From assembly GCA_963694535.1 (NCBI GenBank), contig CAVODE010000001.1, forward strand, positions 26,134 to 90,133: a DNA stretch of 64,000 nt, in the 5' to 3' direction. Shown one piece after another: positions 1 through 64,000 of the stretch (the first letter of the stretch is position 1; the number at the start of each line of letters is the position of its first letter). Source of the stretch: Dehalococcoidia bacterium (GTDB taxonomy: Bacteria; Chloroflexota; Dehalococcoidia; UBA2979). The position numbers and the translations under genes were made by a program. A model generated the notes under the pieces. The model made no database searches. It had not been told where the DNA came from and saw nothing but the letters and a program-made list of their open reading frames with translations.

Positions 1-490
1 TTTGTATTACGCCAATTGATATGCCTAAAAGATCAAGGGCGGGTGCGTACCATTGTGAATCGCGCCTAGCGAGATAATCATTAACAGTGACTGAATGAAC
101 GCCTTTGGCAATCAGGCTGTTTATGTATAGCGCTAGGGTAGCGACCAAAGTTTTTCCTTCGCCAGTTCGCATCTCTGCTACTTGTCCACGATGCAACGCC
201 AGCGCACCTTTGATTTGGACGCCGTATGCTGTTTCTCCCGTAGTTCTTGTGATTGATTCTCTAATTAGACCTAGTGCCTCAACAATGGATAAATCCAACT
301 CCTTGGGTGGATCGTCAGATCGAAGAAGTTTGTTTTTTAGGACTTTAGACTTTTCTTGTAATTCTTGATCGGTTAAGTTGCCGAGGCTTTTGCCATAGGT
401 TTCGACTTCATCCACCACTTGATTCATTTCAAGTAGAACTTTTTCATTTGAGTCGCCAGTGAATAGATTTTTTAAAAATTTTAGAGCCAT
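1..490 (-). CDS. secA: Preprotein translocase SecA, N-terminal ~163 codons (partial; continues past the window start)
   Basis: I translated the minus strand by hand: MALKFLKNLFTGDSNEKVLLEMNQ...LHRGQVAEMRTGEGKTLVATLALYINSLIAKGVHSVTVNDYLARRDSQWYAPALDLLGISIGVIQ. This matches the SecA N-terminus and DEAD-motor Walker A region. The frame is open to position 1. Alternative upstream ATG at 545..547. The six-frame track misses it because it is truncated. Confidence 0.8.
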   Translation of the reverse strand, partial: MALKFLKNLFTGDSNEKVLLEMNQVVDEVETYGKSLGNLTDQELQEKSKVLKNKLLRSDDPPKELDLSIVEALGLIRESITRTTGETAYGVQIKGALALHRGQVAEMRTGEGKTLVATLALYINSLIAKGVHSVTVNDYLARRDSQWYAPALDLLGISIGVIQ

Positions 491-552
491 ACGTACAGCA
501 TACAGAATGAACTCAGAATGATCGCGTTCACGCTGGTCGCAACTCATTCACG

Positions 553-1518
553 CTATTTTTTGAAAAGAGCCCCTACTGATCCACCGCTGTGAATTCTATT
601 GATCGCATCACCTAGTAATGGAGCTATTGATATAGTTTTTTGAGGGATGGCGGTGAACTCACCTCGTACGAGCGGTAAGGTGTCTGTAAATATAATTTCA
701 TCGATTCCAGCAGCGGTATTATCAAGTATCTCATACGCTTTCGCAGCAAAGACTGGATGCACGCAAGCGACACGAACTGACCTAGCGCCATTTTCTCGAG
801 CTGTAGCAACTGCTGCCGCAATAGTTCCACCAGTTAAAATTTCATCATCTAGGACCAAACAGTCTCTCCCGTCAACAGATCCAACTAAGTTCATAGCCTC
901 GGCAACCTCACTGTTGCCTGTTCTTTGTTTATCAACAATTGCAAAATCACCGCCGATACGAGCGGATAGATCTCGTGCTAGTTTTGCCCGTCCAGAGTCC
1001 GGAGCTACCACAACCGGTGCTAACTGGCTGATAGAGCCAAAATAGTCAGCAAGTAGTGGAAATGCTGTGAGTTCGTCAACTGGGACATTGAAAAAACCTT
1101 GAATTTGGCCAGCATGCATATCCATAGATAAGAGTCGATCTGCACCTGCGGTCTCTATGAAGTTGGCAACGAGCCTAGCGGTGATAGGTATGCGGGGTTG
1201 ATCTTTTTTATCGCTTCGTCCGTAGGCGTAGTAGGGAACCACCGCAGTTATTCTTCCGGCAGATGCTCTACGTGCAGCATCAATCATTATGAATAATTCC
1301 ATGAGACTTGTGTTTACGGGAGATACTATGGGTTGAACTATAAAGACGTCTCGCTCACGAATGTTATCTAAATATCGAACAAAAACTTCTTCATTGGAGA
1401 ATTGGAAAACTTCACAGTCACCTAGCTTAATACCCATGTGTGCGCAAATATCATCAGCAAGTTGGGGATGTCCGTTGCCAGAAAATATCGCTATTTCATT
1501 GAAAGTCGTGGCCATCAA
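553..1518 (-). CDS. prs: Ribose-phosphate pyrophosphokinase (PRPP synthetase)
   Basis: 321-aa ORF with typical Prs architecture and PRPP-binding loop (VLDDEILTGGT), about the right length. Confidence 0.9.
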   Translation of the reverse strand: MMATTFNEIAIFSGNGHPQLADDICAHMGIKLGDCEVFQFSNEEVFVRYLDNIRERDVFIVQPIVSPVNTSLMELFIMIDAARRASAGRITAVVPYYAYGRSDKKDQPRIPITARLVANFIETAGADRLLSMDMHAGQIQGFFNVPVDELTAFPLLADYFGSISQLAPVVVAPDSGRAKLARDLSARIGGDFAIVDKQRTGNSEVAEAMNLVGSVDGRDCLVLDDEILTGGTIAAAVATARENGARSVRVACVHPVFAAKAYEILDNTAAGIDEIIFTDTLPLVRGEFTAIPQKTISIAPLLGDAINRIHSGGSVGALFKK

Positions 1519-1602
1519 ATCCCCCTGCGAAGTATTGCTCTGCTTGGATGTTAACGCGACTTGTGTTTACTGTGTAAACGGTTATAAAAATAATAAAATC
1601 AA

Positions 1603-2715
1603 TCAGCGTAACTTCCAGAAGTACAGGAGAATCGCGCCAAGTGGTAGTAGCGTGAGTGATAGGAACACATTACTCATGCCTAGACTGATTACCAATAATC
1701 CAAAACCTGTCTGACCTAGGATGGCACCAAAGTCCCACGCCAAGGTATAGGTCGCAAGCGAAGAGGATAAATCTCTTTCAGTAGATCGGTCGACAATCAA
1801 CGCTGAGATGGTTGTTTGAACTCCTGCATTTGCGAGTCCGATTACTAATCCAGCAACTAGCAACATTGGCACCGTGTCGGCAATCGACAATATAATCAGC
1901 CCCAGGCTCATAAGAAGCAGCATTGGAATTATGATGGCTCCCCGTCCAAATCTATCGGACAGTCCCCCACTTAAGGATCTCGAAAAAAGTTGACCGATTG
2001 CAGCAGCCTGCCAAAATATGGTGTACCCAGCAATATCTCTTGCAGCCGCAAATTTAGGGAGGAGTCCGGTTATTGCCATGTAGCCGGTTGCTGTGGAAAG
2101 AAATATCATCATCGGCAATATCGCCCATTTAGATATGCCATTAATAGGATTTACAAGAGTCCATGCACTTGGGAACGGCCTTTTTACGATTGATTTGGGA
2201 TCTCCAATGGCCGCGGCACTAATCAACGCGATACCCGTACTGATTGCTCCCAGCAAGAACGCAAGTTCCAGTGAAAAGGACTCTGCTATATTTTTCATTA
2301 GCAGCGGTCCGTAGAAGAGGGACAGTGTGTTGGCAGTTTGGAATATTCCTAAACCCAATCCTCTTCGATGAACTGGCAAACCTTCAGCAACTAATGCAAG
2401 CAAGCCCGTGGCAAAGAAACCCATCGCTGTGCCATGTAGAATGCGAAAAGGTATAAAACCCCATGGACCGAGATTGAGGCTATAACCAAGAAAAGCTATT
2501 ACGGTGGCAACTCCACCGATTCGAAGCCAGAGTTGGTGTCTTCCTAAATCGAGCAATCCTCCAGTAATTGGTCTGGCAATAACCCCAGCAAACCCAAAAA
2601 TACCTAATACAAAGCCGGCTAGTCCAACTGGTACACCTTCAAGTGCCTCAGGGACAAGGACATTTGTGCTTGAGTGATAGCCGACAAAGAAAAAGTGTGT
2701 GGAAATAGTGGCCAA
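1603..2715 (-). CDS. MFS transporter
   Basis: 370 aa, about 12 predicted TM helices, G/A-rich loops typical of the major facilitator superfamily. Confidence 0.7.
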   Translation of the reverse strand: MATISTHFFFVGYHSSTNVLVPEALEGVPVGLAGFVLGIFGFAGVIARPITGGLLDLGRHQLWLRIGGVATVIAFLGYSLNLGPWGFIPFRILHGTAMGFFATGLLALVAEGLPVHRRGLGLGIFQTANTLSLFYGPLLMKNIAESFSLELAFLLGAISTGIALISAAAIGDPKSIVKRPFPSAWTLVNPINGISKWAILPMMIFLSTATGYMAITGLLPKFAAARDIAGYTIFWQAAAIGQLFSRSLSGGLSDRFGRGAIIIPMLLLMSLGLIILSIADTVPMLLVAGLVIGLANAGVQTTISALIVDRSTERDLSSSLATYTLAWDFGAILGQTGFGLLVISLGMSNVFLSLTLLPLGAILLYFWKLR

Positions 2716-2849
2716 AATAAATGCCGGAGTGATGAGAGGAGTATTTTTTTTACCAGTGAGTGTTGGGTTAATACGCGGAGAAATGTTATCGCCCGTCTAT
2801 CATGGCATTTACGGTCCAAAATTAATTAAAAGCTAGATCTAAGTCAGGC

Positions 2850-3194
2850 TTAGCCTGCAGACTCTGCAGCTGAGTCTTTATCCGATGCTTCAGCCGTTGG
2901 CTCGGACGCATATGCCAAGAGTCGGCCGTCTCTCTCAACGAACATTGCTAGGCGGTTCTCAGTCTCGGTTTGCTGAACCCATTGTGGGAGGATTGCTCCA
3001 TGTCCATTAACTAAGTACGTATGGCCTTGATATGAAAACTCATTTTCAGAAACAGAAAGACTGTACGGTGGAGGAGCATCCATCTGATTCCAATTAAGCG
3101 CAAATACATCTATCCCCCCGGTTGAGATCAAAAAAAGTTCCGAGAAATCGACTGTTAATTGAGTACTGTCGGTAGTTGAGGGTTCTGTAGTCAT
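2850..3194 (-). CDS. Hypothetical protein (114 aa), co-oriented upstream of the VKOR/DsbA pair
   Basis: Clean ORF with no recognisable motif. Confidence 0.4.
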   Translation of the reverse strand: MTTEPSTTDSTQLTVDFSELFLISTGGIDVFALNWNQMDAPPPYSLSVSENEFSYQGHTYLVNGHGAILPQWVQQTETENRLAMFVERDGRLLAYASEPTAEASDKDSAAESAG

Positions 3195-3230
3195 GGCATC
3201 TCTCCAACCGAAGTATATATCATCAGCAAT

Positions 3231-3704
3231 TCAAGACGTAGTCTCTTTGACATTTCGTACTTCAATGATTTCAACAATAAAAATCATTGAGATAATCACG
3301 GCTGACGCAACGCACCAAATGCACCAAGCTTCCAGCACGAATGCCTCGATTCCAGTGAGGTAGATTGAATATACAGTGCCTGCAGTCGCAATAAAGAGAG
3401 ACCATATTTTTATATTTCTCACTAGTCGCTCACGTGAGCCAAAAAGTCTTTTGTGGAGGTATCGACCTCTAGCGACGTGTAATCCGAGCAGCGTTAAATA
3501 CATAAATAGCCCGAAGAGCGAGATAGGTATACCGGCAACTTTTGAGTATTCCGAATCTTGAACCTCGTGGCAGCCGCCACTTTCGCCACAAATTAACGCG
3601 CTCTCGTTGAACAAGGCCGTATAGCTCAAATATATAGCCACAACTAAACCGGATATTTTTAAAATCACCGAAACACATGCGATAAAGGAGGACCTTTGTA
3701 ACAA
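3231..3704 (-). CDS. Vitamin K epoxide reductase (VKOR) family membrane protein
   Basis: 157 aa, 4-5 TM helices, loop Cys pair (CGESGGC) and C-terminal TM CxxC (CIWC), characteristic of bacterial VKOR homologs. Confidence 0.7.
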   Translation of the reverse strand: MLQRSSFIACVSVILKISGLVVAIYLSYTALFNESALICGESGGCHEVQDSEYSKVAGIPISLFGLFMYLTLLGLHVARGRYLHKRLFGSRERLVRNIKIWSLFIATAGTVYSIYLTGIEAFVLEAWCIWCVASAVIISMIFIVEIIEVRNVKETTS

Positions 3705-3747
3705 TATTATATTCTCCTGTGCTCAAGCTAAGCGGAGATCAATTAAA

Positions 3748-4455
3748 TTACTTGAGCTGATTTTCTATAATTTGTTGAATATCCACAAAGTTAGCCACTC
3801 CCGAAACGGGGTAGTTTCCCACTAGCGTGTAGGGGGTTCCTCCACTGTATCCATTTTTTAATGCTAATTCAGCACCTATTAGCAGACCATTGTGCTCCTG
3901 CTCTGAGTTTATACAGGTGCTGAATAAATTCCTATCTAGAGGAAGCCCGGTGGCGACTAATTCGTCGGCAAAATCTTCTAGGTTAGAAAGGCTGAAAACA
4001 CCAGAATTGGGCTTACCTTGTCTCAAAAACAGTATATTGTGATACTCCCAGAATAGATTTTGATCTGCCGCGCAAAGTGAACCGGTTGCAGCATTAAATG
4101 ATTCTTTACCAAGGATCGGCGTGTTTACAAAGACGAGTTTAACTCGCCCATCTTGGACATAACTGTCTATTAAAGGCTTAACAATGTTTGCTGAGAACGT
4201 TTTACAGTGCGAACACTGAAAGTCTTCATGTAGCCAGATCGTGAGCGGTGAATCGTTATCACCCAGCTCCGTTCCGTTAGTAGGTATATTCTGATAACTA
4301 CTGGTCAGTTGAAAGGCTTCGTCATTTGTTGTCGAACCCGGGCGACTAGACCATATAAGCCACACTACTATCACAAGTATCAGCGCACCGGCTCCAAATA
4401 CAGGGAGCCCACCCCAGTCGTTGTATAATTTGTTGAGTTTTGACTTCTTTTTCAA
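3748..4455 (-). CDS. DsbA-like thioredoxin-fold thiol:disulfide oxidoreductase, N-terminal membrane anchor
   Basis: 235 aa, N-terminal TM helix, CxxC motif FQCSHCK in a thioredoxin-like context. Adjacent to VKOR, the classical DsbB-substitute pairing. Confidence 0.7.
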   Translation of the reverse strand: MKKKSKLNKLYNDWGGLPVFGAGALILVIVVWLIWSSRPGSTTNDEAFQLTSSYQNIPTNGTELGDNDSPLTIWLHEDFQCSHCKTFSANIVKPLIDSYVQDGRVKLVFVNTPILGKESFNAATGSLCAADQNLFWEYHNILFLRQGKPNSGVFSLSNLEDFADELVATGLPLDRNLFSTCINSEQEHNGLLIGAELALKNGYSGGTPYTLVGNYPVSGVANFVDIQQIIENQLK

Positions 4456-4497
4456 TATCTGACCTCAGTTTGTGGCTCAAATAAATTTCAAAACTGA

Positions 4498-5670
4498 TTA
4501 TCCTCGTGGAAGGCCCAGACCTCTTTGAGCGATAATATTCCGTTGTACCTCACTTGTTCCGGCTGCCACAGTGCTTGATACAGCAGTCATATATTGCTGC
4601 GCAAAAGCACCTCCGAGTTTTGCGTACGGCGATCCTGGACGAAGCTGCGATATGCTTCCAAGAAGATGCATCCCTGTTCCAGCAATCCGCTGTGACAATT
4701 CCGATCCGTATAACTTTGATACGGATGCTTCATGATTTGGAATAATGCCTTGTGATTGAAGAAATGGAATACGATAGGCAACGTTAAAACCGACCTGTAC
4801 TTCTATCCAACGATCGGCTAACTCATACCGTGCGGTGGGATTTTGTTCAACGAGTGACTCTTCGTCACGAGCCGCAGAAACAAGCTTTTCTACACTTCGT
4901 TTTCCGTTAGCGTACGCGCCTACACCGGATCGCTCAAAATCTAGTGCAGTTGCAACTTGATACCAACCACGATTTTCAACACCAACGAGACTGTCTCCAG
5001 GAATTCGCACATCCTCGAAGAATATTTCATTAAATCCGTGCTCTCCAGCTAAGTTTGGAAGAGGTCGTACAGATACTCCAGGCGCGTCCATTGGCATTAC
5101 GAAAGTAGATATACCCCGATGCTTTGGTGCACTGGGGTCAGTTCGTGCGGCTAACCATCCCATGTTTGCGTAATGTCCACCACTCGTCCATATTTTAGAA
5201 CCATTAATGATCCACTCGTCGCCATCTCGTACGGCGCGAGTTTGTAAAGAGGCAAGATCCGATCCAGCGCCAGGCTCAGAGTAAAGTGTGCACCAAATAT
5301 CGTCTCCGTTTGTAATTTTCGGAAGATATTGTTCTTTTTGTTCATCTGTTCCATAAAGTATTAAAGCCGGTCCAACCCATGCGACACCCATACCACCACC
5401 ACCCGGCATTCGAGCGTAGGTAGTCTCTTCGTTGTAGATCATTTGTTGTACATGTGTGGCATCAAGGCCGCCGTTTTCTTTGGACCAAGCCATCGCGAGC
5501 CATTTCTTATCGGCAAGTCCCTTTGTAATGGTCCTGGCTAATGAGCCGTCTTCGGCTCCATCATCCCCAATCGTGTCTCGATCACTCCAGTCATTTGGAA
5601 GATGATTATCCAGAAATGATCGTATTTCAGTTCGAAAACTTTCTTCTTCAGGTGAGAATGAAAAATCCAT
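4498..5670 (-). CDS. Acyl-CoA dehydrogenase family protein
   Basis: 390 aa. N-terminal alpha-domain, middle beta-domain (WCTLYSEPGAGSD, GSKIWTSGG) and C-terminal domain typical of ACADs. Confidence 0.8.
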   Translation of the reverse strand: MDFSFSPEEESFRTEIRSFLDNHLPNDWSDRDTIGDDGAEDGSLARTITKGLADKKWLAMAWSKENGGLDATHVQQMIYNEETTYARMPGGGGMGVAWVGPALILYGTDEQKEQYLPKITNGDDIWCTLYSEPGAGSDLASLQTRAVRDGDEWIINGSKIWTSGGHYANMGWLAARTDPSAPKHRGISTFVMPMDAPGVSVRPLPNLAGEHGFNEIFFEDVRIPGDSLVGVENRGWYQVATALDFERSGVGAYANGKRSVEKLVSAARDEESLVEQNPTARYELADRWIEVQVGFNVAYRIPFLQSQGIIPNHEASVSKLYGSELSQRIAGTGMHLLGSISQLRPGSPYAKLGGAFAQQYMTAVSSTVAAGTSEVQRNIIAQRGLGLPRG

Positions 5671-5772
5671 ATTGCGTACCCCGTAATTTTTAGTTTTTTG
5701 TTACACCCTCAAAGTGTACCAGTCTTTTTTCTTTTCTTTGTTACAAAACTTTCAATAAATCGTCTGTCTTAT

Positions 5773-7467
5773 TTACCGTGTAATCGCCCCAGTATCAGCA
5801 CCTGATACCAGCTTCGCGTACTTAGCAAAGACGCCACGTTGATAATTCGCCGGACGTGGTTGGCGAGAATCTAAGCGTGCTTTGATTTCTTCGGCATCTA
5901 GTTCTAGATTTAGTTCTCGACCGGGGATGTCAAAATAAATTGAGTCTCCCTCATTTACTGCTCCGATTGGGCCGCCAGCTGCCGCTTCTGGAGCTACATG
6001 GCCGGCCATTAAACCCCGTGTAGCTCCGGAGAATCTCCCGTCGGTAAGAAGCGCTACTGAATCGTCTAAGCCAGCTCCTACAAGCGCAGCCGTGACACCT
6101 AACATCTCTCTCATTCCCGGACCGCCAACAGGGCCTTCGTTTCGGATCACCAGTACATCGCCCTGCTTAATTTTATTCTCGAGAACAGCCTGCATTGCAT
6201 CTTCTTCCCGTTCGAATACTCGAGCTGGGCCTCGATGAGTTAGTCGCTCGTGACCTGCTACTTTGATAACCGAGCCTTTTGGAGCTAATGATCCTTTAAG
6301 AATAACCAGACCACCGGTGGGTTTTAGCGCATTTTCCGCGTTGAGGATTACATCCTGTCCCGGGGTTTCTTCCGTAAGATTGGCCTCTTCCTGAATAGTT
6401 TTACCGGAAATCGTCATTTGATTTCCATGAATTTTATTTGCTTCGATTAATTTTTTCGCCAGAAGTCTGGTACCGCCAGCGCGGTCCCAGTCCAACGCTA
6501 CATAGCGTCCTCCAGGCCGCAAATCACCAATTAGTGGAGTGATATCAGAAATCCTATTAAAGTCGTCAATGTCTAGGTCAATACCACATTCCGCAGCAAT
6601 AGCGAGGAGGTGCAATACCACATTGGTTGATCCACCAGTAGCGGTGGCGCAGGCGATACCATTTTCAAAAGCTTCCTTGGTTAGTAGTTCCTGTGGCTTA
6701 AGGCCTCGGCGAAGAATTTCCATGACCAGTTTACCTGCTTCAACTCCGATATCGTCTTTACGAGGATCTGTAGCGCCCGGAGAACCCGAACCCATGGCAG
6801 CAATCCCGAGAAACTCAAGTACAGTGGCCATTGTATTTGCGGTATATTGCGCGCCACACGCGCCAGCCCCTGGACACGCAGCAGCCTCCAGGCCAGCTAA
6901 TTCCTCATCGGTCATAGTACCTGCAGCATGTCTTCCAACTCCCTCAAAAACATCTTGAATTGTCACATCTTCGCCCTGCCATGTGCCAGGTGCGATAGAC
7001 CCGGAGTACAGAACCATTCCCGGTATATTTAGTCGAGCCAAAGCCATGGCTCCACCGGGAATTGTTTTATCACAACCGACTATTATGACAGCGGCGTCAA
7101 AGGAATAACCTATTCCACATAGCTCAATCGAATCAGCAATTAACTCGCGCGAAATGAGTGAGGCTTTCATGCCCTCTGTTCCCATTGTCACGCCATCCGA
7201 GATCGATACGGTATTGACTTCCATTGGCGTCCCACCCGCTGCGCGTATTCCTGCCATTACCTGTTGCGCAAGCGCTCGTTGTGAATAGTTACACGGCATT
7301 GTACCGATCCATTCGTGCGCAACCATAACTAAGGGTCGCTTCAGATCATCCACTGAATATCCTACGGAATGCAGCATTGATCGAGCAGCTGCTCTGTCAG
7401 GACCATCGACTAGAACATGACTCTTATGTCGCATATCAAATTGGCTTGTTGATGATGTGTCGGGCAT
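5773..7467 (-). CDS. ilvD: Dihydroxy-acid dehydratase
   Basis: 564 aa. IlvD/EDD-family signatures ([30 protein letters not shown]; SGGPIG..EGD). Confidence 0.9.
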
Positions 7468-7493
7468 ATTGGGACTCCTTGAAATCTATTCCC

Positions 7494-8537
7494 TTAGGCG
7501 TCAGCCACAGTAGGGATCGTTTTTAGCTCTGCAATAATCTCAGTGACCTGTTCAAATTCCTCTGGTGTTTTTGGGTCTCCCGGAAAAGATACCTGTGAGT
7601 TAATTCCAGCATATTTTTCTTTCATTTTTCCGGCAATTACATCCCACGTCCCGACAACACAAAATTCTTCTATCATTTCATCCGTGACCACACTGACCAT
7701 CTCATCCCATTTCCCACCTACTGATAACCGGTGCAGTTCGGCAGCTTCGTCAGCCCAGCCATGTAGCTTCATGACATTTGAGTAGGATCGTGTAGAGGCA
7801 TAGAAGGATATTCTTTTTCGAGTGATTTCGATTTGTCTTTCTAACTCGTCCTCGGTTTTAGCGGTTACAACAAATCCACCACCTCGAATTTGTACTTTCG
7901 AAATATCTTTTCCGGCACGTCGCGCGCCTTCTTGGACTTCAGGAATCAATACTTCGCGAATGTATCGAAAAGTACTGAATCCATGAATGGCTATACCATC
8001 TGCTACTTCACCCGCGAGTCGCGCATTGAATGGATTTACTGCCGAAACAATAACTGGAATATCGGGATGTTCAATAGGGCCTGGGTTAAAGAACGGGCTT
8101 GTGAGTTTGTATTGATAAAATTCACCTTCATAGTCCGGTTTGGTTCCGTTTTGCCATGAATCCCAAATAGCCCTCATACACTGAATATAGTCTCGTAAGT
8201 GGGGCCCAGGAGGATGCCAAGGCACTGAGAATCGTCTTTCGTTGTGTCCTTTCACTTGTGTACCAAGGCCGAGCATAAATCGCCCTTCTGAATATGCCTG
8301 TAGATCCCAAGCAAGGTTTGCGGAGATGTGTGGAGCTCTTGGAAATGCTATCGCGACTGACGTACCAAATTGTAGTTTTTTAGTATGTTCGGCGACCAAA
8401 ACTAACGGTAAAAATGGATTATGTGATGTCTCACCGACAGAAAGTGAGTCATATCCTAACGACTCAAGTTTTTGAGCTTGCGAAACTATGTCCTCCCCGA
8501 GTATCGATCCTGCACCTCCACCAACTAGCATTGCCAT
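7494..8537 (-). CDS. LLM-class (luciferase-like) flavin/F420-dependent oxidoreductase
   Basis: 347 aa. Luciferase-like TIM-barrel family pattern (LGLGTQVKGHNERRF...). Confidence 0.7.
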   Translation of the reverse strand: MAMLVGGGAGSILGEDIVSQAQKLESLGYDSLSVGETSHNPFLPLVLVAEHTKKLQFGTSVAIAFPRAPHISANLAWDLQAYSEGRFMLGLGTQVKGHNERRFSVPWHPPGPHLRDYIQCMRAIWDSWQNGTKPDYEGEFYQYKLTSPFFNPGPIEHPDIPVIVSAVNPFNARLAGEVADGIAIHGFSTFRYIREVLIPEVQEGARRAGKDISKVQIRGGGFVVTAKTEDELERQIEITRKRISFYASTRSYSNVMKLHGWADEAAELHRLSVGGKWDEMVSVVTDEMIEEFCVVGTWDVIAGKMKEKYAGINSQVSFPGDPKTPEEFEQVTEIIAELKTIPTVADA

Positions 8538-8627
8538 AATTCCATCTCCTTCAACTTAATTTTCTTATGCCCGAGATTAACATCTAATACTTGCTGCGCA
8601 TCCCTTTTATCGCGTTACGAACGATTT

Positions 8628-9716
8628 TCAGGCCAGCAAGTTAGACATTCCCAACTCAATGAAAGTAGCCTCAAACCATTCCACGACTTCAGGGTGGTAT
8701 GGAATGCCCCTTTCTCTTCGATCTATCTCCTGCTCATGTTCTTCAATTCCCGCGTATATCACACGATCATGACCAGGAGCCGTCGGAGTCTCTTGCAGGG
8801 CCACAAGATATTCGTCCATATTTTCTTTAAATTCAGCTAAATCTCCAAATGCCTCAATGTTAAACGCAGTAAAGTGGTGGCCTATACCCTTTCCATTGCC
8901 TTCGCTTCGCTGAAACGCGGATCCGGCCGTAGAAAGGATACCCGCTAGGATATCTATTGATGCTGCCAAACTATAGCCCTTATGTGACCCGATTTCTCGG
9001 GTGCCTCCAAGGGGCAGAATCAAGAAATCATCAGGCAACTCTTTTGACTCCATAATGGGCGTGCCGTCAGCTTCCGCGACCCAACCTGGTAATATCGGTT
9101 CTCCTAGTCGTTGGGCGAGACGTATCTTATTGCCTGCGACACTTGACATTGACGCATCAAAGATAAATGGCGGCTGTTTGTCGGTTGGTACCGCGATTGC
9201 TAGCGGGTTAAGCCCTACGCGAGCTTCAGCGCCGAATGTAGGGACTACGGACAGCCCGCCAACCGTCATCGAGAGACCAATCATATTGTGATCTAGAGCC
9301 AGCTGCGCATGGTAAGCAGCGGCACCAAAGTGTCGACCGTTATTAGCTATAACTGTCCCGACTCCATATACACGAGCTTTTTCAATAGCTAATTCCATTA
9401 GCTCCGGACCAACTGCGACACCTAATCCTTGGTCCGTATCAACCGTTGCCGTGGCAGGAAATTCACGCTCTATTTTCCACTTAGGTTTTGGATTTATATC
9501 TCCGCTCTGAAGGCCAGCTACGTAGACGCGCAGCATGTTGGATACTCCATGTGAGTCGATTCCACGTATGTCAGCGTAAAGCAATGTATCCGTTGATCTA
9601 ATAGCATCTCCCTCATCCATCCCAAGTTCGAGAAAAAGTGCCTCAACGGCCGAGCGCATTTTGTCGAAAGGTACGCGAATTGCTATTTCTTCTGGTACTG
9701 CGAACTGTTTAAGCAT
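8628..9716 (-). CDS. Ldh_2 family malate/L-lactate/sulfolactate dehydrogenase-like oxidoreductase
   Basis: 362 aa with typical Ldh_2 family blocks (DSHGVSNM..., GLNPLAIAVP, HKGYSLA). Confidence 0.7.
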   Translation of the reverse strand: MLKQFAVPEEIAIRVPFDKMRSAVEALFLELGMDEGDAIRSTDTLLYADIRGIDSHGVSNMLRVYVAGLQSGDINPKPKWKIEREFPATATVDTDQGLGVAVGPELMELAIEKARVYGVGTVIANNGRHFGAAAYHAQLALDHNMIGLSMTVGGLSVVPTFGAEARVGLNPLAIAVPTDKQPPFIFDASMSSVAGNKIRLAQRLGEPILPGWVAEADGTPIMESKELPDDFLILPLGGTREIGSHKGYSLAASIDILAGILSTAGSAFQRSEGNGKGIGHHFTAFNIEAFGDLAEFKENMDEYLVALQETPTAPGHDRVIYAGIEEHEQEIDRRERGIPYHPEVVEWFEATFIELGMSNLLA

Positions 9717-9907
9717 TTAAATTTCCCCTAACGTGTGACGCTTTAGTAGTAACTGAACTAAGCCGCATTATGTCAGGTAACGCAGTGATTTGGAAGAGGT
9801 TATATATTATGTTAGGGCCGCATTAGCTTCGTGATGCTTGGCGGTATCACTTCGGAACGAATTAAGTTTTTTTCTGTTGCTTTGTGATTGAGGGTTAGGA
9901 GAAAATA

Positions 9908-10963
9908 GTGCTTAGAATAGCGGTCGGTCTATATAGAGAATCTCAAGATGATTGGGAGAGCGCAGCGGCTTGGGCACAGGAAGTAGAGAAGCTAGGTATC
10001 GATTCGATATGGTCAGCTGAGACTTGGGGAATTGACGGCATAACGCCCCTAGCGAGAATCGCGTCAAGCACCACCTCAATTCGACTGGGCACAGGAATTT
10101 TGCAAATAGGCGCTAGAACTCCTGCTGCGTTAGCAATGACTGCTCTCGGCATGCAATCAATCTCAAACGATCGTTTTTTACTTGGTTTGGGAGTAAGTGG
10201 CGTTGCTATAGTCGAGGGATGGCATGGAGTTCCGTTTGAAAGACCGGTCACTCGGACAAAAGAGACTATCGAGATTATCAAGATGATCGCTGCAGGTGAG
10301 CGATTGGAGTATTCAGGCTCTTTGTACAAATTGCCCTTGCCCGGTGGCGAAGGTCGAGCAATCAAGCCGTCAGCAAAAGCCAGAAACGTACCCATTTGGC
10401 TTGCCTCTCTAGGTCCCCAGAATTTGCGAATCACCGGAGCACTGGCGGATGGCTGGATCGGGACATCATTTATGCCGGAAACAGCGAATGTTTTTTTTGA
10501 TCCCATGAGTGAAGCCGCGGTCAAAGTCGGTCGAAGCTTAGATGATATAGAGAAGATGGTCCCGGTTGCGCTGGAGTTGACAGAGGATGTGGAAGGCGCG
10601 ACCAAAGCCCACGCAGAAGGTTACGCATTCACCTTTGGTGCCATGGGTACCAAAGCTAACAATTTTTACAATAATGCCTGGGCACGACAGGGGTTTGCTG
10701 ACGAAGTTAAGGAAATTCAGCGATTGTGGTTGAGTGGTGAGCGTGAAACAGCAAAAAGTCGTGTACCACTGGAAATAGCTACTCGCAGCAACTTAATTGG
10801 TACGACTGACTTAATTATGGATCGTTTGAGAGTTTATAGGGACGCGGGGCTCGATATTCTTCGGGTAGATGTTCGGACGGATGGAGGCTTCGCAGAGAGA
10901 CTTTCGCACCTTGGTATTTTAATGGATATGGTTAAATCGATTAACAGTGAAGAGTCACTCTAG
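9908..10963 (+). CDS. LLM-class F420/flavin-dependent oxidoreductase (second paralog)
   Basis: 351 aa luciferase-like monooxygenase family pattern. Divergent from the Ldh_2 gene. Confidence 0.7.
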   Translation: MLRIAVGLYRESQDDWESAAAWAQEVEKLGIDSIWSAETWGIDGITPLARIASSTTSIRLGTGILQIGARTPAALAMTALGMQSISNDRFLLGLGVSGVAIVEGWHGVPFERPVTRTKETIEIIKMIAAGERLEYSGSLYKLPLPGGEGRAIKPSAKARNVPIWLASLGPQNLRITGALADGWIGTSFMPETANVFFDPMSEAAVKVGRSLDDIEKMVPVALELTEDVEGATKAHAEGYAFTFGAMGTKANNFYNNAWARQGFADEVKEIQRLWLSGERETAKSRVPLEIATRSNLIGTTDLIMDRLRVYRDAGLDILRVDVRTDGGFAERLSHLGILMDMVKSINSEESL

Positions 10964-12100
10964 TTGTATTGGGTGATCCGCTAGTATGGCTACAGATTTT
11001 TCCGTGTGTTGAACTTGGCCTTTGCGCTTGAGTTCAGTAGCCTCATCATATTGATCGACGTTCTCCACAAGCGCATTGAGTAGGTCTACCAAATATTCCG
11101 TGTCACGGAAACTTACGGTTTCGGGCACGATTTTTTGATTTGGACCCGCGTTGTGCCAAGCTCCAAGTGAAACACAAAGTGCTCCAGTATCGAGTCCTAA
11201 TCGAAAGAATGCAGTTGCCTCAGTACTTCCGGCATCCATCAGAAGGCGTTGGTATCTAAAATTTGTTTTTTGTGAGAGATTCGAAGCAATATGCTCCATC
11301 CAAGTTGTGACTTTAGGGGTAAATATGGATCCGGCATCACCCACTCTTATAATAGGACCACCACCTTGAATTGCTCTGCCGCCTGCTCCAGAAGATGTTT
11401 CAATAGCAATAACTATGGCGTCAGCCGGTAAAAGTGAGCTTTTAGTTGCGGCGCTAGCCCCCATGAGGCCGATCTCCTCGGCTCGAGTGAAAAGTCCAGT
11501 AAAACTGTAGGGAGATGATGTTTCAGAGAGTTTTTTTAGTGTTTGTAAGATACTCACGACACCTATGAGATCGTCACATTGGCGGGCCAGTATCTTAGGG
11601 TCAGAGCCATTCGAAATTTCAAAAGCGGTGACGTCCCAGAGAAGCAAATCCCCAACCTCGAGTTGAACTCCAGGTTCAGACAGAACAGTTGCGCCCTGTA
11701 TTCTTTGCCGAGGGGACGTGCCCTCGGTCATAATCTCTTGGATCTGTGCCTTACCTATTGCTGCAATTGAGACATCCTGTGAGGCAATTCGATACACGCA
11801 TAAGTATTCAGATTTGCCGTATTCAGCTGACAATCCGCCTCGAAACTCACAGATTGCGTGATTGTTGTTTACTTCCGTTACGATGAATCCTGGATGGTCT
11901 GTGTGGGCGGTAATAAATAGCGGTCTTCGCCCGACAGATGGTGATTCATCTCCGGAATAGGTGATGTAGCTGTTCCCGGCAGAATCCTGCTGAAATTTCA
12001 AATTATGCCGTGCGGCGAACTGAGCCAAGGCACTGTGAATTGCGTGTTCTTTCAGCGCAATTGTCGGTATGGTCAGAATATCTTCAAGTAGTTGTTTCAT
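10955..12100 (-). CDS. M42-like (FrvX/CelM family) aminopeptidase
   Basis: 381 aa. Metal-ligand-like blocks (AHTDHPGF, EEIGLMGA). Confidence 0.55.
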   Translation of the reverse strand: MKQLLEDILTIPTIALKEHAIHSALAQFAARHNLKFQQDSAGNSYITYSGDESPSVGRRPLFITAHTDHPGFIVTEVNNNHAICEFRGGLSAEYGKSEYLCVYRIASQDVSIAAIGKAQIQEIMTEGTSPRQRIQGATVLSEPGVQLEVGDLLLWDVTAFEISNGSDPKILARQCDDLIGVVSILQTLKKLSETSSPYSFTGLFTRAEEIGLMGASAATKSSLLPADAIVIAIETSSGAGGRAIQGGGPIIRVGDAGSIFTPKVTTWMEHIASNLSQKTNFRYQRLLMDAGSTEATAFFRLGLDTGALCVSLGAWHNAGPNQKIVPETVSFRDTEYLVDLLNALVENVDQYDEATELKRKGQVQHTEKSVAILADHPIQLE

Positions 12101-12223
12101 TGTTATTGATCCCAGTATGACTGCATAGAGATTAATTCTAGGCTAGCCTATCTATTACATGGGTTTTGATAAGAAGTATCTGTGTTTTCAATATATCCAG
12201 TTGCGTAATAGGGAAGAGATTTC

Positions 12224-13585
12224 ATGGTTAAAGTTTCAATATCGGGCGATGAGACTGAGAGGGCTAGTTTGTACAATTGGCCCACTGCCAGCAGACCTGC
12301 CCCAGTTTCACGTAAGGTGCGACGTAAGCATCGAAGAGTCAATTCACACCCTCTAACTCCGATCACGCTCGAGCTTACTGGATTTGAATCGGGTGGTCGA
12401 GCCGTTGGTCGAGCAGAAGATGGGCGAGTTGTTTTTGTTGAATTCGGCATACCTGGTGAACGAGTAGTTGCCGAAATTACTGACGAATACCCGAATTATA
12501 TAGAGGCCACAGCAGTGATGGTTATAGATTCCTCTTCTGACCGTATAACCGCACGTTGCGAGTACTTTGGTCGATGTGGCGGTTGTCAGCTACAACATAT
12601 TCAATACGACCGACAATTGGAGCTAAAAACCGAAGTTGTTCGGGATGCGCTCCGTCGGGTGGCTCACTTGGAGCAATCTGTGATTGATGACTGTGTAAGA
12701 GACATGTGGGGCATGGATGATCCGTGGGAATATAGAAATCACATGCGATTTACTGTGAGAAGAAGCGGTGACGTAGGCCAGATGCAGAGAGGTACGCATC
12801 GGTTTTTTCGAATAAATGAATGTAAGATTGCCCTCCCTGATGTAAATGAGATTCTGGCACTGTCACAGGAACGCACAAAAAACACTCACCAGCTTGCTGT
12901 TCGAGTTGGTCAAGCTACTGGCGATCGGTTAATTCAGCCAGAACTTCAGTGGAGACCTGGCAGAAGGAGCGGACGCCCTAATAGTGGTCAGGATTACTAC
13001 AACGAAGTGCTGACAGTACCGGTTTCCGAATCAATAGATACCACTGGCAAAATTGAAGGAAAATACAGAGTTTCAGGACCTGCTTTTTTTCAAGTGAATA
13101 CCTTGCAAGCTGAACGCTTAGCTGGATTGGTGATAGAACGCACACTCGAAATCGCCCCAAAAATGGTAATAGATGCTTATTCGGGGGTAGGTACTTTTTC
13201 GGTATTACTGGCTCCACTAGTCGACGAAATGATCGCGATCGAAGAGTCCAAAGGGGCAAACTCAGATGCACGGTTTAATCTACAAGCTAATCAGAACGTC
13301 AAGCGAGTGACCGCAAAAGTTGAAGACGCGCTAGAAGAACTTGAAACAGCACCCGACGTAATTATCATTGATCCACCTCGTGCAGGAATTTTACCAAGTG
13401 TGATTGACGCAATTATTCAGTCGAAAGTCTCTAGGGTTATATATGTGTCCTGTGATCCACAAACACTCGCAAGAGATTTGAAAATTTTTACGGATGCGGG
13501 ATTTCGTATAAACGAGATTCAACCTATTGATATGTTTCCGCAAACCCAGCATATAGAATGCGTAACCACACTTACTCGAGGCTAG
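12224..13585 (+). CDS. rlmD: 23S rRNA (uracil-5-)-methyltransferase RumA/RlmD family (TRAM domain, 4Fe-4S Cys cluster, SAM-dependent MTase)
   Basis: TRAM-like N-terminus, Cys cluster CEYFGRCGGCQLQH, C-terminal MTase motifs (DAYSGVGTFS; IIDPPRAG). The true start may be downstream of the annotated ATG. Confidence 0.8.
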   Translation: MVKVSISGDETERASLYNWPTASRPAPVSRKVRRKHRRVNSHPLTPITLELTGFESGGRAVGRAEDGRVVFVEFGIPGERVVAEITDEYPNYIEATAVMVIDSSSDRITARCEYFGRCGGCQLQHIQYDRQLELKTEVVRDALRRVAHLEQSVIDDCVRDMWGMDDPWEYRNHMRFTVRRSGDVGQMQRGTHRFFRINECKIALPDVNEILALSQERTKNTHQLAVRVGQATGDRLIQPELQWRPGRRSGRPNSGQDYYNEVLTVPVSESIDTTGKIEGKYRVSGPAFFQVNTLQAERLAGLVIERTLEIAPKMVIDAYSGVGTFSVLLAPLVDEMIAIEESKGANSDARFNLQANQNVKRVTAKVEDALEELETAPDVIIIDPPRAGILPSVIDAIIQSKVSRVIYVSCDPQTLARDLKIFTDAGFRINEIQPIDMFPQTQHIECVTTLTRG

Positions 13586-13587
13586 GG

Positions 13588-14274
13588 ATGAGTCAGGTAA
13601 TTTTGGCGTCATCGTCACCCCGACGAAAAGAATTACTGGGTACGATTATTACAGAATTTGCGAGTTTCTCACCCGATGTAGATGAGAGCACAGATGACTC
13701 AACTTCTCCATACGACGTGTCGGGATTACTGGCTGTCAGGAAAGCACGCACGGCAGTGACGGCTCATATTCCATTTGATTATTTGATTGCTTCAGACACG
13801 GTTGTGATTTCTGAAGGAGAGATTTTGGGCAAACCACATGACAGACTTCACGCCCAAGAAATGCTGATGCAATTGAGAGATAAGACTCACGAAGTCAGCA
13901 CTTCGGTGGCTGTCGTTTCAGTTGAATTGGGGACGAGTAAATTAGTAATAAGTCTTGTAAATAACCTTTCAAGAGTTACGATGCGACCTTATTCTGCGGC
14001 AGAGATAGCTAGTTTTTTAGATCGTGGCGAAGCTGACGACAAAGCCGGTGCTTATGCAATTCAAGACTTGGAGTTCCATCCCGTAAGTAAGTGCGAGGGA
14101 TGTATATGTGCAGTCATGGGATTACCCGTTCAAGATGTAGTTTTACAACTTACGTTGGTGGGTTTGGATCGAGCATCTATTTTGGCGCCTACTAGGATTT
14201 ACGATCGCTGTAAAAGTTGTTTGCGAGGCAACTTTACTATAGAGCCTAGTAATTTGGATGACATCTCTTTCTGA
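13588..14274 (+). CDS. maf: Maf-like nucleoside triphosphate pyrophosphatase
   Basis: N-terminal ILASSSPRRKELL signature. Start chosen at the ATG 3 nt after the rlmD stop; the ORF track gives 13558. Confidence 0.8.
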   Translation: MSQVILASSSPRRKELLGTIITEFASFSPDVDESTDDSTSPYDVSGLLAVRKARTAVTAHIPFDYLIASDTVVISEGEILGKPHDRLHAQEMLMQLRDKTHEVSTSVAVVSVELGTSKLVISLVNNLSRVTMRPYSAAEIASFLDRGEADDKAGAYAIQDLEFHPVSKCEGCICAVMGLPVQDVVLQLTLVGLDRASILAPTRIYDRCKSCLRGNFTIEPSNLDDISF

Positions 14275-14456
14275 GCTCGTAATGCTCCGTATTTGGAGAG
14301 TTATTTCTTCTTATGAAATTCTCAACCTCTTAAGCAATTTTTACCTCATGATGGAGATAGTACAAAAATTTACGATGTAAGCACGAACAGAGATTTAATA
14401 GTTTACTTTGAGGCACCTGGCGTCGTTCAAAATATATTGTTTTTGTTCCGAAAAGT

Positions 14457-15212
14457 GTGATTAGGTTGAATGAGTGGAAACAGGATTATGAATGGAGCTC
14501 AGACGCGATGACTTCTAAAAATATGCCGATAATTGAGGTGGAAAACTTAGTCAAGACTTATGACACCGGCGTAGTTAGTGTCAAAGCTTTGCGCAATGTA
14601 TCCGTGTCTGTGGAGCGTGGTGAGATGGTTTCGGTAATGGGACCATCTGGATGTGGAAAAACTACTTTACTAAATTGTCTCTCAGGTATAGATGATGTCA
14701 CGGATGGCATTATCTGGATTGAGGGTACTGATATTAATTCGCTCAGCGATGATGATAAAACCATATATCGCGCTCAGCGGATGGGATTTATTTTTCAATT
14801 CTATAATTTGCTTCCAGTGTTGTCCGCCCAAGAGAACGTAGAGCTACCTCTTTTGGTGTCTGGTGAGTCTCCAAAGGACGCTCGTGAAAGAGCTATGGAC
14901 GCATTGGATAGGGTGAATTTATTGGATTGGTCTAGCCATAAGCCATCTGAACTGTCAGGGGGGCAGCGTCAGCGAGTGACCATCGCACGTGCCTTGGTGA
15001 ATAACCCAGCAATTGTTTGGGCAGATGAGCCAACTGGTGACCTGGATTCAAAGACAGCTTCAGACATTATGGATCTTATGCAGGAGTTGAATAGAGAACA
15101 GCAACAGACGTTTGTGATTGTCACTCATGATAGGTCGGTAGCCCTCCGTTGCAACCGGACAATACATATGAATGATGGTGAGATAGAGCGAGAGGAAATT
15201 CATAGCAGTTGA
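14457..15212 (+). CDS. ABC transporter ATP-binding protein (MacB/LolD-like)
   Basis: Walker [10 protein letters not shown], signature LSGGQRQRV, Walker B. The start may be an internal ATG (14508 or 14523). Confidence 0.85.
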
Positions 15213-15253
15213 ATAAAACTTAGCTACGACGATCAATTGCACTGGAGCGCTTT

Positions 15254-18200
15254 ATGGAATCAATTTTCGGAATTTCTCTTGACACATACTTGGTAGCGGT
15301 AGGCACTATGGCCGTGCTGATTGTGCTGATTCTTTTATACATTGCCATACGAAATCCCTTACTCGTGAGGCTCGGTGCACGAAACTTTGCGAGGAGAAAA
15401 TCCCAAACGGTATTGATTGTGATCGGTTTAATGTTGTCGACGCTGATCATTAGTGCGGCGCTTGTAACAGGTGACACAGTAGGGCAGTCCATCACGAACC
15501 GAATATATACGTCACTCGGAAGCATTGATATTATTATCGATCCTGACGAGGAAAAGAGCGAAGGCATACGCTCAATTAAAGCTTCTGATATCTCCGCTAT
15601 ACGTGAGAGCTTCCGAGATGATGAAAGAATTGACGGGATAGCTGCACTGCTGCAAATAGATGTGCCTGCTGCAAATCAGCAGGCACGATTATCTGACCCA
15701 AGGGCCTATTTAATAGGTGTGATACCGGACGAAATTAGAAATTTCAAGCAATTGGAACTTTTGGATGGTGAGCTGCTTGACCCTGAAATACTTAATTCAG
15801 GTGGTGTTGTGGTGTCTGAAAGGCTAGCTGAATCTATTAATTTAAACTCAGGCGATTTGGTGACACTGTTCGTTGAGAATAATCCATACGAGTTTTCAGT
15901 AGCAGCAATTGTGAAAGATAACGGGCTCACAGCAAAGGACCAAGCGGGACCAGGATCCAAGCCAGGTGGCGGCGTAATGATGTTGCTAGATGATGCTCTC
16001 ACTTTGTCGCGTTGGGAAGGTCCAAATATCTTGGGGATATCAGTAGCAGGAGGTGTCCGCAACGATTTGGATCTTGTTGACACTGTTAGTGGAGAAGTCG
16101 AGGAGCTCATAGGATCATCTAATCTGTCCGTCGAGGTAGTTGAGAACAAGAAGGATTTGGTTGCTATTGGCTCACTTGTAGGGTCTGTTTTTGTGTCATT
16201 CTTTATTATTTTTGGACTTTTCTCGATTGCAGCCGGATTAATGCTGATCTTCCTAACCTTTGTCATGCTCGCTGCCGAGAGGCGGTCAGAGATGGGTATG
16301 GCTCGAGCGGTTGGTATGAAACGCCTTCATCTAACGCAGGCGTTTATCGCTGAAGGCATGCTGTACAACGTGGGCTCTGCACTGGTGGGGGCAGCTCTTG
16401 GTGTTCTGGTAGCATGGCTGATGATTACGTTGCTCGGATTCATTTTTGCAAGTTTTGGGACAGAAATCGTACTGAATGTGAATCCTAGAGCACTTGCGCT
16501 TGCCTATTTAGTAGGCATTGTTTTGACGTTTGTGACTGTTGCATTTTCCTCTTGGCGCGCAGCGAATTTGAATATCGTGCGATCTATCCGTGATATTCCG
16601 GAGCCTGATCTATTGCAGAGCAATCTTGGAGGTATTCGTGAGCTCTTTAGAAGTACGTGGTCTGTAGCTTGGACAGTAATTTGGTCAGTAATTGGTTTCG
16701 CGTTAACGATTGCCTTGGTGGGTTTTGTGATACCTGCAGTGCAGGTTTTCTCTATTTTCGGTGGTCAAATTGGTGCGGCAATTGGGGTGACTATTGGCCT
16801 CTCAGCCGTAATTCTCATCGTTTATTTTATTAGGAAACTGTTCAATTACGCACATCAAAAACTTTCACTCGTGCGGCTTATATCTAGACCGGTAAACAAA
16901 TTGAATATCTGGTCTAATGCGCATCGATCTGGTGCTGGATGGGCCGTTTGGATGATTATTTTCGGATCACTTGGTGTGTACCTAGGTGGTTGGGGTGATA
17001 ACGCAGCCATTCCATCATGGATAGGACCACAGTTGTGGTCATACTCAGGAGGGACCACTTTAATAATATTTTCACTTGGTATTCTCGCTGTTTATTTTGG
17101 GGCACCACCGCGACTTTCTTTCACTTCGGTTGGTTTGATAGTTGTATGGCTGTGGTTACTGCCACTTCCTTTTAGTGTTCTGCCAGGTTTTCCTGCGACT
17201 GCCAACGGCTGGACTGACCCGATACAGGGAGTTTTCTCATTATTTGGTCTTGGTCACGAACCAATCGCAGGTAATTTTGAAATGTTTTTTGTGTCCGGAG
17301 TTGCTGTAACGGCAGCATCAATTTTCGTCGTAGTCTATAACGCTACCCTTTTACTAGCCCCTCTCAATCTTGCAAGAAATGTGTTTAAAGGAGTGATGCC
17401 AGCCGTTCGGACCGCTATAGCTTATCCGTTGGCTAGCCGTTTCCGAACAGCTATGACTTTGGCAATGTTTACGTTGGTGGTGTTCGGCTTAGTAGTCCTG
17501 TCAATTTTGAATCATAATTTCAGTCAGGTGTTTGCGGGTGAGGAAGCTCAGGCAGGATTTGATATAGCGATTGAAGGAAATCCGTCGAATCGGATTAAAA
17601 ATATTGATCTAGCTTTAGTGAACTCTGAATTTATGGATAAGAAACTACTAGGAGAAGATATTTCAAGTATATCGTCTCTACGATCTGCTACCGGTCTTTT
17701 GACTGGTAGCGATGGAACAGACACGCGTGACGGATTGTACAGTATCCAGGGTATGGACCAGAGTTTCATCTCGACGAACGAGCTTAAATTGCTGACTCGG
17801 GCAAGTGATTATGAGTCTGATGAAGCCGTATTTGTGGCGCTAGCTGCCTCAAGTCGCTATGCGATTATTGATGAATCTCGTCTTAAGGATGGATCCAACG
17901 CATTTGGTGAGCCTACGAGTGAAAATTCTTTTAGAATCGAGCGCACACTGTCGGATATTGACGCTTCTGGCTGGGAGGCAATCACGGTAGCGGTTATGGA
18001 TCCATTCACCGGATTGGAACAAGAATTTGAGATTATTGGCATTATATCTAATACATCTACGCAGGTTAGGCGTGAGTGGAGCGCATTATTTATTTCAGAG
18101 CAATCAGTAGATGATGTGTTCAGTGGAGGATATAAGGACATGTTTTATGTGGTAGCCACGGAGGACACTGATGTCATTGAGCTCGCGAATGCTATAGAGA

Positions 18201-18685
18201 GCGGACTCCTGGAACAAGGCGTGCAGGCAGTGTCCATACGAAAAGAAGTCGAGGATTCAGCAAGTCAGAACGCTGCCTTTTCAGCCTTATTCGAAGGATT
18301 CACTGCGCTTGGATTAATAGTGGGAATAGCAGCACTCGGGGTTATTTCTTTCCGTACCGTCGCCGAACGGAGGCAGCAGATAGGTATGCTTCGGGCGATT
18401 GGCTACAGATCTCGACTAATTGGCTTGTCATTTTTTCTTGAGTCTTCATTCATCGCCATAACGGGTATTTTATTGGGCCTAGGTCTCGGGTACGCGATTT
18501 CGTACAATATTTTAACTTCGCCCGAATTTGCAGCAGCAGGTTTAGAGAGTAATTTTGATGTGCCTTGGCTGCGAATATTAGTGTTTATTGGGGCTGCTTA
18601 TTTGGCCAGTTCGCTTATGACATTAATTCCAGCCCGTGCCGCATCAAAAGTTCCCGTAGCTGAGGCTTTGCGCTATAGCGGGTAG
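15254..18685 (+). CDS. Large ABC transporter permease with two FtsX-like domains (1143 aa)
   Basis: Two 4-TM FtsX-like modules separated by large extracytoplasmic domains. Immediately downstream of the ATPase. Confidence 0.7.
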   Translation: MESIFGISLDTYLVAVGTMAVLIVLILLYIAIRNPLLVRLGARNFARRKSQTVLIVIGLMLSTLIISAALVTGDTVGQSITNRIYTSLGSIDIIIDPDEEKSEGIRSIKASDISAIRESFRDDERIDGIAALLQIDVPAANQQARLSDPRAYLIGVIPDEIRNFKQLELLDGELLDPEILNSGGVVVSERLAESINLNSGDLVTLFVENNPYEFSVAAIVKDNGLTAKDQAGPGSKPGGGVMMLLDDALTLSRWEGPNILGISVAGGVRNDLDLVDTVSGEVEELIGSSNLSVEVVENKKDLVAIGSLVGSVFVSFFIIFGLFSIAAGLMLIFLTFVMLAAERRSEMGMARAVGMKRLHLTQAFIAEGMLYNVGSALVGAALGVLVAWLMITLLGFIFASFGTEIVLNVNPRALALAYLVGIVLTFVTVAFSSWRAANLNIVRSIRDIPEPDLLQSNLGGIRELFRSTWSVAWTVIWSVIGFALTIALVGFVIPAVQVFSIFGGQIGAAIGVTIGLSAVILIVYFIRKLFNYAHQKLSLVRLISRPVNKLNIWSNAHRSGAGWAVWMIIFGSLGVYLGGWGDNAAIPSWIGPQLWSYSGGTTLIIFSLGILAVYFGAPPRLSFTSVGLIVVWLWLLPLPFSVLPGFPATANGWTDPIQGVFSLFGLGHEPIAGNFEMFFVSGVAVTAASIFVVVYNATLLLAPLNLARNVFKGVMPAVRTAIAYPLASRFRTAMTLAMFTLVVFGLVVLSILNHNFSQVFAGEEAQAGFDIAIEGNPSNRIKNIDLALVNSEFMDKKLLGEDISSISSLRSATGLLTGSDGTDTRDGLYSIQGMDQSFISTNELKLLTRASDYESDEAVFVALAASSRYAIIDESRLKDGSNAFGEPTSENSFRIERTLSDIDASGWEAITVAVMDPFTGLEQEFEIIGIISNTSTQVRREWSALFISEQSVDDVFSGGYKDMFYVVATEDTDVIELANAIESGLLEQGVQAVSIRKEVEDSASQNAAFSALFEGFTALGLIVGIAALGVISFRTVAERRQQIGMLRAIGYRSRLIGLSFFLESSFIAITGILLGLGLGYAISYNILTSPEFAAAGLESNFDVPWLRILVFIGAAYLASSLMTLIPARAASKVPVAEALRYSG

Positions 18686-18934
18686 CGGACGGGACGGAGC
18701 TATTGTTGATTATGGGCCAGTAAGGGTATAATCATTCTCCGTTCCAGCTAAGTAGAGTTTTGAGAGTTGGCTCGGCGAAGTGTAAATATATTTCTTATAA
18801 GTCTTCTTGAACTAGGCTTTAGGATGTCGAAAAGACACTGAATTACAACAGGATCTTCCTGACATGGTTTGGTTTGGCGTAATCATTTGCTTTTCAATAA
18901 ATCGTTTTGAGCTAGTTGGTATGGGGACCATGTA

Positions 18935-21900
18935 ATGACGAATGTGAAATTTCCGGCGCAGCAAGGACTATATTGCCCAGATTTTGAGCATGATTCCTGC
19001 GGTGTGGGCTTTCTGGCTCATTTGAAAGGTGTTCGGTCCCATAAATTAGTGCAGGACGGGCTTCTAGCACTCCGAAACTTGAATCATCGAGGTGCCTGTG
19101 GCTGTGAAGAAAACACAGGTGATGGTGCAGGAATATTACTACAGATTCCTGATAAATTTTTTAGAGCGATTTGCGCAGATGTAGATATCACTTTACCTGT
19201 TGAAGGCAAATATGGCGTAGGAGTGCTATTTGCTCCCACTGATCCAACTCAACTAGCGTCAATTAAAGAAATAACCAATAAATTAGTCGAATCTGAAGGT
19301 CTTGAAGTGATTGGCTGGCGGGATGTTCCAGTTGATCCAGATTTGGCTGATATAGGAGATACCGCTCGTGCAGCCGAGCCAACCATACTGCATATATTTG
19401 TTGGCGATTCAGGCACGGTAGATCAAGATGCTTTTGAACGAAAACTGTATGTAGTTCGAAAACTTTTTGAGAAGGAAATTGATTCGCCACTTTACGATAA
19501 AGATCTTTGCTATTATCCGAGTTTTTCGTCCAGAACGATTGTTTATAAGGGGATGCTGACGCCTGACCAATTGGGTGATTATTTTCCTGATTTAAATGAT
19601 TCCAGAGTTGATAGTGCCTTGGCGATGGTGCATTCCCGATTTAGCACGAATACATTTCCCAGTTGGAAGCTTTCACATCCGTATAGAATGATTTCTCACA
19701 ATGGAGAGATAAATACCGTAAGAGGTAATACCAATTGGATGAGGGCACGGGAAGCACTGTTTGAGTCACCTCTTTTTGATGATATTGCAAAAATTATTCC
19801 AGTTATTGATGAGACTGGCAGCGATACTGCGGTCTTGGATAATGCCCTTGAACTACTTGTACAGGCAGGCTGGCCGCTTGCGCACGCAATGATGATGCTC
19901 ATTCCGGAAGCGTGGAGTGGGCACGAGTCAATGCCACAAGAGAAAATTGATTTTTATCAGTACCACTCCACTGTTATGGAACCATGGGATGGCCCAGCCT
20001 CTGTTGCATTTACTGATGGCAAGACAATCGGAGCCGTTCTGGACAGGAATGGACTACGTCCCTCTCGTTACATTGTCACAAAGGATGACTTGGTACTTAT
20101 GGCGTCTGAGGTGGGAGTTCTACCAATCGAACCGGACAGAATATTATTCAAGGGACGCTTAGAACCAGGAAAAATGTTTCTAGTCAGTCTTGAAGAACAA
20201 CGGATCATAGATGATTCCGAACTCAAGCTTGGGTTAGCGGCATCAAGACCATATTCCGAATGGAATAATGAACACCTACACGAACTTAAAGACATTCCAG
20301 AAGGTGCTCCAAAACCTATAATTGCCGACGACGACCTCCTGAGGCAGCAGTTGGCTTTTGGATACAGTATCGAAGACTTGAAATACATACTGGGCCCGAT
20401 GATGTCGCGTGGCGAAGAATCTATTGGATCAATGGGTACTGACACACCTTTGGCTGTTTTGTCTGACGAACATAATCTTCTCTATAACTACTTTCAGCAG
20501 TTATTCGCGCAAGTAACCAATCCGCCATTAGATGCGATTCGTGAGGAGATTGTTACAGCAGTGGATACTGTACTGGGACCAGAAGGTAATTTGCTTGATC
20601 AAAATTTTCCTAATATTGATTTAGTGAAGTTGAAAAGCCCGATTATCGATAATACTGATATGTCTAAAATCATTGGATTACAGCTAGATCAGAGATTTGG
20701 TACCACAGTCCTGTCGATGCTTTTTGATGTAGAGGCTGGCGACGAGGGTATTGAAAGAGGGATGCAGCAATTATTTAGTGACGCGGATCGCGCTATTGAG
20801 TCAGGTTCGCGAATTCTGGTTTTGTCCGACCGTGGAATTGACGAGACACATGCGCCGATACCCGCATTATTGGCAATCTCTGGACTTCATCATCACCTAG
20901 TTCGTGAAAAGAAACGTGCCAAGGTTGGTTTAGTGATTGAAACAGGTGAGGCTCGAGAAGTTCACCACTTTGCTTTACTGATAGGCTTCGGCGCGAATGT
21001 AATTAACCCATATTTAGCTTTGGATTCTTTATCAAGATTAAAGCAGGATGGTTATATTCCAGCAGAGTTATCCACTCAGGAGGCTGAGGATTTTTACTTA
21101 AAATCGGTAAAAAAAGGCGTCGTGAAAGTGATGTCAAAGATGGGAATCTCGACGGTGCAGGCCTATCGTGGTGCTCAGATTTTTGAGGCGATTGGCCTTA
21201 ATTCCGAACTTATAGATACGTATTTCACTAAAGTAGCTTCAAGAATTCAAGGCATAGGGCTCGTTGAAGTCGGGCGTGAAGCGCTTGGTCGTCATCAGCG
21301 CGGATTTCCGAATCGAGAAGGTGGTCCTACGGACTTGGATTGGGGTGGTATATACCAGTGGCGTCGAGACGGTGAACATCATCTATTTAACCCAGATACC
21401 GTTTTTAAGCTTCAACATGCTACACAAACTGGCAAGATGGAAATTTTCCGTGAATATACTGAAATGATCGATGATCAAAGTAAAAAGATGGCCACGTTGC
21501 GAGGACTATTTGAGATTAAAGAGTCACTCACTCCTATCCATATTGATGAAGTCGAACCTGCAACTGAAATTTTCAAGCGCTTTAAAACGGGTGCGATGTC
21601 TTATGGTTCGATTAGCGCAGAGGCGCATGAAACCCTTGCGATCGCGATGAATCGACTCGGTGGTAAGAGTAATACTGGCGAAGGCGGAGAAGATCGTAGA
21701 CGATTTACTCCCGATGCGAATGGCGATCTCAGGAGAAGTGCAATTAAGCAAGTTGCTTCAGGTAGATTCGGTGTTACTAGCGAATATTTGGTAAATGCCG
21801 ACGAGATTCAGATTAAAATGGCGCAAGGCGCTAAGCCTGGTGAGGGCGGTCAACTGCCTGGCCATAAGGTATATCCATGGATTGCAGAGGTTAGAAATTC

Positions 21901-23485
21901 CATTCCAGGAGTACCGTTAATCAGTCCTCCACCTCATCATGATATTTATTCAATCGAAGATCTAGCTCAGCTGATTCACGATTTAAAGAATGCTAATTCG
22001 GAGGCACGAATTTCTGTGAAGCTCGTCGCTGAAGTCGGAGTGGGAACAGTAGCGGCGGGTGTAGCAAAGGCTAAATCTGACGTCGTTTTGATCAGCGGCC
22101 ACGATGGCGGAACCGGCGCAAGTCCTTTGACTTCGCTGAAGCATGCAGGCGTCCCGTGGGAACTAGGTTTGGCGGAGACGCAGCAAACTCTAGTCCTCAA
22201 TAAACTTCGTGACAGAATCGTTGTCGAAGTTGATGGTCAATTAAAGACTGGGCGAGATGTGATTATCGGTGCACTTCTTGGGGCAGAAGAATTTGGTTTT
22301 GCGACCGCACCCTTAGTAGTTCTTGGCTGCGTGATGATGCGCGTTTGTCACCTTGATACCTGCCCAGTTGGAATTGCTACACAAAATCCAGTGCTAAGGG
22401 AGCGTTTCGAAGGCCAAGCCGATCACGTTGAAAATTTCTTTCACTTCATAGCCGAAGAAATCAGAGAGTATATGGCTCGTCTCGGATTCCGACGATTCGA
22501 CGAGATGATTGGGCGAAGCGATCTTCTGAGTATGTACGAAGCAGTCGATCATTGGAAGGCTGGCGGATTGGATTTGAGTCCGATACTTTATCGACCAGAT
22601 GTGGATTCTGATGTAGCAACACACTGCATAATAGAACAAGACCACGGACTTGAAGAAGCCTTGGATCAGAAGTTGTTGGTACTTGCAGCGAGCGCTATTG
22701 ATTCGGGATCCGTTGTTGATATTGAAATGCCTATATCTAACGTTAATAGAACGGTAGGGACTATTTTGGGCAGTCAAATTAGCAGAAAATACGGTAATAC
22801 AGGACTACCTGATGACACCATAAATATCAAATTTACGGGTTCAGCTGGGCAGAGTTTTGGAGCCTTTGTCCCATCTGGAGTTTCATTAAGTCTTGAGGGT
22901 GATACTAACGATTACGTAGGTAAAGGACTTTCTGGGGGCAAAATAGTTGTATATCCATTCAAAGAATCTACGTTTATCCCTGAAGAAAATGTAATTATTG
23001 GAAATGTTGCTTTATATGGTGCGACTAGTGGAGCAGGATTTTTTCGAGGAATTGCGGGAGAAAGGTTTGCTGTTCGAAACAGCGGTGCATTAGCTGTTGT
23101 TGAGGGCACTGGCGATCATACGTGCGAGTATATGACGGGCGGTAGAGTAGTCATTATTGGTAAAACGGGCAGGAATTTTGGTGCTGGAATGAGTGGCGGT
23201 ATTGCCTATGTTTATGATGCTGATGGAGATTTCCATTCTCGCTGCAATATGGAAATGATCCTGCTCGAGCGTCTAGATGAAGCCGAAGATCTTGATCTGG
23301 TGAAGGGTATGTTAGAGCGTCACCAGGAATACACCGACAGTACAGTGGCTGGAAATATTTTGAAAAACTGGCCAGATGCGGCAGCATCTTTTGTGAAGGT
23401 AATGCCCACTGAATATCGTCGAGTTTTGAATGAACAGGCAGAAGCAAGAAATGCGTCAGAAGAGTTGGCGGTATCCAATGGCTAA
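18935..23485 (+). CDS. gltB: Glutamate synthase large subunit
   Basis: 1516 aa. N-terminal Ntn amidotransferase with Cys1 (CGVGF), FMN/3Fe-4S central domain, GXGXG C-terminal domain. Confidence 0.95.
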
Positions 23486-24923
23486 GCCAACTGGATTTTT
23501 GGAATTTCATCGCGAATTGCCTATTAGACGCCCGGTGAACCAGCGTGTGGGTGATTGGCTCGAAGTTTACGAGAAATTTCCTGAGGAAAACTTGCGGGAT
23601 CAAGCTGCGCGTTGCATGGATTGCGGAATTCCATTCTGTCATCAAGGTTGTCCATTAGGGAACATGATTCCCGATTGGAATGACCAAATATACCGAGGAA
23701 AGTGGGAGGATGCGATTGATCGACTCCACGCAACTAATAATTTCCCTGAATTTACTGGGCGACTTTGTCCAGCACCCTGTGAGTCATCATGTGTTTTGGG
23801 AATTAATCAGGATCCCGTGACCATCAAACAGGTGGAAGTTGAGATTATTGAGCGTGCATTTTCTGAAGGTTGGGTTGTTCCAATACCTTCGGAAACTAAA
23901 ACTGGCAAAAAGATTGCAGTTGTCGGATCTGGTCCTGCAGGACTTGCTGCCGCTCAACAACTTGCGAGAGCCGGTCATGAGGTGACTGTTTTTGAGCGAG
24001 CTGATCGCATAGGCGGTCTGCTCAGATATGGCATTCCAGACTTCAAGATGCAAAAGGAATTCATTGATAGGCGTCTTCATCAAATGGAGGCGGAGGGTGT
24101 CATTTTTAAACCTTCTACAAATGTTGGCGTGGATATAAATGGAGACACGCTGAAGGAACAATTTGATGCTGTATGTTTGGCCGGAGGATCTACTATTGCT
24201 CGGGATTTACCCGTTGAAGGGCGTGAACTTGAGGGTGTATACCCAGCAATGACCTATCTTCCCCAGCAGAATAAAAAGAATGCTGGTGATGATTTATCAG
24301 ACATTAACTACATTTCTGCTGAAAATAAAAGAGTAGTCATTCTGGGTGGCGGTGATACTGGAGCTGATTGTCTTGGCACGGCAATTCGCCAAGGCGCGAG
24401 TGAAGTACTTCAGTATGAGTTATTACCCCGCCCGCCGGAGTTACGTGCTGACGGCCAACCTTGGCCGACACATCCTAATATTTATAGGGTGTCTTCGGCC
24501 CATGAAGAGGGTGGCGTTCGTGACTACAGCATCATGACGAAAAGCTTATCTGGTGAGAATGGAATATTAAAGAAACTCCATGCAGTTCGAGTGGAAATGG
24601 TTCCAGGAGATGATGGGCGTATAGTCATGCAGGAAGTTCCGTCATCTGAATTTGAGGTTGATGTCGACCTTTTGTTACTGGCCATGGGATTTGTTGGACC
24701 TGAACAGGATGGATTACTTACGCAGTTGGGTGTTGAGATAACAGATCGAGGCAATGTGGCGGCCGGGGCAAACAAGATGACTAGCGTGGACGGGGTATTC
24801 GTTGCTGGTGACATGACTCGCGGTCAGTCACTGATCGTCTGGGCAATTGCCGAAGGCAGAACAGCAGCAAAGCATGTGGATGAATATCTCATGGGGTCTA
24901 GTGCTTTGCCGGCACCACTCTAG
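23478..24923 (+). CDS. gltD: Glutamate synthase small subunit (NADPH-dependent)
   Basis: [10 protein letters not shown] start, two Cys clusters, FAD/NAD Rossmann motifs ([11 protein letters not shown]). 8-nt overlap with the gltB stop. The ORF track's 23430 start lies inside gltB. Confidence 0.9.
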
Positions 24924-25981
24924 TCGGCAGAATAAGATTTGTGGGCGGTTATTATTCCTTCGCCGATTACATTGAGCTTTCCTAGCTTCTTCGAGGCTAT
25001 TTCAAAGAGTTTTTTAGAGCCTTTGTGTAGTTCTGGGTAATCTTTTGCTGTAACCACCGGAATTTTTGTATTTTTGATATTGGTGAACCCGATGTCACTT
25101 AATAAACTGACTAAATTTTCAGTGTTATATCGTTTTACTTCATAGGTAAATAGATCCTTTTTTATCTTTTTGAGATGGTTGAGTATGTTTTCTGTAAATA
25201 CCGCTTCGCTGCCCAGTTCATCGAGTAATGCTTCACCGTACCGCGAGGGCAATCTAGCCGACTCTGTTAAGAGCTTCTGATGAATCTCAGATGCGGTACT
25301 AGACGAATCCAACACTAAGACCGTTCGAATTTCACGATCAGGATTTTGTTGTCTTACCGTGTGAACTAGGAGTGGAACGAGCTGCTGATTGTCTGCTATA
25401 CCTTGGATCAGAGAAATGGTTTCAATGCGTGGAGTGGGAAGATTCCACACTTGGTGAATGAACTTCAGGAAACCACCAGTTTTCAGTACCCGAAATATTT
25501 CCCGAGCAGCTTGTCCGACATTCATTGCTTCCTCTAGAGCGAATGACGCTACAACACCGTCGATTGTGTTTGGCTGGAGAGGAATTGTTTTTATGTCAGC
25601 TGCGAGAAAATCTACGTTGGTCAATCCTGAGGTGGAAAGATTTGTTCGTGAGCGAGCGAGCCTCTGTTCGGATGCTTCTAGTGCTAGTACATAGGATTTT
25701 GGACGGATATGGGCTAGAGGAAGTGATGGCCAACCGTCACCGGTGCCTAGATCAATGATCGTTGATTTTTCACTCAGTGTGATGTTGGCTGCCAGTGACT
25801 CGATTAAGCTTGCCTGTAGTAAATGCTCGGTGCGTTTGTAGTCATAGGGCAGGTCTACGAACGGAATATTTCCACTTCGCCACTTTGGAATTAAGGAATA
25901 ATATTCGGTGGGAATTGAGTTTCTAGGTTCTAGGGAGTTTAGCCAATCACTTAGAGAGGTTTTGATAAAAATTCCTAACAT
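24920..25981 (-). CDS. Class I SAM-dependent methyltransferase-like protein
   Basis: Motif I-like IDLGTGDGW and Rossmann-fold layout. 353 aa. Confidence 0.5.
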   Translation of the reverse strand: MLGIFIKTSLSDWLNSLEPRNSIPTEYYSLIPKWRSGNIPFVDLPYDYKRTEHLLQASLIESLAANITLSEKSTIIDLGTGDGWPSLPLAHIRPKSYVLALEASEQRLARSRTNLSTSGLTNVDFLAADIKTIPLQPNTIDGVVASFALEEAMNVGQAAREIFRVLKTGGFLKFIHQVWNLPTPRIETISLIQGIADNQQLVPLLVHTVRQQNPDREIRTVLVLDSSSTASEIHQKLLTESARLPSRYGEALLDELGSEAVFTENILNHLKKIKKDLFTYEVKRYNTENLVSLLSDIGFTNIKNTKIPVVTAKDYPELHKGSKKLFEIASKKLGKLNVIGEGIITAHKSYSAD

Positions 25982-26032
25982 ATTGAGTTACTGCTATAGC
26001 GCTTAGTTCGAAGATAGCTATTACGAGCTATT

Positions 26033-27931
26033 ATGTGCCTTATGTCTATTTTTAATATTACTTCAACCACTCATTTAACTCGTGACGGTATCAAGCTTGC
26101 GACTGATATTTATCGCCCAGCTAATGATGAGGGAACTCCTCTACCCGGTAAGTTTCCTATTGTATTGCTTCGCACTCCTTACGATAGAAAAAACGTACGA
26201 TATCGAGCAGCCGGGGCCTATTGGGCGTTAAATGGCTATGTTTTTGCGATTCAAGATTGCCGCGGGCGATTTGATTCGGAAGGAGAGTTTGTCCTGTTAG
26301 CGAATGAAGGGCCTGATGGACACGATGCTATTGATTGGCTTGCAGATCAATCTTATTCGAATGGAAAAATCGGCACCTACGGAACTTCTTACTCAGCTTG
26401 GGTTCAGAACGCGGCGGCTTTGGAACGACCTGAGGCTCTTTCAGCAATGTGGGTTACGCAGGGCGCATCGAATGGAGCCACTAGCTCACTCAGGCACAAT
26501 GGTGTGATGGAACTACGCTGGCTTACCTGGGCCGTGACCCATGGGGCTGTTTCTCCTGAGGCTCTTCGTGACTCCGCATTACAGGATGAGTTATACCAAA
26601 ATGGTATAAATATGTACGATTGGTTGAAAAAACTACCATGGGGAATTGGATCAGATGAGACGCCACTGTCAGGACTTCCTACGTATGATGAGTGGGCGAA
26701 AGATTTATATACTCATGGCGATTACGACTTTGATGCAGGTGGTTATTGGGCTCAAAAAGGTTTGAATTTTGAACCTTATTATGACATCTCCCTCGATATA
26801 CCAACAATGTATTGCGGTGGATGGTACGACTCGTACACTCGAGCAACGATAGAGAATTTTGTCGCTTTATCTCAAATAAAACAGCATCAATATCTCCTAA
26901 TGGGGCCGTGGACGCATGGTGATGGGAATATTGACTCTCAAATTGCAGGATCTGTGGATTTGGGCGATCTAGCTAGACCAGCGGTAGGGCTTGGCAACTC
27001 CTACCTTGAAGAGGTCAAGAATTGGTTTGATTATTGGCTGCCTGATGAATCAAGTAAGTCAATTGATGATTTGGCGAGGGTTCGATACTTTGTCATGGGT
27101 TCCGGGTCGGGGCAGAAAACTAATACAGGACGAATATTACATGGTGGTGCATGGAAGATAAGTGAAACTTGGCCACCAGTTGAGGCGGCAACTCAGAATC
27201 TCTATCTGCACCCAGATCAGTTACTAGATAGTTTGAGCCCCGATATCGAAGAGAGCTGGTCTAAGCTGCGTTACGATCCTTCCAACCCACTACCAACAAT
27301 TTCCGCCAATACGTCTTCGCTTAATGAAATAATGGCTCCTCCTTTGAGAACTCCAGTGGCTAGTCCTATCACGCTCATGCGAATACAAGTTATTCAAGGT
27401 GGATCCGATCAAGTCACGGATTCTCAGACGTTAGGCGCGACCGAACCTTATGGACCGCTTGAGAATCGCGAAGATGTACTGATGTTTGAGACGACTCCAC
27501 TCGATAATGACATAGAGATAACAGGTCCTATCGAGGCTCGATTTTTTATCGAATCAGATGCGTTGGACACTGATTTATTCGTAATGATTCAAGACGAGTA
27601 CCCACAGTCCATCGATTGGCCGGACGGCTACAAGCTGAACATTTCAGATGGAATTTTCCGTGTACGTTACCGTGAAGGGCTAGCAAACCCGCGGTTACTG
27701 GACGAATCCGGACCTGTTGAAGTTCAATTCTCTCTCTACCCCACAAGTAATGTCGTCAAACGAGGTCATAAACTACGGGTGCTAGTGTCCAGCTCATCAT
27801 TTCCCAGATTTGACCCCAATCCAAATACTGGAGAGGAAATTGGCAGGCATACTCGAACTCAAATTGCTAACAATACAATTCACCACTCGGCGAACTATCC
27901 TTCGCACGTGGTGCTATCTGTTGTTGAATAA
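26033..27931 (+). CDS. CocE/NonD family hydrolase (S15 X-Pro dipeptidyl-peptidase-like)
   Basis: 632 aa. Alpha/beta hydrolase nucleophile elbow GTSYS, C-terminal jelly-roll domain typical of the family. Confidence 0.75.
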   Translation: MCLMSIFNITSTTHLTRDGIKLATDIYRPANDEGTPLPGKFPIVLLRTPYDRKNVRYRAAGAYWALNGYVFAIQDCRGRFDSEGEFVLLANEGPDGHDAIDWLADQSYSNGKIGTYGTSYSAWVQNAAALERPEALSAMWVTQGASNGATSSLRHNGVMELRWLTWAVTHGAVSPEALRDSALQDELYQNGINMYDWLKKLPWGIGSDETPLSGLPTYDEWAKDLYTHGDYDFDAGGYWAQKGLNFEPYYDISLDIPTMYCGGWYDSYTRATIENFVALSQIKQHQYLLMGPWTHGDGNIDSQIAGSVDLGDLARPAVGLGNSYLEEVKNWFDYWLPDESSKSIDDLARVRYFVMGSGSGQKTNTGRILHGGAWKISETWPPVEAATQNLYLHPDQLLDSLSPDIEESWSKLRYDPSNPLPTISANTSSLNEIMAPPLRTPVASPITLMRIQVIQGGSDQVTDSQTLGATEPYGPLENREDVLMFETTPLDNDIEITGPIEARFFIESDALDTDLFVMIQDEYPQSIDWPDGYKLNISDGIFRVRYREGLANPRLLDESGPVEVQFSLYPTSNVVKRGHKLRVLVSSSSFPRFDPNPNTGEEIGRHTRTQIANNTIHHSANYPSHVVLSVVE

Positions 27932-27959
27932 CTCGGCAAGAGACCTGCCACGCTATCTA

Positions 27960-28262
27960 TTATCTTTCTACGTCAGTTATTTGTGTAACTCTGCTGATTT
28001 CGGGTCTTCCACCAGAGATTCCCTTTAAAGTTTGCCCAAATGCCTTCATATGGTCTGTTTGACCATGAGCTTTGAGCGCTTCATCGTTGGCGTACACCTC
28101 ATGCAGGAGAAATGTTCCTGGCGAGCCATCGACTTCATGAAGCGCGTACTTCATTACGTCGGGTTCATTTTCGCTCACTGCTGCAACCATTGTTTCGATT
28201 GCGGAACGAAATTCATCCTCTTTTCCTTCAGCCGCCTGTAATTTAGCGAAAATTGTAATCAT
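27960..28262 (-). CDS. Antibiotic biosynthesis monooxygenase (ABM) domain protein
   Basis: 100-aa ferredoxin-like ABM pattern. Confidence 0.55.
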   Translation of the reverse strand: MITIFAKLQAAEGKEDEFRSAIETMVAAVSENEPDVMKYALHEVDGSPGTFLLHEVYANDEALKAHGQTDHMKAFGQTLKGISGGRPEISRVTQITDVER

Positions 28263-28329
28263 GGATATCTCCTCATTTCTGTATTTAGGTCAGATAGCAG
28301 TGTACTGGGAATAGGCTTACTGATGTAGG

Positions 28330-28890
28330 TTAGATGAGTTCTCTAATTTCGTTTATGACGAGTGGCATATCGTTTTCCAAGAACTTCAGCCAGGCGTCGT
28401 GGCTTTGATTCCCTCCCTGGTCAGAAACAACCTTATACGCTCTGAATGGAACATCGTATTTTTTACAGGCCGTTGCTATAGCGAACGCTTCCATTTCGAT
28501 GCAGTCGACGGTGCTTGGAATCTCTGTTTCGAACTTGTCTTGGCTGCCGCACAAAACTGGAGTTGCTACAAGATCCCCGAATTCAATAATAGGCGCTTTG
28601 TTTGAAAATGGCGTGGTGCCAAGCTCCAAACCAGCCGCAGTAGCATCCATATCCATTTGTTTGAATTGTGTGCATGTAAGAACTGTTCCATGAGGGTGCA
28701 CAGAAGATCCGCATGTGCCAATGTTGATAATTTCTAGATCAGAGTGAAATTCGAGGATTACTTCGGTCGCTGTGATTGCCGCGTTTATTTTCCCCACGCC
28801 CGTGTAGCGTAGATGAATCTCTGGAGGAAGATCTTTCTTTGATACTTCTTTTTCGAGCGCTACGAGTACGACTAAATTATTCTTATGCAT
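28330..28890 (-). CDS. PNP/UDP-1 fold nucleosidase (MTA/SAH nucleosidase or futalosine hydrolase-like)
   Basis: 186 aa. N-terminal VLVALEKE...GVGKINAA pattern of the MtnN/MqnB family. Confidence 0.6.
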   Translation of the reverse strand: MHKNNLVVLVALEKEVSKKDLPPEIHLRYTGVGKINAAITATEVILEFHSDLEIINIGTCGSSVHPHGTVLTCTQFKQMDMDATAAGLELGTTPFSNKAPIIEFGDLVATPVLCGSQDKFETEIPSTVDCIEMEAFAIATACKKYDVPFRAYKVVSDQGGNQSHDAWLKFLENDMPLVINEIRELI

Positions 28891-29773
28891 CCAATTCTTT
28901 TCTTTCTAGCTGAAGTATTCGGATAAGCTCGAGCGCCAGTTCTTCTCTAGCAGGGGGGCTAGTTGAATCTTTGAATACTGCGAGATTACGATAAATATCA
29001 GCCGCTGCTCGGTGAAATCCGTCAGGCAGATGTGCTTGCTCAAATGTGTCTGCTATTTCTTCCATTTCCCCAGAAAAGCGCCAGGCCTTTGATACAGAAC
29101 TACTAAGTGAGTCCACTTTTTGGCGGAGTGCAGGCTGTGATTTATCCCACTCTTCAAATAACTGAGTTAATACCCCATGTTGTTGTGCCAATGTTATAAG
29201 TCCGATGAGCAGTGCATTTGTTCCTTTTGTCCATCCGGCATATGCCATCTTCAACGTTGAAGCGGACATCAGATTATTACCTGAAAGAGGTATTACCTCT
29301 AGCGGGCCACCGTTCAGTTTCCCTGCAGCAAAAATTGCCTCATCACCGGATAAATAGAGTCGCGTGGACCCAGATGTTTCAGCTGGTGGACCAATTATTC
29401 CTCCGTCAATATAAGTGGCACCGGAGGACTTGATCTCATCGGCCACTTGCTGTGCTGTGTTTGGAGATATTGCGTTTGCGTCGATATAAATTCCCCTGAA
29501 ACCGAGAGATGAAACATCGAAAGCTACATCTTTAGCAGCATGCGGCGGTACCACTGAGATGATAAGTTTGCTTCTATTTACAAGCCCATTAAGCCAGCCA
29601 GTGTCTTCGAAGCTGTCTAAGCTTTTGGCGCGGTTTTTAGATTCTATGCTTCGATCATCAGAGGCCCAAAGAACCTCATTACCAGCTTGTATGAATGAAG
29701 CCGCGACAGATATACCCATCATTCCAGGGTGAAGTATCCCCACCGTATATTTATTCGATTCAACATCAAACAT
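28883..29773 (-). CDS. NAD(P)-binding oxidoreductase (6-phosphogluconate-dehydrogenase-like N-terminus plus DUF1932-like C-terminus)
   Basis: Rossmann GxxGxxG-like VGILHPGMMG. 296 aa. Confidence 0.5.
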   Translation of the reverse strand: MFDVESNKYTVGILHPGMMGISVAASFIQAGNEVLWASDDRSIESKNRAKSLDSFEDTGWLNGLVNRSKLIISVVPPHAAKDVAFDVSSLGFRGIYIDANAISPNTAQQVADEIKSSGATYIDGGIIGPPAETSGSTRLYLSGDEAIFAAGKLNGGPLEVIPLSGNNLMSASTLKMAYAGWTKGTNALLIGLITLAQQHGVLTQLFEEWDKSQPALRQKVDSLSSSVSKAWRFSGEMEEIADTFEQAHLPDGFHRAAADIYRNLAVFKDSTSPPAREELALELIRILQLERKELDA

Positions 29774-29782
29774 GACAAACTC

Positions 29783-31417
29783 CTACCAAGTAATTGCGGC
29801 TCCGTCACCTCGTCCATCTGAGCCGCCCCATAAAACACCAGTCTCTCGATCTCGGATAATTATTTGCCCACGGCCAAATAATCCTAATCTTGACGCGCCG
29901 GTTGATCTTTCAACTTTATGCCCCCGCCTCGTAAGCTCACTCAGGGTATGGTCAGGGATTCCATCCTCTATCGATACAACACCCCACGGAGGATCTCGGT
30001 AAATTGAAAAGCGTGGTTCATCTAATGCGGCTTGTGGATTCATGTCAAAATCAATCAAGTTCACCATTGTCTGTACGTGACCCTGTGGTTGATGGTAACC
30101 ACCCATTACTCCGATGCTGGCAAAAAGTTCATCAGTATCAGCATGGGTAATAAGGGCTGGAATGATGGTGTGATAGGGGCGTTTAGACGGTTCTAGCCTG
30201 TTAGGGTGGGTCTCATCAAGGCTGAATCCGGATCCACGGTTCTGTAAGGTGAACCCACACCCTTTGGGAATAATCCCAGTTCCGAATCCACTATAGTTAC
30301 TATTGATAAATGAGCAGGCGTTTCCGTCTCCATCCACAACACTCAGGTATACGGTATCTGATGTTTTCTCTGGGCCTTCATTAGGCGCGATTGAATATGA
30401 AGAGTCCAACATAGATTTTAAGTCGGAAGCATGCTCAGCGGAGAGTAACGTATCCACCGGAACATCTACGAAAGATGGGTCAGCCACATGCTCCAATCCA
30501 TCACGAAATGCCAATCGCACGGTATCTATAAGTAAATGCAGAAGATTGGGATCTCTTCGCTCCATTTTGCTAATCTCGAACTGTTCTAGAACATTTAGGG
30601 CGATTAGAGCCACTATTCCTTGGCCATTAGGTGGATGTTCCCATACTCGGTAATCTCTGTATTGAGTTGATATAGGCTTATCAAAGGTTGATACGTGATT
30701 TGCTAAGTCGCTGGATGTAATATGTCCACCGAGGTCTTTTATGATTTCAACGATCGCTTTGCCGGAAGCCCCTTGGTAAAAGGCCTCTGGTCCACCTTCA
30801 GCGAGTTCTCTAAATACTCGAGCCAAGTTCGGATTTTTCCAGATTTCGCCTGCTTTTGGAGCTGAATTATTAAGAAGTAACTCAGCGCTATTGGGGCTTG
30901 CTGATTTTAGAAGATCAATACTGTCGTTCCAAAATTTTGATATGACGGGAGTTATCGGAATTCCTTCTTCAGCCAACCTAATTGCTGGGTCTAGTGCATC
31001 GGTGAGTTTCATCTGGCCAAATCGCTCCAATGTATCAAACCAACCCATTGCTGCACCAGGGACGGTGACCGCGTGTACCGAGGTGGAAAAATCATGGTCC
31101 TGGAATGAATTAATGCCTAGGTCTCTCATGGATTTGATTGATTGATTTGCACCGCTACGGCCGCTGCCATTGAGAGCATAAACTTCTCGTTGTTTTGCAT
31201 CGTAGTAGAGTGCAAAACAATCGCCACCAATGCCAGTCGACGTAGGTTCAACCACGTTTAGAGCGGCTGCTGTGGAAATCGCCGCATCCGCTGCATTTCC
31301 ACCTTTTTCGAGAATATCTAAGCCCGCTTTCGCGGCTAATGGATGACTTGTTGCCACCATTCCATGCAGCCCAAGCACAGGAGATCTTCGAGATTCAAAT
31401 GTCCAATGTTCATCCAT
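29783..31417 (-). CDS. ggt: Gamma-glutamyltranspeptidase
   Basis: 544 aa. GGT family blocks (TSHPLAAKAGLDIL..GGNAADAA; C-terminal small-subunit region). Confidence 0.8.
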   Translation of the reverse strand: MDEHWTFESRRSPVLGLHGMVATSHPLAAKAGLDILEKGGNAADAAISTAAALNVVEPTSTGIGGDCFALYYDAKQREVYALNGSGRSGANQSIKSMRDLGINSFQDHDFSTSVHAVTVPGAAMGWFDTLERFGQMKLTDALDPAIRLAEEGIPITPVISKFWNDSIDLLKSASPNSAELLLNNSAPKAGEIWKNPNLARVFRELAEGGPEAFYQGASGKAIVEIIKDLGGHITSSDLANHVSTFDKPISTQYRDYRVWEHPPNGQGIVALIALNVLEQFEISKMERRDPNLLHLLIDTVRLAFRDGLEHVADPSFVDVPVDTLLSAEHASDLKSMLDSSYSIAPNEGPEKTSDTVYLSVVDGDGNACSFINSNYSGFGTGIIPKGCGFTLQNRGSGFSLDETHPNRLEPSKRPYHTIIPALITHADTDELFASIGVMGGYHQPQGHVQTMVNLIDFDMNPQAALDEPRFSIYRDPPWGVVSIEDGIPDHTLSELTRRGHKVERSTGASRLGLFGRGQIIIRDRETGVLWGGSDGRGDGAAITW

Positions 31418-31671
31418 TAATTTTCTCCATTAGGCTGATATCCTTTTGTAGAGGATAGGTTAATGCAAAAAACTGATGAACCGTGCTGGTTGAATATCGA
31501 CCCAGGTGGTTCAGTGCTTCACCTTGAATCATGTCCGTTTGTTCAGGAGTATACAGGTGCAGAGAAGACAGCTGGAGCTTGGGTGTACTTTGCAAACCAG
31601 GAGGCAGCTGGTGCCGTTTATCCGGCATTAGATATCTGCGCAAATTGTTTTCTCCCTGAAAGATGCTCTTC

Positions 31672-32211
31672 TTATGATTCTGAATTAATCGCATGATCAA
31701 TTAATTGCCGTAACTGTTTTTCACTGATTGTACCGGCATGCCTATCAAGGACCGTAGCTCCATCAGATGACACTGTCGATATTCTTGGGAATCCAAGAAT
31801 TCCAAGTCGTTTGGCGAGCGTATTGTCTTCCTTATTCGCAATATCAAGTATGACGAAATTCATTAAGGTTTGTGTTTCAAATCGTAAACCGTTCACGACG
31901 GCCCGTACGCTTTTGCAGCTGGGTCAGCCAACAGCAGAATTAAATACCAGTGTGGGTAGACCATTTTGTGGGATGTACGCTCCCGTTCGGTCGATTTCCG
32001 TGTCAGACATGGTGAAAGTTTTTGTAACTAGCACTGCTTCGGTTGTTGTAGTTACAACACCTTGTGTAGTCCCAACTTTCGGTGTTAGCGATTCGGAATT
32101 CTTCGTTGATTTTTCTATCGAACCTTCTTCGGTTTGACAGGATAGTGACAGGATTATCAATGTAAAAAGGACTACGGCAGATCGAGCGAAATGTATTTTT
32201 CTCTGATTCAC
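31672..32211 (-). CDS. Secreted (signal peptide, possibly lipoprotein) thioredoxin-fold SELENOPROTEIN. In-frame TGA at 31924..31926 is read as Sec in active site G-U-P-S-C-K. The ORF track splits it into 31924..32211 and 31672..31896.
   Basis: The two track ORFs are in the same frame, separated by a single TGA plus 9 sense codons. The joined translation ...LPTLVFNSAVG-U-PSCKSVRAVVNGLRF...FVILDIANKEDNTLAKRLGILGFPRISTVSSDGATVLDRHAGTISEKQLRQLIDHAINSES aligns to the thioredoxin fold (LVDFWAEW-CGPC-K ... GIRGIPTLLLFKNG...). The TGA occupies exactly the N-terminal active-site Cys position. The downstream piece has only a GTG start and no RBS of its own. Confidence 0.7.
31886..31904 (-). promoter_or_regulatory. 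Candidate SECIS hairpin downstream of the Sec-TGA of the thioredoxin-like selenoprotein
   Basis: mRNA GGGCCGU[CGUGA]ACGGUUU: a 7-bp stem (4 Watson-Crick, 3 G-U) with a 5-nt loop, starting 22 nt after the UGA. Found by eye; the fold was not computed. Confidence 0.3.
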
Positions 32212-32247
32212 TTTTTACCTCTCATGCTTGAAATTTTACTAATGGGT

Positions 32248-33558
32248 TTACCCACAAATCCCTCGGACTGTTGCATGCATTATTTGCATTCCTAAATGTA
32301 AATTATCAATTGACAAGCGCTCATCATGTCCGTGAACTCGTCCTGCCTCACTGGGACCACTCAGGAATGGACTGAATCCATATGCAGTCATTCCCTTGCG
32401 CCTAAACACTCGCGAATCAGTGAACCCAGTTGAGACACCAGGCAGGATTAAGGCATCTTCAACTAAGTTACGAGCCTCTCGTGCCATCACATCCCAAAGT
32501 TCTGTATTCGCCGGAGAAGCTGGAGTTGATGATTGAAATACCCGTTCAATTTTGATGCGATCATCGTTAATTACGTCGACCATGTCACCGACGAATTTAT
32601 CAGGGTCATATCCTGGTACGAGTCGGCAATCAAGAGTGGCTTCAGCATCTGAGGGGATAACATTGTGTTTGACTCCCGAGCGGAGAGTTGTCAATGCGAT
32701 AGAATTTTTTTGCATCGAGTCTATTCTTGGGTTATCTGCTGCCAAAGCCTTGAGAACTTCATCAGTAGGTTTGTCTTTCAAAATGCCTGCTTCATAAATA
32801 GCTTCGAAGTAATTTCTAACTTCGGGAGTTATATCAAATGGTCGCTCCCAATCTAGAATTTTGTTTACCGCACGAATCAAGTGGTCTGCTGCATTGTCGC
32901 TATGCGGTACAGATCCATGGCCTGGAGTGCCCTCAACTGTCAATTTTAACCAGAGAGGGCCCTTCTCTGAGACACCTATATTGAAAGCATCACGCTCGAT
33001 GCCTAGTACTTCTGTACTGCCGCTCCCACCTTCATTTATTACATATTCACAATCAAGAAGCTCAGGGTGTTCGCGGTCAAGAAACTCGACGCCATAGGCT
33101 GAGCCTGCTTCCTCATCGGCAACTGCCATGAAAACCAAGTCACGCTTGAGCGGTAAATTAAGTCGCTTATGTAAAAGAAATGTAACGAGTTCGACGATGC
33201 CAGTGCCTTTCATATCTTGAGCACCACGGCCCCAGATATAGCCATCATGGACTTCACCACCGAGTGGGTCGACTGTCCAGTTTTCTATTTCAAAAGGAAC
33301 GACGTCAGTGTGGTTAAGTAGAATTAGAGATTTCCCTCGGCTTCCATCTCCTTTGAGTGTGGCTACTAGCGTGGATCGATTGTCACCGGGATCGTAAAGC
33401 TGGTAAGGAATTCCTTCAGCGTCAAGAATTTTTCCTATGAAATCGCAGGCAATGGTTTCGTTACCTGGAGGATTCACCGTATTGACGCGTATATATGACG
33501 AAAGCCATTCAGTTGCTTGTTCGGTCCACTCGTTCCAGTTTATCTCGGTGTCTGTCAT
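32248..33558 (-). CDS. M20 family metallopeptidase (ArgE/DapE/CPG2-like)
   Basis: 436 aa. M20 blocks HTDVVP, ADEEAGS, EGGSGS, and the dimerisation domain. Confidence 0.8.
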   Translation of the reverse strand: MTDTEINWNEWTEQATEWLSSYIRVNTVNPPGNETIACDFIGKILDAEGIPYQLYDPGDNRSTLVATLKGDGSRGKSLILLNHTDVVPFEIENWTVDPLGGEVHDGYIWGRGAQDMKGTGIVELVTFLLHKRLNLPLKRDLVFMAVADEEAGSAYGVEFLDREHPELLDCEYVINEGGSGSTEVLGIERDAFNIGVSEKGPLWLKLTVEGTPGHGSVPHSDNAADHLIRAVNKILDWERPFDITPEVRNYFEAIYEAGILKDKPTDEVLKALAADNPRIDSMQKNSIALTTLRSGVKHNVIPSDAEATLDCRLVPGYDPDKFVGDMVDVINDDRIKIERVFQSSTPASPANTELWDVMAREARNLVEDALILPGVSTGFTDSRVFRRKGMTAYGFSPFLSGPSEAGRVHGHDERLSIDNLHLGMQIMHATVRGICG

Positions 33559-33649
33559 TTCATGGCCTCACTTATCCTGTTCTGACTACAATTTAACGTT
33601 CAGTTTTTTTGATTTTCGCTCTCTATAGTAGTATCACGCGCTAGTAGTG

Positions 33650-34336
33650 TTATGTCTTTTTGAAGGGAGGGGATGCATTTTCAGGCACCGATATCTCAAA
33701 TGTATTTAGCACGATAGAAATTGCTGAGTAATAGCCGATCAAGGTTGCAATCTCCATTATTCCGGCTTCACCTAAAGCTTCAGTGAGCGCCTTATAGGTA
33801 TCCTCTTGAATACGTTTAGTTTCGATCATTTGTATGCAAAACTCATAAACTAATGCCTCAGAGCCACCAAGATCTGGTTTTTCACCCAGCTGAATTGCAG
33901 TGACTACTTCCTGTTTAATGCCGGCTTCGAGGGCCATTCTGGCGTGCGCCCAGAACTCATATTGAGCCTGCCAGTGTGCTCCAATGGTGATAATTGCAAG
34001 CTCGAGCAGCGGGCGAGGAATGCTGGTGCCGTAACGCAGACGTGCTCCTAGTTCTTGCAGTGCTATACCAATATTGGGCGAGTACAACATTGAGTTAAAG
34101 GGGCCGCCGAGTGACCCATCTGATTGGATCATATTTGCGCCTCTTGGTCCAGTAGTGAGCGCCTCATAAGTTTGTTTTTGATCTGCGGTTAGAAGTTCTG
34201 GTGTGAGTCGTGTTAGACGTGACATATAGGTTAAAGCCTTTCTTTGGACGCAATGGGTGTGAAACACCCTCACAGTAGGATATCGGTAACCCACGAAGTT
34301 TTGTTGTATTGACCTGGATATGTTTATTATGCTCAC
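33650..34336 (-). CDS. Carboxymuconolactone decarboxylase (CMD/AhpD-like) family protein
   Basis: CMD-family all-alpha pattern. The true start is likely the internal ATG (MSRLTRLTPELL, about 34225). Confidence 0.55.
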   Translation of the reverse strand: MSIINISRSIQQNFVGYRYPTVRVFHTHCVQRKALTYMSRLTRLTPELLTADQKQTYEALTTGPRGANMIQSDGSLGGPFNSMLYSPNIGIALQELGARLRYGTSIPRPLLELAIITIGAHWQAQYEFWAHARMALEAGIKQEVVTAIQLGEKPDLGGSEALVYEFCIQMIETKRIQEDTYKALTEALGEAGIMEIATLIGYYSAISIVLNTFEISVPENASPPFKKT

Positions 34337-35214
34337 TATCTATGAATAGATATCAGATGTTGATTCTCGCGATCGGAATTTTCGCCTGTAGTTGGGCTGG
34401 CCCATTAATTAGGCTGGCAGATGAGGCTTCTTTTCTTTATATTGCCACTGCACGCCTTGTAATTGCCGCGCCAATAATGATCGTAGTTTCACTTCTAGGG
34501 CCTAAAGATTCGTATAGGACTCTGAAAATCGGTGTGATTTGTTTAATGGTTTTATCTGGAATTGCTTTAGCAGCTCACTTTGCGTTTTGGGTTTCAAGCA
34601 TTTCTAAAACTTCGATTTTAGCCTCAGTCGCATTGGTTGCAATGAGTCCACTATTTGCCGCTTTAGGTGGCTGGATGTTTCTCGGCGAGCGACCGAACGC
34701 GAGAGTATTGAGTGGTATCCTAGTGAGCTTTTGCGGAGCATCTGCCCTGCTCATCTCCGATTTTAAAGATGTCGGTAGCTTGTCAGGGGACATCTATGCG
34801 TTCATCGGTGCCATACTTGCTTCGATTTATCTATTGATTGGGCGTTATGTCAGGCAGCGTGTAGAGATGTCAGTTTATGCAGCAGTCGTCTATTCGGTTG
34901 GAGCTATTGTTCTACTCATTACCTTCTTGAGTCGAGAAACTTTAACCTTTAATTATGAAGTAAATACGTATATCTTTGTTCTTTTACTCGCTCTTGTCCC
35001 ACAGTTAATCGGCCATAACGCGATAAATTATTCCTTGGGATTTGCGCCGGCTGCCATTGTTGCATTGGCGATACTTGGTGAACCTGTAGGATCATCTTTG
35101 ATAGCAGCGCTGTTTCTTGATGAAATTCCTTCAATTTTTGAGATTGTTGTCGGGGGAGTAATTCTATCGGGTGTTTATATTGGTGTCCGAGGCGGTGCGA
35201 TATCATCGAGCTAG
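34309..35214 (+). CDS. EamA/DMT family transporter
   Basis: 301 aa, 10 TM helices, two EamA-like repeats. Confidence 0.7.
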   Translation: MTWICLLCSLSMNRYQMLILAIGIFACSWAGPLIRLADEASFLYIATARLVIAAPIMIVVSLLGPKDSYRTLKIGVICLMVLSGIALAAHFAFWVSSISKTSILASVALVAMSPLFAALGGWMFLGERPNARVLSGILVSFCGASALLISDFKDVGSLSGDIYAFIGAILASIYLLIGRYVRQRVEMSVYAAVVYSVGAIVLLITFLSRETLTFNYEVNTYIFVLLLALVPQLIGHNAINYSLGFAPAAIVALAILGEPVGSSLIAALFLDEIPSIFEIVVGGVILSGVYIGVRGGAISSS

Positions 35215-36449
35215 CCAAGCTCGACTTCAGGCCTTTCTTCCCAGACAACCTGATTACTAATTAAATCTGCAAGCTGACCTTCATTCATTCCCAGCAGTTC
35301 AGATAAAACTTCGCGACTGTGCTCTCCCATATCAGGCGCCGTTCCTTTGATTCCACCAGGTGTCCGCGACATCTTTATTGGCGTATTTGCTAGAGGCGTG
35401 GGTCCAAAAGTTTTGTGTTCTATTTCAGGGAGCATCTCGCGGGCCGCGACCTGAGGCATAGCGGACGTTTCTGCGATGTTATTGAGTGGTCCGCAAGGGA
35501 TTCCGTACTTTTGTAAAGCGTTAACCCAGTCGGATGTATTTCTCTGTGCAAAAGCTAGATTCAGTAGTGGCTCGAGTTCACTGTGGTTCCGACTCCGAGC
35601 AGCAGCAGTTTCAAAACGTGGATCATCGATAAGTTCCGGGATATCAAGTTCGACACAGAGAAGTGCCCATTGATTTGAGATGCCCCAAGAGAGGGCAATG
35701 ACAATGTAGCCATCTTTTGTGGGGAATGCTTGGAAAGGCACAGCAGTAGGATGTCGAGTACCAATGCGTCCAGGGATTTCCTTCGTTATGTGATATCGCA
35801 TAAATTCATTTGTTTGCACCGCAATTTGACAGTCAAGCATTGAAATATCTATTAGTTGGCCTTCACCAGACTTATGACGCTCGTGTATTGCAGCTAAAAC
35901 TCCAACTGCGCAATATAGCCCAGCCGCTACGTCCCCGACAGAAAATCCAACTCGCGCTGGCTCTGAATCCTCATATCCCGTAATGGACATAACTCCGCCA
36001 GCCCCCTGCACAATTACGTCGAGGGCCGGCTTATCCGAAAGTGGGCCTGTCTGACCGTATCCGGATATGGCAGCGTATATGAGTCCTGGATTTAGGTCTT
36101 TGAGGTCGGCATACCCGAGACCAAGGCGGCTCATTGCACCAGGTGTAAAGTTTTCCACCACGACGTCAACTTCTTTCACAAGATCCTGGAAAATACTTTT
36201 TCCTGATTCAGTAGTGAGATCAACCGCGATCGATCTCTTGCCTCGATTTATAGAAAAGAAGTAGCCGGATTCTCCATCGATCATCGGCATAGTGGTACGA
36301 GCGACATCTCCGTAGGGAGGCCTCTCCAATTTGATAACATCTGCTCCGAGGTCACCCAGAGTCTGAGTACACATCGGCCCGGATAAAATCCAGGTGAGGT
36401 CAAGGATACGAATTCCTTTCAGCGGACCAGAAGTTGGTAATGCGGGCAA
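35211..36449 (-). CDS. CaiB/BaiF family-III CoA-transferase
   Basis: 412 aa. N-terminal GIRILDLTWILSGP...LGDLGADVIKLE signature of family-III CoA-transferases. Confidence 0.85.
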   Translation of the reverse strand: MPALPTSGPLKGIRILDLTWILSGPMCTQTLGDLGADVIKLERPPYGDVARTTMPMIDGESGYFFSINRGKRSIAVDLTTESGKSIFQDLVKEVDVVVENFTPGAMSRLGLGYADLKDLNPGLIYAAISGYGQTGPLSDKPALDVIVQGAGGVMSITGYEDSEPARVGFSVGDVAAGLYCAVGVLAAIHERHKSGEGQLIDISMLDCQIAVQTNEFMRYHITKEIPGRIGTRHPTAVPFQAFPTKDGYIVIALSWGISNQWALLCVELDIPELIDDPRFETAAARSRNHSELEPLLNLAFAQRNTSDWVNALQKYGIPCGPLNNIAETSAMPQVAAREMLPEIEHKTFGPTPLANTPIKMSRTPGGIKGTAPDMGEHSREVLSELLGMNEGQLADLISNQVVWEERPEVELG

Positions 36450-36471
36450 TGAGAAGGCCTTTCTGACTTGG

Positions 36472-37008
36472 TTAGTCGATTAGCGCTGTTAGCAATTGTT
36501 CGATAACAGAGTTAGCTCTTTGATGCATTTCTTCATCTGTTTGGTCTTGCATTGGGTGAGGTACAAAGACCCTGTTGACGTCAGGCATGCCCAATGAGGT
36601 CGATTGAGCTACCGCAGCATCGACAAAACCATCTGTGGCCACAAATACTGCGGGGATTCCATTATTTTCAAACCAAACTGTGTCGTGCACACTGCACGTT
36701 GTACAAGATCCTCAGTCAGCGACTGCCTCGATCACAAAGTTACACTCATTCAGTATTTGTCTTCTGAGTTCGTAAGGCGCAGGTTTAGCAAAAGTAGGCT
36801 TCATGTATCTTTGTATTTTTACATTTGGCATTTGATTACTAATCAGTATTTCGACCCGGTCTAAGAACTTATTTCCGCGAGGCTTAGAGATATCAAGGAG
36901 ACCAACGGTTCCAGTGATATGCTCAGGTCTTTTAGTTCTAGTTCGCTTGATTGGTTCTCTTTCGTCGGTCGGATCCAGAATTGTCGTGGGTAAATCTTGT
37001 GGTGACAT
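36472..37008 (-). CDS. UGSC-family SELENOPROTEIN. In-frame TGA at 36712..36714 is read as Sec in motif U-G-S-C. The ORF track splits it into 36712..37092 and 36472..36690.
   Basis: The two track ORFs share a frame and are separated by one TGA plus 6 sense codons. The joined translation is ...NECNFVIEAVAD-U-GSCTTCSVHDTVWFENNGIPAVFVATDGF... The Sec-Gly-Ser-Cys motif is the defining motif of the UGSC selenoprotein family reported from marine metagenomes (recalled, not searched). The downstream piece has only a GTG start and no RBS. Start assigned to ATG 37006..37008, preceded by AGAAGG 8 nt upstream; an alternative ATG at 37090..37092 overlaps the upstream gene. Confidence 0.75.
36684..36698 (-). 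promoter_or_regulatory. Candidate SECIS hairpin downstream of the UGSC Sec-TGA
   Basis: mRNA CGUGCA[GUG]UGCACG: a perfect 6-bp stem starting 16 nt after the UGA, or a 5-bp stem with AGUGU loop. An outer 3-bp extension UGU...ACA (36679..36705) is possible. Found by eye. Confidence 0.35.
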
Positions 37009-37030
37009 TCTACAAACCTTCTTTCTGACT

Positions 37031-38620
37031 TCAGTCATTAATTTTTCGGCTGGTTGGGATGGACCCAGTGGGTCCGCTTGCCCATCCTTCAAGTACGGCC
37101 GAAAACTTACCGGCTTCTGCTCCAGCCACCATTATATGGATATTTTCGTTGCTGCGAAATTTAGGGATCATTTTATTTAGTTCTTCTTCGGACGCATTAG
37201 CAAATTGGTTGGGATCTAGTCCAGCTCCTATTTCTTCATTTCTTAACAGCGATCTCACAGATCGTTGCGTAATTTTCTGGATTCGGTCTCTAATTTGTTC
37301 TTTTGACCAACCATCCTCCCAGATTGTGGCCACATGTTCTGGACATAGTACGAGCATCGAATCACCATAATTGTGAGAGTTAGGATGATGGTTGGCTTCC
37401 ATTCGAACACCGAGGGAGCCTACTAATGATTTAGCGGTTCTCGACGTTTGATCGATTGCCACTCCGATACCGGTCATTGCGAAAGCAGTCACTACCGATT
37501 CATCTTTATTGAAGCCTCGTTCCACGTGGAGAGGATCCCATGGACTGATTTCTTCCCACTCCGCAAAGCAGGTTGAATACCGCATAGGCGATCCCTGAGT
37601 AGATCGTTCAGTCTCGCCTGGCCTTTGGCCACCGACATTTCTGAGTATCAGTCTCACCGCACGCCCGATTGCAGCGTTAGCTCTGTTCCCTTGGCCTAGA
37701 GCGTTCAGTCCCATATTCATTCCGATTCGTTGTCGAATCGGCCCATTGACCACCAGCACAGGAGTGGCACCCATAGTGGTAGCGCCGACCCCGTGTGCAT
37801 TGAATTCTTCATTACACACAGCTTCTACCGCTGCAATAACTACTGGGAGATATTCAGGTAGGCAGCCTGCCATTACCGAATTTATTGCTATTTTTTCAAC
37901 GGTCACCGGAGCCAAGTTAGGAGGCACAATTGCCACAGTATCTTGTGAATCTCTTTTTGTTCCATCTAGCATTCGAATGACACGCTCAGGGGTGGGGGGG
38001 ATGACAGGCAGTCCATCGGTCAGGCCTTGTTGATACATAAATTCATGGACATCGTCGTGAAGTGCAACTTCGACCCTGCGCGCCCTGATTGGCGATCCTT
38101 CTGACTCGGCTTTCAGTCGTTCAAAAATCCCAGGCTCCAGAGATTTTGAGCCACATCCAGGTCTTGATTCAGGATATATATCCCAGTCAATTTCCGGCAT
38201 AGTACTTTTATTTATCTTGGCTAAGTCCTCGAATAAACTTTTCCAGTCGTCTCGTCCAAAACCCACAAATGTGCGAGTCGGAGTTCCATCAGGAGTTGCT
38301 AGGACTAAAGTGGGGACAGTTTCGATTTCATATGCGTACGAGGTATTTAGCGTGGACTCATCCAGAAAAGGTAGTGTCATCGAATATTCCTCTGTGAGGA
38401 CCAGGTCATCATCTCCATTTTGCGCCAACGCAACGATATCGACTCCGTCACTGAATTCTTCGAATGCCTTTTGCAGTAGGGGCATGGAAATTCTTGTTGT
38501 TGGACAATCTTCCTTAACAAAACAAAGCAGGGTTGGCCTTCCCGAAGGAAAGGAGTAAGCATTTTGTGTTCTCGTAGCACCAGCCGTTGGCAAAGAAAAT
38601 GAAGGCAGTTGGGTGGGCAT
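37031..38620 (-). CDS. Fusion protein: N-terminal thioredoxin-fold (AhpC/TSA-like, single Cys in DCPTT) plus ~380-aa C-terminal domain of unknown function
   Basis: 529 aa. The N-terminal ~140 aa resembles a peroxiredoxin/TlpA-like fold (LLCFVKEDCPTT...VPTLVLATPDG). The C-terminal domain matches nothing I can name. Translationally coupled to the UGSC selenoprotein gene downstream. Confidence 0.5.
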   Translation of the reverse strand: MPTQLPSFSLPTAGATRTQNAYSFPSGRPTLLCFVKEDCPTTRISMPLLQKAFEEFSDGVDIVALAQNGDDDLVLTEEYSMTLPFLDESTLNTSYAYEIETVPTLVLATPDGTPTRTFVGFGRDDWKSLFEDLAKINKSTMPEIDWDIYPESRPGCGSKSLEPGIFERLKAESEGSPIRARRVEVALHDDVHEFMYQQGLTDGLPVIPPTPERVIRMLDGTKRDSQDTVAIVPPNLAPVTVEKIAINSVMAGCLPEYLPVVIAAVEAVCNEEFNAHGVGATTMGATPVLVVNGPIRQRIGMNMGLNALGQGNRANAAIGRAVRLILRNVGGQRPGETERSTQGSPMRYSTCFAEWEEISPWDPLHVERGFNKDESVVTAFAMTGIGVAIDQTSRTAKSLVGSLGVRMEANHHPNSHNYGDSMLVLCPEHVATIWEDGWSKEQIRDRIQKITQRSVRSLLRNEEIGAGLDPNQFANASEEELNKMIPKFRSNENIHIMVAGAEAGKFSAVLEGWASGPTGSIPTSRKIND

Positions 38621-38639
38621 TGGATTATATCTTTCTCTG

Positions 38640-39020
38640 TTAGTACAGCTCTAGTGTTGAAGTATCTATATTAAAATATCCTATCGCGATTATAAACAAA
38701 ATTAGCAATGCGACAAGTCTTTTCTTGCCGGACTTGGTTCCATGTTTTTGCATAATTCTTTTCACAGAACGAACATCACTTTTTCCTAGAGCAAACCATT
38801 CCCCATGAATCCGCATTTCCGCGCAATATCTATGAAGATATCGCTCGAGTTCTTTAGGATTTTTCGTCTTAGTGATTTTCACTAACCTTAATAACACTGG
38901 CGATCCAGTTTGCAAGTTCGAAAAGCGTGTTTTGGGATTAATCGTTCGACCAATTTTAAAGAGATCCTTGCCGGCTTCTCTTGGTCCTTGAATAAGATAA
39001 ACGTAACCGTGTTGGGCCAT
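38640..39020 (-). CDS. T5orf172/MUG113 (GIY-YIG-like) domain protein with C-terminal TM helix
   Basis: GYVYLIQ...FKIGRT...P..R...L...GEWF pattern of the T5orf172 family. Hydrophobic C-terminal tail LVALLILFIIAIGYF. First gene of the operon. Confidence 0.5.
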   Translation of the reverse strand: MAQHGYVYLIQGPREAGKDLFKIGRTINPKTRFSNLQTGSPVLLRLVKITKTKNPKELERYLHRYCAEMRIHGEWFALGKSDVRSVKRIMQKHGTKSGKKRLVALLILFIIAIGYFNIDTSTLELY

Positions 39021-39114
39021 TCATCTATTTTAAGTCTTTCTGATGCTGTGATTGTCTTTGACTCGTGATAGGCTCCTTCCATTAGCCAAAATGTAGAATA
39101 AAGAGGTATCTAGT

Positions 39115-39915
39115 ATGGGCATTCTTGATGAGTTTGATTTAACAGGTCAAGCGGCAATTATTACTGGCGCGGGAACCGGTCTGGGACGTGAAATGGCCTT
39201 GTCTCTGGCCGATGCAGGTTGCGACATTGTGGGTGTGGGTCGACGGCCTGAACCTATTGAAAGTGTTGGTGATGAGATACGTTCGCGCGGCAGGAGGTAC
39301 TTTGGAATCCCTGGCGGCGACGTCACAAATTCAACCAGAGTGAATGAAATAGTTGCTGAGGCTATTCAAGAAATGGGCCGTATAACCTTAATGATCAATA
39401 ATGCTGGACTGGGTGGCTCTGGGCGCGGGAAAACACTCCCTGAGCTCACTGACGAGGACTGGCACAGTGGGATCGAAAGCAATTTATATTCAGCATTTTA
39501 TTGCTCTAGGGCGATCATTCCTCATTATTTAGACAATGGTGGTGGGAGAGTAATCAACGTCACTTCTGGATGGGGTTATCGAGGGGGGCGTAATAATTTT
39601 ATGTATCCGATTGCAAAGGGTGGTGTCATCCAGTTAACAAAGGCACTTGCAATGACTTATGCAAGGGATAACATTCGCGCTTCATGTATTGCTCCGGGCC
39701 TATTTCCTAAAACTGACGATGAGGCAATGCTCGAACAATTAGGGAGTAGACAACCAGCTGGTCGTATCGGATTCATGCCAGAGATGGGACCATTAGCCGT
39801 ATTTTTAGCGTCGACTGCATCAGATTATCTCAGTGGAGAAACAATTTTAATGGACGGTGGTTCTATAGCAGCTGGCCTCACACCAGCTGGAATTATTCCA
39901 CAGTCTGAATCGTAA
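39115..39915 (+). CDS. SDR family oxidoreductase
   Basis: TGAGTGLG Rossmann motif, NNAG, YxxxK-like region. Confidence 0.8.
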   Translation: MGILDEFDLTGQAAIITGAGTGLGREMALSLADAGCDIVGVGRRPEPIESVGDEIRSRGRRYFGIPGGDVTNSTRVNEIVAEAIQEMGRITLMINNAGLGGSGRGKTLPELTDEDWHSGIESNLYSAFYCSRAIIPHYLDNGGGRVINVTSGWGYRGGRNNFMYPIAKGGVIQLTKALAMTYARDNIRASCIAPGLFPKTDDEAMLEQLGSRQPAGRIGFMPEMGPLAVFLASTASDYLSGETILMDGGSIAAGLTPAGIIPQSES

Positions 39916-39933
39916 GTTATTGGAGAGAATTTT

Positions 39934-40782
39934 ATGAGTAATCAAGTATTTCCTATTACACCGGAAGGTGAAAAGAATCCATATTTTCAAAAGCGATATT
40001 TCGATCTATCTGGGAAACACGCACTAGTAGGTGGAGCTACGACTCCACTGGCGAGGGCACTAGCTGTGGCATTAGCGGAAGCAGGCGCGAGAGTCTCAGT
40101 GACGACGTTGAGCACTGATAAGACTGAAGAAGTCGAAGCAAATTCGATATTGAACGAATGCTGGGCAGCATCTGGTCTTGAGGGGACGTGTCTCACGTTA
40201 GATTTGACGGACGTTGCCCGAGTTGAATCGTCTATTAGTGATTTGGAGGAGGCATTGGGGCCTCTCGATATCCTTGTCAATGGTGCTCATTTTGCCAACA
40301 TTAAACCGGTGCTTGATGCAACTCTCGTTGAGTGGAATCAGGAATTGAGCAGGAATGCCACATCCGTGTTTGTGGCGAGCCAGGTTATCGGTCAACGCAT
40401 GGTTGCCAGAGGCAAGGGTCGAATAATTAATCTTGTATCTAATTTACATGATCGTGGAATTCCGAACTGCGCTATTTTTGGTGCATCTCAGGGGGCTGTA
40501 CTAGGATTCACCAAATCATTGGGAATCGAGTGGGGGAGCGGCGATCCGTTAACTAAGGACCGAGTGACTGTGAACGCACTTGGAATTGGTTTCTATGAAG
40601 ACACGCCAGGCCCTCAAAATGATACAGATCTATCATCGGTGCTTGAGAAATATATTCCCTTGCGCCGACTGGGAACTCCTGCCGATTTACGAGGCGCCGT
40701 CGTGTATCTGGCTTCGGACGAGGCAGAGTACGTCAACGCTGAATTACTTGTTGTTGACGGCTCCATTGTGAACCATGCCTAA
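39934..40782 (+). CDS. SDR family oxidoreductase (paralog)
   Basis: Short-chain dehydrogenase layout. VGGATTPLARALA Rossmann-like N-terminus. Confidence 0.7.
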   Translation: MSNQVFPITPEGEKNPYFQKRYFDLSGKHALVGGATTPLARALAVALAEAGARVSVTTLSTDKTEEVEANSILNECWAASGLEGTCLTLDLTDVARVESSISDLEEALGPLDILVNGAHFANIKPVLDATLVEWNQELSRNATSVFVASQVIGQRMVARGKGRIINLVSNLHDRGIPNCAIFGASQGAVLGFTKSLGIEWGSGDPLTKDRVTVNALGIGFYEDTPGPQNDTDLSSVLEKYIPLRRLGTPADLRGAVVYLASDEAEYVNAELLVVDGSIVNHA

Positions 40783-40818
40783 CTACTAACTTGAGACTAC
40801 GGTGTAAAATGGCTTAAA

Positions 40819-42480
40819 TTGGATCGTATGACGATAGATAAATTTTATGTTTTGGTGTCTTCGTTTTTTTTGACTGCTCTTTTAATTTTTGCTATGGCTT
40901 GTTCACAAGATTCTATAGCCGAGGTGCAGGAGAATAATGTCGTAGCGACCACCGAAGCGACCACCGAAGCGACCACCGAAGCGACCACCGAAGCGACCAC
41001 CGAAGCGACCACCGAAGCGACGGTACGAACGCTTAGAATTGCTGTACCGAGCAAGTTTTTATCGGAAGTAAGTACTGATCTTTTACTGGAAGAAATATTT
41101 TTACGTAAGTTATACGTTGGACTTTCGAGAATTGAACCATCGGGCCGACTGCGGCCTGAAATGATTATGGTGCTACCGAGCAAAGAGAACGAGGGTATCT
41201 CTTCTGATGGATTGACTTATACGTTTCTTTTGGCTCAAGACTTGAAGTGGTCTAACGAGGAGCCAGTGACCGCTCAACAAATTCTCGACACGTTAAATAG
41301 CTACGATACCGTTAAAGAGACTAAACCAGGGTTACTGGAACTCTTTAGCAATATTGACTTAGAACAGAGCATCGTTTTAGATGATCGAACGTTAGTGCTT
41401 AAGCTCAGAGAGTCGAGCTCGGAGTTCTTGACGCTTTCAGCTCTTCTTCCATTTTTTCCGATTCGCAGTGGGTCTTCAGACGGAGGAACTTATTTTTTTT
41501 CTAATGGCCCGTTCAAAATTAGCTCATGGGAAGATAGTAGGGTCACGTTAGTGTCTAACGACCAGTGGATCGATCAGATTGGTAATATTGCTGCACATGA
41601 GATTCAGGAGCTTGAATTTGTAGGTTATGACAGTTTCAGTGACGCTACCGAAGGCTTTTTGAACGGCGAAGTTGATGTTGTTAACCTAATCGCATCTCAA
41701 CTATCTTCTGATTTCCAGATTCCCTCTGAAGGTGAAATTTCTGTAAAAACTAGACACATCACGTATGGCGTGTTTGTAAATAGCGAATCAATGTTTTTTT
41801 CCCAAGTCGATTCACGGAAAGCACTAGCCCTGAATCTTAATAAACGAGAACTTCTAGATATGCTTTCAGTAGAAATCCAGAGAGGTCACTCCTATACGAA
41901 TTCATGGATTCCGGAGGGTATTAGTGGCAGTGACAATTCGGCTGGCTTAGCGCTCTCTGGATCGAAAGAGCTAGCCACAGACTACTGGGCAAGAGGAAAA
42001 AATGCTGAAGGCATTAATGTCGAATTGCTTTATTCCTTGGAAAATCCCCTCCACGCAGAGCTTGCGGTCGAGCTCAAGAAGTTATGGGAGCAAAAGTTAC
42101 CTCTTCAAATAAACTTGAGACCAGAAAATGCAGAAGAATATTTTGCTGATTTAAAAACTGGGCGTTATCAATTAGCGATTGGTGGTTGGCAGGCTGATTA
42201 TCCAAGTGCAGCAAACTGGTTGCACCCATTTGCGACTGATTCTGATGAAAATTTTTTAAATTTTTCGGACGATAAGTATGATTCTTTTCTGCAGTCTGCT
42301 GATATGGCGAATAACAGGGACGAGCGGCTTTCTGAATATGCCAAGGCTCATAACTATCTCATTGAGCAAGGCGTGATTATCCCGATACTGCATCCTGTTT
42401 CACTTGCGCTTGTTCGCTCAGAATTCAGCGCCGCAGTAAATACTATGTTTGATTTCCAAGGGACGTGGACCTTTGATTGA
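40819..42480 (+). CDS. ABC transporter substrate-binding protein, family 5 (peptide/nickel type), probable lipoprotein with (ATTE)6 linker
   Basis: 553 aa. Signal peptide ending ...FAMAC. SBP_bac_5-like body. Confidence 0.65.
   Translation: MDRMTIDKFYVLVSSFFLTALLIFAMACSQDSIAEVQENNVVATTEATTEATTEATTEATTEATTEATVRTLRIAVPSKFLSEVSTDLLLEEIFLRKLYVGLSRIEPSGRLRPEMIMVLPSKENEGISSDGLTYTFLLAQDLKWSNEEPVTAQQILDTLNSYDTVKETKPGLLELFSNIDLEQSIVLDDRTLVLKLRESSSEFLTLSALLPFFPIRSGSSDGGTYFFSNGPFKISSWEDSRVTLVSNDQWIDQIGNIAAHEIQELEFVGYDSFSDATEGFLNGEVDVVNLIASQLSSDFQIPSEGEISVKTRHITYGVFVNSESMFFSQVDSRKALALNLNKRELLDMLSVEIQRGHSYTNSWIPEGISGSDNSAGLALSGSKELATDYWARGKNAEGINVELLYSLENPLHAELAVELKKLWEQKLPLQINLRPENAEEYFADLKTGRYQLAIGGWQADYPSAANWLHPFATDSDENFLNFSDDKYDSFLQSADMANNRDERLSEYAKAHNYLIEQGVIIPILHPVSLALVRSEFSAAVNTMFDFQGTWTFD
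40945..41021 (+). repeat. Perfect tandem repeat, 12-nt unit gcgaccaccgaa x6 (plus partial), encoding (ATTE)6
   Basis: Read directly: six identical 12-nt copies in frame within the SBP linker, right after the signal peptide/lipobox. Confidence 0.95.
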
Positions 42481-42490
42481 TGTTTGTGGC

Positions 42491-43105
42491 TCAAATATGA
42501 TTTTTCACAAAGTCTAGAATGAGCTTCGTGGCTGATTTAGATACTTGTCTTAGAGAATGAGTACCACCCTCCAGTATCGCGAGCTCGCACGGAGTTGAGG
42601 TCATTTCATAAAGCATTATTGAACACGTGACTGGAAGTCTTGTGTCTGAATCACCATGGATTAGAAGCACTGGGGTATCAACCAACGACGTGATATTCAT
42701 TGCACCTGCTGTCTGGGATGCGAGGCCGATAACTCCTCGAATGTTGTGGTTTTTAGCAGCAGTTTCAATAGCCACTGCGCCGCCAAATGAGTGACCAACT
42801 ATCAGAATTTTTTCATAACCTTGTGACATCAACCACGAAGTAGCTTGTTGAGCGTCGTATGCGCCTTGTTCGACGTCGTTCGGGAACTGATGAATTCTGT
42901 AATCTACTCGGAGCACTCCAATTTGTAATGGGATAAATAATTTGGACAGAGCTTCATAAATGTCAGATGGACCCATGAATCCGCCATCGGCTCCACCAAT
43001 AAAAAGAACCGCGGTATGTAGTTCATTTATTTCAGCTGCTTGCCAGACGCAAGATATGTTTCCGCGCTCGGATTCGATTATGAGTGGAGTCTTTATTTCA
43101 GTCAT
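42491..43105 (-). CDS. Alpha/beta hydrolase (dienelactone hydrolase-like)
   Basis: GHSFGG nucleophile elbow. 204 aa. Confidence 0.6.
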   Translation of the reverse strand: MTEIKTPLIIESERGNISCVWQAAEINELHTAVLFIGGADGGFMGPSDIYEALSKLFIPLQIGVLRVDYRIHQFPNDVEQGAYDAQQATSWLMSQGYEKILIVGHSFGGAVAIETAAKNHNIRGVIGLASQTAGAMNITSLVDTPVLLIHGDSDTRLPVTCSIMLYEMTSTPCELAILEGGTHSLRQVSKSATKLILDFVKNHI

Positions 43106-43179
43106 ATTTAAAAAAATTCATAAGTTTTCAAGTTCGTATTTTATGGTTAACCTAAACAGGTTTCTCAGGTCGGAGTATA

Positions 43180-43998
43180 GTGCGCCTGTGGCGACGAATA
43201 AAAGAAAAAAGGTTGGAGATACTTATGAATAGATATGATGGAATGAGCGCGTTGGTGACCGGTGCTGGGTCAGGGATTGGTCGTGCGATGGCGCTCCGAT
43301 TAGCAGATGAAGGCTGCGCAGTTCTTTGTGCAGATATCGATCAGGACGGCACTGAGAGCACTGCTGCAAAAGTACTTGAGCATGGTGGTAAATCAGCCGC
43401 AGTGGTATTGGACGTGACAGATTCTGATGCAGTGAAGGATGCATTGGAAAGAACAATCTCTGAATTCGGATCTATTGATGTACTTATGAATAATGCTGGA
43501 GTAGGTGGTGGTGCAGGCTGGGATCAGACGATTGCAGTGAACCTTAGTGGGGTCTACTACGGACTACTGCATGGTTGCAAGATGATGGCCGAGAGAGGCG
43601 GTGGTTCGATCGTGAACACAGCGTCAGTGGCTGGCCTCAATGGGTTAGTTGGGGGTTCGGGTGCAGTAAAACCTGCCGACATTAATCCCAGCGATGGTCC
43701 CGGGGCGTACACGGCAGCTAAGCATGGGGTCGTGGGTCTTACTCGCCAATTTGCAGTGATATACGGTAAGCAGAATGTCCGAGTGAACGCATTGTGCCCA
43801 GGTTACATTTTTACACCGATGACGGCAGGTATGCGTGATCGTGAAGGCGGCCAAGAATTTTTAGAGAGCTTGCATCCGATGGGGCGGCTAGGTGAGCCGG
43901 AGGAAATAGCCTCCGCTGCAGCTTTCCTCGCAAGTTCAGACGCATCTTTTGTGACCGGAGTTGCTCTGCCTATTGATGGCGGATACACGGCTCGATAG
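43180..43998 (+). CDS. SDR family oxidoreductase
   Basis: [10 protein letters not shown] Rossmann motif, NNAG, YTAAK catalytic motif. Confidence 0.85.
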
Positions 43999-44020
43999 CC
44001 GTTGGACACGGGACGTCGGT

Positions 44021-46441
44021 ATGTCACATATAGGCCGTAATTCAGACAAGAGACCGTTGTCGGAACTGCGGGTGCTCGAAATATCTGACGGAGTTGCTGG
44101 CGCGTACGCGGGTCGATTGCTTGGTGATCTTGGCGCTCGTGTCATTAAAGTAGAAGACGCGACTGGTGTTGGGCTGAGAGCACTTGGACCTTTCCCACTC
44201 ACTGCACCAGGCGATACAGAGGCCGGCGGATTACATCTGGCGCTCGACGTGGGGAAAGAATCAATTGTTATCGATTTTCAGGAAACCGTTGATGTTGAGC
44301 GGTTAGATAATCTTGTTTCAGCTGTTGATATTGTGCTTCTATCAAGCTCGACTAAGTTTGATAGAGCTTTGTTAGATCAACAAGTCGCTCTCAGAGATAA
44401 AAATCAAGAATTAGTGTTAGGTGTTCATACGCCTTTTGGTACGGACGGCCCCTATTCGGACAGATCTTCGAGCGAAATAGTTGACTATGCAATGGGCGGC
44501 TACATGTATTTCTCAGGCGATCCAAAACGGGAGCCATTGCTGGCCCCTGGATTCCAGGGTGAATTTCATGCGGGTATGCAACTCGCATTTGGGGTTATGA
44601 CAGGCGCATATCACTCGTTAAAGACAGGCAGGGGGCAGACGGTCGAGGTCTCAACTTTTGAAAGCATGCTCAATGCACATTCCTGGCTGACAAGTTCATG
44701 GACTCACGAGGGAGTAATTCAATCTAGAAAAGATACATGGATCACAAAATGTTTAGATGGACATGTATTTTGGATGCCTCGTCCGGATCCTCAATTTTTT
44801 GCAATGATTGAGCGACCAGATTTAATTGATGACCCTCGACTTGATTCAATGCTTGAATTCCGAGATGCTGTTCCAGAATATCGAGCAGCTTTTGCTGACT
44901 GGGCAAAAAACAAGAAGAAGCAGGATATTTATCATGAGGCTCAAGCGCTTAGAATTGCGGTCACTCCGGTTAATGATGCTGAGGACTTACGAAATAGCCC
45001 GCAACTTCGAGCCAGAGAATTTTGGCGAACAGTCGATTCACCTGTCGGCAAAATCGAGATACCTGGCCCGCCGTGGAATTTCAGCGACGTGGAACTGGGA
45101 CCAGCATCGCGCGCTCCTCATCTAGGGGAGCACCAGGATTTAGAACTAGAGGACCGCCTGCCCAGAGTTTATAGTCAGTCTGTGAGCTCCCTTGAGCTGC
45201 CTTTGTCAGGGGTACGTGTTCTTGAGGTTACTGCTAACTGGGCAGGCCCTTTAACTGGAAGACACCTTGGTGATTTGGGTGCAGATGTCATAAAGATTGA
45301 AGTTGCGAAGAAGCCAGCTACTAGGGCTGTGACCTATCCCGGACAACAGAGTTGGGACACTGCTCATAACCGTGCCGCCTATTTCAATCTACTGAACCGA
45401 AATAAACGTGATCTTGGAGTCGATTTATCTGATCCAGCTGGTCGCGATTTATTTTTAGACCTCGTAGAGAAATCTGATATCGTGCTCGAAAACAACAGTG
45501 CGCGGGTGTTTCCAAGTCTTGGACTTGACTATGAGAATCTTCGTGATCGCAATGAGGAACTAATCATGTGTTCGATGTCAGGCATGGGACTAGGTGGCCC
45601 AGAAATGCAATATTTGGCATATGGCTCAAATATTGAGGCTTCGAGCGGATTTGTTGCAAGGCTTGGATATTCCGAAGATTCTCTTTTTTCATCGGGCTCT
45701 TTTTACGCTGATCCCATCTGCGGCACACATGGGGCGATCGGTCTTGTGGCATCACTTTTTTCTCGAGATAGTGGAGCTAATGACGGAGGAGGTCGTTTCA
45801 TTGATATGTCGCTTCAAGAATCTGGAATTATGTTCAGTACAGAATCAATTATGAACCTTCAGATCCGAAATGAAGTCATGGTGCCAGTGGCCAATAAGTC
45901 AAGTAGATGGGCGCCTCAGGGTGTATATGCGACGGTCGGTGATGATTGTTGGATTTCAATTGCATGTAAAACGGATACGGATTGGGTCAACTTATGTCGG
46001 ATTATTTTTGAAGATGAGCTGAGTGCGGTTTACATCTTTAAATTTGCTGACATATCTGTACGTGAAGAATTTCATGAAGAAATTGACGAATTGATCTCAT
46101 CGTGGGCGGCAGGACTTAATCATAATGAAGCAACTAAAATTCTCCAAGACGGAGGAATAAGCGCAGGGCCTGTCTTGCAGAATTGGGAAATAGTGTCAGA
46201 CCCGCATTTATTCGCCCGAGATTACTTTGTTGACATTGTGCATCCAGATGTCGGACATTACCGATGGGATGGATTTCCCTGGAAATTTAGTGAAACTAGA
46301 GCTCAAATCCGACGACCTGCACCACTTTTTGGAGAACATACGATAGAAATTTGTGAAGAGATTGCAGGCTTGAGTCAGGATGAAATTGAACAACTCAAAC
46401 AATCAGGAGTTGTACAGGATAAGTTGGAACCGGTTACTTGA
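44021..46441 (+). CDS. Tandem-fused double family-III (CaiB/BaiF) CoA-transferase
   Basis: Two full CoA-transferase III modules in one ORF (RVLEISDGVAGAYAGRLLGDLGARVIKVE ... and RVLEVTANWAGPLTGRHLGDLGADVIKIE ...). Start set to the ATG after the SDR stop; the track start at 43961 overlaps the SDR. Confidence 0.75.
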   Translation: MSHIGRNSDKRPLSELRVLEISDGVAGAYAGRLLGDLGARVIKVEDATGVGLRALGPFPLTAPGDTEAGGLHLALDVGKESIVIDFQETVDVERLDNLVSAVDIVLLSSSTKFDRALLDQQVALRDKNQELVLGVHTPFGTDGPYSDRSSSEIVDYAMGGYMYFSGDPKREPLLAPGFQGEFHAGMQLAFGVMTGAYHSLKTGRGQTVEVSTFESMLNAHSWLTSSWTHEGVIQSRKDTWITKCLDGHVFWMPRPDPQFFAMIERPDLIDDPRLDSMLEFRDAVPEYRAAFADWAKNKKKQDIYHEAQALRIAVTPVNDAEDLRNSPQLRAREFWRTVDSPVGKIEIPGPPWNFSDVELGPASRAPHLGEHQDLELEDRLPRVYSQSVSSLELPLSGVRVLEVTANWAGPLTGRHLGDLGADVIKIEVAKKPATRAVTYPGQQSWDTAHNRAAYFNLLNRNKRDLGVDLSDPAGRDLFLDLVEKSDIVLENNSARVFPSLGLDYENLRDRNEELIMCSMSGMGLGGPEMQYLAYGSNIEASSGFVARLGYSEDSLFSSGSFYADPICGTHGAIGLVASLFSRDSGANDGGGRFIDMSLQESGIMFSTESIMNLQIRNEVMVPVANKSSRWAPQGVYATVGDDCWISIACKTDTDWVNLCRIIFEDELSAVYIFKFADISVREEFHEEIDELISSWAAGLNHNEATKILQDGGISAGPVLQNWEIVSDPHLFARDYFVDIVHPDVGHYRWDGFPWKFSETRAQIRRPAPLFGEHTIEICEEIAGLSQDEIEQLKQSGVVQDKLEPVT

Positions 46442-46525
46442 TGTCGATGATTTTGTTAAAACAACACAATGAGAGCGTTGAGAGCTACCATCTTGAAAAT
46501 ATACATATAGGTGAGGAAATAGAAT

Positions 46526-48190
46526 ATGAGTACTGCTCCAGGCGGAATTAGTGGATCTGAATTGTTGGCACGTCAAATGAGAGATGAAGGTGTTGAAGAT
46601 CTCTTTTATATAATGGGTGGCCCGATTATTGAGGTAGCTGGATTCGCTGCGGATCAGGGTATAAGAACTATTGATTGCCGACATGAACAGGGAGCGTCAT
46701 TTGCTGCTCACGGCTACGCCAGAGTTAAGCGTCAGCCGGGTGTATGCCTAGCGGCATCAGGACCCGCAACTACCAACTTACTAACAGGCATGGCAAACGC
46801 CTATCTTGACTGTGTTCCGATTATCGCATTGGGCGGATCCGCATCTTTACGCTCTCATGACACTGATGCGTTTCAGGAGTATGACCAGTTAGCCATGGCG
46901 CGACCAGTAACAAGATGGGCTGCCCGAGTGAATCATACAGATCGGCTCCCAGAATATTTCAACATGGCTCGTCGAAAAGCGATCACCGGCAAGCCGGGTC
47001 CGACATATCTCGATCTTCCGGGCGAGGTTCTATACGGCCGAGTTGAGCAGGAATCTGTATGGTTTCCAAAAGGTGGAACCCCGGCCCCGCGTCCATACCC
47101 TGATGAGGGTGAAATCGAAAAAGCAATTGAACTTCTGTCCAAAGCAGAGAGACCAGTTGTCATTGCTGGTTCGGGAGTATTTTGGTCAGCAGCTGGGGAC
47201 CAGCTGCGAGAGTTCGTTGAGGCTACTCAGATTCCTTTTTTTACGACCCCTCAAGCTCGAGGTATTGTTCCAGAAGATCATGATTTGGCCTATTTGGGAG
47301 CTCGTGGACAAGCATTTCGAGAAGCAGATGTAATTGTTGTGGTGGGAACTCGATTTAACTTCATTATTTCATTTGGACATGCACCTCGATTTGCTCCTGA
47401 TGTAAAGGTTATTCATATTGACGTAGATGCGAGCGAGCTCGGACATAACCGTCCAGTCGACGTTCCAATAGCTGCAGATGCCCGTGTTGCACTTACTAAG
47501 TTAACAGCAGCAGCAAAAGATGCAGGGATTGGAACGTCCGATAATTGGCGAGCACAATTGGCCGAACTTGATGATCGAAAGCGTGAACAAAGCCGGATGT
47601 CAGCGGAGAGCGATCAGACTCCGATACACCCGCTGAGGGTAGCTGAGGAGATAGTTAACTTCGTTGATAGAGATGCAATTATTTCAGTTGATGGTATGGA
47701 GACACTTAACTTCGGAAGACAATGGATTCCTTCATTTGTTGAGGGTGCGAGATTGAATTCCGGACCAAATGGATGTATGGGTGTAGGAATACCTTTTGCA
47801 ATGGGTGCCCAAGTTGCTGCGCCGGGACGTCAGGTTGTTGCGTTTGTCGGCGATGGATCTTTTTTAATGAATATCCAGGAATTTGATACGATGGTTCGTC
47901 ATAACCTTCCGGTTATTGCCGTCGTCAGCAATAATGGTGGTTGGACTGGTGGTGACAACACCACACCTGGTAGAAGTTTGGGTTTTGGCCAGCAATATCA
48001 CAAAGTGGTTGAGGCACTCGGTGGATACGGCGAGTTAGTAACTGATCCGAACGATCTCCACAATGCTTTGGAACGCGCTGCTGAAAGTGGGAAGCCATCT
48101 TGTATTAACGTTCATGTTGAAGAGCACGCCAGAGCTACGACTGTTGCGTTTGGTGGTTATTCTACAATGATGTCTCGATCGGATAGCTAA
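46526..48190 (+). CDS. Thiamine-pyrophosphate-dependent enzyme (acetolactate synthase / oxalyl-CoA decarboxylase superfamily)
   Basis: 554 aa. N-terminal Pyr domain, central domain, C-terminal TPP-binding GDG(S)F...NN motif (VGDGSFLMNIQEFDT...VSNNGGW). Confidence 0.8.
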   Translation: MSTAPGGISGSELLARQMRDEGVEDLFYIMGGPIIEVAGFAADQGIRTIDCRHEQGASFAAHGYARVKRQPGVCLAASGPATTNLLTGMANAYLDCVPIIALGGSASLRSHDTDAFQEYDQLAMARPVTRWAARVNHTDRLPEYFNMARRKAITGKPGPTYLDLPGEVLYGRVEQESVWFPKGGTPAPRPYPDEGEIEKAIELLSKAERPVVIAGSGVFWSAAGDQLREFVEATQIPFFTTPQARGIVPEDHDLAYLGARGQAFREADVIVVVGTRFNFIISFGHAPRFAPDVKVIHIDVDASELGHNRPVDVPIAADARVALTKLTAAAKDAGIGTSDNWRAQLAELDDRKREQSRMSAESDQTPIHPLRVAEEIVNFVDRDAIISVDGMETLNFGRQWIPSFVEGARLNSGPNGCMGVGIPFAMGAQVAAPGRQVVAFVGDGSFLMNIQEFDTMVRHNLPVIAVVSNNGGWTGGDNTTPGRSLGFGQQYHKVVEALGGYGELVTDPNDLHNALERAAESGKPSCINVHVEEHARATTVAFGGYSTMMSRSDS

Positions 48191-48212
48191 CATTTGTTTC
48201 GAGACAACTTAA

Positions 48213-49376
48213 ATGTTAGGTCGATTTGAGGCTGATCTGGAAGATGCGCTCAGTGAGGGAAAAATTCCCGGGCTTGTCGTTGGTTTGACATCAGGCGAAT
48301 CTACTCAATATGAGGCTGCATTCGGAATGCGATCGACTCGTACTTCTAGCCCGATGACAGTCGATACTGTCTTCAATATTGCGTCTATGACCAAACCAAT
48401 TGCAGGAGCTGCAATTATGCAGCTGGTTGAAAAAAAGATTTTAGATCTGGATACACCTGCTAGCGCGATTATTCCATATCTGGGGGAAGTCAAAGTATTG
48501 GAAGGGTTTAGTGCAACTGGTGAGGCGGTTACCCGCTCACCTAAGAGTTCAATAACATTGCGCCATCTACTAACGCACACTTCTGGTTTCAGCTCGGATT
48601 GGTGTAATGTCCTTCTAGATCAGTACCTATCGACCACACGGCATCCCAGAATGTCTACTGGGAAAAAGAAAGCTTTGAAAGTTCCTTTGGTGTTTGACCC
48701 TGGTGAGAAGTGGGGATACGGGGTCAGTATAGATTGGGCAGGATTGATACTCGAAGAAGTAACCGGCATTACTCTTCATGAATATATCAAAATGTATATA
48801 ACTGATCCATTGGGCATGTTTGATACGACATACTTCCCGTCAGACGAAATGAAATCCAGAATGGCATCGGTTCATACACCTCAAATCAATAAAGGCTTTG
48901 AGGCCAACGAGCATGTCGCGATATTAGATCGAGAATATTGGGGTGGCGGTGGTGGCATGTATTCGACCCTCGGCGACTATATGAGATTTATTCGAATGAT
49001 TCTGAATGATGGCAAGGCAGCTAATTTTGAATTATTTAAGCCTGATACCATCAAACTTATGACGCAGAATGCGATGGGAGATAATCGAGTAGAGATGCTC
49101 ATGTCGGCTGACAAAAATATTGCCAACGACGCAGAATTTTTCCCGGGATTAAAAAAGACATGGGGGCTTACGTTCCAAATTAATGAGCAAAAAACTCCAA
49201 CCGGCCGATCTCCGGGATCCTTGAGTTGGTCAGGTATATTTAATACATACTTCTGGATAGACCCTGAGAGAAATATTGGTGGTGTTTTTCTTTCCCAACT
49301 TCGTCCATGGATGGACGTATCAGCGCTCTCTCTCTTTGAGAAATTTGAGACATCGGTCTATCAAGATTTTGTTTAG
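48213..49376 (+). CDS. Serine hydrolase (class C beta-lactamase / esterase family)
   Basis: S-x-x-K motif SMTKP. 387 aa. Confidence 0.7.
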   Translation: MLGRFEADLEDALSEGKIPGLVVGLTSGESTQYEAAFGMRSTRTSSPMTVDTVFNIASMTKPIAGAAIMQLVEKKILDLDTPASAIIPYLGEVKVLEGFSATGEAVTRSPKSSITLRHLLTHTSGFSSDWCNVLLDQYLSTTRHPRMSTGKKKALKVPLVFDPGEKWGYGVSIDWAGLILEEVTGITLHEYIKMYITDPLGMFDTTYFPSDEMKSRMASVHTPQINKGFEANEHVAILDREYWGGGGGMYSTLGDYMRFIRMILNDGKAANFELFKPDTIKLMTQNAMGDNRVEMLMSADKNIANDAEFFPGLKKTWGLTFQINEQKTPTGRSPGSLSWSGIFNTYFWIDPERNIGGVFLSQLRPWMDVSALSLFEKFETSVYQDFV

Positions 49377-49380
49377 GACC

Positions 49381-50355
49381 TTAGCTGGCACTCCACGGAA
49401 GTGATCGAGGTTGCAGGACTTGTCGTAACTCCCCATCAGCGACAACCACGATTAGATCGAGCATTCCATACATGGAAGGGCTCATTCCTTTTATCGCTGT
49501 GGTGACTAGTTCCTGATCTATATGAGTGACGGCAGTGGTGACCACCAGTACTTTCATATCAACGGTCGACATATCTGATTGTTGTACCTGTTTTAATAAC
49601 CTTCGGAGATCTCGTCGGACTGGGGTTCCATCATGGGGATCTAGTTCAGGTGGTGGTGAAATAACAGCCACTCCTGATTTTAGTGTTTCGGGCAGGTGCG
49701 AAATAGTCCAATGATCAAAGATGTCTAACTCAGTTAGTTCGCCTTCGCGCAGGAGCATCGCCCTATCTCGTATCTGAGTCATCATGGATTCTAGTTCTGC
49801 TCGCTCTTTTGGTAATCTCGATATTTTATGAGAATCTAAATGAAACGATCCTTGTACACCGTCAGACAAAGCAAGCCATTCTGTAGAAAAACCTCCTGTA
49901 ACGGACATGTAGGCGCCCGTATTTTCAAGCTTTGCGAGTGTTACGACTCGAGGTATCCTAATTTCTCTTCGCTCATCAGTTGAAATTCCACGCATTCCTT
50001 TCAGGAGTTGTAGTCTTAATTCAGATATGTACGGTTCGGTCGACGGCAGTTGGACCTTTGGAGGGACCCAAACTGCGTACGCGCCTTCTTCGATACTTTC
50101 ATCAGAGACCATGTCGTCAGTGAGCAAGCCACCAAGTTGATCGGTTATTGTCGCATGTTCAGCCGCGGTCCACAGTTCAGCTATGAATACTCCGATCGTT
50201 CGGTTCCGTTGAGTGATTAGTGCGTCAAACCCAATCTCTTCCGCATTTTTTGCCGGCCGATCCGATGGTCGAAAAGTTCTGTAAAATTTCTCACTCATCC
50301 ATGCTGCGAGAAGATGGAGGAGAACCATTTGGCTAGTCATTGGTGTTAACGGCAT
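49381..50355 (-). CDS. Hypothetical protein (324 aa)
   Basis: Long clean ORF with no recognisable motif. Confidence 0.4.
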   Translation of the reverse strand: MPLTPMTSQMVLLHLLAAWMSEKFYRTFRPSDRPAKNAEEIGFDALITQRNRTIGVFIAELWTAAEHATITDQLGGLLTDDMVSDESIEEGAYAVWVPPKVQLPSTEPYISELRLQLLKGMRGISTDERREIRIPRVVTLAKLENTGAYMSVTGGFSTEWLALSDGVQGSFHLDSHKISRLPKERAELESMMTQIRDRAMLLREGELTELDIFDHWTISHLPETLKSGVAVISPPPELDPHDGTPVRRDLRRLLKQVQQSDMSTVDMKVLVVTTAVTHIDQELVTTAIKGMSPSMYGMLDLIVVVADGELRQVLQPRSLPWSAS

Positions 50356-50388
50356 GATAATTTTCCGGACTGTATCGACAGATTTTCG

Positions 50389-50808
50389 CTATTCAGATGG
50401 AGCACTAGATTTTCTGAGAAGCCACGGATCGACTCCGTTTCTTACTAATTGAACAATGATGTTGATGTTTAGTCCAAGAAAAAGGAAAACACAGAGTATT
50501 TTTACAAGGTTTGCAGGTAAGCCCGAGCCGTGTCCTACACGTTGCAGTACTACGACTAGTGCGATGGCTGCAAACAAGGTGATACCTAAACCACCAATCC
50601 AATCCCATGACTTGATAAAGCGCGAAAATGCACCAAGAATACCTGCACCAATTGCAATATTTACAGCAACCCCGCCAAGCAGTGCTCCTAGCATTGATGT
50701 GTCATGAAAATTCCATAGATCGAAAGCGGAAAGGACTAACCACATTGCGAGCATGGGAGCAGTCATTGCGAATAAAATCCCGATCATGTCACGTTTTTGA
50801 AAGCGCAT
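50389..50808 (-). CDS. Hypothetical membrane protein (139 aa, 4 TM)
   Basis: Hydropathy pattern only. Confidence 0.4.
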   Translation of the reverse strand: MRFQKRDMIGILFAMTAPMLAMWLVLSAFDLWNFHDTSMLGALLGGVAVNIAIGAGILGAFSRFIKSWDWIGGLGITLFAAIALVVVLQRVGHGSGLPANLVKILCVFLFLGLNINIIVQLVRNGVDPWLLRKSSAPSE

Positions 50809-50865
50809 CGACTAGACTCCTTTGCTTCTACCATGCTCTCTGATTGCACCCGTGGGTGCAACAGC

Positions 50866-51630
50866 TTACGTGCCGCTTCTGCTCTGCGCGCCATCGACTG
50901 GTAAGGTTGCGCCAATAACCCAGGATGCTCTAGGCGAGGCCAGCCAGACGACTGCGTCTGCCACCTCTTCAGGTTTGCCGAATCTACCGCCAGGGATTTC
51001 AGTGCGAATAAATTCTTCCATCCCCTCTGGATCCGAGATTAGTCTATTCCCCCAGGAACCGCCTTCAAAGGCAATCGATCCTGGTGCAATATTGTTCACT
51101 CTGATTCCTTCAGTCACCCAATCGCGGGCGTAGGCATTTGACAATGCAATTTGCGCTGCCTTTGACGTTTGGTATTGAGCAGGTCCACCATACTCTCGAC
51201 CGAAGATTGAAGAAATATTTACTACGGCCGCGTGATTAGATTTCATCAATTCAGCTTTCAAAGCCTCCATTATCAACAAAGGGGCGAACGTATTGAGTTC
51301 GAACGAAGCTCGCCAATTTGCTTCGATCTCCATATTACGAATAGTCGCACCTGCGTTGTTAACTAATATGTCCACGCCTGATAATCGTTCTTGTGTATAT
51401 TCTAAAATTTCTAGCGGCGCAGTCGCCTCGGTTACATCACAGGCAAGAATTTCAATTTTGGAGGAAGTTATTCCTTCTAATTCATTTTTTGTCTGTTCCA
51501 ATATTTCTTGGTTTCGCGCCACAAGAAGTAAGTGTGCACCTTCCACAGCAAATGCCGTAGCTATTGATTTCCCGATACCACGGGATGCGCCTGTGATGAC
51601 TACGTTACTGTTTTCGAGTTTTAAATCCAT
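50866..51630 (-). CDS. SDR family oxidoreductase
   Basis: TGASRGIGKS Rossmann motif, NNAG, YQTSK catalytic motif. Confidence 0.85.
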   Translation of the reverse strand: MDLKLENSNVVITGASRGIGKSIATAFAVEGAHLLLVARNQEILEQTKNELEGITSSKIEILACDVTEATAPLEILEYTQERLSGVDILVNNAGATIRNMEIEANWRASFELNTFAPLLIMEALKAELMKSNHAAVVNISSIFGREYGGPAQYQTSKAAQIALSNAYARDWVTEGIRVNNIAPGSIAFEGGSWGNRLISDPEGMEEFIRTEIPGGRFGKPEEVADAVVWLASPRASWVIGATLPVDGAQSRSGT

Positions 51631-51655
51631 CGTGAATTAATCCTTTCTATATTCC

Positions 51656-52450
51656 ATGCTAATTTTCGACTTTTCGGTGCCACTGCGCTACGCTCATCCA
51701 ATGAGTGTAGAGATAAAAATTATCGAACAGATTGCAATCGTAAGCTTCAGTAAAGCTACATCCACATGTGGAATTTTTGAATCCGAGTCGCTCTTTAATT
51801 CTCTCCAGAATATAGAGCATAACGAGAATATTGATGTTGTTATATTGAAGAACGTTGAACGGTATGGGACAGAGTGGGATCTAGTATCTGAGCCCCGGGG
51901 GAGTAGTATTCAGGGTAAGATTTCTAATCTAGTCGCGGGCATTGACCTCTTATCACGTTTCCGACAGCCGGTTATCGCAACTGCCGATGGAAAAACTATT
52001 GGCCCTGGAATGGAACTATTTGTATCGGCAGATATTCGACTATGTGATAGTTCAGCGTTGTTTGGTTTGCAAGGAATTACGGACGGTTTTTTGCCGCTCA
52101 GTGGTGCGGGGCAGCGTCTTATTCGAGCAATTGGGCGTTCAAGTTCGCTTAGACTGTTATTGCTCGGCGAGCTCATTAGCTCGGATGAATCATTGCGCGT
52201 TGGGTTGGTATCTTCGCTCTCAGAAGACACCTTCGATGCGGCACTTGAGCTAGCGAAAACTATTTCAACTCGCGGACCCTTGGCAATTAGAGCAGCTAAA
52301 GAGGCTCTTTATCGAGGAGGTGAGATGACTCTCGCGCAAGGCCTGCGATATGAATTAGATTTGACGATTCTGCTACAGTCGACGTCTGATCGAGCTGAGG
52401 GTGTCAGCGCCTTTATGCAAAAACGCCAGCCTCATTTCGAAGGTAAATAA
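51656..52450 (+). CDS. Enoyl-CoA hydratase/isomerase (crotonase) family protein
   Basis: Crotonase fold blocks (ATADGKTIGPGMELFVSADIRL). The start may be the internal ATG at 51701. Confidence 0.7.
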   Translation: MLIFDFSVPLRYAHPMSVEIKIIEQIAIVSFSKATSTCGIFESESLFNSLQNIEHNENIDVVILKNVERYGTEWDLVSEPRGSSIQGKISNLVAGIDLLSRFRQPVIATADGKTIGPGMELFVSADIRLCDSSALFGLQGITDGFLPLSGAGQRLIRAIGRSSSLRLLLLGELISSDESLRVGLVSSLSEDTFDAALELAKTISTRGPLAIRAAKEALYRGGEMTLAQGLRYELDLTILLQSTSDRAEGVSAFMQKRQPHFEGK

Positions 52451-52564
52451 TCTTATTCCAAGAATAAAAAAAGCGACTTATTGGCGCATAGGTTTTCTTT
52501 TCTCTGGTCTGTACTATCCTTTACGACAATACATTATCGTGAACCGCAAATAGTGGGGGTATTA

Positions 52565-52816
52565 ATGAACGTTGTGCTGAATACTGATGAGACAAATGTC
52601 GTTCTGGCATTAGTGACATCCCAAATCTTGGACCATCTTGATTTATCAACTGATGGGAAGGAATTAATTAGAGGTTGGAGACGAGATCACAATATCGGAT
52701 CAAGTAGCCTTAATGACTTTGCTGTTGAGTTGAACGAGGCCGTGGGAAATTTCATTGACGGCAATACTCGCCGAATGATTCGTCAAAGAGGAAAGATTAA
52801 AACTCTCGAGCGTTAG
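52565..52816 (+). CDS. Small hypothetical protein, paralog A (83 aa)
   Basis: RBS-like GGGGG 8 nt upstream. Alignable to the next ORF (MNVVLNTDETNVVLALVTSQILDHLDLS...W..D versus MKVEFTVDECHQMFEAVITSLNDLDMT...W..D). Confidence 0.45.
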   Translation: MNVVLNTDETNVVLALVTSQILDHLDLSTDGKELIRGWRRDHNIGSSSLNDFAVELNEAVGNFIDGNTRRMIRQRGKIKTLER

Positions 52817-52851
52817 TGAAAAAAATGCCAATTTATCAAGGAGTACGATAA

Positions 52852-53088
52852 ATGAAAGTTGAATTTACTGTAGACGAATGCCACCAGATGTTTGAGGCAG
52901 TTATCACTAGCCTGAATGATCTCGATATGACAGCGGAAGATAAGTACGCGCTGACACACTGGCAAACAAATGATATGAAGCCCGGATCTGTGCTAATGAA
53001 TCATCTTGCTGAAAAAATTAATAGTGAAGTTCAGGGCCAGCACGATCGTTCAGAGGTCTCACCTATTAAAAAGCCTGATTGGGCTTGA
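52852..53088 (+). CDS. Small hypothetical protein, paralog B (78 aa)
   Basis: Strong RBS AGGAG 8 nt upstream. Paralogous to the preceding ORF. Confidence 0.5.
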   Translation: MKVEFTVDECHQMFEAVITSLNDLDMTAEDKYALTHWQTNDMKPGSVLMNHLAEKINSEVQGQHDRSEVSPIKKPDWA

Positions 53089-53103
53089 AACTAATTTGAA
53101 TTT

Positions 53104-53847
53104 ATGTCTGGCGCGAATGATATAGGCCCATATGTAGAACTCAATCGAGACGAATTAGGTGTGTACACAATCACACTAAATCGCCCCAACCGAATAAACG
53201 CCATCAATCTTGCGATGCGCGATGAGTTATGGCAGATTTTTTTATTACTCAGAGATGACCCAACAGCTAAATGTGCGATTTTGAGAGGTATTGGCCTAAA
53301 GGGATTTTCTGCGGGTGCAGATATATCAGAATTTGGAAGCTCTCCGTCATTACATGAATCTCGTGAAGCTCGTTTGAATCGAGATTTATGGGGATTAATG
53401 GCAGAACTAGACATACCCTTGATAAGTGTGCTGCACGGATTTACGTATGGTGCTGGATTGGAAATGTCTCTCTACTGCGATCTGAGAGTAGCTTCGGAAG
53501 ATAGTCAGTTGGCTTTGCCTGAAGTGACACTTGGCTATATTCCATCAGCTGGAGGAACGCAAACAATTTCCCGCCATCTGAAGCAATCAGATGCGGCGCT
53601 TATGGCGATTTCTGGACTACCGATCAGCGCCGAGGCTGCATACTTGAAAGGACTAGTTCATCAAGTTGTTCCCATAGAAGAAATTGATGACGTTGCTATT
53701 GAATGGGCTCGTAAATTGGCTACGTATGATTCAGAGGTTGTTCGGGCGCTGAAACGGACTCTCCGAGAAGGATCTGATCTCCCACTCGATGCAGCTGTCG
53801 CTGCCGAAAAAATTCAGTCTGTGAATATTGTTGCTAGGACTCAATGA
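53104..53847 (+). CDS. Enoyl-CoA hydratase/isomerase (crotonase) family protein
   Basis: Crotonase blocks (FSAGADISEF; HGFTYGAGLEMSLYCDLRVA). Confidence 0.8.
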   Translation: MSGANDIGPYVELNRDELGVYTITLNRPNRINAINLAMRDELWQIFLLLRDDPTAKCAILRGIGLKGFSAGADISEFGSSPSLHESREARLNRDLWGLMAELDIPLISVLHGFTYGAGLEMSLYCDLRVASEDSQLALPEVTLGYIPSAGGTQTISRHLKQSDAALMAISGLPISAEAAYLKGLVHQVVPIEEIDDVAIEWARKLATYDSEVVRALKRTLREGSDLPLDAAVAAEKIQSVNIVARTQ

Positions 53848-53871
53848 AATAACGAGCTAGGTTATATACAT

Positions 53872-54363
53872 ATGAGTAAATTATCTAAATTGCCTTTGGG
53901 CCCGTCGGCCTTGTTTTTGACATCCTTGTTTTTTATCGGAGTTGTATTTTGGGGCTTATTCAATAAGACGGAAATCGTCGTTAAGTATGTGGATGCAGGA
54001 CCAGTAGAGAGATTTGCTATTGGCCAAGTGGACCAAGTCGCGGATTTGCCACTCTATGTTATCGGCTTAGAGAACGGAACTCTTCGGGCGATTGATACAC
54101 GGTTAGAGGGGAGCACTTGTCTGGCGAACTGGATGCCTGATGACCCGCGTGGTAAAAGCATTAACTATCAAGCAAGTAACGGTGTGTTTAAAGACACTTG
54201 CAGTGAAAAAATATGGGCGGCCGCTGGCCATGCTATTGGTGGTGACACTCCGTTACGTACCCCGCATTTAGAACCGAGACCCGGCGTGGACGGGAAACAG
54301 CATATTTTCGTTGAATTTATTATTTTAGATAAGCTTCCATCGGATGAGAATTCCAAAAAATAA
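53872..54363 (+). CDS. Hypothetical membrane-anchored protein (163 aa)
   Basis: N-terminal TM helix plus a soluble domain with two Cys. No Rieske CxH/CxxH motifs. Confidence 0.4.
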   Translation: MSKLSKLPLGPSALFLTSLFFIGVVFWGLFNKTEIVVKYVDAGPVERFAIGQVDQVADLPLYVIGLENGTLRAIDTRLEGSTCLANWMPDDPRGKSINYQASNGVFKDTCSEKIWAAAGHAIGGDTPLRTPHLEPRPGVDGKQHIFVEFIILDKLPSDENSKK

Positions 54364-54443
54364 AATAGTGCTAAATTCAAAGAACTTCATTCGTAGCGTT
54401 TAGGTAGTTAGAATGACAGAGTGATCGGCTTTGCAAAGCCAGT

Positions 54444-55277
54444 ATGGAGTACGTAATGACAACTAAGACAAATTCTTCAATGCTTGTGACTACTGATTGG
54501 TTGGCCAACCAGCTGGAAAACCTCGACTTTGTATTGATTGATGCGGGTGAACCAGATGCTTACAGGCGCGCTCATATACCAGGAGCGGTTGGCGTAGCTC
54601 ACCCGTATTTAAAGGGTAAGGGAAGCGATTTGGTCATGGATGCAGGCGATTTTGAGAAACTTGCTCGACGGTGGGGCATTTCCAATGACACACCGGTAGT
54701 CATATATGATGACAATGCTTCACTTCATGCCGCTCGTGTATGGTGGGTTTTTCAATATTTCGGCCATTTGAATGTCAAAGTCGTTGATGGAGGCTTTAAC
54801 GCTTGGCTTGATGAAGGCAGACCTATTACTTCAAAGAGCCCAAGACCTGAGGCTGGATCGTTTAACGCTTCTGTTCAGTCGGAACAGGTATGTCTGATTG
54901 AAGAATTAAAAACCCGAGTGAATTCAGATGCTGCGCCGGCTATTTGGGATACCCGCTCGGACGCAGAGTGGGAGGGCACCGAGACACGTGGTAACGATCG
55001 TAGCGGTCGGGTTCCTGGGGCGATTCATCTTGAGTGGCGCCACCTCATGCAGGGCCCTCCAGCTAGACGATTTAAGCCTCTTGAAGAAATCCGAAGCACC
55101 TTGGTTGATGCGGGGCTCAATCCAGACAGTGAAACAGTCACCTACTGCCAATCTGGTATACGAGGAGCGTTTGGTCATTTCATTCTGGCACTTCTCGGGA
55201 ATGAGTCAGTACGAAACTATGATGGTTCCATGTCAGAGTGGACAGGTGATCCAAATGCGCCACTGGTGCTGGAGTAG
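54444..55277 (+). CDS. Tandem-rhodanese sulfurtransferase (thiosulfate/3-mercaptopyruvate sulfurtransferase-like)
   Basis: Two rhodanese modules. Catalytic loop CQSGIRG in the second module. Confidence 0.75.
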   Translation: MEYVMTTKTNSSMLVTTDWLANQLENLDFVLIDAGEPDAYRRAHIPGAVGVAHPYLKGKGSDLVMDAGDFEKLARRWGISNDTPVVIYDDNASLHAARVWWVFQYFGHLNVKVVDGGFNAWLDEGRPITSKSPRPEAGSFNASVQSEQVCLIEELKTRVNSDAAPAIWDTRSDAEWEGTETRGNDRSGRVPGAIHLEWRHLMQGPPARRFKPLEEIRSTLVDAGLNPDSETVTYCQSGIRGAFGHFILALLGNESVRNYDGSMSEWTGDPNAPLVLE

Positions 55278-55283
55278 TCCAGA

Positions 55284-56204
55284 CTAAATTTTATATCTTA
55301 GCCAGGTAACTGTCTGAGTAAGCCCGTTTTGAAGATCTGTTTTGGGCTTCCATCCCCAGAGTTGTTGTGCTTTCTCACTAGACAGAAATGATCGGGCAAC
55401 ATCGCCCGCCCGAGCCGGCTGGTAGACTGGCATTTTGCTATATCCGGTGATTTCTTTGAGCGCATTAAATATTTGATTGGTACTTGTTTCAACACCCGTT
55501 CCGGCAAGACAGATACCCGGATCCTCTACACCCGCTTTTATCAAGATCTCCACTATGTCATCCACAAAAATATAGTCGCGAGTATCTTCACCGGTTCCAA
55601 ATATTGTCACGGTCTCATTGGCGAGCATGAGCGCGCCAAATATAGCGACTACGCCAGCTTCACCTAGATGGCTTTGCTCGGGTCCATATATATTTGCCGG
55701 TCGAATAATGGATACTTGTGTACTGGATTGGTTCGTGAGTACACGGATGTAATTCTCAACTGCTAATTTCGATACTCCGTATATTGACTGGGGATTCTGA
55801 ATAGTGCGCTCTGTATACGGCAGTGAAGATTCCTCCCCATACATAGCACCGCCAGTTGACGTAAAGACGAGACGCGGCGTTTCGATATCGGTGACTATTT
55901 GCGTGAGTCCCACAGACGCTTCAACGTTCTGAACCACGTCAGCTATTGGCTCTCTTGAAGACACGGCTACAGATGTTTGAGCCGCTAAATGAAAGACTAT
56001 GTCAGGTTTGACCTGCATTAGAATCGATCGTATTTTTTTAAAGTCTCTTAGATCTTCGGTAAATTCTGTCCAGTGTGCTGGTGGTTGGGTTCTTTTTTTC
56101 AGGTCTATGCCGGTGACACTATATCCTTCTTGCACTAGCTGCTCAATCAGATGCCCGGCGACAAATCCTGTTGATCCAGTCACAACTGCTGATTTATTTG
56201 TCAT
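55284..56204 (-). CDS. NAD-dependent epimerase/dehydratase family protein
   Basis: N-terminal VTGSTGFVAGHL Rossmann motif, YGVSK catalytic YxxxK. Confidence 0.8.
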   Translation of the reverse strand: MTNKSAVVTGSTGFVAGHLIEQLVQEGYSVTGIDLKKRTQPPAHWTEFTEDLRDFKKIRSILMQVKPDIVFHLAAQTSVAVSSREPIADVVQNVEASVGLTQIVTDIETPRLVFTSTGGAMYGEESSLPYTERTIQNPQSIYGVSKLAVENYIRVLTNQSSTQVSIIRPANIYGPEQSHLGEAGVVAIFGALMLANETVTIFGTGEDTRDYIFVDDIVEILIKAGVEDPGICLAGTGVETSTNQIFNALKEITGYSKMPVYQPARAGDVARSFLSSEKAQQLWGWKPKTDLQNGLTQTVTWLRYKI

Positions 56205-56335
56205 TGCCTACCTACTTACTGAATACTCATATATTTCTAATCTTAGTATCTTTAGTCTTTCGCTGAAATAGAAGCAATTTCTTGAAGCCAGATTAGACTT
56301 TCTTGTAGTATAGTTAAAACATCAGTAGAAAATTC

Positions 56336-56425
56336 CCGCTGGGGGGGCCATTACTGGCTGAGATTCTTGTTAATCAAGGACAACCCCAAAAACCTGAACT
56401 CGGTAATTCGAGCGGAGGAAAGCGG
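56336..56425 (+). ncRNA. TPP (THI-box) riboswitch
   Basis: P1 CCGCU...AGCGG enclosing GGGGGGCC...GGCUGAGA...ACCCC...ACCUGAAC...GGUAAUUCGAGCGGAGGAAAG. This matches the conserved THI-element cores (GGGGUGCC / GCUGAGA / ACCUGAUC / GGAUAAUGCCAGCGUAGGGAAG). It sits in the 5' leader of an NMT1/THI5-type ABC importer operon. A possible -10 TATAGT lies at 56309..56314, and a weak stem-loop plus CCTTTTG at 56446..56468 may act as expression platform. Confidence 0.8.
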
Positions 56426-56676
56426 CAAGACAGTTCACTCGAAATTAGAGTGCCTTTTGATCTAGCCACGAACCTCACAACGAAAATAACCGTCTCAGAA
56501 TCTGCTTCTCTATCGGGGGTAAATGCGGAGAGGTTATTTGGAATGATCAGAGAAACTCTATCATCAGGTATAAATTCAATGCGTGCTCACATAAAAGGCG
56601 CTCATATCGTGCGTGATATGAATTCTCTTGCAAATAAATTCAGATAGACCAATAGAAATAATAAGTAAGCAGTGGT

Positions 56677-57450
56677 ATGAGACACGTAAGTAATATTTCC
56701 CCCTCAATCTCGGTGATTATTTTGATTATTTTTTTTTGGGAAGTAGCGGTTAAATTTTGGGATATTCCTCGAGGAATTTTGCCGGCGCCAAGCCAAATTA
56801 TGGGTGAAGCTTTCCGTCTTCGTAGCGTTTTGTTGGGTCACGCCCTAACGACTGTTACTGAAGCACTGGGAGGTTTGATTCTTGCGATTTTCGTCGGCGC
56901 TATAGTAGGTGCCCTTATTTCAAGTTTCGGCTTTATCCGACGGGCTTTTTTACCAATTCTCGTTATCACACAAAATATTCCAATGATGGTGTTAGCTCCG
57001 CTAATTGTTGTTTGGTTCGGTTTTGGCATTCAACCCAAGATTGGAATAGTAACGCTGGTTTGTTTTTTTCCAATTGCTATTAATACGGCGGATGCGTTGA
57101 TGAGATCTGACCAGGAATTACTTGAATTACTTAAATCTATGGGTGCTACACGCTGGCAATTATTGAGATTGGTGAGAATCCCTCAGGCACTTCCGGCTTT
57201 TTTTTCTGGACTCCAAATTGCAGCAACTTATGCGATTCTTGGAGCTGTATTTAGTGAGTTTGCCGGAGGTACTTCAGGCCTGTGGTTGTTCATTGGTCGT
57301 TCACAGCGAGCTTACCGAACAGATCAAATGTTCGTAGCTGTCGTTTTAATTGCTCTTTTAAGTATTTGTTTATTTTTACTAGTTCGCTGGCTTGCCCGGG
57401 TAGCGATGCCTTGGCATAGCTCAGAGGGCGCTATGTATGCAGATAAATAA
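56677..57450 (+). CDS. ABC transporter permease (NitT/TauT family; ThiX-like)
   Basis: 257 aa, 6 TM helices, EAA-like loop. First gene after the TPP riboswitch. Confidence 0.75.
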   Translation: MRHVSNISPSISVIILIIFFWEVAVKFWDIPRGILPAPSQIMGEAFRLRSVLLGHALTTVTEALGGLILAIFVGAIVGALISSFGFIRRAFLPILVITQNIPMMVLAPLIVVWFGFGIQPKIGIVTLVCFFPIAINTADALMRSDQELLELLKSMGATRWQLLRLVRIPQALPAFFSGLQIAATYAILGAVFSEFAGGTSGLWLFIGRSQRAYRTDQMFVAVVLIALLSICLFLLVRWLARVAMPWHSSEGAMYADK

Positions 57451-57488
57451 AAGAAAACAGGCATGAAGTCAATGAAGGGATACGAGTA

Positions 57489-58490
57489 ATGAATATCAGG
57501 AAAAGGACGACACTCTATGTCGGCTTGTTTTGTATGTTGATGTTGGGACTTACTGCATGCAGTGGCAGTGATGACCCAGCGGAAATGCGTGAAGTAACGC
57601 TTATGCTCGATTGGACGCCGAATACTAATCATGCAGGTATCTATCTAGCCAAGCATAAAGGTTGGTTCGAGAATGAAGGGATTGACCTGACTATTATTGA
57701 ACCGGCTGCGGTCGGAGTTGAGGCAGCAGTAGGAGCAGGTACTGCACATTTTGGTTTCTCGTATTCTGAATATTTGCTCCCCGCACGGAATGCGGGTATT
57801 AAGGCATTATCGGTAGCTGCAGTGGTTCCTCATAATGACTCAAGCCTAATGTTGTTGAACTCCTCTGGGGTTACGCGACCGCGAGAGTTGGAAGGTAAAT
57901 TGTATGGAGGCTGGGGTGGTGCTCTTGAAACGCATCTTATCAAAACCTTAGTGACTTGTGACGGTGGCGACGCGAGCACACTTGAGTTTGTCGAAGTTGG
58001 TAACGTCCCTGCTGTAGAGAGCATGGAGGCTGGCAGATTTGACTTTGTCTGGGAGTTTGAAGGCTGGGGTGTAATTCGTTCCAGAGAGCTTCTTGGCCGC
58101 GATGTAACGACTCTTAGATTCATTGATTACTTAAACTGTATTCCAGACTGGTATACACCAATTTTGATAACGGGTGACTCGCTGGCTACGGATAACCCAG
58201 AGCTAGTAAAAGATTTTTTGAAAGTCGCAAGCAAAGGTTACAACGAAGCTATGAAGAGTCCAAGTGACTCTGCTGAAGCTCTCTTGGCGTTGGCTCCAGA
58301 ACTTGATTCAACCTTGGTGAAACTCGCTACTGAATATCATGCAGATAAATATCGTGACGGTGACATAGCTTGGGGGACCCAAGACGAATCGGTATGGCAA
58401 GACTTCACTTCATTTCTTTTAGAGGCAGAATATTTGGAGCTAGCGCCAGATTTGGCAAGTGCATGGACGAATGAATTCCTTCCCGACTAA
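57489..58490 (+). CDS. ABC transporter substrate-binding protein, NMT1/THI5-like (ThiY-like), lipoprotein
   Basis: Signal peptide with lipobox LTAC. NMT1/THI5 family features. Riboswitch-controlled operon. Confidence 0.7.
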   Translation: MNIRKRTTLYVGLFCMLMLGLTACSGSDDPAEMREVTLMLDWTPNTNHAGIYLAKHKGWFENEGIDLTIIEPAAVGVEAAVGAGTAHFGFSYSEYLLPARNAGIKALSVAAVVPHNDSSLMLLNSSGVTRPRELEGKLYGGWGGALETHLIKTLVTCDGGDASTLEFVEVGNVPAVESMEAGRFDFVWEFEGWGVIRSRELLGRDVTTLRFIDYLNCIPDWYTPILITGDSLATDNPELVKDFLKVASKGYNEAMKSPSDSAEALLALAPELDSTLVKLATEYHADKYRDGDIAWGTQDESVWQDFTSFLLEAEYLELAPDLASAWTNEFLPD

Positions 58491-58502
58491 TATATTCTGA
58501 AT

Positions 58503-59270
58503 ATGAATGCTATAGATGTTCGAGGATTGACTCATCAATTTAATCAAAATAGTGGGAAGGTCTCATCTCCCACTATTTTAGCGATTAACGATCTCTCCTT
58601 TTCAGTTATGAAAGGTGAATTTGTGGCCGTTGTTGGCCCAAGCGGGTGCGGCAAAAGCACGTTACTACGTATTTTATCAGGGTTAATTCACCCGACTGGA
58701 GGTGAGGTTTTTATAAAAGGGCATAAGCTTGCTGATTCCAATCCTACTGCCTACATGCCGCAGCGAGATCTTTTGTTGCCATGGCTGAATGTACAGGAAA
58801 ATGCAATGCTCGGAGCGAGATTAGCAAGAGTAGATAAAAAGGAAATTGAATCGAAATTACCACAATTATTCAAGCAGTTTGGATTGGATGGATTCCAAGA
58901 ATCATGGCCTTCCCAGTTATCGGGTGGTATGCGCCAACGGTTAGCACTGCTCAGAACCTTTCTAATGCCTCGAGATATAATTCTGCTTGACGAACCATTT
59001 GGTTCTCTCGATGCTATCACTCGCCGTGACATGCATGACTGGCTTCAAAGGGTTTTAGATTTGGACCAGAGATCATTATTACTGGTTACACACGATGTTG
59101 ACGAAGCGTTAATGCTGGCAGATCGTGTACTTGTGATGACAAATCGCCCAGGTAAAATTCTTGCGGAGGTTGAAGTTGAATTTCCCCGCCCAAGATCTAC
59201 ACAAACGTTAACTCTTCCAAAATTTACGGAGTTGAAGGAATTGCTTCTGCACAGTTTGGCTGAGGCCTAG
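58503..59270 (+). CDS. ABC transporter ATP-binding protein (NitT/TauT family; ThiZ-like)
   Basis: Walker A GPSGCGKST, signature LSGGMRQR, Walker B ILLLDEPF. Confidence 0.85.
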   Translation: MNAIDVRGLTHQFNQNSGKVSSPTILAINDLSFSVMKGEFVAVVGPSGCGKSTLLRILSGLIHPTGGEVFIKGHKLADSNPTAYMPQRDLLLPWLNVQENAMLGARLARVDKKEIESKLPQLFKQFGLDGFQESWPSQLSGGMRQRLALLRTFLMPRDIILLDEPFGSLDAITRRDMHDWLQRVLDLDQRSLLLVTHDVDEALMLADRVLVMTNRPGKILAEVEVEFPRPRSTQTLTLPKFTELKELLLHSLAEA

Positions 59271-59277
59271 CCGCCAT

Positions 59278-60630
59278 TTAGACTAATGTTTCGCAAAGTT
59301 CCATTACTTCGTTAATATCTGCAATTGTGTCCAGTGCCATTGTCGATGTATATAGTTTCTGGCTTCGAGATGAACCTATTAGCCCTTCTGTTAGCCGCTG
59401 GTATTTTTGTTCTAAATCAATATCGGTAAGCGGGTTGGAAGGTGAGCCGGTCGCATGCTTAACTTCTGTCGTGTAAATATTTCCTTGTTTGGTGGTGATA
59501 GTAGCTTCAGCTTGATTTTCAGCGTATTCAGTATTTATCGACGCTGTCACCAAATCGCGGATATTGCTAATCTCTTTGTCGAGGACCCGCTCATCAGTAA
59601 ATTGTGCGTCCGTGCCGGCTCCGTCAACTAATGCCGCAGCGGCACAATGCTGAAACGAAAACTTGGCATCTAGTCCAGTCGTTGGAGTTGGTCGATTCAT
59701 TAGTTCGAAGACCAGTGGATTTACCTTTAGGTCGATACTTCTGACGTGTTCTGGAGATAATTGATTTTCTTCGCGTAGTTTAATCACGGCGTCCTGAATA
59801 GGGTGGGAGACAACTCCGTTTGCGTATGGTTTCAACCCGTTGTTTAATAACTCCCAATCTTCTCCGAATCCTGCGACGAGTTTTTGACTATCGTGTCCGT
59901 TAGGTGAATAGACAGTCCACCAACCTCGACGACCACTAAAGATGGTAGTTGGACCACTGAATCCTTTCTTCACCAGTAATGCAGAATTCGCACCAGATGC
60001 GGCGGCGTGTCCCGCATGCATAGGTTTTCCAGCTGTACCAAATGTTTCACGGATACCGGCTGATTGAGTTCCAGCTAGCCCGAGTGCTTGAATTGTCTCA
60101 GTTTCGCTTAAACCAAGCAGCTTTGCTGCTCCGGCTGCAGCTCCAAAAACACCCGCAGTTCCGGTAATGTGCCAACCCATGTCATAGTGCCACGGATGGA
60201 CTGACATTGCAGCACGGCAAGCTATTTCAAGACCTATGATTCCGGCTTCTAGCACTGAAGCTCCTGATGAATTCAGTGCTTGTCCCACGGCCAGAACTGC
60301 CGGCCATACAGGGGCAGATGGGTGGAGTACGGTAGGAAAGTGCGTGTCATCAAAGTCTTGCAAATGGCCAAGATATCCATTGGCAAACGCTGCTTGATAA
60401 ATACTTACTTTACTTTTTTTGCTAATAATAGAGGCGCGTGAATTCCCACCCTCTTCATCGATTAAATTAAAAAGTGCTGATGCTGTGCTGTGCTGTGATG
60501 CTGATAGTGAGACGGCAAGAAGATTGACAAGTGTCCGTTTAGCCTCGTATTGAATAGTAAATTCTATCGAGCTGAGTTCGGTACTGGTGATAAATTCTGC
60601 CAGCCGTGCCTCAATGTTAAGAGTGGCCAT
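59278..60630 (-). CDS. MmgE/PrpD family protein (2-methylcitrate dehydratase-like)
   Basis: 450 aa with MmgE/PrpD N- and C-terminal domain pattern. Confidence 0.7.
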   Translation of the reverse strand: MATLNIEARLAEFITSTELSSIEFTIQYEAKRTLVNLLAVSLSASQHSTASALFNLIDEEGGNSRASIISKKSKVSIYQAAFANGYLGHLQDFDDTHFPTVLHPSAPVWPAVLAVGQALNSSGASVLEAGIIGLEIACRAAMSVHPWHYDMGWHITGTAGVFGAAAGAAKLLGLSETETIQALGLAGTQSAGIRETFGTAGKPMHAGHAAASGANSALLVKKGFSGPTTIFSGRRGWWTVYSPNGHDSQKLVAGFGEDWELLNNGLKPYANGVVSHPIQDAVIKLREENQLSPEHVRSIDLKVNPLVFELMNRPTPTTGLDAKFSFQHCAAAALVDGAGTDAQFTDERVLDKEISNIRDLVTASINTEYAENQAEATITTKQGNIYTTEVKHATGSPSNPLTDIDLEQKYQRLTEGLIGSSRSQKLYTSTMALDTIADINEVMELCETLV

Positions 60631-60760
60631 AATTTTCCTTAAGTGAGTTTTGATGACTTAGATATCGAGAGTAATTGTACGATGAAATTATGACCAACGA
60701 CTGTGTCAGCGACTATGATCACTTCCTGCTAACTAACAAATTGTATGAAAGGTTATCGTT

Positions 60761-61687
60761 GTGACTCTTGATCCTATCGCTTTAAAATTCCTAAAAGATG
60801 CAGCTGCTTTAGGTGCGCCTCCAATCGGCGAACTTGAGCCAGCTCAGGTACGAGCTGGTGTTAAGGCCTCTGGGAAGGGACCTGGTCCCGAAATATATTC
60901 CATGGAAGACATGGAGATGGCCGGCCCTGAGGGACCAATTCCGGTCAGAATATATCGGCCATCGGAGAAGACAAACCTTCCGGCTCTTGTATATTTCCAT
61001 GGGGGGGGCTGGGTTATTGGAGATATCGATTGGAATGACGGAATGTGTCGACAAATCTCTGACCAAGCGAACTGTGTGGTGATTTCTGTTGAGTATCGTT
61101 TGGCTCCGGAAGATGTGTACCCTGCCGCCGCAGATGACGCGTACGCTGCAACTGTTTGGGCGGTACAGAATGCAAAGCGATTAGAAATCGATGAAGAAAG
61201 AATCGCGGTGGGTGGATGGAGCGCCGGAGCTACTTTAGCTGCTGTTGTTTGTCTGATGCTTAGAGACAGAGGCGGTCCAAAAGTACTGCATCAGTTATTG
61301 ATATGTCCAGCTACTGATTCTGCGATGGACACAGAGTCATACCTCACTCGCGCAGAGGGATTCGGTCTAACTGCGGACACGATGGAATGGTTCTGGAATT
61401 ATTATGATCCGGCTGGAAGACGAGCTGAGCCGTACGCCTCGCCATTACTCGCAGATGACCTGTCTCAGTTACCGAGTGCACATGTGATTACAGCTGATTA
61501 TGACCCACTTCGCGACGAGGGTATTGCCTATGCCGAGGCTTTGGATTTTGCTGGCGTAGATGTCATAGTTAAGAATTATGAAGGACAAATACACACGTTT
61601 GTTCGAGAGACGGATATTTTTCCCATGGGTGCTCAGGCGTTGGCAGATGCTTCAAACGTGCTCCGTGATAAGTTCGAAGCATCATAA
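60761..61687 (+). CDS. Alpha/beta-hydrolase fold-3 esterase/lipase (HSL-like)
   Basis: HGGGW oxyanion motif, GWSAGA nucleophile elbow. Confidence 0.8.
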   Translation: MTLDPIALKFLKDAAALGAPPIGELEPAQVRAGVKASGKGPGPEIYSMEDMEMAGPEGPIPVRIYRPSEKTNLPALVYFHGGGWVIGDIDWNDGMCRQISDQANCVVISVEYRLAPEDVYPAAADDAYAATVWAVQNAKRLEIDEERIAVGGWSAGATLAAVVCLMLRDRGGPKVLHQLLICPATDSAMDTESYLTRAEGFGLTADTMEWFWNYYDPAGRRAEPYASPLLADDLSQLPSAHVITADYDPLRDEGIAYAEALDFAGVDVIVKNYEGQIHTFVRETDIFPMGAQALADASNVLRDKFEAS

Positions 61688-61784
61688 TTTGTTGAGTAAA
61701 TTGCTGTTGTTAATTACCTAACAGAATCATTTTTTTGTGCTACGCTTTCGCTTGCTAATAATAATTGAGGCATGAGGGGGCCGA

Positions 61785-62738
61785 ATGCAAAGATATATAA
61801 TTCGTAGAGTTGTGTTGATGTTACCGACAATGCTCGGTACTACCTTTCTTGTGTTTGCAATGATGCGCTTGATGCCAGGAGACTTTACTGACTTCTTGGG
61901 CGGAGATTTTGGTGCGCTTGATGCGGAAACAAAAGCAATTATACAAGCGAGTTTTGGGTTAGATCAAAACTGGGCTGTCCAGTACGTAGGTTGGATCGGT
62001 GATCTTTTGCGCGGAGACTTCGGGGTTAGTGTCTATAGTGGACGTCCGATATCTGGTGACTTATTGCAGCGTCTACCAATTACGCTAGAGCTGGGTATCT
62101 TCGCGATGGTTATCAATCTTGTTATTGGGATACCGATAGGGATTATCTCAGCGGTTCGACAGTTTACTTGGTATGACTACACTGGTCGTGCTGGGGCAAT
62201 TGCACTATTGGCTGTTCCAAATTTTTGGATAGCGCTTTTAGCTATATCTCTGGCCGGAAAATATGCCCTCTGGGCAGTTCCTTCTCCAACCTATCCTGGC
62301 TTATTTGAAGATCCGATAGCAAATCTAAAATTCATGGCATTTCCGGCACTTCTAACAGGAGCTGCTGGAGCGGGCTATCAGATGAGATTTAGTAGAACAG
62401 CAATGCTCGAGGTGATGCGTCAGGACTACATCAGAACTGCTTGGTCCAAAGGACTTCAGGAGCGACAAGTAATTTTGAAACATGGTCTTCGTAATGCGCT
62501 TATTCCAATTGTGACAGTCATAGGATTGTTTTTACCAGCGTTAATCGGTGGGACAGTGGTTATCGAGACAATTTACTCAATCCCAGGAATGGGGCGCTAC
62601 TTTATACATGCGCTGAATGGTCGAGACATATTTATTGTGCAGGCGTTGGCTGTGATATTTACCATGGTGGTCATTGTTTCAAATTTCTTAGTTGATATTG
62701 CATATTCGATTTTGAATCCAAGAATTAGGTACTCATAA
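61785..62738 (+). CDS. ABC transporter permease (DppB/OppB-like)
   Basis: 317 aa, 6 TM helices, EAA-like motif. Precedes the DppC-like gene, with ATGA overlap. Confidence 0.8.
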   Translation: MQRYIIRRVVLMLPTMLGTTFLVFAMMRLMPGDFTDFLGGDFGALDAETKAIIQASFGLDQNWAVQYVGWIGDLLRGDFGVSVYSGRPISGDLLQRLPITLELGIFAMVINLVIGIPIGIISAVRQFTWYDYTGRAGAIALLAVPNFWIALLAISLAGKYALWAVPSPTYPGLFEDPIANLKFMAFPALLTGAAGAGYQMRFSRTAMLEVMRQDYIRTAWSKGLQERQVILKHGLRNALIPIVTVIGLFLPALIGGTVVIETIYSIPGMGRYFIHALNGRDIFIVQALAVIFTMVVIVSNFLVDIAYSILNPRIRYS

Positions 62739-63718
62739 TGACATCGACTAGCACACACATCGACGATGACGAGACTCAAGCAGCCCTTTTTGGGATGCGT
62801 AAAGAGGATGATCGTTCTAAATTCCTAAAAGCGATTAGCGGAACGTGGTCATTTGCTAGAGGCTACCCTATGGGTATGATGGGGGCTGTGATCATGCTGA
62901 TATTGGTGACAATGGCTGTCATCCCTCAATTATTCACCCCGCTAGCAGTGCAAAAAGCTGATTCTATTATTGGTATTCATATCTCAGATAGATTTGAGAC
63001 ACCTAGTTGGGACTTTTGGTTTGGCACAAATGCTCTTGGACGTGATATGTATGGGCGCCTCGTTTATGGTGCGCGGACAGCGATTATGATTGGGTTTGGT
63101 GCGGTAATTCTAGCGAAGTTGCTTTCAACTGTAATTGGTACAGTGTCAGCATTTTTTGGCGGCTGGGTCGACAATACTCTCCAAAGGATCGTTGAGATGG
63201 TGCAGGCGATACCGACATTAGTGTTCCTCATATTATTTGTTGTGATGTTAGAGCCACGTATGCCAGATATAGGGCCTTTGTCTTCGGATATGCTTGTGAT
63301 TTTACTTGTTGTTGCAGTGCACTCAGGTTTTGTTTCATCAAGAACTGTTAGAGGAGTTGCCCTATCACTCCGGGAAGAGACCTACGTTGAGGCAGCTCAA
63401 TCCTTAGGAGCTTCAGATTCACGAATTATGGTGAGACATATAGTGCCCAACCTGATTGCGTACGTGATTGTGTCAGCATCTCTCTTTGTGGGTGCTGCAG
63501 TACTTTTAGAGTCATCCCTTTCATTTTTAGGGTATGGCGTTCAACCACCAGCTCCGTCTTGGGGCAGGGAATTGAATGAGGCTCGGGAAGAGCTAGCACG
63601 GTATCCACATTTAGCATTTTTCCCAGGATTGTTTATATTTGCTACGGTTTGGTCATTTAATATGTTTGGTGACGCTTTAAGAGATCGACTTGATCCGCGC
63701 TTGAGAGGCTCGACTTAG
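62738..63718 (+). CDS. ABC transporter permease (DppC/OppC-like)
   Basis: 326 aa. N-terminal extension plus 6 TM helices. Binding-protein-dependent permease pattern. Confidence 0.8.
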   Translation: MTSTSTHIDDDETQAALFGMRKEDDRSKFLKAISGTWSFARGYPMGMMGAVIMLILVTMAVIPQLFTPLAVQKADSIIGIHISDRFETPSWDFWFGTNALGRDMYGRLVYGARTAIMIGFGAVILAKLLSTVIGTVSAFFGGWVDNTLQRIVEMVQAIPTLVFLILFVVMLEPRMPDIGPLSSDMLVILLVVAVHSGFVSSRTVRGVALSLREETYVEAAQSLGASDSRIMVRHIVPNLIAYVIVSASLFVGAAVLLESSLSFLGYGVQPPAPSWGRELNEAREELARYPHLAFFPGLFIFATVWSFNMFGDALRDRLDPRLRGST

Positions 63719-63730
63719 GCTATCAGTAAG

Positions 63731-64000
63731 TCACATGATATTTTTGGTGAGAATGCCGATTGTTATAACGGCAGCTAATAGAACTCTGTAATTAATAAAC
63801 AGGGATAGATTATATTTTTCTAGGTATGATAAGAAAAACTTGATTACAAGAATGCCGAATAAAAATGCTGTAGAAGAGCCAATAATCATTAGATTCCAGT
63901 CAATAGGAAGATCTGAACTGATGGATCTTAGTGCGGTTAAGACGCCTGCACTGATAATTACTGGTATAGCAAGTAAAAATGAGAACTCTGCAGATTGTTT
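63731..64000 (-). CDS. uppP: Undecaprenyl-diphosphatase (UppP/BacA), C-terminal part (partial; continues past the window end)
   Basis: Minus-strand translation ...AEFSFLLAIPVIISAGVLTALRS...IIGSSTAFLFGILVIKFFLSYLEKYNLSLFINYRVLLAAVITIGILTKNIM* matches the BacA C-terminus. Stop TGA at 63731..63733. Confidence 0.65.
   Translation of the reverse strand, partial: KQSAEFSFLLAIPVIISAGVLTALRSISSDLPIDWNLMIIGSSTAFLFGILVIKFFLSYLEKYNLSLFINYRVLLAAVITIGILTKNIM

Follow-up and report, generated by a model that had tools for sequence, protein, structure and literature searches.

Thioredoxin-like proteins carrying a UxxC motif, the classic selenoproteins of bacteria, are among the most abundant selenoprotein classes in the sea (PMC2398784), and their exported forms have been catalogued. 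A 2026 inventory lists Trx (PF00085), a thiol:disulfide interchange protein (PF13098), redoxin, DsbA-like and DsbG-like proteins, together with several named thioredoxin-like families, and one of its tables gives the Sec-thioredoxin (PF00085) as experimentally validated (PMC13188914). Against this background, the selenocysteine (Sec)-for-Cys replacement in an exported thioredoxin, which the first-pass annotation of the present locus had presented as unusual, belongs to a well-populated kind. The gene described here, from a marine Dehalococcoidia (Chloroflexota) bacterium, is very probably a single Sec-encoding gene for a 179-residue lipoprotein precursor, as judged from sequence comparison, modelling and RNA folding.

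On the minus strand of the window (the whole 64-kb stretch of DNA analysed), one frame of 179 sense codons runs from a GTG (32211..32209) to a TAA (31674..31672), with the TGA of codon 96 (31926..31924) as its sole internal stop. The open reading frames 31924..32211 (95 aa) and 31672..31896 (74 aa) both fall in this frame and are separated by the TGA and nine codons (P-S-C-K-S-V-R-A-V), exactly as the first-pass annotation had read them. Its further proposal, that the two ORFs form one gene, is borne out by homologs that keep the TGA at the same codon and by Cys-containing relatives in which the frame is uninterrupted. The joined product reads MNQRKIHFARSAVVLFTLIILSLSC...LVFNSAVG-U-PSC-KSVRAVVNGLR...GFPRISTV...INSES, and the coordinates of its features are collected in Table 1. 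The GTG at 31896, which opens the C-terminal ORF, was rejected as a start codon; it is an artefact of ORF listing, located in the hairpin loop (see below). Two other in-frame TGA candidates of the window (54875..54877 and 16327..16329, minus strand) were also set aside, both lying antisense within long plus-strand ORFs with Pfam matches.

Table 1. Coordinates of the predicted selenoprotein gene, its sequence features and two neighbouring genes, in positions of the window.
Feature	Position	Strand	Basis
Complete selenoprotein gene (predicted)	31672..32211	-	179 codons, GTG start, one in-frame UGA as Sec, TAA stop; homologs read through at that codon; pN/pS 0.11-0.51
Shine-Dalgarno-like GAGAGG	32218..32223	-	6 nt upstream of the GTG start; read directly from the sequence
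UGA codon 96, predicted to be read as selenocysteine	31924..31926	-	TGA in 26/26 gene copies read; Cys in ~23 full-length homologs
Putative redox motif U-P-S-C, residues 96-99	31915..31926	-	just before helix 98-113
SECIS-like hairpin	31886..31904	-	7-bp stem 31904..31898 / 31892..31886, apical loop C-G-U-G-A 31897..31893
Predicted lipoprotein signal peptide (residues 1-24) and lipobox Cys25 (L-S-L-S-C)	32137..32211	-	PROSITE-type lipobox pattern; Cys25 invariant in the family alignment
Ser/Thr-rich linker, residues 26-58, poorly conserved	32038..32136	-	variable in family alignments; pLDDT <50 over most of it, rising towards the C-terminal end
Thioredoxin-fold domain, residues 59-179	31675..32037	-	includes the family-specific N-terminal motif AVLV...D.TGAY[IL]P.NG.PT
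Pro142, equivalent of the thioredoxin cis-proline (G-F-P-R)	31786..31788	-	invariant in the family alignment; aligned to G-[VI]-P of solved thioredoxins
M20 peptidase gene	32248..33558	-	36 nt upstream, same strand; Pfam and NCBIfam
EamA-family transporter gene	34309..35214	+	most consistently linked neighbour of the family

In all 26 homologous gene copies that were read, the TGA stands at the identical codon and is followed by x-x-C, in four clades reaching down to about 31% identity: clade A (the window, loci L006-9 and L022), clade B (L001-5 and L010-13), clade C (L014-17) and a high-GC clade of seven paralogs in loci L025 and L026. The initial database search, a word-indexed protein search, returned 13 protein clusters and no Cys homolog; all of the clusters were N-terminal fragments ending exactly at ...LVFNSAVG, and their contigs proved to carry the TGA at that codon, then an in-frame M-S-C-K and the conserved C-terminal half. 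The same arrangement was found in three GTDB genomes (Chloroflexota RS381, a Dehalococcoidaceae MAG and Dehalococcoidia UBA2979), and a scan of metagenomes added twelve further loci in three groups. Those nearest to the window (77-81% identity) have the motif U-L-[ST]-C, a U-M-S-C clade shares about 52% identity with it, and a distant clade at 30-34% identity reads ...VFVDSIW-U-MSC-A. On two near-complete high-GC contigs the gene is repeated in tandem, as three and four paralogs; every copy has the TGA, and the motifs are U-P-A-C, U-P-F-C, U-P-S-C and U-Q-F-C. Relatives occur in Chloroflexota/Dehalococcoidia MAGs.

The index of the assembly collection lists the N-terminal fragment in 44 blocks; 24 contigs were read, and on these the gene callers invariably divide the locus into pieces of 95 and 63 residues, so that the expectation that ORF callers would miss the gene held in every assembly examined. 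Since independent assemblies show the same split, a sequencing error is excluded.

An exhaustive HMMER search combined with a profile search recovered about 23 full-length relatives of 150-210 residues with a CxxC at the position of the TGA, namely C-P-[NSTLPF]-C or C-F-F-C exactly where the window encodes U-P-S-C. These Cys homologs share the architecture of the window protein (lipoprotein signal, linker, the AVLV...D.TGAY[IL]P.NG.PT motif and thioredoxin domain); one of them, on a 493-kb contig, bears the PGAP name 'TlpA family protein disulfide reductase [Dehalococcoidia bacterium]', and the contigs of the first ones found are too short for gene context. The same searches returned dozens more split fragments, and the Sec forms thus appear at least as common as the Cys forms. 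In a rough neighbour-joining tree, the Cys forms fall among several Sec groups; the pairwise identities computed alongside it seem too high because of the treatment of gaps and were left aside.

Selection on the coding sequence was estimated between the window and its clade-A relatives. The ratio pN/pS was 0.25-0.42 before the TGA, 0.15-0.19 after the GTG and 0.11-0.51 in the nine bridging codons, indicating from the sequence comparison that both flanks and the bridge are under purifying selection. The nine bridging codons would be non-coding if the ORFs were separate.

Downstream of the UGA, the RNA of the window can fold into G-G-G-C-C-G-U [C-G-U-G-A] A-C-G-G-U-U-U, a hairpin beginning 20 nt past the UGA, with the loop onset 26 nt past it and a possible lower stem that would extend it to 31883..31909. 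This is the element that had been put forward as a candidate SECIS on the strength of its 7-bp stem and CGUGA loop, and comparison between relatives reinforces it: a foldable hairpin is shared, in the same register relative to the UGA, by the Sec forms of clades A, B and the high-GC clade, and the version of clade C has a bulged A and GUU as its loop. In an alignment of 16 distinct sequences, 97.3% of cells are paired, and compensatory variation occurs at three of the seven pairs (G-C/A-U/U-A at 24-40, C-G/U-G/G-U/A-U/U-A at 25-39 and G-C to A-U at 28-36), the sequences that show this covariation being mutually related. None of 500 shuffles matched the observed pairing or covariation score, and sliding the 3' partner as a control lowered the pairing to 14-49%. 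The loop follows the pattern N-G-U-N-N, in which the G and U at positions 2 and 3 are invariant. In bacterial SECIS elements (E. coli fdhF; bSECISearch criteria), such a spacing and an apical-loop G-U are required for recognition by SelB.

The hairpin was absent from the corresponding region of a Cys homolog. Taken alone, the window hairpin has no thermodynamic significance (MFE z-score 0.01), and Rfam gave no match in this region. Its invariant bases fall in the conserved Val-Val-x-Gly codons (V-V-x-G), so that the conservation of the hairpin reflects in part a coding constraint; coding and RNA constraints are usually entangled in bacterial SECIS elements.

Regarding the selenium machinery, no selA, selB, selD or tRNA-Sec was detected in the 64-kb window (ORFs of at least 200 aa) or in 14 related loci by Pfam/NCBIfam matches and tRNA scans, which makes the case for Sec decoding by the organism indirect. 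A second gene, 4.8 kb away, has an in-frame TGA at 36712..36714 (minus strand), is split by gene callers in the same way and matches NF041046, 'UGSC family (seleno)protein', with 163 bits for a cut-off of 125. BSepDB counts 46-49 selenoproteins in Dehalococcoidia MAGs that rank with the richest bacteria (PMC13326102). The UGSC gene and these selenoprotein-rich relatives together lend indirect support to the use of Sec (PMC13326102). The window also encodes luciferase-like monooxygenases, family III CoA-transferases, PrpD, many short-chain dehydrogenases and enoyl-CoA hydratases. We take this gene content to fit marine SAR202-type Dehalococcoidia; a literature search on selenoproteins or selenocysteine in SAR202 found nothing relevant.

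The first-pass annotation had described the product as a secreted thioredoxin-fold protein whose TGA replaces the N-terminal active-site Cys and is followed by a cis-Pro region, and its structural part withstood analysis. Pfam Thioredoxin and Thioredoxin_2 matches straddle the TGA (residues 82-170), both marginal: PF00085 just reached its cut-off (score 23.9 for 23.5) and PF13098 just missed its gathering cut-off (26.6 for 27). A family profile compared with the PDB gave 3gnj as best match (E=3.5e-7), then the periplasmic TrxP of Bacteroides (3hyp, 3hxs). In this alignment, the UGA position falls on the first active-site Cys, in agreement with the Cys homologs, and P142 on the cis-Pro.

An AlphaFold model was built with X at the Sec position and 40 database homologs, and reached a mean pLDDT of 80, with values above 90 across the domain; the single-sequence model was unusable (pLDDT 32). 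The modelled topology is beta(87-92), alpha(98-113), beta(118-123), alpha(127-136), beta(143-147), beta(154-159), alpha(164-178). Sec96 comes just ahead of the first helix and P142 just ahead of the third strand, so the model shows both hallmarks of a thioredoxin fold, a CxxC position at a helix N-terminus and a cis-Pro loop preceding beta-3.

As for secretion, the sequence points to an export signal of the lipoprotein type. The N-terminus has basic residues and a hydrophobic stretch, LFTLIILSLSC, that ends at Cys25, and a lipobox, the mark of a lipoprotein, is present in 68 of the 74 N-termini of the family; most of the remaining ones look N-terminally truncated. In some high-GC paralogs the linker becomes a very long Pro/Thr/Ala-rich stretch. 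The protein is therefore predicted to be a lipoprotein anchored to the outside of the cytoplasmic membrane rather than freely secreted, a location supported at the level of a sequence pattern, the lipobox.

Two explanations would dispense with selenocysteine. If the TGA were a true stop, the locus would hold either two independent small genes or a pseudogene, and its C-terminal piece would be translated separately or never. Callers do annotate the locus in two pieces in every assembly, and the codon right after the TGA is ATG in clades B and C. In the window, however, no start codon occurs until the GTG nine codons on, within the hairpin loop, the bridging codons are themselves conserved (pN/pS 0.11-0.51), and the fold needs strand beta-1, encoded before the TGA, and helix alpha-1, encoded after it, in one chain. 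Homologs that treated the two pieces as genuinely separate genes would have favoured such a division; the opposite was seen, the Cys homologs being single uninterrupted proteins. A nonsense mutation, for its part, would not last at one codon across lineages that are only ~31% identical, and we consider a true stop, in either form, extremely improbable.

Alternatively, the UGA could be read through without Sec, by near-cognate insertion of Trp or Cys or by a local codon reassignment. That Sec machinery was not observed in the window or the 14 related loci speaks for such a process. On the other side, TGA ends 10 of the 45 long ORFs of the window as an ordinary stop of this genome, so the codon is not globally reassigned, and the position is that of the catalytic Cys of CxxC, where a Trp would be inactive. 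Non-Sec read-through also accounts poorly for a hairpin with an invariant loop G-U that lies at the usual SECIS distance in the Sec forms and not in the Cys form, for a member of a curated selenoprotein family within 4.8 kb, and for the documented use of Sec by related Dehalococcoidia (PMC13326102). We therefore regard this reading as very improbable and retain the single Sec-encoding gene as the preferred interpretation.

The genes around the locus were compared between clades. Clades A and B share the gene order EamA transporter, CMD-like protein, M20 peptidase, selenoprotein gene, gamma-glutamyltransferase and DUF1932 dehydrogenase. EamA, M20 peptidase and DUF1932 dehydrogenase genes also lie close to the gene in clade C and to the Cys forms, but there M20 is on the opposite strand. 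The co-transcription with the M20 peptidase that had been proposed for this gene is thus plausible in the window, given the 36-nt gap, in which no promoter-like or terminator-like site was found between the M20 stop and the GTG; it does not extend to clade C or the Cys forms. In the high-GC genomes, the paralogs are accompanied by EamA genes and a MerR regulator and adjoin DUF3179 and two redoxin-like genes, and these MerR, DUF3179 and redoxin neighbours recur in a third high-GC lineage. Neither CcdA nor DsbD turned up in the vicinity. The EamA protein of E. coli exports cysteine, and the presence of EamA, an M20 dipeptidase-type enzyme and gamma-glutamyltransferase could, speculatively, link the selenoprotein to the export or turnover of small thiols. 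The synteny may, however, be due to shared ancestry, all of these genomes being from a single bacterial class.

From these elements a mode of synthesis and action can be proposed. SelB carrying Sec-tRNA(Sec) would bind the hairpin at 31904..31886 and deliver selenocysteine at the UGA; the precursor would then be exported, lipidated on Cys25 and relieved of its signal peptide. The Ser/Thr-rich linker would tether the mature thioredoxin-fold domain to the outer face of the cytoplasmic membrane. There, the U-P-S-C pair would form a selenenylsulfide/selenol-thiol redox centre in which Sec attacks as the nucleophile, and the protein would most likely reduce disulfides or oxidised thiols of extracytoplasmic substrates, as do CcmG, ResA, TlpA and Etrx. 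The Etrx lipoproteins of pneumococcus are extracytoplasmic thioredoxin-like reductases. On the basis of fold, motif and neighbouring genes, a role as extracytoplasmic thiol-disulfide reductase appears reasonably probable.

A genuine selenoprotein could nevertheless do another job, such as that of a DsbA-like oxidase, or take part in the handling of metals or metalloids (Cu, Hg, Se) akin to TlpA/Sco partners. The C-P-x-C pattern of the Cys forms is also found in DsbA, whose motif is CPHC, the high-GC paralog array stands beside a MerR-family regulator, DUF3179 and two redoxin-like genes, and neither CcdA nor DsbD was found nearby as a donor. The fold, though, is closest to classic thioredoxins and has no DsbA helical insert. 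W-C-P-[ST]-C is equally the motif of CcmG/DsbE, and the weak NCBIfam matches of clade C are to reductases (StoA, 20.7 bits for 210; DsbE, 18.3 for 123); none of these points is decisive. On balance such another function is possible and rather unlikely, and we favour the reductase.

The main value of these observations is one of annotation, since the gene and its relatives stand in public protein collections as pairs of fragments of 63-118 residues. Each genome thereby hides from functional surveys one exported redox enzyme; in some Dehalococcoidia the number rises to as many as four. A lipoprotein subfamily is added to the known UxxC thioredoxin-like selenoproteins, and the picture of marine Dehalococcoidia as heavy selenium users is supported; knowledge of Sec decoding and of thioredoxin chemistry is unchanged. 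A broader idea, which we hold to be doubtful, is that these genes represent an undescribed Dehalococcoidia-wide family of Sec-lipoproteins, overlooked because its genes are cut in two by the callers in all assemblies examined, with tandem arrays of three or four paralogs in some lineages, some directly followed by an EamA-type gene, and that they might form a selenium redox system at the cell surface fed by exported small thiols instead of CcdA/DsbD.

Among the closest described selenoproteins are the UxxC proteins 'Trx-like 1/2/3' of the GOS/Sargasso Sea data, which have a thioredoxin fold with Sec at the N-terminal Cys of CxxC, a SECIS within the coding region just past the UGA, Cys homologs and a marine habitat (PMC2398784; PMC13188914). 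The present family is set apart from them by its lipoprotein signal, its Ser/Thr or Pro/Thr linker and the motif D.TGAY[IL]P.NG.PT. The window protein lies far under the thioredoxin equivalog cut-off (TIGR01068, its sole NCBIfam hit, 19.8 for 96.8 bits). It resembles the PF13098 'thiol:disulfide interchange protein' and the DsbA-like and DsbG-like selenoproteins as an exported thioredoxin-fold UxxC oxidoreductase, the comparison with the PF13098 selenoprotein (published representative WP_011366075.1) being made by family score, 26.6 for 27. The curated NCBIfam models of thioredoxin-like selenoproteins (e.g. SaoT NF040730, HUIPC NF047660 and VPGUxxT NF041383) gave no match at E up to 0.01. The nearby UGSC protein (NF041046) comes from the same genome region, has a UxxC and suffers the same splitting; it belongs to an unrelated family, and the window protein does not match NF041046.

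With TlpA, ResA, StoA, CcmG/DsbE and TrxP (3hxs, 3hyp), the family shares a membrane-anchored or lipoprotein thioredoxin-fold domain outside the cytoplasm, and its Cys forms have W-C-P-x-C. The window protein gave no match to the NCBIfam models of TlpA, ResA, DsbE and StoA, and within the family the ResA, StoA and DsbE models score ~18-25 bits for cut-offs of 123-210. The window protein differs from TlpA and ResA in the minimal thioredoxin topology of its model, which lacks the TlpA/ResA-type insertion, in the predicted Sec in place of Cys and in having no visible CcdA/DsbD partner. The most fitting description of the family is that of a new, or at any rate uncurated, lipoprotein subfamily of the well-known UxxC thioredoxin-like kind, one that the earlier 'Trx-like' sets may already include.

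The joined product of the second split selenoprotein gene of the window, the UGSC gene, matched the NF041046 model 'UGSC family (seleno)protein' with 163 bits against a cut-off of 125, its Sec residue lying within the U-G-S-C motif. About 13 nt past the UGA comes a short hairpin, CGUGC[AGUGU]GCACG. In other assemblies, gene callers break this gene into two fragments, 98 and 72 residues long.

Beside the gene of the Sec-containing thioredoxin-like lipoprotein lies a conserved small convergent ORF, which overlaps the last 25 nt of that gene and encodes a protein with the motif W.N.D...H..C..VQEYTGAEKT.G.W...C..C. No Pfam match is on record for this ORF. Clade B, a group of homologous Sec loci, harbors a 66-aa counterpart in the same place (locus L001, 1158-1358; also L005), with 42% identity over 55 residues (E=1e-14).

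In two high-GC relatives, the lipoprotein family forms tandem arrays of Sec paralogs, some with very long Pro/Thr/Ala-rich linkers. The arrays are accompanied by genes for EamA transporters and for a MerR regulator, next to DUF3179 and two redoxin/TlpA-like genes.

Features of the window and tandem arrays of two related contigs (L025 and L026)
Feature	Position	Strand	Remark
UGSC gene	36472..37035	-	in-frame TGA at 36712..36714
Small ORF	31463..31696	+	77 aa
Four Sec paralogs	L025 9335..13626		contig 2.35 Mb
Three Sec paralogs	L026 6774..10543		contig 2.65 Mb
529-aa protein	37031..38620	-	immediately upstream of UGSC gene
DsbA-like protein	3748..4455	-	Pfam Thioredoxin_4, E=7.6e-15
CMD/AhpD-like protein	33650..34336	-	weak Pfam PF02627 match
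TPP riboswitch	56331..56437	+	Rfam RF00059, 68.8 bits
ABC transporter operon	56677..59270		permease, NMT1/THI5-like binding protein, ATPase
826-aa protein	43961..46441	+	two family III CoA-transferase matches
Further CoA-transferase	35211..36449

Elsewhere in the window, the TPP riboswitch lies upstream of the ABC transporter operon, and the 826-aa protein, with its two family III CoA-transferase matches, is apparently a tandem fusion. Two luciferase-like monooxygenases, PrpD, four short-chain dehydrogenases and two enoyl-CoA hydratases are also encoded.

The first ~120 residues of the 529-aa protein matched AhpC/TSA and, weakly, the ResA/StoA thioredoxin-fold models; its other 400 residues gave no family match. 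The DsbA-like protein, another thioredoxin-fold product, is possibly extracytoplasmic. The CMD/AhpD-like gene adjoins the M20 peptidase gene, an arrangement conserved in clade B and in clade A, to which the window belongs. Its product displays neither a CxxC nor a CxxU motif, in which it differs from the AhpD-like selenoprotein families.

What the first reader, a model, noticed from the sequence alone, without database searches (positions are those of the whole stretch)
35211..39020. Four-gene operon coupling a T5orf172 protein, a thioredoxin-fold/unknown-domain fusion, the UGSC selenoprotein and a CoA-transferase
Genes 38640..39020, 37031..38620, 36472..37008 and 35211..36449 are all on the minus strand with gaps of 22 nt or less (19, 22, 22 nt), divergent from an SDR pair, so they are very likely co-transcribed. 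The 529-aa protein joins an AhpC/TSA-like thioredoxin-fold domain (single Cys, DCPTT) to a ~380-aa C-terminal domain I cannot assign to any family. Its placement immediately upstream of a UxxC-type selenoprotein suggests a dedicated thiol/selenol redox relay of unknown substrate, possibly feeding the CaiB-type CoA-transferase. The functions of the UGSC family and of the unknown domain are both undefined, so this gene neighbourhood is a candidate novel system.
Basis: inference. Interest (0 to 1): 0.65.

Follow-up and report, generated by a model that had tools for sequence, protein, structure and literature searches.

The report
Selenoprotein UGSC and its obligate partner
The two middle genes form a widespread, uncharacterised two-part selenium enzyme: the UGSC selenoprotein, whose function has been unknown for about 20 years, plus a partner protein with a fold unlike any solved structure, apparently powered by thioredoxin.

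Summary
All four minus-strand genes exist as described, and the UGSC gene carries an in-frame TGA followed by a conserved hairpin. Only the two middle genes form a conserved unit.

- **Pairing, partner to UGSC:** 69 of 80 genome loci holding a homologue of the 529-aa protein have UGSC directly downstream.
- **Pairing, UGSC to partner:** about 60 of 69 UGSC metagenome loci have the partner directly upstream.
- **Fusions:** the two are fused in either order in other organisms.
- **Sec usage:** all 152 adjacent UGSC copies have a stop codon at the selenocysteine position.
- **UGSC:** a remote relative of the Sec region of glycine-reductase selenoprotein B, sharing its UxxCxxC motif.
- **Electron supply:** where X lacks the fused thioredoxin domain, trxA and/or trxB sit in the same operon (Arthrobacter, Roseovarius, Variovorax).

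Best reading: a thioredoxin-driven two-subunit (seleno)reductase acting on an imported organic acid. The substrate is unknown.

The CoA-transferase is a recurrent but optional neighbour. The T5orf172 gene is lineage-specific.

The parts
37031..38620 (-). Gene for the 529-aa partner protein: TlpA-like thioredoxin domain, conserved linker and novel 'X' domain
   Evidence: ORF. More than 8000 full-length homologues at 56-78% identity. Alignment A1. AlphaFold model with pLDDT 82.
38201..38620 (-). Thioredoxin-fold domain (residues 1-140), a 1-Cys variant: C39-P-T-T, with the Cys codon at 38504-38506
38054..38200 (-). Conserved linker predicted to be flexible (residues ~141-189), with invariant P-G-C156-G-S (Cys codon 38153-38155)
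   Evidence: P154, G155, C156, G157 and S158 are invariant in A1. pLDDT is 42-55. The linker is also present in the partners of Cys-type UGSC and absent from stand-alone X proteins.
37034..38053 (-). 'X' domain (residues ~190-529), with no known family or fold. The family-wide invariant C253 (codon 37862-37864) lies just before helix 255-268. Other invariant residues are D202, R313, N315 and R320.
36472..37008 (-). UGSC-family selenoprotein gene (178 aa) with U99-G-S-C102-T-T-C105
   Evidence: The Sec position is a stop codon in 152 of 152 adjacent homologues: 151 TGA and 1 TAG.
36712..36714 (-). In-frame UGA read as selenocysteine
   Evidence: The position is conserved.
36684..36698 (-). SECIS-like hairpin CGUGCA-GUG-UGCACG, 13 nt downstream of the UGA
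   Evidence: It pairs in 132 of 132 sequences, with G-C changing to G-U or A-U at one pair. It overlaps conserved codons, so the evidence is only moderate. In the window alone z = 0.91.
35211..36449 (-). Family III (CaiB/BaiF-type) CoA-transferase with a TTG start, a facultative associate of the pair
   Evidence: Pfam 429.9 bits, but below every NCBIfam equivalog cut-off. Adjacent in about 11 of 160 loci. Also adjacent in Roseovarius (41% identity), Halalkalicoccus (36%) and L174.
38640..39020 (-). T5orf172/MUG113 (GIY-YIG-like) small protein with a hydrophobic C-terminal tail. It is lineage-specific and not part of the conserved module.
   Evidence: Pfam. Weak PADLOC PDC-S57 hit. Present at the same position in the 78% relative L168 and absent from all other loci.
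39115..40782 (+). Divergent pair of SDR oxidoreductase genes (39115-39915 and 39934-40782), a frequent but variable neighbour type
   Evidence: Pfam. SDRs lie near the pair in about 12 loci, in Variovorax inside the operon, and in L168.

Best explanation
Genes 37031-38620 and 36472-37008 encode the two subunits of one enzyme. The first subunit is a cytoplasmic protein made of a thioredoxin-like domain, a flexible Cys-bearing linker and a catalytic or substrate-binding domain of a new fold ('X'). The second is the small UGSC selenoprotein.

Proposed mechanism:
1. The selenolate of U99, possibly together with the invariant C253 of X, attacks a small-molecule substrate held by X.
2. The resulting selenium adduct or selenenylsulfide is resolved by C102 and C105 of the U-x-x-C-x-x-C motif.
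3. The oxidised centre is re-reduced by the fused thioredoxin-like domain. Here that domain is a 1-Cys variant, probably working with linker C156.
4. Electrons ultimately come from NAD(P)H through thioredoxin reductase.

The logic parallels 'protein B' of the glycine and D-proline reductases: a selenoprotein B, a substrate-specific partner and thioredoxin. The partner here is unrelated to theirs, and the hosts are mostly aerobic heterotrophs. The substrate is most likely an imported organic acid, in some lineages handled as a CoA thioester.

Shown: the pairing, the fusions, the Sec usage, the lack of any solved structural relative and the linkage to trxA/trxB. Inferred: reductase activity, the order of the relay, the chemistry and the substrate class.
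For: **Synteny.**
- 69 of 80 genome loci have UGSC downstream on the same strand. The median alignment gap is 44 nt and 63 gaps are <= 160 nt.
- The hosts span Chloroflexota, Binatia, Alpha-, Beta- and Gammaproteobacteria, Acidobacteriota, Actinomycetota, Myxococcota and Gemmatimonadota.
- In the converse test, about 59-61 of 69 UGSC loci have the partner directly upstream.
- Stand-alone X proteins are also adjacent to UGSC in 4 of the 6 stand-alone or tandem X proteins looked up; the other two sat on short contigs that ended before a neighbour could be seen.

**Fusions.**
- X-UGSC fusions are truncated by gene callers exactly at the UGA.
- UGSC-X fusions exist with Cys or Sec.

**Sec usage.**
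- Sec is present in 152 of 152 adjacent copies.
- The GOS survey counted 255 Sec forms against 21 Cys forms (PMC2398784).
- selB lies nearby in 11 loci and selA in 7.

**Relation to GrdB.**
- 9 of 17 UGSC sequences hit GrdB/GrdF models in the Sec region, best E = 9.8e-5.
- They share the UxxCxxC motif that the literature gives for GrdB (PMC13188914).

**Thioredoxin linkage.**
- Arthrobacter: trxB-trxA-X-UGSC.
- Roseovarius: X-UGSC-trxB.
- Variovorax: trxB-TctC-SDR-X-UGSC.
- TrxR also lies nearby in L170, L141 and L043.

**Catabolic context.** Neighbours include LysR, GntR and IclR regulators, TRAP, TTT and MFS transporters, CoA-transferases, acyl-CoA dehydrogenases and SDRs.

**Active-site Cys.** C253 sits just before the N-terminus of a helix, as nucleophilic or redox-active cysteines often do.
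Against: - No biochemical data exist for any member, and the substrate is unknown.
- The similarity to GrdB is weak: 16-17 bits against cut-offs of 600-800, and Pfam GRDB is not hit.
- No pyruvoyl-type partner (GrdE/PrdA) is present.
- About 10% of partner genes have no UGSC within 6 kb, even by HMM search. About 12% of UGSC genes have unrelated genes upstream.
- Some fused relatives (Sporomusa, Vibrio) have a UGSC-like domain without Sec or Cys. X may therefore have chemistry that does not need the chalcogen.
- I could not model the complex, so the proximity of U99, C253, C156 and C39 is untested.
- Neighbour families such as CoA-transferase and SDR are very common in these genomes.
Confidence: 0.6

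Rival explanations
1. The system is a generic antioxidant or thiol-disulfide system. The thioredoxin/peroxiredoxin-like domain and the UxxC selenoprotein would detoxify peroxides or repair oxidised proteins, and X would be a scaffold.
For: - A Pfam AhpC-TSA hit lies just above the cut-off, 28.1 against 26 bits.
- UxxC motifs are typical of thiol oxidoreductases, and the literature groups UGSC with thioredoxin-fold selenoproteins (PMC2398784 and PMC13188914).
Against: - The structural neighbours are reductase-type TlpA, ResA and DsbE proteins rather than peroxiredoxins.
- No T/S-x-x-C peroxidatic motif is present: K36 occupies the -3 position.
- The family norm is CxxC.
- The operons look catabolic, with LysR and GntR regulators, TRAP and TTT transporters and CoA enzymes, not stress regulons.
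- A 340-aa invariant-rich domain of new fold that is obligatorily paired and fused would be left unexplained.
- The Sec/Cys ratio resembles GrdB and PrdB, not Prx or Trx families.
Confidence: 0.15
2. The CoA-transferase is an integral step, X/UGSC acts on an acyl-CoA thioester or makes the acid that the transferase activates, and the four genes are one pathway operon.
For: - The gap is 22 nt on the same strand.
- CoA-transferase adjacency recurs in distant lineages: L008, L012, L023-L027, L117 and L174, plus Roseovarius (41% identical) and Halalkalicoccus (36%).
- Those identities compare with 26-29% for the window's own paralogues.
- Acyl-CoA dehydrogenases lie in 21 loci and thiolase-like genes in 8.
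Against: - The transferase is adjacent in only about 7% of loci, often on the opposite strand.
- It is absent from the 71% relative L004. It cannot be seen in the 78% relative L168, whose contig ends just after UGSC.
- Family III transferases, ACADs and SDRs are massively expanded in these genomes.
- T5orf172 is clearly not part of any conserved unit.
Confidence: 0.25
3. X/UGSC works in selenium or sulfur trafficking, or in maturation of selenoproteins, not in catabolism.
For: - selA and selB lie next to the pair in 7-11 loci.
- DsrE, TusA and a cysteine desulfurase lie upstream in Paracoccus.
Against: - sel genes commonly sit next to an organism's main selenoprotein gene.
- Cys-type pairs occur in haloarchaea, which to my knowledge lack Sec machinery; their UGSC copies have Cys, not a stop codon, at the Sec position.
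- The operons carry transporters and catabolic regulators.
Confidence: 0.07

Closest known systems
Protein B of the glycine, sarcosine, betaine and D-proline reductases (GrdB/GrdF/GrdH/PrdB with GrdE/PrdA), and the proposed fluoroacetate reductase FarB/FarE
   Same: - A small Sec subunit with a U-x-x-C-x-x-C motif.
- Weak but repeated sequence similarity to the Sec region of GrdB and GrdF.
- Sec is almost never replaced by Cys.
- The selenoprotein is always paired with a substrate-specific partner gene.
- trxA and trxB are encoded in the operon (grd clusters with trxA are shown in PMC10838667).
   Different: - The partner X is not related to the pyruvoyl proproteins GrdE and PrdA. It has no Pfam hit even at E <= 1 and no PDB fold match.
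- No GrdA, GrdC or GrdD appears in any annotated neighbourhood.
- The hosts are mostly aerobic heterotrophs and haloarchaea, not Stickland fermenters.
- UGSC covers only about the last 90 residues of GrdB, and scores lie far below family cut-offs.
'UGSC-containing protein' selenoprotein family (Zhang & Gladyshev, Sargasso Sea and GOS selenoproteomes; Pfam PF24696; NCBIfam NF041046)
   Same: The window gene is a clear member. The GOS paper already noted that the family is abundant, mostly Sec-containing and sometimes fused to a domain it called 'Unknown_1' (PMC2398784).
   Different: In the papers I could search, the family is listed as of unknown function and presumed to have a thioredoxin-like fold. 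I found no description of the near-obligate partner, its fold or the trxA/trxB linkage. Figure S1A of the GOS paper is held only as an image, so I could not confirm that 'Unknown_1' is X.
TlpA/ResA/DsbE (CcmG) thiol-disulfide reductases
   Different: Those proteins are membrane-anchored and extracytoplasmic, and they serve cytochrome maturation. This domain has no signal peptide or anchor, is fused to X, and in the window has lost the second Cys.
[not shown]
   Same: The architecture follows the same logic: a TlpA-like domain fused to a client enzyme whose oxidised Cys or Sec it reduces. Free trxA replaces the domain in relatives that lack the fusion.
   Different: The client here (X plus UGSC) is unrelated to methionine sulfoxide reductases.

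Membership tests
UGSC family (PF24696 / NF041046) | HMM score above the curated cut-off | tested here: met
   Pfam 166.2 bits against a cut-off of 25, and NCBIfam 163.7 against 125.
UGSC family (PF24696 / NF041046) | U/C-G-S-C motif with Sec encoded by an in-frame UGA followed by a hairpin | tested here: met
   AD-U-GSC-TTC with TGA at 36712-36714. The hairpin at 36684-36698 is conserved in 132 of 132 sequences.
GrdB/PrdB selenoprotein B (TIGR01917, TIGR01918, NF040794, PF07355) | HMM score above the family cut-off | tested here: not met
   16.4-17.5 bits against cut-offs of 602-800. Pfam GRDB is not hit at E <= 1. Only remote similarity remains, in 9 of 17 members.
GrdB/PrdB selenoprotein B | U-x-x-C-x-x-C redox motif | tested here: met
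   U99-G-S-C102-T-T-C105. The motif is given for GrdB in PMC13188914. The third Cys varies in distant UGSC clades, being W or A.
GrdB/PrdB selenoprotein B | Adjacent pyruvoyl proprotein partner (GrdE/PrdA), and GrdA/GrdC/GrdD for the glycine-type enzymes | tested here: not met
   X has no Pfam hit at E <= 1. None of the annotated neighbourhoods lists these families.
GrdB/PrdB selenoprotein B | Thioredoxin or thioredoxin reductase as electron donor, encoded with the enzyme | tested here: met
   The window protein has a fused thioredoxin-like domain. trxB and/or trxA lie in the operons of Arthrobacter, Roseovarius and Variovorax. This is genetic linkage only; activity was not tested.
TlpA/ResA/DsbE thiol-disulfide oxidoreductases | Thioredoxin fold with the characteristic insert | tested here: met
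   [not shown]
TlpA/ResA/DsbE thiol-disulfide oxidoreductases | CxxC active site | tested here: not met
   The window has C39-P-T-T. 80 of 82 homologues have C-x-T-C.
TlpA/ResA/DsbE thiol-disulfide oxidoreductases | Signal peptide or membrane anchor (extracytoplasmic location); NCBIfam score above cut-off | tested here: not met
   The N-terminus MPTQLPSFSLPTAGATRTQNAYSFPSGRP has no hydrophobic segment (read directly from the sequence). ResA scores 24.9 bits against a cut-off of 170.
Peroxiredoxin (AhpC/TSA) | Peroxidatic Cys in a P-x-x-x-T/S-x-x-C context | tested here: not met
   The sequence around C39 is F-V-K-E-D-C, with no T or S at the -3 position. The Pfam score only just passes, 28.1 against 26. 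The structural neighbours are reductases.
Family III CoA-transferase (CaiB/BaiF/Frc) | Pfam CoA_transf_3 over the full length; a specific equivalog for substrate assignment | tested here: inconclusive
   The family itself is met, with 429.9 bits over 10-378. The best equivalogs, succinate-glutarate and succinyl-CoA:mesaconate transferases, score 336 and 320 bits against cut-offs of 750 and 700. The substrate is therefore unassigned.
T5orf172 / MUG113 (GIY-YIG-like) | Pfam domain above the cut-off | tested here: met
   61.3 and 51.3 bits. The catalytic residues were not examined.

The most novel reading that the evidence does not exclude
X plus UGSC is a new class of thioredoxin-dependent selenoenzyme with a catalytic subunit of a new fold. 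It would carry out GrdB/PrdB-type reductive bond cleavage: selenolate attack on a carbon next to a carboxylate or thioester, expelling an N, S, O or halide leaving group. It would do this in aerobic bacteria and haloarchaea as part of organic-acid catabolism. That would take 'Stickland-type' selenium chemistry outside anaerobic fermenters and explain one of the most abundant aquatic selenoprotein families.
Probability: 0.3. Interest if true: 0.9.

Novelty: categorically new. Interest (0 to 1): 0.78.

Why it matters
[quoted passage not shown] In the GOS survey it had 255 Sec forms in 37 samples. A 2026 review still lists its function as unknown.

This work gives the family a concrete biochemical frame:
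- a near-obligate partner, fused to it in some lineages;
- a partner fold with no solved relative;
- a thioredoxin/thioredoxin reductase electron supply.

The question also becomes directly testable, because natural Cys-type versions sit in compact operons of cultured organisms:
- Roseovarius sp. THAF8 (FIU85_RS20945-20935)
- Arthrobacter sp. ERGS1:01 (AL755_RS00575-00560)
- Halalkalicoccus jeotgali B3 (HACJB3_RS16760-16750)
- Variovorax sp. SRS16

The work also shows that thousands of proteins annotated 'TlpA family protein disulfide reductase', 'redoxin' or 'peroxiredoxin' are named after a minor accessory domain.

Tried and rejected
- **AFDB search.** The afdb50 Foldseek library was unavailable, so I made no comparison with predicted structures.
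- **PDB sequence searches.** Sequence and profile searches for X and for UGSC gave nothing.
- **Pfam GRDB.** It does not hit UGSC. Only the NCBIfam GrdB and GrdF models do, and weakly.
- **Pyruvoyl idea.** I considered X as a pyruvoyl proprotein like GrdE or PrdA. I rejected it as unsupported: no homology exists, and the invariant Cys sits at a helix N-terminus rather than at a recognisable cleavage loop.
- **GOS Figure S1A.** The 'UGSC/Unknown_1 fusion' figure is held only as an image.
- **PADLOC.** Only a weak T5orf172-domain hit to candidate system PDC-S57 was found. I found no sign that the locus is a defence island.
- **Promoter and terminator scan.** The counts equal chance.
- **SECIS thermodynamics.** The fold in the window alone is not significant.
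- **Divergent UGSC.** An HMM search in the 10 partner loci that lack UGSC found none.
- **sel genes in the window.** No selA or selB homologue was found; selD and tRNA-Sec were not searched.

Full report
**1. Observation**

The region holds four minus-strand ORFs exactly as described: 38640-39020, 37031-38620, 36472-37008 and 35211-36449. The gaps are 19, 22 and 22 nt, and two SDR genes diverge from them at 39115-39915 and 39934-40782.

Pfam and NCBIfam give these assignments:
- T5orf172/MUG113 for the 126-aa protein.
- Family III CoA-transferase for the 412-aa protein (429.9 bits), but below every substrate-specific equivalog cut-off.
- UGSC for the 178-aa protein (PF24696 at 1e-48; NF041046 at 163.7 bits against a cut-off of 125).
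- Only a weak thioredoxin/AhpC-TSA-like match at residues 4-112 of the 529-aa protein. Nothing matches residues ~150-529, in PDB sequences either.

The UGSC frame is interrupted by one TGA at 36712-36714, giving AD-U-GSC-TT-C. Thirteen nucleotides downstream lies a 6-bp hairpin, CGUGCA-GUG-UGCACG. It can pair in all 132 distinct homologous sequences I aligned. One pair changes G-C to G-U in 25 sequences and to A-U in 2. Two caveats apply. The hairpin overlaps conserved codons, and in the window alone the fold is no more stable than shuffled sequence. I take it as moderate support for a bacterial SECIS.

The window comes from a marine Dehalococcoidia (SAR202-like) genome. This follows from identical or near-identical proteins in Tara and JGI contigs and in MAGs.

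**2. The conserved unit is two genes, not four**

I scanned one genome per species with an alignment of the 529-aa family and obtained 80 loci from at least 8 phyla.
- 69 loci have a UGSC gene on the same strand downstream.
- 63 of those lie within 160 nt of the alignment end.
- Three further loci found by exact look-up show the same arrangement.

I then ran the converse test, scanning metagenome contigs with a UGSC alignment.
- About 59-61 of the 69 loci with at least 300 nt of upstream sequence have the partner directly upstream.
- 8 loci have unrelated genes there.

The outer genes behave differently.
- T5orf172 was found next to the pair only in a 78%-identical relative.
- A family III CoA-transferase is adjacent in about 11 of 160 loci, often on the opposite strand.
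- The window itself has three such paralogues within 64 kb, so the background is high.
- Even so, the adjacency recurs in very distant hosts: the window and L008 (Chloroflexota), several Pseudomonadales, Roseovarius (41% identical to the window's enzyme), L174 and the haloarchaeon Halalkalicoccus (36%).

I therefore class the CoA-transferase as a facultative associate.

**3. The pair behaves as one enzyme**

A search with the C-terminal domain alone found 5203 cluster representatives. They include stand-alone proteins of about 350 aa, tandem duplications and fusions.
- Several proteins are X followed by the first ~95 residues of UGSC and end in '...A-[LIV]-A-D' or '...G-D'. Gene callers stopped exactly at the Sec UGA.
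- Others are UGSC-X fusions, either carrying Cys (D-C-G-S-C-T-A/S-W) or starting just after the UGA.
- Further fusions occur in Acidovorax and in Variovorax boronicumulans.

I looked up six stand-alone or tandem X proteins. Four are next to a UGSC gene, including a divergent one at 34% identity that still reads A-G-A-U-G-S-C. The other two sit on short contigs that ended before a neighbour could be seen.

Some Dehalococcoidia and haloarchaea carry X - UGSC - X'.

The core is therefore X plus UGSC, and the thioredoxin-like domain is an add-on of the window's subfamily. The GOS paper of 2008 mentioned a 'UGSC/Unknown_1 fusion' (PMC2398784). That is probably this domain, but I could not verify it because the figure is held as an image.

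**4. Selenium**

Every one of the 152 adjacent UGSC genes has a stop codon at the U position: 151 TGA, and one TAG in Candidatus Blastococcus massiliensis.

A Cys clade does exist, with the motif ALSD-C-GSCTSC. Its members also follow Trx(CxxC)-PGCGS-X partners that are 38-41% identical to the window protein.

The GOS table gives 255 Sec forms against 21 Cys forms for UGSC. For comparison it gives 253 against 7,348 for peroxiredoxin and 235 against 110 for PrdB. selB lies within 6 kb of the pair in 11 loci and selA in 7.

A near-exclusive use of Sec is what the GrdA, GrdB and PrdB families show, where selenium does carbon chemistry. Thioredoxin-fold redox families do not show it. This last point rests on established knowledge together with the cited table.

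**5. What the parts are**

*Linker.* Residues ~141-189 are predicted to be flexible (pLDDT 42-55) yet are highly conserved, with an invariant P-G-C156-G-S. The linker is present whenever the thioredoxin domain is present.

*X domain.* Modelled on its own, X is confident (pLDDT 90.7, pTM 0.89). It has no structural relative:
- the best Foldseek E is 2e-3, with TM <= 0.26;
- a profile against PDB sequences gives no hit;
- none of 38 members has a Pfam hit, even at E <= 1.

Residues invariant across fused and stand-alone members are D202, C253 (motif A-G-C, just before helix 255-268), R313, N315 and R320.

*UGSC.* It has no PDB relative. Nine of 17 members do hit the NCBIfam models for glycine-reductase selenoprotein B and sarcosine-reductase GrdF, best E = 9.8e-5. 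The match runs from UGSC residues ~86-175 to GrdB positions ~333-419. By offset arithmetic this covers the region holding GrdB's Sec; I did not check it residue by residue. The UGSC motif U-G-S-C-T-T/S-C equals the UxxCxxC motif reported for GrdB (PMC13188914).

**6. Electron supply and context**

Relatives in which X has no fused thioredoxin domain encode thioredoxin system genes in the operon:
- Arthrobacter sp. ERGS1:01: trxB-trxA-X-UGSC.
- Roseovarius sp. THAF8: LysR> X-UGSC-trxB, with a divergent CaiB-type CoA-transferase and a TRAP transporter.
- Variovorax sp. SRS16: trxB-TctC-SDR-X-UGSC-like.

A true TrxR (TIGR01292, 376 bits against a cut-off of 343) lies near the pair in L170, and further TrxR homologues lie in L141 and L043. 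This replacement of the fused domain by free trxA and trxB is the strongest functional clue. It mirrors the classical grd operons, which carry trxA and trxB (known from the literature; grd clusters with trxA appear in PMC10838667).

The neighbours are otherwise variable but catabolic in character:
- LysR, GntR, IclR and XRE regulators;
- TRAP, TTT, MFS and ABC transporters;
- acyl-CoA dehydrogenases (21 loci), SDRs (12), CoA-transferases, thiolase-like proteins and enoyl-CoA hydratases.

**7. Mechanism proposed**

Shown: X and UGSC are a conserved unit that is often fused. UGSC uses Sec. X has no solved structural relative. The unit is genetically tied to thioredoxin and thioredoxin reductase.

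Inferred, with my estimated likelihoods:
- It is a thioredoxin-driven reductase (about 0.6-0.65).
- U99, C102 and C105 form the relay. The selenolate attacks a substrate bound in X, near C253.
- The Se-S or S-S product is reduced by the thioredoxin domain. In this 1-Cys variant that probably involves linker C156.
- GrdB-like selenoether chemistry on an alpha-substituted acid or acyl-CoA is a speculation I hold at about 0.3.

Counter-observations:
- About 10% of partner genes lack an adjacent UGSC, even by HMM search.
- The Sporomusa and Vibrio fusions have a UGSC-like domain with G-D-M-G-T-S, carrying neither Sec nor Cys, and sit next to aconitase X and DUF126. X may therefore have chemistry of its own.

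**8. Comparison and novelty**

The selenoprotein half is a catalogued family whose function is stated as unknown as recently as 2026. The partner half is uncatalogued and is mis-named after its accessory domain as TlpA, redoxin or peroxiredoxin.

The nearest characterised system is protein B of the glycine and proline reductases. Its defining features were tested and not met: family-level scores, the pyruvoyl partner, and GrdA/GrdC/GrdD. The locus 'works like' that system at most in its logic.

My searches of the held literature found nothing on function or on the pairing. I therefore rate the module as lying outside known kinds of system. Its selenoprotein component and a fusion were, however, noticed before.

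**9. Verdict**

Interest is high, because the result turns a 20-year-old orphan selenoprotein family into a defined two-component system linked to thioredoxin, with cultured hosts carrying Cys forms that are available for experiments.

Noticed in passing
L067:7719-7775 (Candidatus Blastococcus massiliensis AP3, NZ_HG931175.1): This is the only adjacent UGSC gene of 152 with TAG instead of TGA at the selenocysteine position, in an isolate genome. It could be a pseudogene, a sequencing error or a truncated product.
   Followed up: no
L030, L034, L036, L038-L040, L056, L063, L064, L126, L144; also L181 (Paracoccus ferrooxidans): selB lies within 6 kb of the X-UGSC pair in 11 loci and selA in 7, mainly in Phenylobacterium and other Alphaproteobacteria. 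This suggests that UGSC is the main or only selenoprotein that keeps the Sec machinery in those genomes.
   Followed up: partly
L182:5320-7044 (Sporomusa termitida pSPTER) and L178:6362-8047 (Vibrio europaeus pVEu): These are fusions of about 565 aa in which a UGSC-like N-terminal domain has lost both Sec and Cys (G-D-M-G-T-S) and is joined to X. In both hosts the gene sits next to aconitase X and DUF126 genes. This may be a non-redox offshoot of the family.
   Followed up: partly
P0210 and P0239 (from the search): These are X-domain proteins with a C-terminal extension of about 86 aa that carries a CxxC motif (A-C-A-E-C-L-V-P and A-C-L-D-C-I-M-P) in place of UGSC. It may be an alternative cysteine-based redox partner.
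   Followed up: no
window 38640-39020 (-): The T5orf172/MUG113 protein has a hydrophobic C-terminal tail (LVALLILFIIAIGYF) and a weak hit to the candidate defence family PDC-S57 (E = 2e-8, N-terminal domain only). It keeps the same position in a 78%-identical relative (L168) but occurs nowhere else.
   Followed up: partly
window 43961-46441 (+): An 826-aa ORF with a TTG start contains two family III CoA-transferase-like halves, matching at 44054-45160 and 45200-46414. It is either a tandem fusion or two genes merged by the mechanical ORF call. With 35211-36449 it makes three such paralogues within 64 kb.
   Followed up: partly
window 56331-56437 (+): A TPP riboswitch (RF00059) scores 68.8 bits against a gathering score of 54.3.
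   Followed up: no
window 33650-34336 (-): A 228-aa ORF with a GTG start has no Pfam, NCBIfam or PADLOC hit. Its 5' end overlaps the start of the EamA transporter gene on the other strand (34309-35214) by 28 nt.
   Followed up: partly
window 40819-42480 (+): The SBP_bac_5 solute-binding protein has an N-terminal hydrophobic segment followed by six exact 'ATTE' repeats (TTEATTEATTEA...). This looks like a lipoprotein-type or low-complexity linker.
   Followed up: no
L032, L044-L046, L048, L054, L164 (Dehalococcoidia) and L183 (Halalkalicoccus jeotgali): One or two extra stand-alone X paralogues lie directly next to the Trx-X/UGSC pair, giving X-UGSC-X'. This suggests hetero-oligomers or several substrate-specific X subunits sharing one UGSC, much as several protein B complexes share one reductase core.
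   Followed up: partly

Follow-up and report, generated by a model that had tools for sequence, protein, structure and literature searches.

Positions 36472..37008 on the minus strand of a 64-kb stretch of DNA (the window) from a marine, SAR202-like Dehalococcoidia genome constitute one UGSC-family selenoprotein gene. Comparison with related loci showed that UGA99 would be read as selenocysteine (Sec), with a candidate SECIS hairpin situated 13 nt downstream. The core claim of the first-pass annotation, a UGSC-family selenoprotein whose Sec codon is an in-frame TGA followed by a SECIS-like hairpin, was thereby upheld. UGSC proteins have been on record since the mid-2000s, and the family ranks among the most abundant of the marine selenoprotein families; the identification is ordinary, and the gene described here is a routine member. 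It serves mainly as an example of selenoprotein genes still being split by Prodigal-type annotation. New for the family are a predicted Rossmann-like fold, as opposed to the 'Trx-like' fold suggested in 2008, the extension of the motif to UxxCxxC, and a conserved partner gene.

The gene contains 178 codons including Sec99, beginning with an ATG at 37006-37008 and ending with a TAA stop at 36472-36474. Two minus-strand ORFs had been reported in this region (36712..37092 and 36472..36690). As claimed, they share a common frame and the sole interruption is the TGA at 36712-36714 (residue 99), but seven codons (GSCTTCS), not six, lie between this TGA and the GTG at 36690. Read-through translation yields ...NFVIEAVAD-U-GSCTTCSVHDTVWF..., with the Sec codon opening the UxxCxxC-containing segment D-U-G-S-C-T-T-C-S-V-H-D. 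The TTG at 37092, where the first ORF opens, overlaps the upstream gene, and the ATG at 37006-37008 (MSPQDL...) is the likely start. This ATG is 22 nt after the TGA stop of the upstream gene (37031-37033), agrees with the start of homologue P0001, and gives 98 + U + 79 = 178 residues. A Shine-Dalgarno-like sequence read directly from the DNA (AGAAAGAAGG, 37017..37026, minus strand) ends 8 nt before it. Scans for promoters and terminators gave matches at chance level only.

Family membership was assessed with profile HMMs after replacing U with C. The protein scored 163.7 bits with the NCBIfam equivalog model NF041046 (cut-off 125) and 166.2 bits with Pfam PF24696 (cut-off 25), and all 25 aligned relatives matched these models as well. 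The U-G-S-C motif falls exactly at the TGA, as had been proposed (D-U-GSC-TTC in the window). The window protein also shares with the family its length (~175 aa), the dominance of Sec over Cys and the marine/aquatic range; nothing essential differs, and we consider it a member. The earlier description of the gene as unannotated is correct for Prodigal-type gene calls only, as curated models of the family exist in both NCBIfam and Pfam, and members are named 'UGSC family (seleno)protein' by RefSeq/PGAP. The UGSC-containing protein was named in Zhang and Gladyshev's marine metagenome surveys, and a 'likely Trx-like fold' was stated in 2008. The GOS study reported a UGSC Sec:Cys ratio of 255:21 as well as UGSC proteins fused to a domain termed 'Unknown_1'. 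Reviews class UGSC with the Prx/Trx/Grx-like redox selenoproteins, and those up to 2026 list its function as unknown. A literature search for SAR202 and selenocysteine returned nothing useful.

Every one of the 86 related loci had a TGA at the Sec column, and the frame remained open beyond it. These loci span at least five lineages, among them Chloroflexota, Gamma-, Alpha- and Deltaproteobacteria and Binataceae. None of them was frameshifted. The 79 residues after the TGA are ~60-70% identical across phyla in the same frame. An invariant TGA followed by strong in-frame conservation of the C-terminal half goes far beyond what chance would produce. Cys-containing orthologs, which the first-pass annotation had suggested looking for, were also found. 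A Cys is aligned to the TGA in P0003, P0004 and the RefSeq plasmid homologues of Roseovarius and Natrinema; full-length Cys homologues exist. The Roseovarius Cys-type motif is DCGSCCSCC, and the spacing in Natrinema is CxxCxxxC. H108 and D109 are invariant within the Sec subfamily, whereas outside of it the HD position reads RD or YD (Roseovarius, Natrinema).

The candidate SECIS hairpin extends from 36698 to 36684 on the minus strand, with a 5' arm of CGUGCA (36693-36698), a GUG loop (36690-36692) and a 3' arm of UGCACG (36684-36689). As reported, it is a perfect 6-bp hairpin, but its stem begins 13 nt after the A of the UGA; the 16 nt given earlier apply when counting from the U. In 76 distinct sequences, synonymous entropy was 0-0.1 bit at codons +5 to +8 (ACG TGC AGT GTG), compared to 0.95-1.86 bit at codons +2 to +4 for identical amino acids. 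Synonymous sites are frozen exactly over the hairpin, as expected of a SECIS element. The stem was paired in 348 of 348 cells (100%) in 58 sequences, and the alifold consensus is the same 6-bp hairpin. One stem pair varies among these sequences (GC in 50, GU in 7 and AU in 1), including one G-C to A-U double change; covariation in the stem was not significant (73/500). The Cys-form gene L087, the sole Cys form compared, retains the identical hairpin, such that there is no Sec/Cys contrast in that comparison.

The gene directly upstream (37031..38620, minus strand) encodes a conserved 529-aa partner protein consisting of a TlpA/ResA-like thioredoxin domain, a linker and an unannotated C-terminal domain. 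The thioredoxin domain (aa 1-137) also has a weak AhpC/TSA match, and its active site reads CPTT here and CPTC in most relatives. The flexible linker contains an invariant RPGCGS segment (C156). We considered this segment as a self-processing or pyruvoyl site and set the idea aside, as the segment is absent from stand-alone partner proteins. The C-terminal domain (aa ~205-529; ~325 aa, or ~380 aa with the linker) contains an invariant C253 and has no similarity to any Pfam, NCBIfam or PDB entry. The partner gene is directly upstream of the UGSC gene in most of 80 genome loci, and clustering of the neighbours at these loci identified no other conserved gene. At roughly 14 of the 80 loci the partner is absent within 6 kb, and the neighbours at those checked are unrelated. 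In Roseovarius a stand-alone partner domain, accompanied by trxB, adjoins Cys-type UGSC, as does one in the haloarchaeon Natrinema; the Roseovarius copy aligned with the partner domain with an hhalign E of 1.8e-60. Adjacency of the partner domain thus spans the range between Chloroflexota and haloarchaea, irrespective of gene order and of whether a Trx domain is fused to it. The cultured bacterium Sulfitobacter brevis DSM 11443 carries both the TGA form and the partner gene.

Downstream of the UGSC gene, a family III (CaiB/BaiF-type) CoA-transferase gene (35211..36449, minus strand; PF02515 at 430 bits) starts after 22 nt. Its product scored below every NCBIfam equivalog cut-off. The two genes are probably co-transcribed here, but the CoA-transferase is adjacent to UGSC only in the closest relatives (L001-L009) and lies outside the conserved module. 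The earlier assignment to a redox/CoA-transferase operon therefore holds only in part, as the neighbour that is conserved is the gene upstream, for the 529-aa protein with the thioredoxin-like domain.

Structure was examined using an AF2 model of P0003, a Cys homologue with 52% identity to the window protein, in place of the latter. The model (pLDDT 89.6) is a (beta-alpha)5 domain with the U/C position at the start of helix 3. From this model we predict that the UGSC fold is Rossmann-like rather than thioredoxin-like; the homologue model lacks the thioredoxin fold. Its structural neighbours include B12-binding proteins and the MCR-activation proteins Mmp7 and McrC, and PDB sequence searches with UGSC and partner C-domain queries gave no matches. 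U99-x-x-C102 is placed at the predicted start of helix 3, the arrangement of a helix-N-terminus redox pair. Thioredoxin-fold marine selenoproteins of the Trx-like, Prx-like and DsbA-like types (UxxC/CxxU) likewise carry a UxxC-type motif at a helix N-terminus, and they share with UGSC a presumed selenenylsulfide chemistry that is recycled by thiol reductants.

The Sec module also resembles that of the glycine/sarcosine/betaine reductase B proteins GrdB, GrdF and GrdH and of PrdB of D-proline reductase (PF07355, TIGR01917, NF040794), in which Sec occurs in the identical U-G-[ST]-C-T-x-C context. After Sec, both groups have a helix, then a GIPxV strand and an [IV]PHP[LI] strand. All sequence comparisons with GrdB used retrieved GrdB proteins. 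An hhalign alignment of UGSC with real GrdB (E 4e-4, 91 columns, probability 35%) paired U with U, both Cys residues, GIPxV and PHP, with ADCGSCTTC of UGSC aligned to STWGTCTRC of GrdB, where W is a TGA read as Trp. The GrdF and GrdB HMMs matched 12 and 11 of 25 UGSC members, respectively, over the Sec region. These alignments suggest, weakly, that the UGSC Sec module corresponds to that of GrdB, Sec to Sec. UGSC shares the Sec-containing UxxCxxC of the GrdB C-terminal module, a motif that has been described for GrdB (PMC13188914).

The likeness does not extend to the whole protein. UGSC is ~175 aa compared to ~435 aa for GrdB and is without the ~330-aa N-terminal part, and neither the whole-protein HMMs nor the ~435-aa architecture of the GrdB/GrdF/PrdB family fit it. 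The window protein scored 16.4 and 17.5 bits with GrdB-type HMMs having cut-offs of 602 and 800, over profile positions ~333-424 only, and did not match PF07355 at E ≤ 1. The partner C-domain was considered as the missing N-terminal part of GrdB and rejected (hhalign E 0.61). No GrdA, GrdE/PrdA (pyruvoyl proprotein) or GrdC/D was found among the annotated neighbours in the window and on the same contig or in the neighbour clusters of 80 loci. The hosts also differ, those of UGSC being aerobic marine heterotrophs and haloarchaea and those of Grd-type proteins being amino-acid-fermenting anaerobes. A link to thioredoxin and thioredoxin reductase is common to both: grd operons are linked to this system, and trxB is beside UGSC in Roseovarius.

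Taken with the conserved partner, these features lead us to favor, as the probable function, a two-protein reductase linked to thioredoxin, in which the UGSC selenoprotein, with UGA99 as Sec, would supply the selenol redox subunit. In this model a small cytoplasmic (beta-alpha)5 Rossmann-like domain would carry Sec at the N-terminus of helix 3, within U-x-x-C-x-x-C, and would be related, as a free-standing protein, to the C-terminal module that bears Sec in GrdB/GrdF (glycine/sarcosine/betaine reductase B). UGSC would most likely be the redox-active selenol subunit, and the unannotated ~325-aa domain of the partner may bind or activate the substrate. Sec99 would attack the substrate and then pair with Cys102 as a selenenylsulfide, which might be passed on to Cys105. 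The fused TlpA-like thioredoxin domain of the partner would then re-reduce the selenenylsulfide, a task that a neighbouring TrxB/thioredoxin system may perform in other lineages. The CPTT site of the Dehalococcoidia partner is a monothiol, which complicates a simple dithiol relay. Because the variable gene context includes CoA-transferases, acyl-CoA dehydrogenases and SDRs, it weakly suggests that the substrate is a small organic acid or an acyl-CoA-linked compound.

A broader proposal, which we put forward only tentatively, is that UGSC and its partner form a previously unrecognised two-component, thioredoxin-dependent selenoenzyme whose Sec module is an offshoot of glycine/proline reductase B. 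If so, aerobic marine heterotrophs (SAR202, roseobacters, Gammaproteobacteria) would carry out reductive bond cleavage or reduction with it, haloarchaea would have a Cys version of the same enzyme, and Stickland-type selenium chemistry would enter oxic ocean metabolism. The conserved two-gene module makes the function of UGSC, a question of ~20 years' standing, easier to test, the GrdB-type UxxCxxC Sec module on a non-thioredoxin-like fold provides a second lead, and the cultured S. brevis strain with the TGA form and the partner is a third aid.

An alternative that we consider unlikely is that U-x-x-C-x-x-C and the nearby His and Asp are ligands of a metal or metalloid (Fe-S, Zn or a soft metal), making UGSC a subunit that binds metal or transfers electrons for the partner. 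Cluster ligands typically show CxxCxxC-type spacing, relatives of the Cys type are richer in Cys, as in the Roseovarius motif, H108 and D109 are invariant in the Sec subfamily, and the structural neighbours named above include cofactor-binding Rossmann/flavodoxin-like domains. However, the spacing of the third Cys varies, as seen in Natrinema, and the His is not kept outside of the Sec subfamily. The strong preference for Sec over Cys and the thioredoxin/TrxB link are more typical of redox catalysis, and the homologous GrdB motif is regarded as a redox or substrate-handling element.

It is similarly improbable that UGSC is a free-standing antioxidant or thiol-disulfide oxidoreductase reduced by cellular thioredoxin, with the adjacent partner not being part of a two-subunit enzyme. 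The grouping of UGSC with Prx/Trx/Grx-like selenoproteins in reviews, the loci without a nearby partner and the weak AhpC/TSA match of the partner are consistent with such a role. The predicted non-thioredoxin fold argues against it, as do the UGSC fusions to an unknown domain in the GOS study, and adjacency to the partner from Chloroflexota to haloarchaea is hard to explain without functional coupling.

That the TGA is a true stop, leaving a pseudogene or two small genes with a downstream frame conserved for other reasons, is very improbable. Automatic calls do give two ORFs; as predicted by the first-pass annotation, the public calls for this contig show the gene as separate ORFs of 98 and 72 aa. 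Moreover, the region from 36640 to 36720 folded as a whole had no special stability (z +1.1), and Rfam returned no SECIS match at gathering or permissive thresholds. However, PF24696 matches both called fragments, and a single HMM (NF041046 or PF24696) spans both halves of the gene. The downstream ORF has, as noted earlier, only a GTG start, which is inside the conserved motif and without an RBS. Together with the invariant TGA, the intact and conserved downstream frame and the full-length Cys homologues, these comparative data already contradict a true stop. Reassignment of TGA to Trp or Gly in the host, yielding a protein without selenium, has almost no chance of being correct and is already contradicted: W appears at the Sec column in P0002 and in GrdB entries P0241-P0333, from callers using an alternative code, but 11 of the window's 47 long ORFs, among them the adjacent upstream gene, have TGA as their ordinary stop, so that the code is not reassigned, and the same TGA is found in standard-code phyla, including the cultured Sulfitobacter.

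No tRNA was found in the 64-kb window, motif searches for SelB and SelD were negative, and selA, selB, selD and tRNA-Sec were not found there. Across the window, no more than two in-frame TGAs are flanked on either side by sequence with coding support, and each stands at the start of a UxxC motif, which also argues against reassignment. The second of these belongs to another selenoprotein gene, which is Trx-like and has a TGA that is conserved in L007-L009.

The two minus-strand ORFs at 36712-37092 and 36472-36690 share one frame in which TGA 36712-36714 is the sole interruption, as translation bore out. Read-through of the minus strand yielded ...NECNFVIEAVAD-U-GSCTTCSVHDTVWFENNGIP.... The first-pass annotation had given the locus as 36472-37092 and counted six sense codons between the TGA and the internal GTG; the codon count is seven, and translation realistically begins at the ATG at 37006-37008, 22 nt past the TGA stop of the upstream gene and 8 nt past AGAAAGAAGG. 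The product from this ATG has 178 residues with selenocysteine (Sec) at position 99. The same contig was met in several marine metagenomes, and the public gene calls taken from there split the gene as anticipated, into 98-aa and 72-aa ORFs that both match Pfam PF24696.

Assignment to the UGSC family was upheld by an HMM search with the joined protein (U replaced by C), which scored 163.7 bits against NCBIfam NF041046 (cut-off 125), the equivalog model 'UGSC family (seleno)protein', and 166 bits against PF24696. RefSeq/PGAP gives members the same name. In the Global Ocean Sampling (GOS) metagenome data, the UGSC-containing protein ranked with the most abundant selenoprotein families (255 Sec and 21 Cys forms); it was described there as 'likely' Trx-fold with fusions to an 'Unknown_1' domain (PMC2398784), and reviews of 2022 and 2026 describe its function as uncharacterised. 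From the GOS description, the reviews and the RefSeq/PGAP naming, we conclude that the window gene was correctly identified and that its kind is already known.

Nearly all of the 212 relatives from a protein search were ~98-aa fragments that end in ...EALAD, where the Sec codon cuts them short. Also recovered were a few full-length homologues with Cys (P0003 and P0004) and a full-length relative with 'W' at the Sec column from alternative-code gene calling (P0002). Scanning one genome per species identified 595 relatives, and the best 80 loci were analysed. These came from Dehalococcoidia, Tepidiformaceae, Gammaproteobacteria/Pseudomonadales, Sulfitobacter (including cultured S. brevis DSM 11443), Deltaproteobacteria and Binataceae, and two Dehalococcoidia MAGs carry UGSC at 98% and 94% identity to the window. 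TGA occupies the Sec column in all of the best 80 loci and in six same-organism contigs, inside D-U-GSCTTCS[VLM]HD. The region after the TGA aligned with UGSC relatives as proposed, with 79 downstream residues kept in frame. As TGA is the ordinary stop for 11 of the 47 long ORFs in the window, the genetic code is standard. Readings of the locus as a pseudogene, or of the TGA as a reassigned codon, are contradicted by the comparative data; the selenoprotein interpretation is supported, with the corrections described here.

The proposed 6-bp hairpin is present at 36684-36698 on the minus strand, although it begins 13 nt past the A of the UGA rather than 16. In a comparison of 76 distinct homologous sequences, synonymous entropy was 0-0.1 bit at ACG TGC AGT GTG (codons +5 to +8, counted from the UGA) and 0.95-1.86 bit for the same amino acids (Ser, Cys, Thr) at +2 to +4. 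The bases with frozen synonymous sites are exactly those of the hairpin CGUGCA-GUG-UGCACG, which is also the RNAalifold consensus. Pairing was maintained in 348 of 348 cells, with one variable pair (GC 50, GU 7, AU 1). Because covariation by itself was not significant (73/500), the argument for a SECIS rests on the synonymous-site constraint. No Rfam family matched the candidate SECIS. The sole readable Cys-form DNA (L087, 1228-1262), in which TGT replaces TGA, has the identical hairpin, so the Cys control does not discriminate; this locus may represent a recent Sec-to-Cys conversion with a fossil SECIS.

The gene was placed by the first-pass annotation in a redox/CoA-transferase operon. The redox part stood: in most of the best 80 loci, across phyla, tblastn located directly upstream of UGSC a partner gene (37031-38620, minus strand, in the window) encoding a 529-aa protein with a thioredoxin-like domain, a linker and a C-terminal domain. 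The CaiB/BaiF-type CoA-transferase (35211-36449, minus strand) adjoins UGSC only in the closest relatives, and no other conserved neighbours were found around the best 80 loci. The thioredoxin-like active site (codons 39-42; 38495-38506, minus strand) reads CPTC in 31 of the 37 relatives and CPTT in the window lineage and its closest relatives, where the domain is therefore monothiol. C39, C156 and C253 are invariant. The linker, modelled at low confidence, contains an invariant RPGCGS, and C156 of this flexible segment could be the resolving thiol. The C-terminal domain (~325 aa) was confidently modelled; sequence searches of Pfam, NCBIfam and the PDB found no match to it, and no structural neighbours of the partner ranked above Trx matches.

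Two distant Cys-type systems, both on RefSeq plasmids, were compared. Roseovarius sp. THAF8 has the order LysR, 371-aa 'hypothetical protein', UGSC, trxB, and the opposite strand there encodes a TRAP transporter and a CaiB-type CoA-transferase. Natrinema has a gene for a 354-aa hypothetical protein after UGSC. The 371-aa protein is clearly homologous to the partner C-domain (hhalign E 1.8e-60), and the 354-aa protein shares its conserved motifs. We conclude that the pairing is old and is linked to thioredoxin, by fusion or through an adjoining gene.

Several further features of these neighbourhoods were recorded. The two MAGs nearest the window each have a second UGSC-partner pair on another contig at 72-74% identity (L011, JAQWLS010000047; L012, JAPYRK010000014), so the module is duplicated within a genome. 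The string AGTCAGAAAG precedes the start codon in both 22-nt spacers (partner/UGSC, 37021-37030; UGSC/CoA-transferase, 36459-36468; minus strand), probably as a common ribosome-binding context. Unusually for a metabolic operon, the next gene on the same strand, 19 nt upstream of the partner (38640-39020), encodes a T5orf172/MUG113 (GIY-YIG-like) domain; all same-organism contigs carry it. In some of the Dehalococcoidia loci another thioredoxin-type neighbour, a thioredoxin-TPR (YbbN/CnoX-like) gene, recurs 1-3 kb upstream of UGSC (L065, 4286-5320; a 12-locus cluster, with L062, 2357-3472, as an example).

AlphaFold2 modelling of P0003, a Cys homologue 52% identical to the window protein, predicted five beta-alpha units with U/C opening helix 3 (pLDDT 89.6, pTM 0.84). 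NCBIfam GrdF and GrdB models, which represent component B of the glycine/sarcosine/betaine reductases, gave weak matches to the Sec region of 12 and 11, respectively, of 25 UGSC members (best E 4e-4). Retrieved GrdB-family proteins read ...TST-U-GTCTRCGATMVKEIERAGIPVV...IPHPLG... in this region. When the two profiles were compared, residues 85-178 of UGSC aligned with GrdB 336-430 (E 4e-4, probability 35%), which placed Sec on Sec and also matched both cysteines and the GIPxV and PHP segments. Membership of the GrdB family itself fails on score, length and operon partners, and the partner C-domain showed no relationship to the N-terminal part of GrdB (E 0.61). The similarity is coherent, if weak, and our reading is that UGSC is related to the Sec module of GrdB and is a stand-alone form of it. 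No mention of this link was found in the literature searched.

Sec99 would open a helix whose successive turns carry Cys102 and Cys105, an arrangement that would fit a selenolate acting as nucleophile, its resolution to a selenenylsulfide and an onward relay. The partner C-domain, rich in invariant polar residues, is likely a substrate-binding or catalytic subunit, and the partner thioredoxin-like domain, or TrxB/thioredoxin, would recycle oxidised UGSC. Thioredoxin feeds glycine and proline reductases, which the proposed recycling parallels. It is possible instead that U/C/C forms a metal-binding site, or that UGSC is a free-standing general antioxidant. The modest value of the finding lies in its testable functional leads, not in the identification of a known selenoprotein kind.

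No tRNA genes and no SelB- or SelD-like motifs were found in the 64-kb window. A second selenoprotein gene, thioredoxin-like, occupies 31672-32211 on the minus strand, with coding support on both sides of an in-frame TGA (31924-31926). Read-through gives ...LVFNSAVG-U-PSC-K..., with U at the thioredoxin active-site position and a lipoprotein- or signal-like N-terminus. The joined protein exceeded the Pfam Thioredoxin and Thioredoxin_2 cut-offs; public calls split the gene into 95-aa and 63-aa ORFs, neither with a Pfam match. The TGA and downstream frame are kept in three relatives (L007, L008 and L009; 87%, 85% and 65% identity), and a hairpin, GUCGUGAA-CGG-UUUACGAU, lies 24 nt past the UGA. 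The sole Rfam match in the window was a TPP riboswitch (RF00059) at 56331-56437 on the plus strand (68.8 bits, gathering score 54.3).

Follow-up and report, generated by a model that had tools for sequence, protein, structure and literature searches.

Small or degenerate subunits that are encoded beside the CoA-ester enzyme to which they are dedicated are known from the DUF35-thiolase pair BbsA-BbsB and from BbsCD with its inactive BbsC. Subunits of the BbsA (DUF35) and BbsC types are needed for the assembly of their CoA-ester enzymes. To our knowledge, no DUF35-like small partner has been described for crotonases, and we know of no crotonase with small subunits of the kind found here. The PaaF-PaaG system consists of two crotonase paralogs in one stable complex of stacked trimeric discs (PMC4498308). 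The locus analyzed in this study resembles PaaF-PaaG in that it encodes, side by side, two paralogs with the crotonase fold that belong to one CoA-ester pathway, termed ECHa and ECHb, but PaaF-PaaG needs no small subunits, whereas here two proteins of about 80 amino acids, A and B, are always encoded between the paralogs. With the Bbs systems it has in common the small gene beside a CoA-ester enzyme; DUF35 itself is a zinc-ribbon/OB fold, unrelated to A and B in fold and sequence. No paper on small crotonase partners or on this Dehalococcoidia cluster could be found in the literature.

Both small genes are located on the plus strand of the window, the 64-kb stretch of DNA that was analyzed, where the first-pass annotation had placed them. 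Gene A (52565..52816) encodes 83 amino acids with an acidic three-helix head (residues 1-61) and a basic disordered tail (residues 62-83), and gene B (52852..53088) encodes 78 amino acids with an acidic three-helix head followed by a C-terminal tail. The longest open reading frame for A starts with a TTG at 52481, but the start was set to the conserved ATG at 52565, since all orthologs begin with M-N-V-(V/I)-L-N. As had been proposed, each ATG is preceded by a purine-rich Shine-Dalgarno-like site of its own. Read from the sequence, these are GGGGG (52555..52559, plus strand), 5 nt upstream of the start codon of A, and AAGGAG (52838..52843, plus strand), 8 nt upstream of that of B. The description of the pair as acidic is correct for B (pI 4.8 overall, with a Glu at strand position 4) and not for A, which is approximately neutral (pI 6.1), with an acidic head (pI 4.4) and a strongly basic tail (pI 11.8). 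The heads of both proteins have a pI of about 4.4-4.5.

In a word-indexed search, 57 clusters were found for B and 15 for A, the homologs originating throughout from metagenomes or Chloroflexota/Dehalococcoidia MAGs and all lacking a name. The dN/dS ratio according to Nei-Gojobori was 0.03-0.29 in 26 comparisons of close pairs. At deeper divergence, between the window and its relatives L008 and L010, the identity was 69-70% for A and 77-78% for B, the corresponding values for ECHa and ECHb being 45% and 56%. The first-pass annotation had named missing homologs together with a dN/dS of about 1 as evidence against real proteins; homologs were found in at least 50 species, and the ratio lies far below 1. 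Since homologs are plentiful and dN/dS is this low, A and B are, judged by these comparisons, clearly real coding genes under strong purifying selection.

For neither protein could a meaningful match be found in Pfam or NCBIfam. PADLOC returned nothing, profile searches of PDB sequences gave nothing below E=0.5, fold searches gave no match and BFVD contained nothing significant. The search against PHROGs yielded no meaningful match, with one marginal hit of A to a 'DNA binding protein' (E=0.016) and no domain passing. On the basis of this single marginal PHROG match and the PADLOC and BFVD results, a phage or defense origin was rejected. With a joint A+B profile, 1.84 billion representatives (50% identity) were searched exhaustively by HMMER, resulting in 92 proteins at E<=1e-3, nearly all between 55 and 90 amino acids in length. 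The few longer matches contain no known domain and look like high-GC translations that are frameshifted or chimeric, and no credible Rosetta stone fusion was identified among the representatives. These searches define a family that appears to be small, narrow, unclassified and previously undescribed, which agrees with the earlier remark that the two proteins belong to no recognisable family.

A and B share 31% identity over 62 residues (positions 1-62; BLASTP, E=2e-5 for a single comparison), and the two family profiles align over the same residues with a probability of 95.7% (hhalign, E=9.7e-9). Common to both heads are M1, V3, E9, V17, the R-x-W-R motif closing helix 2 and G45. On this sequence evidence A and B can be regarded as true paralogs. 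The whole-length alignment reported in the first-pass annotation corresponds to this BLASTP result. Beyond approximately residue 62 the similarity ends, and no relationship exists between the two C-terminal tails. The paralogs do lie side by side, as implied by a duplication in place, but a recent local event is not supported. The duplication is ancient, because A and B with their separate tail motifs already occur together in the loci of greatest divergence, where the identity of B falls to 37%.

Structural models of both monomers were made with AF2, using the family alignment in the case of B. Protein B was modeled as a confident three-helix bundle (helices 7-22, 28-41 and 47-68; pLDDT 82.8), with blocks of residues 11-60 above 90 and a drop over the last 15 residues or so. 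The model of A has the same three-helix topology at lower confidence (pLDDT 61.8; residues 62-83 below 50) and was too weak to serve as a fold query. The low-confidence tails are the best-conserved segments of both proteins. The tail of B reads H-D-R-S-E-V-S-P-I-K-K-P-D-W, and its core S-x-I-K-K-P-D-W shows no exchange of I, K, P, D or W in 48 distinct sequences, with the S present in 98% of them. The tail of A carries the conserved motif G-N-F-I-D-x-x-T-R-R-M-x-R-x-R-G-K; within L-N-E-A-x-G-N-F-I-D-E-R-T-x-R-M-x-R-x-R-G, N57, D65, R70 and G76 are invariant and I64 and T68 reach 96%. These invariant tail residues are encoded by up to six synonymous codons. Since synonymous codons vary freely, the constraint acts on the peptide and not on an overlapping DNA or RNA signal, and a nucleotide-level cause of the invariance was ruled out. 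Conservation combined with disorder in the free state is typical of peptides that fold on a partner, and we infer that the tails of A and B are peptides that fold on a partner protein. In one further protein of 99 amino acids (P0081), an A-type head is joined directly to B-type helices 2-3 and tail (…S-A-I-M-K-P-D-W-R), which could reflect either a naturally occurring deletion that fused A to B or an error of assembly.

For the analysis of gene order, one genome per species was scanned, resulting in 50 loci, all from Dehalococcoidia/Chloroflexota MAGs. The order ECHa-A-B-ECHb-u163 was identified by tblastn mapping in each of the 50 species-level genomes wherever the contig was long enough, so that the comparison with related genomes suggested in the first-pass annotation gave the same placement throughout: both flanks are crotonase genes (ECH_1). 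The order was also found in 15 metagenome loci and in those more divergent family members for which the contig was consulted. Most loci carry in addition a divergently transcribed set, u324-mem139-(SDR). The spacer between A and B has a median length of 1 nt and is usually 0-4 nt or an overlap, often the 4-nt overlap ATGA. The median spacers are 21 nt between B and ECHb and 22 nt between ECHb and u163, the latter two genes often overlapping. No terminator-like sites or Rfam families were found inside the operon, including the 114-nt spacer between ECHa and A.

The metagenome scan was seeded with ECHb and continued with local HMMs for the five operon proteins. The five-gene form was present at the 15 loci with enough upstream DNA, and ECHa was found in all nine that were inspected. 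At five further loci (L074, L076, L078, L084 and L090), belonging to other high-GC lineages, a two-gene form of ECHb and a u163-like gene was identified without ECHa, A and B; the genes upstream are unrelated (proB or a dGTPase). Ordinary crotonases (<=43% identity) have about 30 extra C-terminal residues and no A/B. On contigs of sufficient length, A and B never occurred without an upstream ECHa, the sole exception being the 1.3-kb contig L060. Because ECHb-u163 occurs without A/B and ECHa, and A/B were otherwise not seen without ECHa, A and B belong with ECHa. The pair on L060 (486..983) is distant and weak and adjoins an HTH_3 gene on the opposite strand, with no crotonase in view. Its A-like protein keeps the tail motif and its B-like protein lacks K-K-P-D-W.

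The upstream gene ECHa (51701..52450, plus strand) encodes a divergent crotonase and always precedes A. Its longest open reading frame (51656..52450) starts 15 codons early compared with the orthologs, which start at Met16 (51701). The downstream gene ECHb (53104..53847, plus strand) encodes a canonical hydratase-type crotonase with both catalytic glutamates, which we take to be the equivalents of Glu144 and Glu164 of rat ECH. Against the Pfam profile ECH_1 (cutoff 27 bits), ECHa scored 114.5 bits (E=6.6e-33) and ECHb 162.6 bits (E=1.4e-47). Neither protein reaches an equivalog cutoff in NCBIfam, the best match of ECHa being PaaF, far below the cutoff. In ECHb the loop F-S-A-G-A-D-I is present, and G-A-G-L-E and L-P-E-V are found in all orthologs. 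In ECHa this loop is replaced by F-G-x-G-W-S. Most ECHa orthologs keep both catalytic glutamates; at the second, the marine clade to which the window belongs has Q-G for P-E, and its ECHa may be an isomerase-type or inactive subunit.

The two enzymes also differ at the C-terminus. ECHa keeps the segment D-R-x-E-G-x-x-A-F-x-x-K-R-x-P-x-F, whereas in ECHb the match to the 251-position ECH_1 profile runs from position 4 to position 221; the last 30 or so positions are missing, including the usual D-R-x-E-G..E-K-R-x-P-x-F. The missing end, together with the fact that the C-terminal domain of crotonases likewise consists of three helices, suggests that A and B could be detached crotonase C-terminal domains, with the tail of B replacing the absent end of ECHb in trans; by eye, D-R-S-E-V-S-P-I-K-K-P-D-W of B resembles D-R-x-E-G-x-x-A-F-x-E-K-R-x-P-x-F. 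Comparison of A and B with the ECHa and ECHb family alignments in hhalign gave a probability of 0.1-0.5%. Addition of the B tail to ECHb changed the ECH_1 score from 162.6 to 162.9 bits, with shuffled tails giving 162.5-163.4 bits, whereas the tail of ECHa raised it to 181.7 bits (+19) and extended the match to profile position 250 of 251. Moreover, the truncation is common to all ECHb orthologs, including those that occur with u163 and without A/B. The short C-terminus of ECHb thus goes with u163, independent of A and B. An origin as a split crotonase C-terminal domain (PF00378, positions ~190-251) is extremely improbable and was rejected on the lack of hhalign homology, the lack of gain in the chimera and the two-gene loci.

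From the paralogy, the purifying selection, the modeled heads, the conserved tails, the fixed gene order, the coupling of the two genes, their co-occurrence with ECHa and the undivided operon, the reading that we favor, quite possible if still tentative, is that A and B form a co-translated heterodimer whose two tails serve as docking peptides on the crotonase module. According to this model, the translationally coupled gene pair would yield A and B in equal amounts, and their acidic three-helix heads would pair. The two family-specific tails, disordered when free, would then dock and fold onto products of the same operon, the crotonases being the most likely ones and ECHa the candidate best linked by co-occurrence. 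The A:B dimer might hold together or tune a heteromeric ECHa/ECHb hydratase-isomerase assembly, for which PaaF-PaaG is a precedent as a stable complex of two crotonase paralogs. The assembly would belong to a beta-oxidation-type pathway that in most relatives is extended directly by an acyl-CoA ligase, a membrane Fe-S oxidoreductase and ETF. Several points run counter to the model. The main one is that the distance matrices of A and B, described below, correlate better with those of u163 and u324 than with those of the crotonases. In addition, both heads are acidic, so that head-to-head pairing is not obviously favored, the A/B-like pair on L060 lies beside an HTH gene with no crotonase in view, and we know of no crotonase with comparable subunits. 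A more far-reaching version is distinctly unlikely. It would make A and B a new type of crotonase-specific adaptor, a heterodimeric helical hub that puts two different invariant tails into ECHb and the divergent ECHa and thereby builds or gates a hetero-oligomer restricted to the Dehalococcoidia, or, as a variant, would have the S-x-I-K-K-P-D-W end modified to serve as a handle of the pathway. For the present, A and B stand for an unclassified protein family that accompanies an enzyme pair of a known kind, and not yet for a new mechanism.

In size (about 80 amino acids), acidity, helical content and location amid genes for acyl-thioester enzymes, A and B resemble acyl carrier proteins. Crotonase pairs of the ECH1/ECH2 type work on ACP-bound substrates in polyketide beta-branching. 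This class, suggested by the stretches G-S-S-S-L and P-G-S, was rejected for want of a PP-binding match and of a conserved serine: PF00550 was not matched at E<=1 by A and B of the window nor at E<=10 by 33 family members. In acyl carrier proteins, helix 2 begins with an invariant serine that bears the phosphopantetheinyl group (D-S-L); A and B lack such a residue, Ser28 of A being Thr or Asp in distant members and B having no Ser at this position, and the residues of G-S-S-S-L and P-G-S are variable. Acyl-CoA-binding proteins (ACBP, PF00887) were likewise rejected, as A and B match neither the profile nor the four-helix fold and the defining motifs are absent.

Tandem paralogous helical proteins of about 80-100 amino acids are also typical of the WXG100/ESAT-6-like pairs, which form heterodimers with a C-terminal signal tail on one partner. 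One weak Foldseek match to such a protein was obtained (E=6.4). The W-x-G motif is absent from A and B, their invariant Trp being located in R-R-W-R at the end of helix 2 without a Gly at +2, and the model has three helices instead of a helical hairpin. Furthermore, A and B differ from this class in their fixed metabolic context and the lack of type VII secretion genes, and membership was rejected.

Type II antitoxins consist of a folded N-terminal dimerization domain and a disordered C-terminal tail that wraps around the partner. A and B resemble them in size, in the folded head with a conserved disordered tail, in the tight coupling of their genes to those of the partner and in their likely folding upon binding. 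An antitoxin-like or RHH/HTH-like A:B heterodimer that autoregulates the operon, with tails sensing the enzymes or a CoA ester, was therefore considered. Besides the overall architecture (a short N-terminal strand, helices and the conserved disordered tail), the marginal PHROG match of A, its very basic tail and the HTH_3 gene next to the pair on L060 would fit such a role. However, no RHH or HTH family was matched by 33 members at E<=10 or in the PDB sequence and fold searches, and the pI of the heads (about 4.5), like the Glu at strand position 4 of B, argues against sequence-specific DNA binding through a basic N-terminal ribbon. The A/B genes are located in the middle of the operon and not at its head, and the conservation of the tails far exceeds the need of a sensing tail. 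Autoregulation by A:B is rather improbable on these grounds, and membership among the RHH proteins or antitoxins was rejected on the lack of a family match and the acidic heads. The pair further differs from type II antitoxins in that no Phd match and no toxin gene were found, the partners are metabolic enzymes, and two paralogs carry two distinct tails. Of the three roles named in the first-pass annotation (accessory, chaperone or regulatory), the evidence points to an accessory role or to docking within the crotonase module, with the closest link to ECHa, and does not favor a DNA-binding regulator.

The gene u163 (53872..54363, plus strand) is always located 3' of ECHb and often overlaps it by 4 nt. 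It encodes an N-terminal transmembrane helix and a Rieske-like domain with a weak profile match to the b6f Rieske iron-sulfur protein (E=0.006). All four positions of the Rieske ligands C-x-H ... C-x-x-H are substituted, and the two cysteines at the disulfide positions are invariant. The soluble domain is predicted to be extracytoplasmic because of the basic N-terminus before the transmembrane helix and these two invariant cysteines. On the minus strand, the divergent set of the window comprises u324 (49381..50355), a highly conserved orphan, mem139 (50389..50808), a conserved orphan membrane protein, and an SDR dehydrogenase (50866..51630), which is conserved beside the operon in most relatives. 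In 20 sequences of u324, 63 columns are invariant. Its 263 database clusters are all 'hypothetical' and all from Dehalococcoidia/Chloroflexi. Neither u324 nor mem139 has a match in Pfam, NCBIfam or PDB.

Mirror-tree analysis on 22-44 related genomes, a weak method, revealed correlations of r 0.80-0.91 among the distance matrices of A, B, u163 and u324, and of 0.33-0.74 between these and ECHa/ECHb. With the marine clade removed, the former still correlate at 0.80-0.89. The weaker correlation with the crotonases would fit a different partner, or simply a higher evolutionary rate of the two enzymes in the marine clade. Such accelerated evolution explains part of the gap, and the grouping of A, B and u163 is at most suggestive. 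The same correlations, and the confinement of the orphans A, B, u163, u324 and mem139 to one lineage, would be expected if A:B worked with the membrane-associated u163, u324 and mem139, for example as cytoplasmic adaptor of a membrane complex. We regard this as unlikely: ECHb-u163 modules occur without A/B, the soluble domain of u163 is predicted to face away from the cytoplasm, and u324 and mem139 lie on the opposite strand and are absent from some loci that keep A and B (L048, L050 and L052). The correlations themselves, obtained on related genomes, are weak evidence for it.

A further explanation concerns the tails as substrates, A and/or B being a carrier or precursor whose C-terminal K-K-P-D-W is modified or processed, for instance by lysine acylation through a GNAT-like neighbor or by processing into a peptide-derived product. 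The invariance of the C-terminal core over more than 50 species is reminiscent of the precursors of peptide-derived cofactors. A weak GNAT-like gene (E=0.0026) is present in the divergent set of many relatives. It is absent from the window and from the marine clade, where the tail is intact, and the conserved genes of the module include none for a radical-SAM enzyme, a protease, a ligase or any other protein known to modify peptides. In addition, crotonase chemistry requires a thioester. A substrate role of the tails is hence highly doubtful, and docking onto the crotonases is retained as the preferred function.

Dehalococcoidia are abundant in oceans, aquifers and sediments but have hardly been cultured, and what is said of their carbon metabolism comes from annotation only. 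The core, lineage-wide operon described here combines two ordinary-looking crotonases with the five orphans A, B, u163, u324 and mem139, so that the label 'two enoyl-CoA hydratases' conceals the larger part of the machinery. Should A and B prove to be obligatory subunits, results from heterologous assays with only the crotonases would be misleading, and the pair would be the first known case of dedicated small subunits in the crotonase superfamily. Both are small, soluble and easily synthesized, which makes the question directly testable. The cautious initial reading, a conserved uncharacterized pair tied to crotonases, proved broadly right in view of the identical position in 50 species.

The surroundings of the operon differ between clades. 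Among the loci L001-L055, those of the non-marine relatives continue past the operon with genes for an AMP-forming ligase, a fused NarI/4Fe-4S/CCG membrane oxidoreductase and ETF, located between approximately 1.6 and 8 kb past B and highly conserved (62-97% identical to the copies of L003). None of the three was found within the 64-kb window. In the marine clade of the window (L006-L012), a rhodanese takes their place (54444..55277 in the window). On the other side of the cluster, a thiamine-diphosphate enzyme (554 amino acids) and a beta-lactamase-like hydrolase (387 amino acids) adjoin it at 46526..49376 on the plus strand and are kept there only in the marine clade (L006-L012 and L054). 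At the same position, other relatives carry several SDRs, an orphan of 280 amino acids, an RDD protein and the weak GNAT-like gene.
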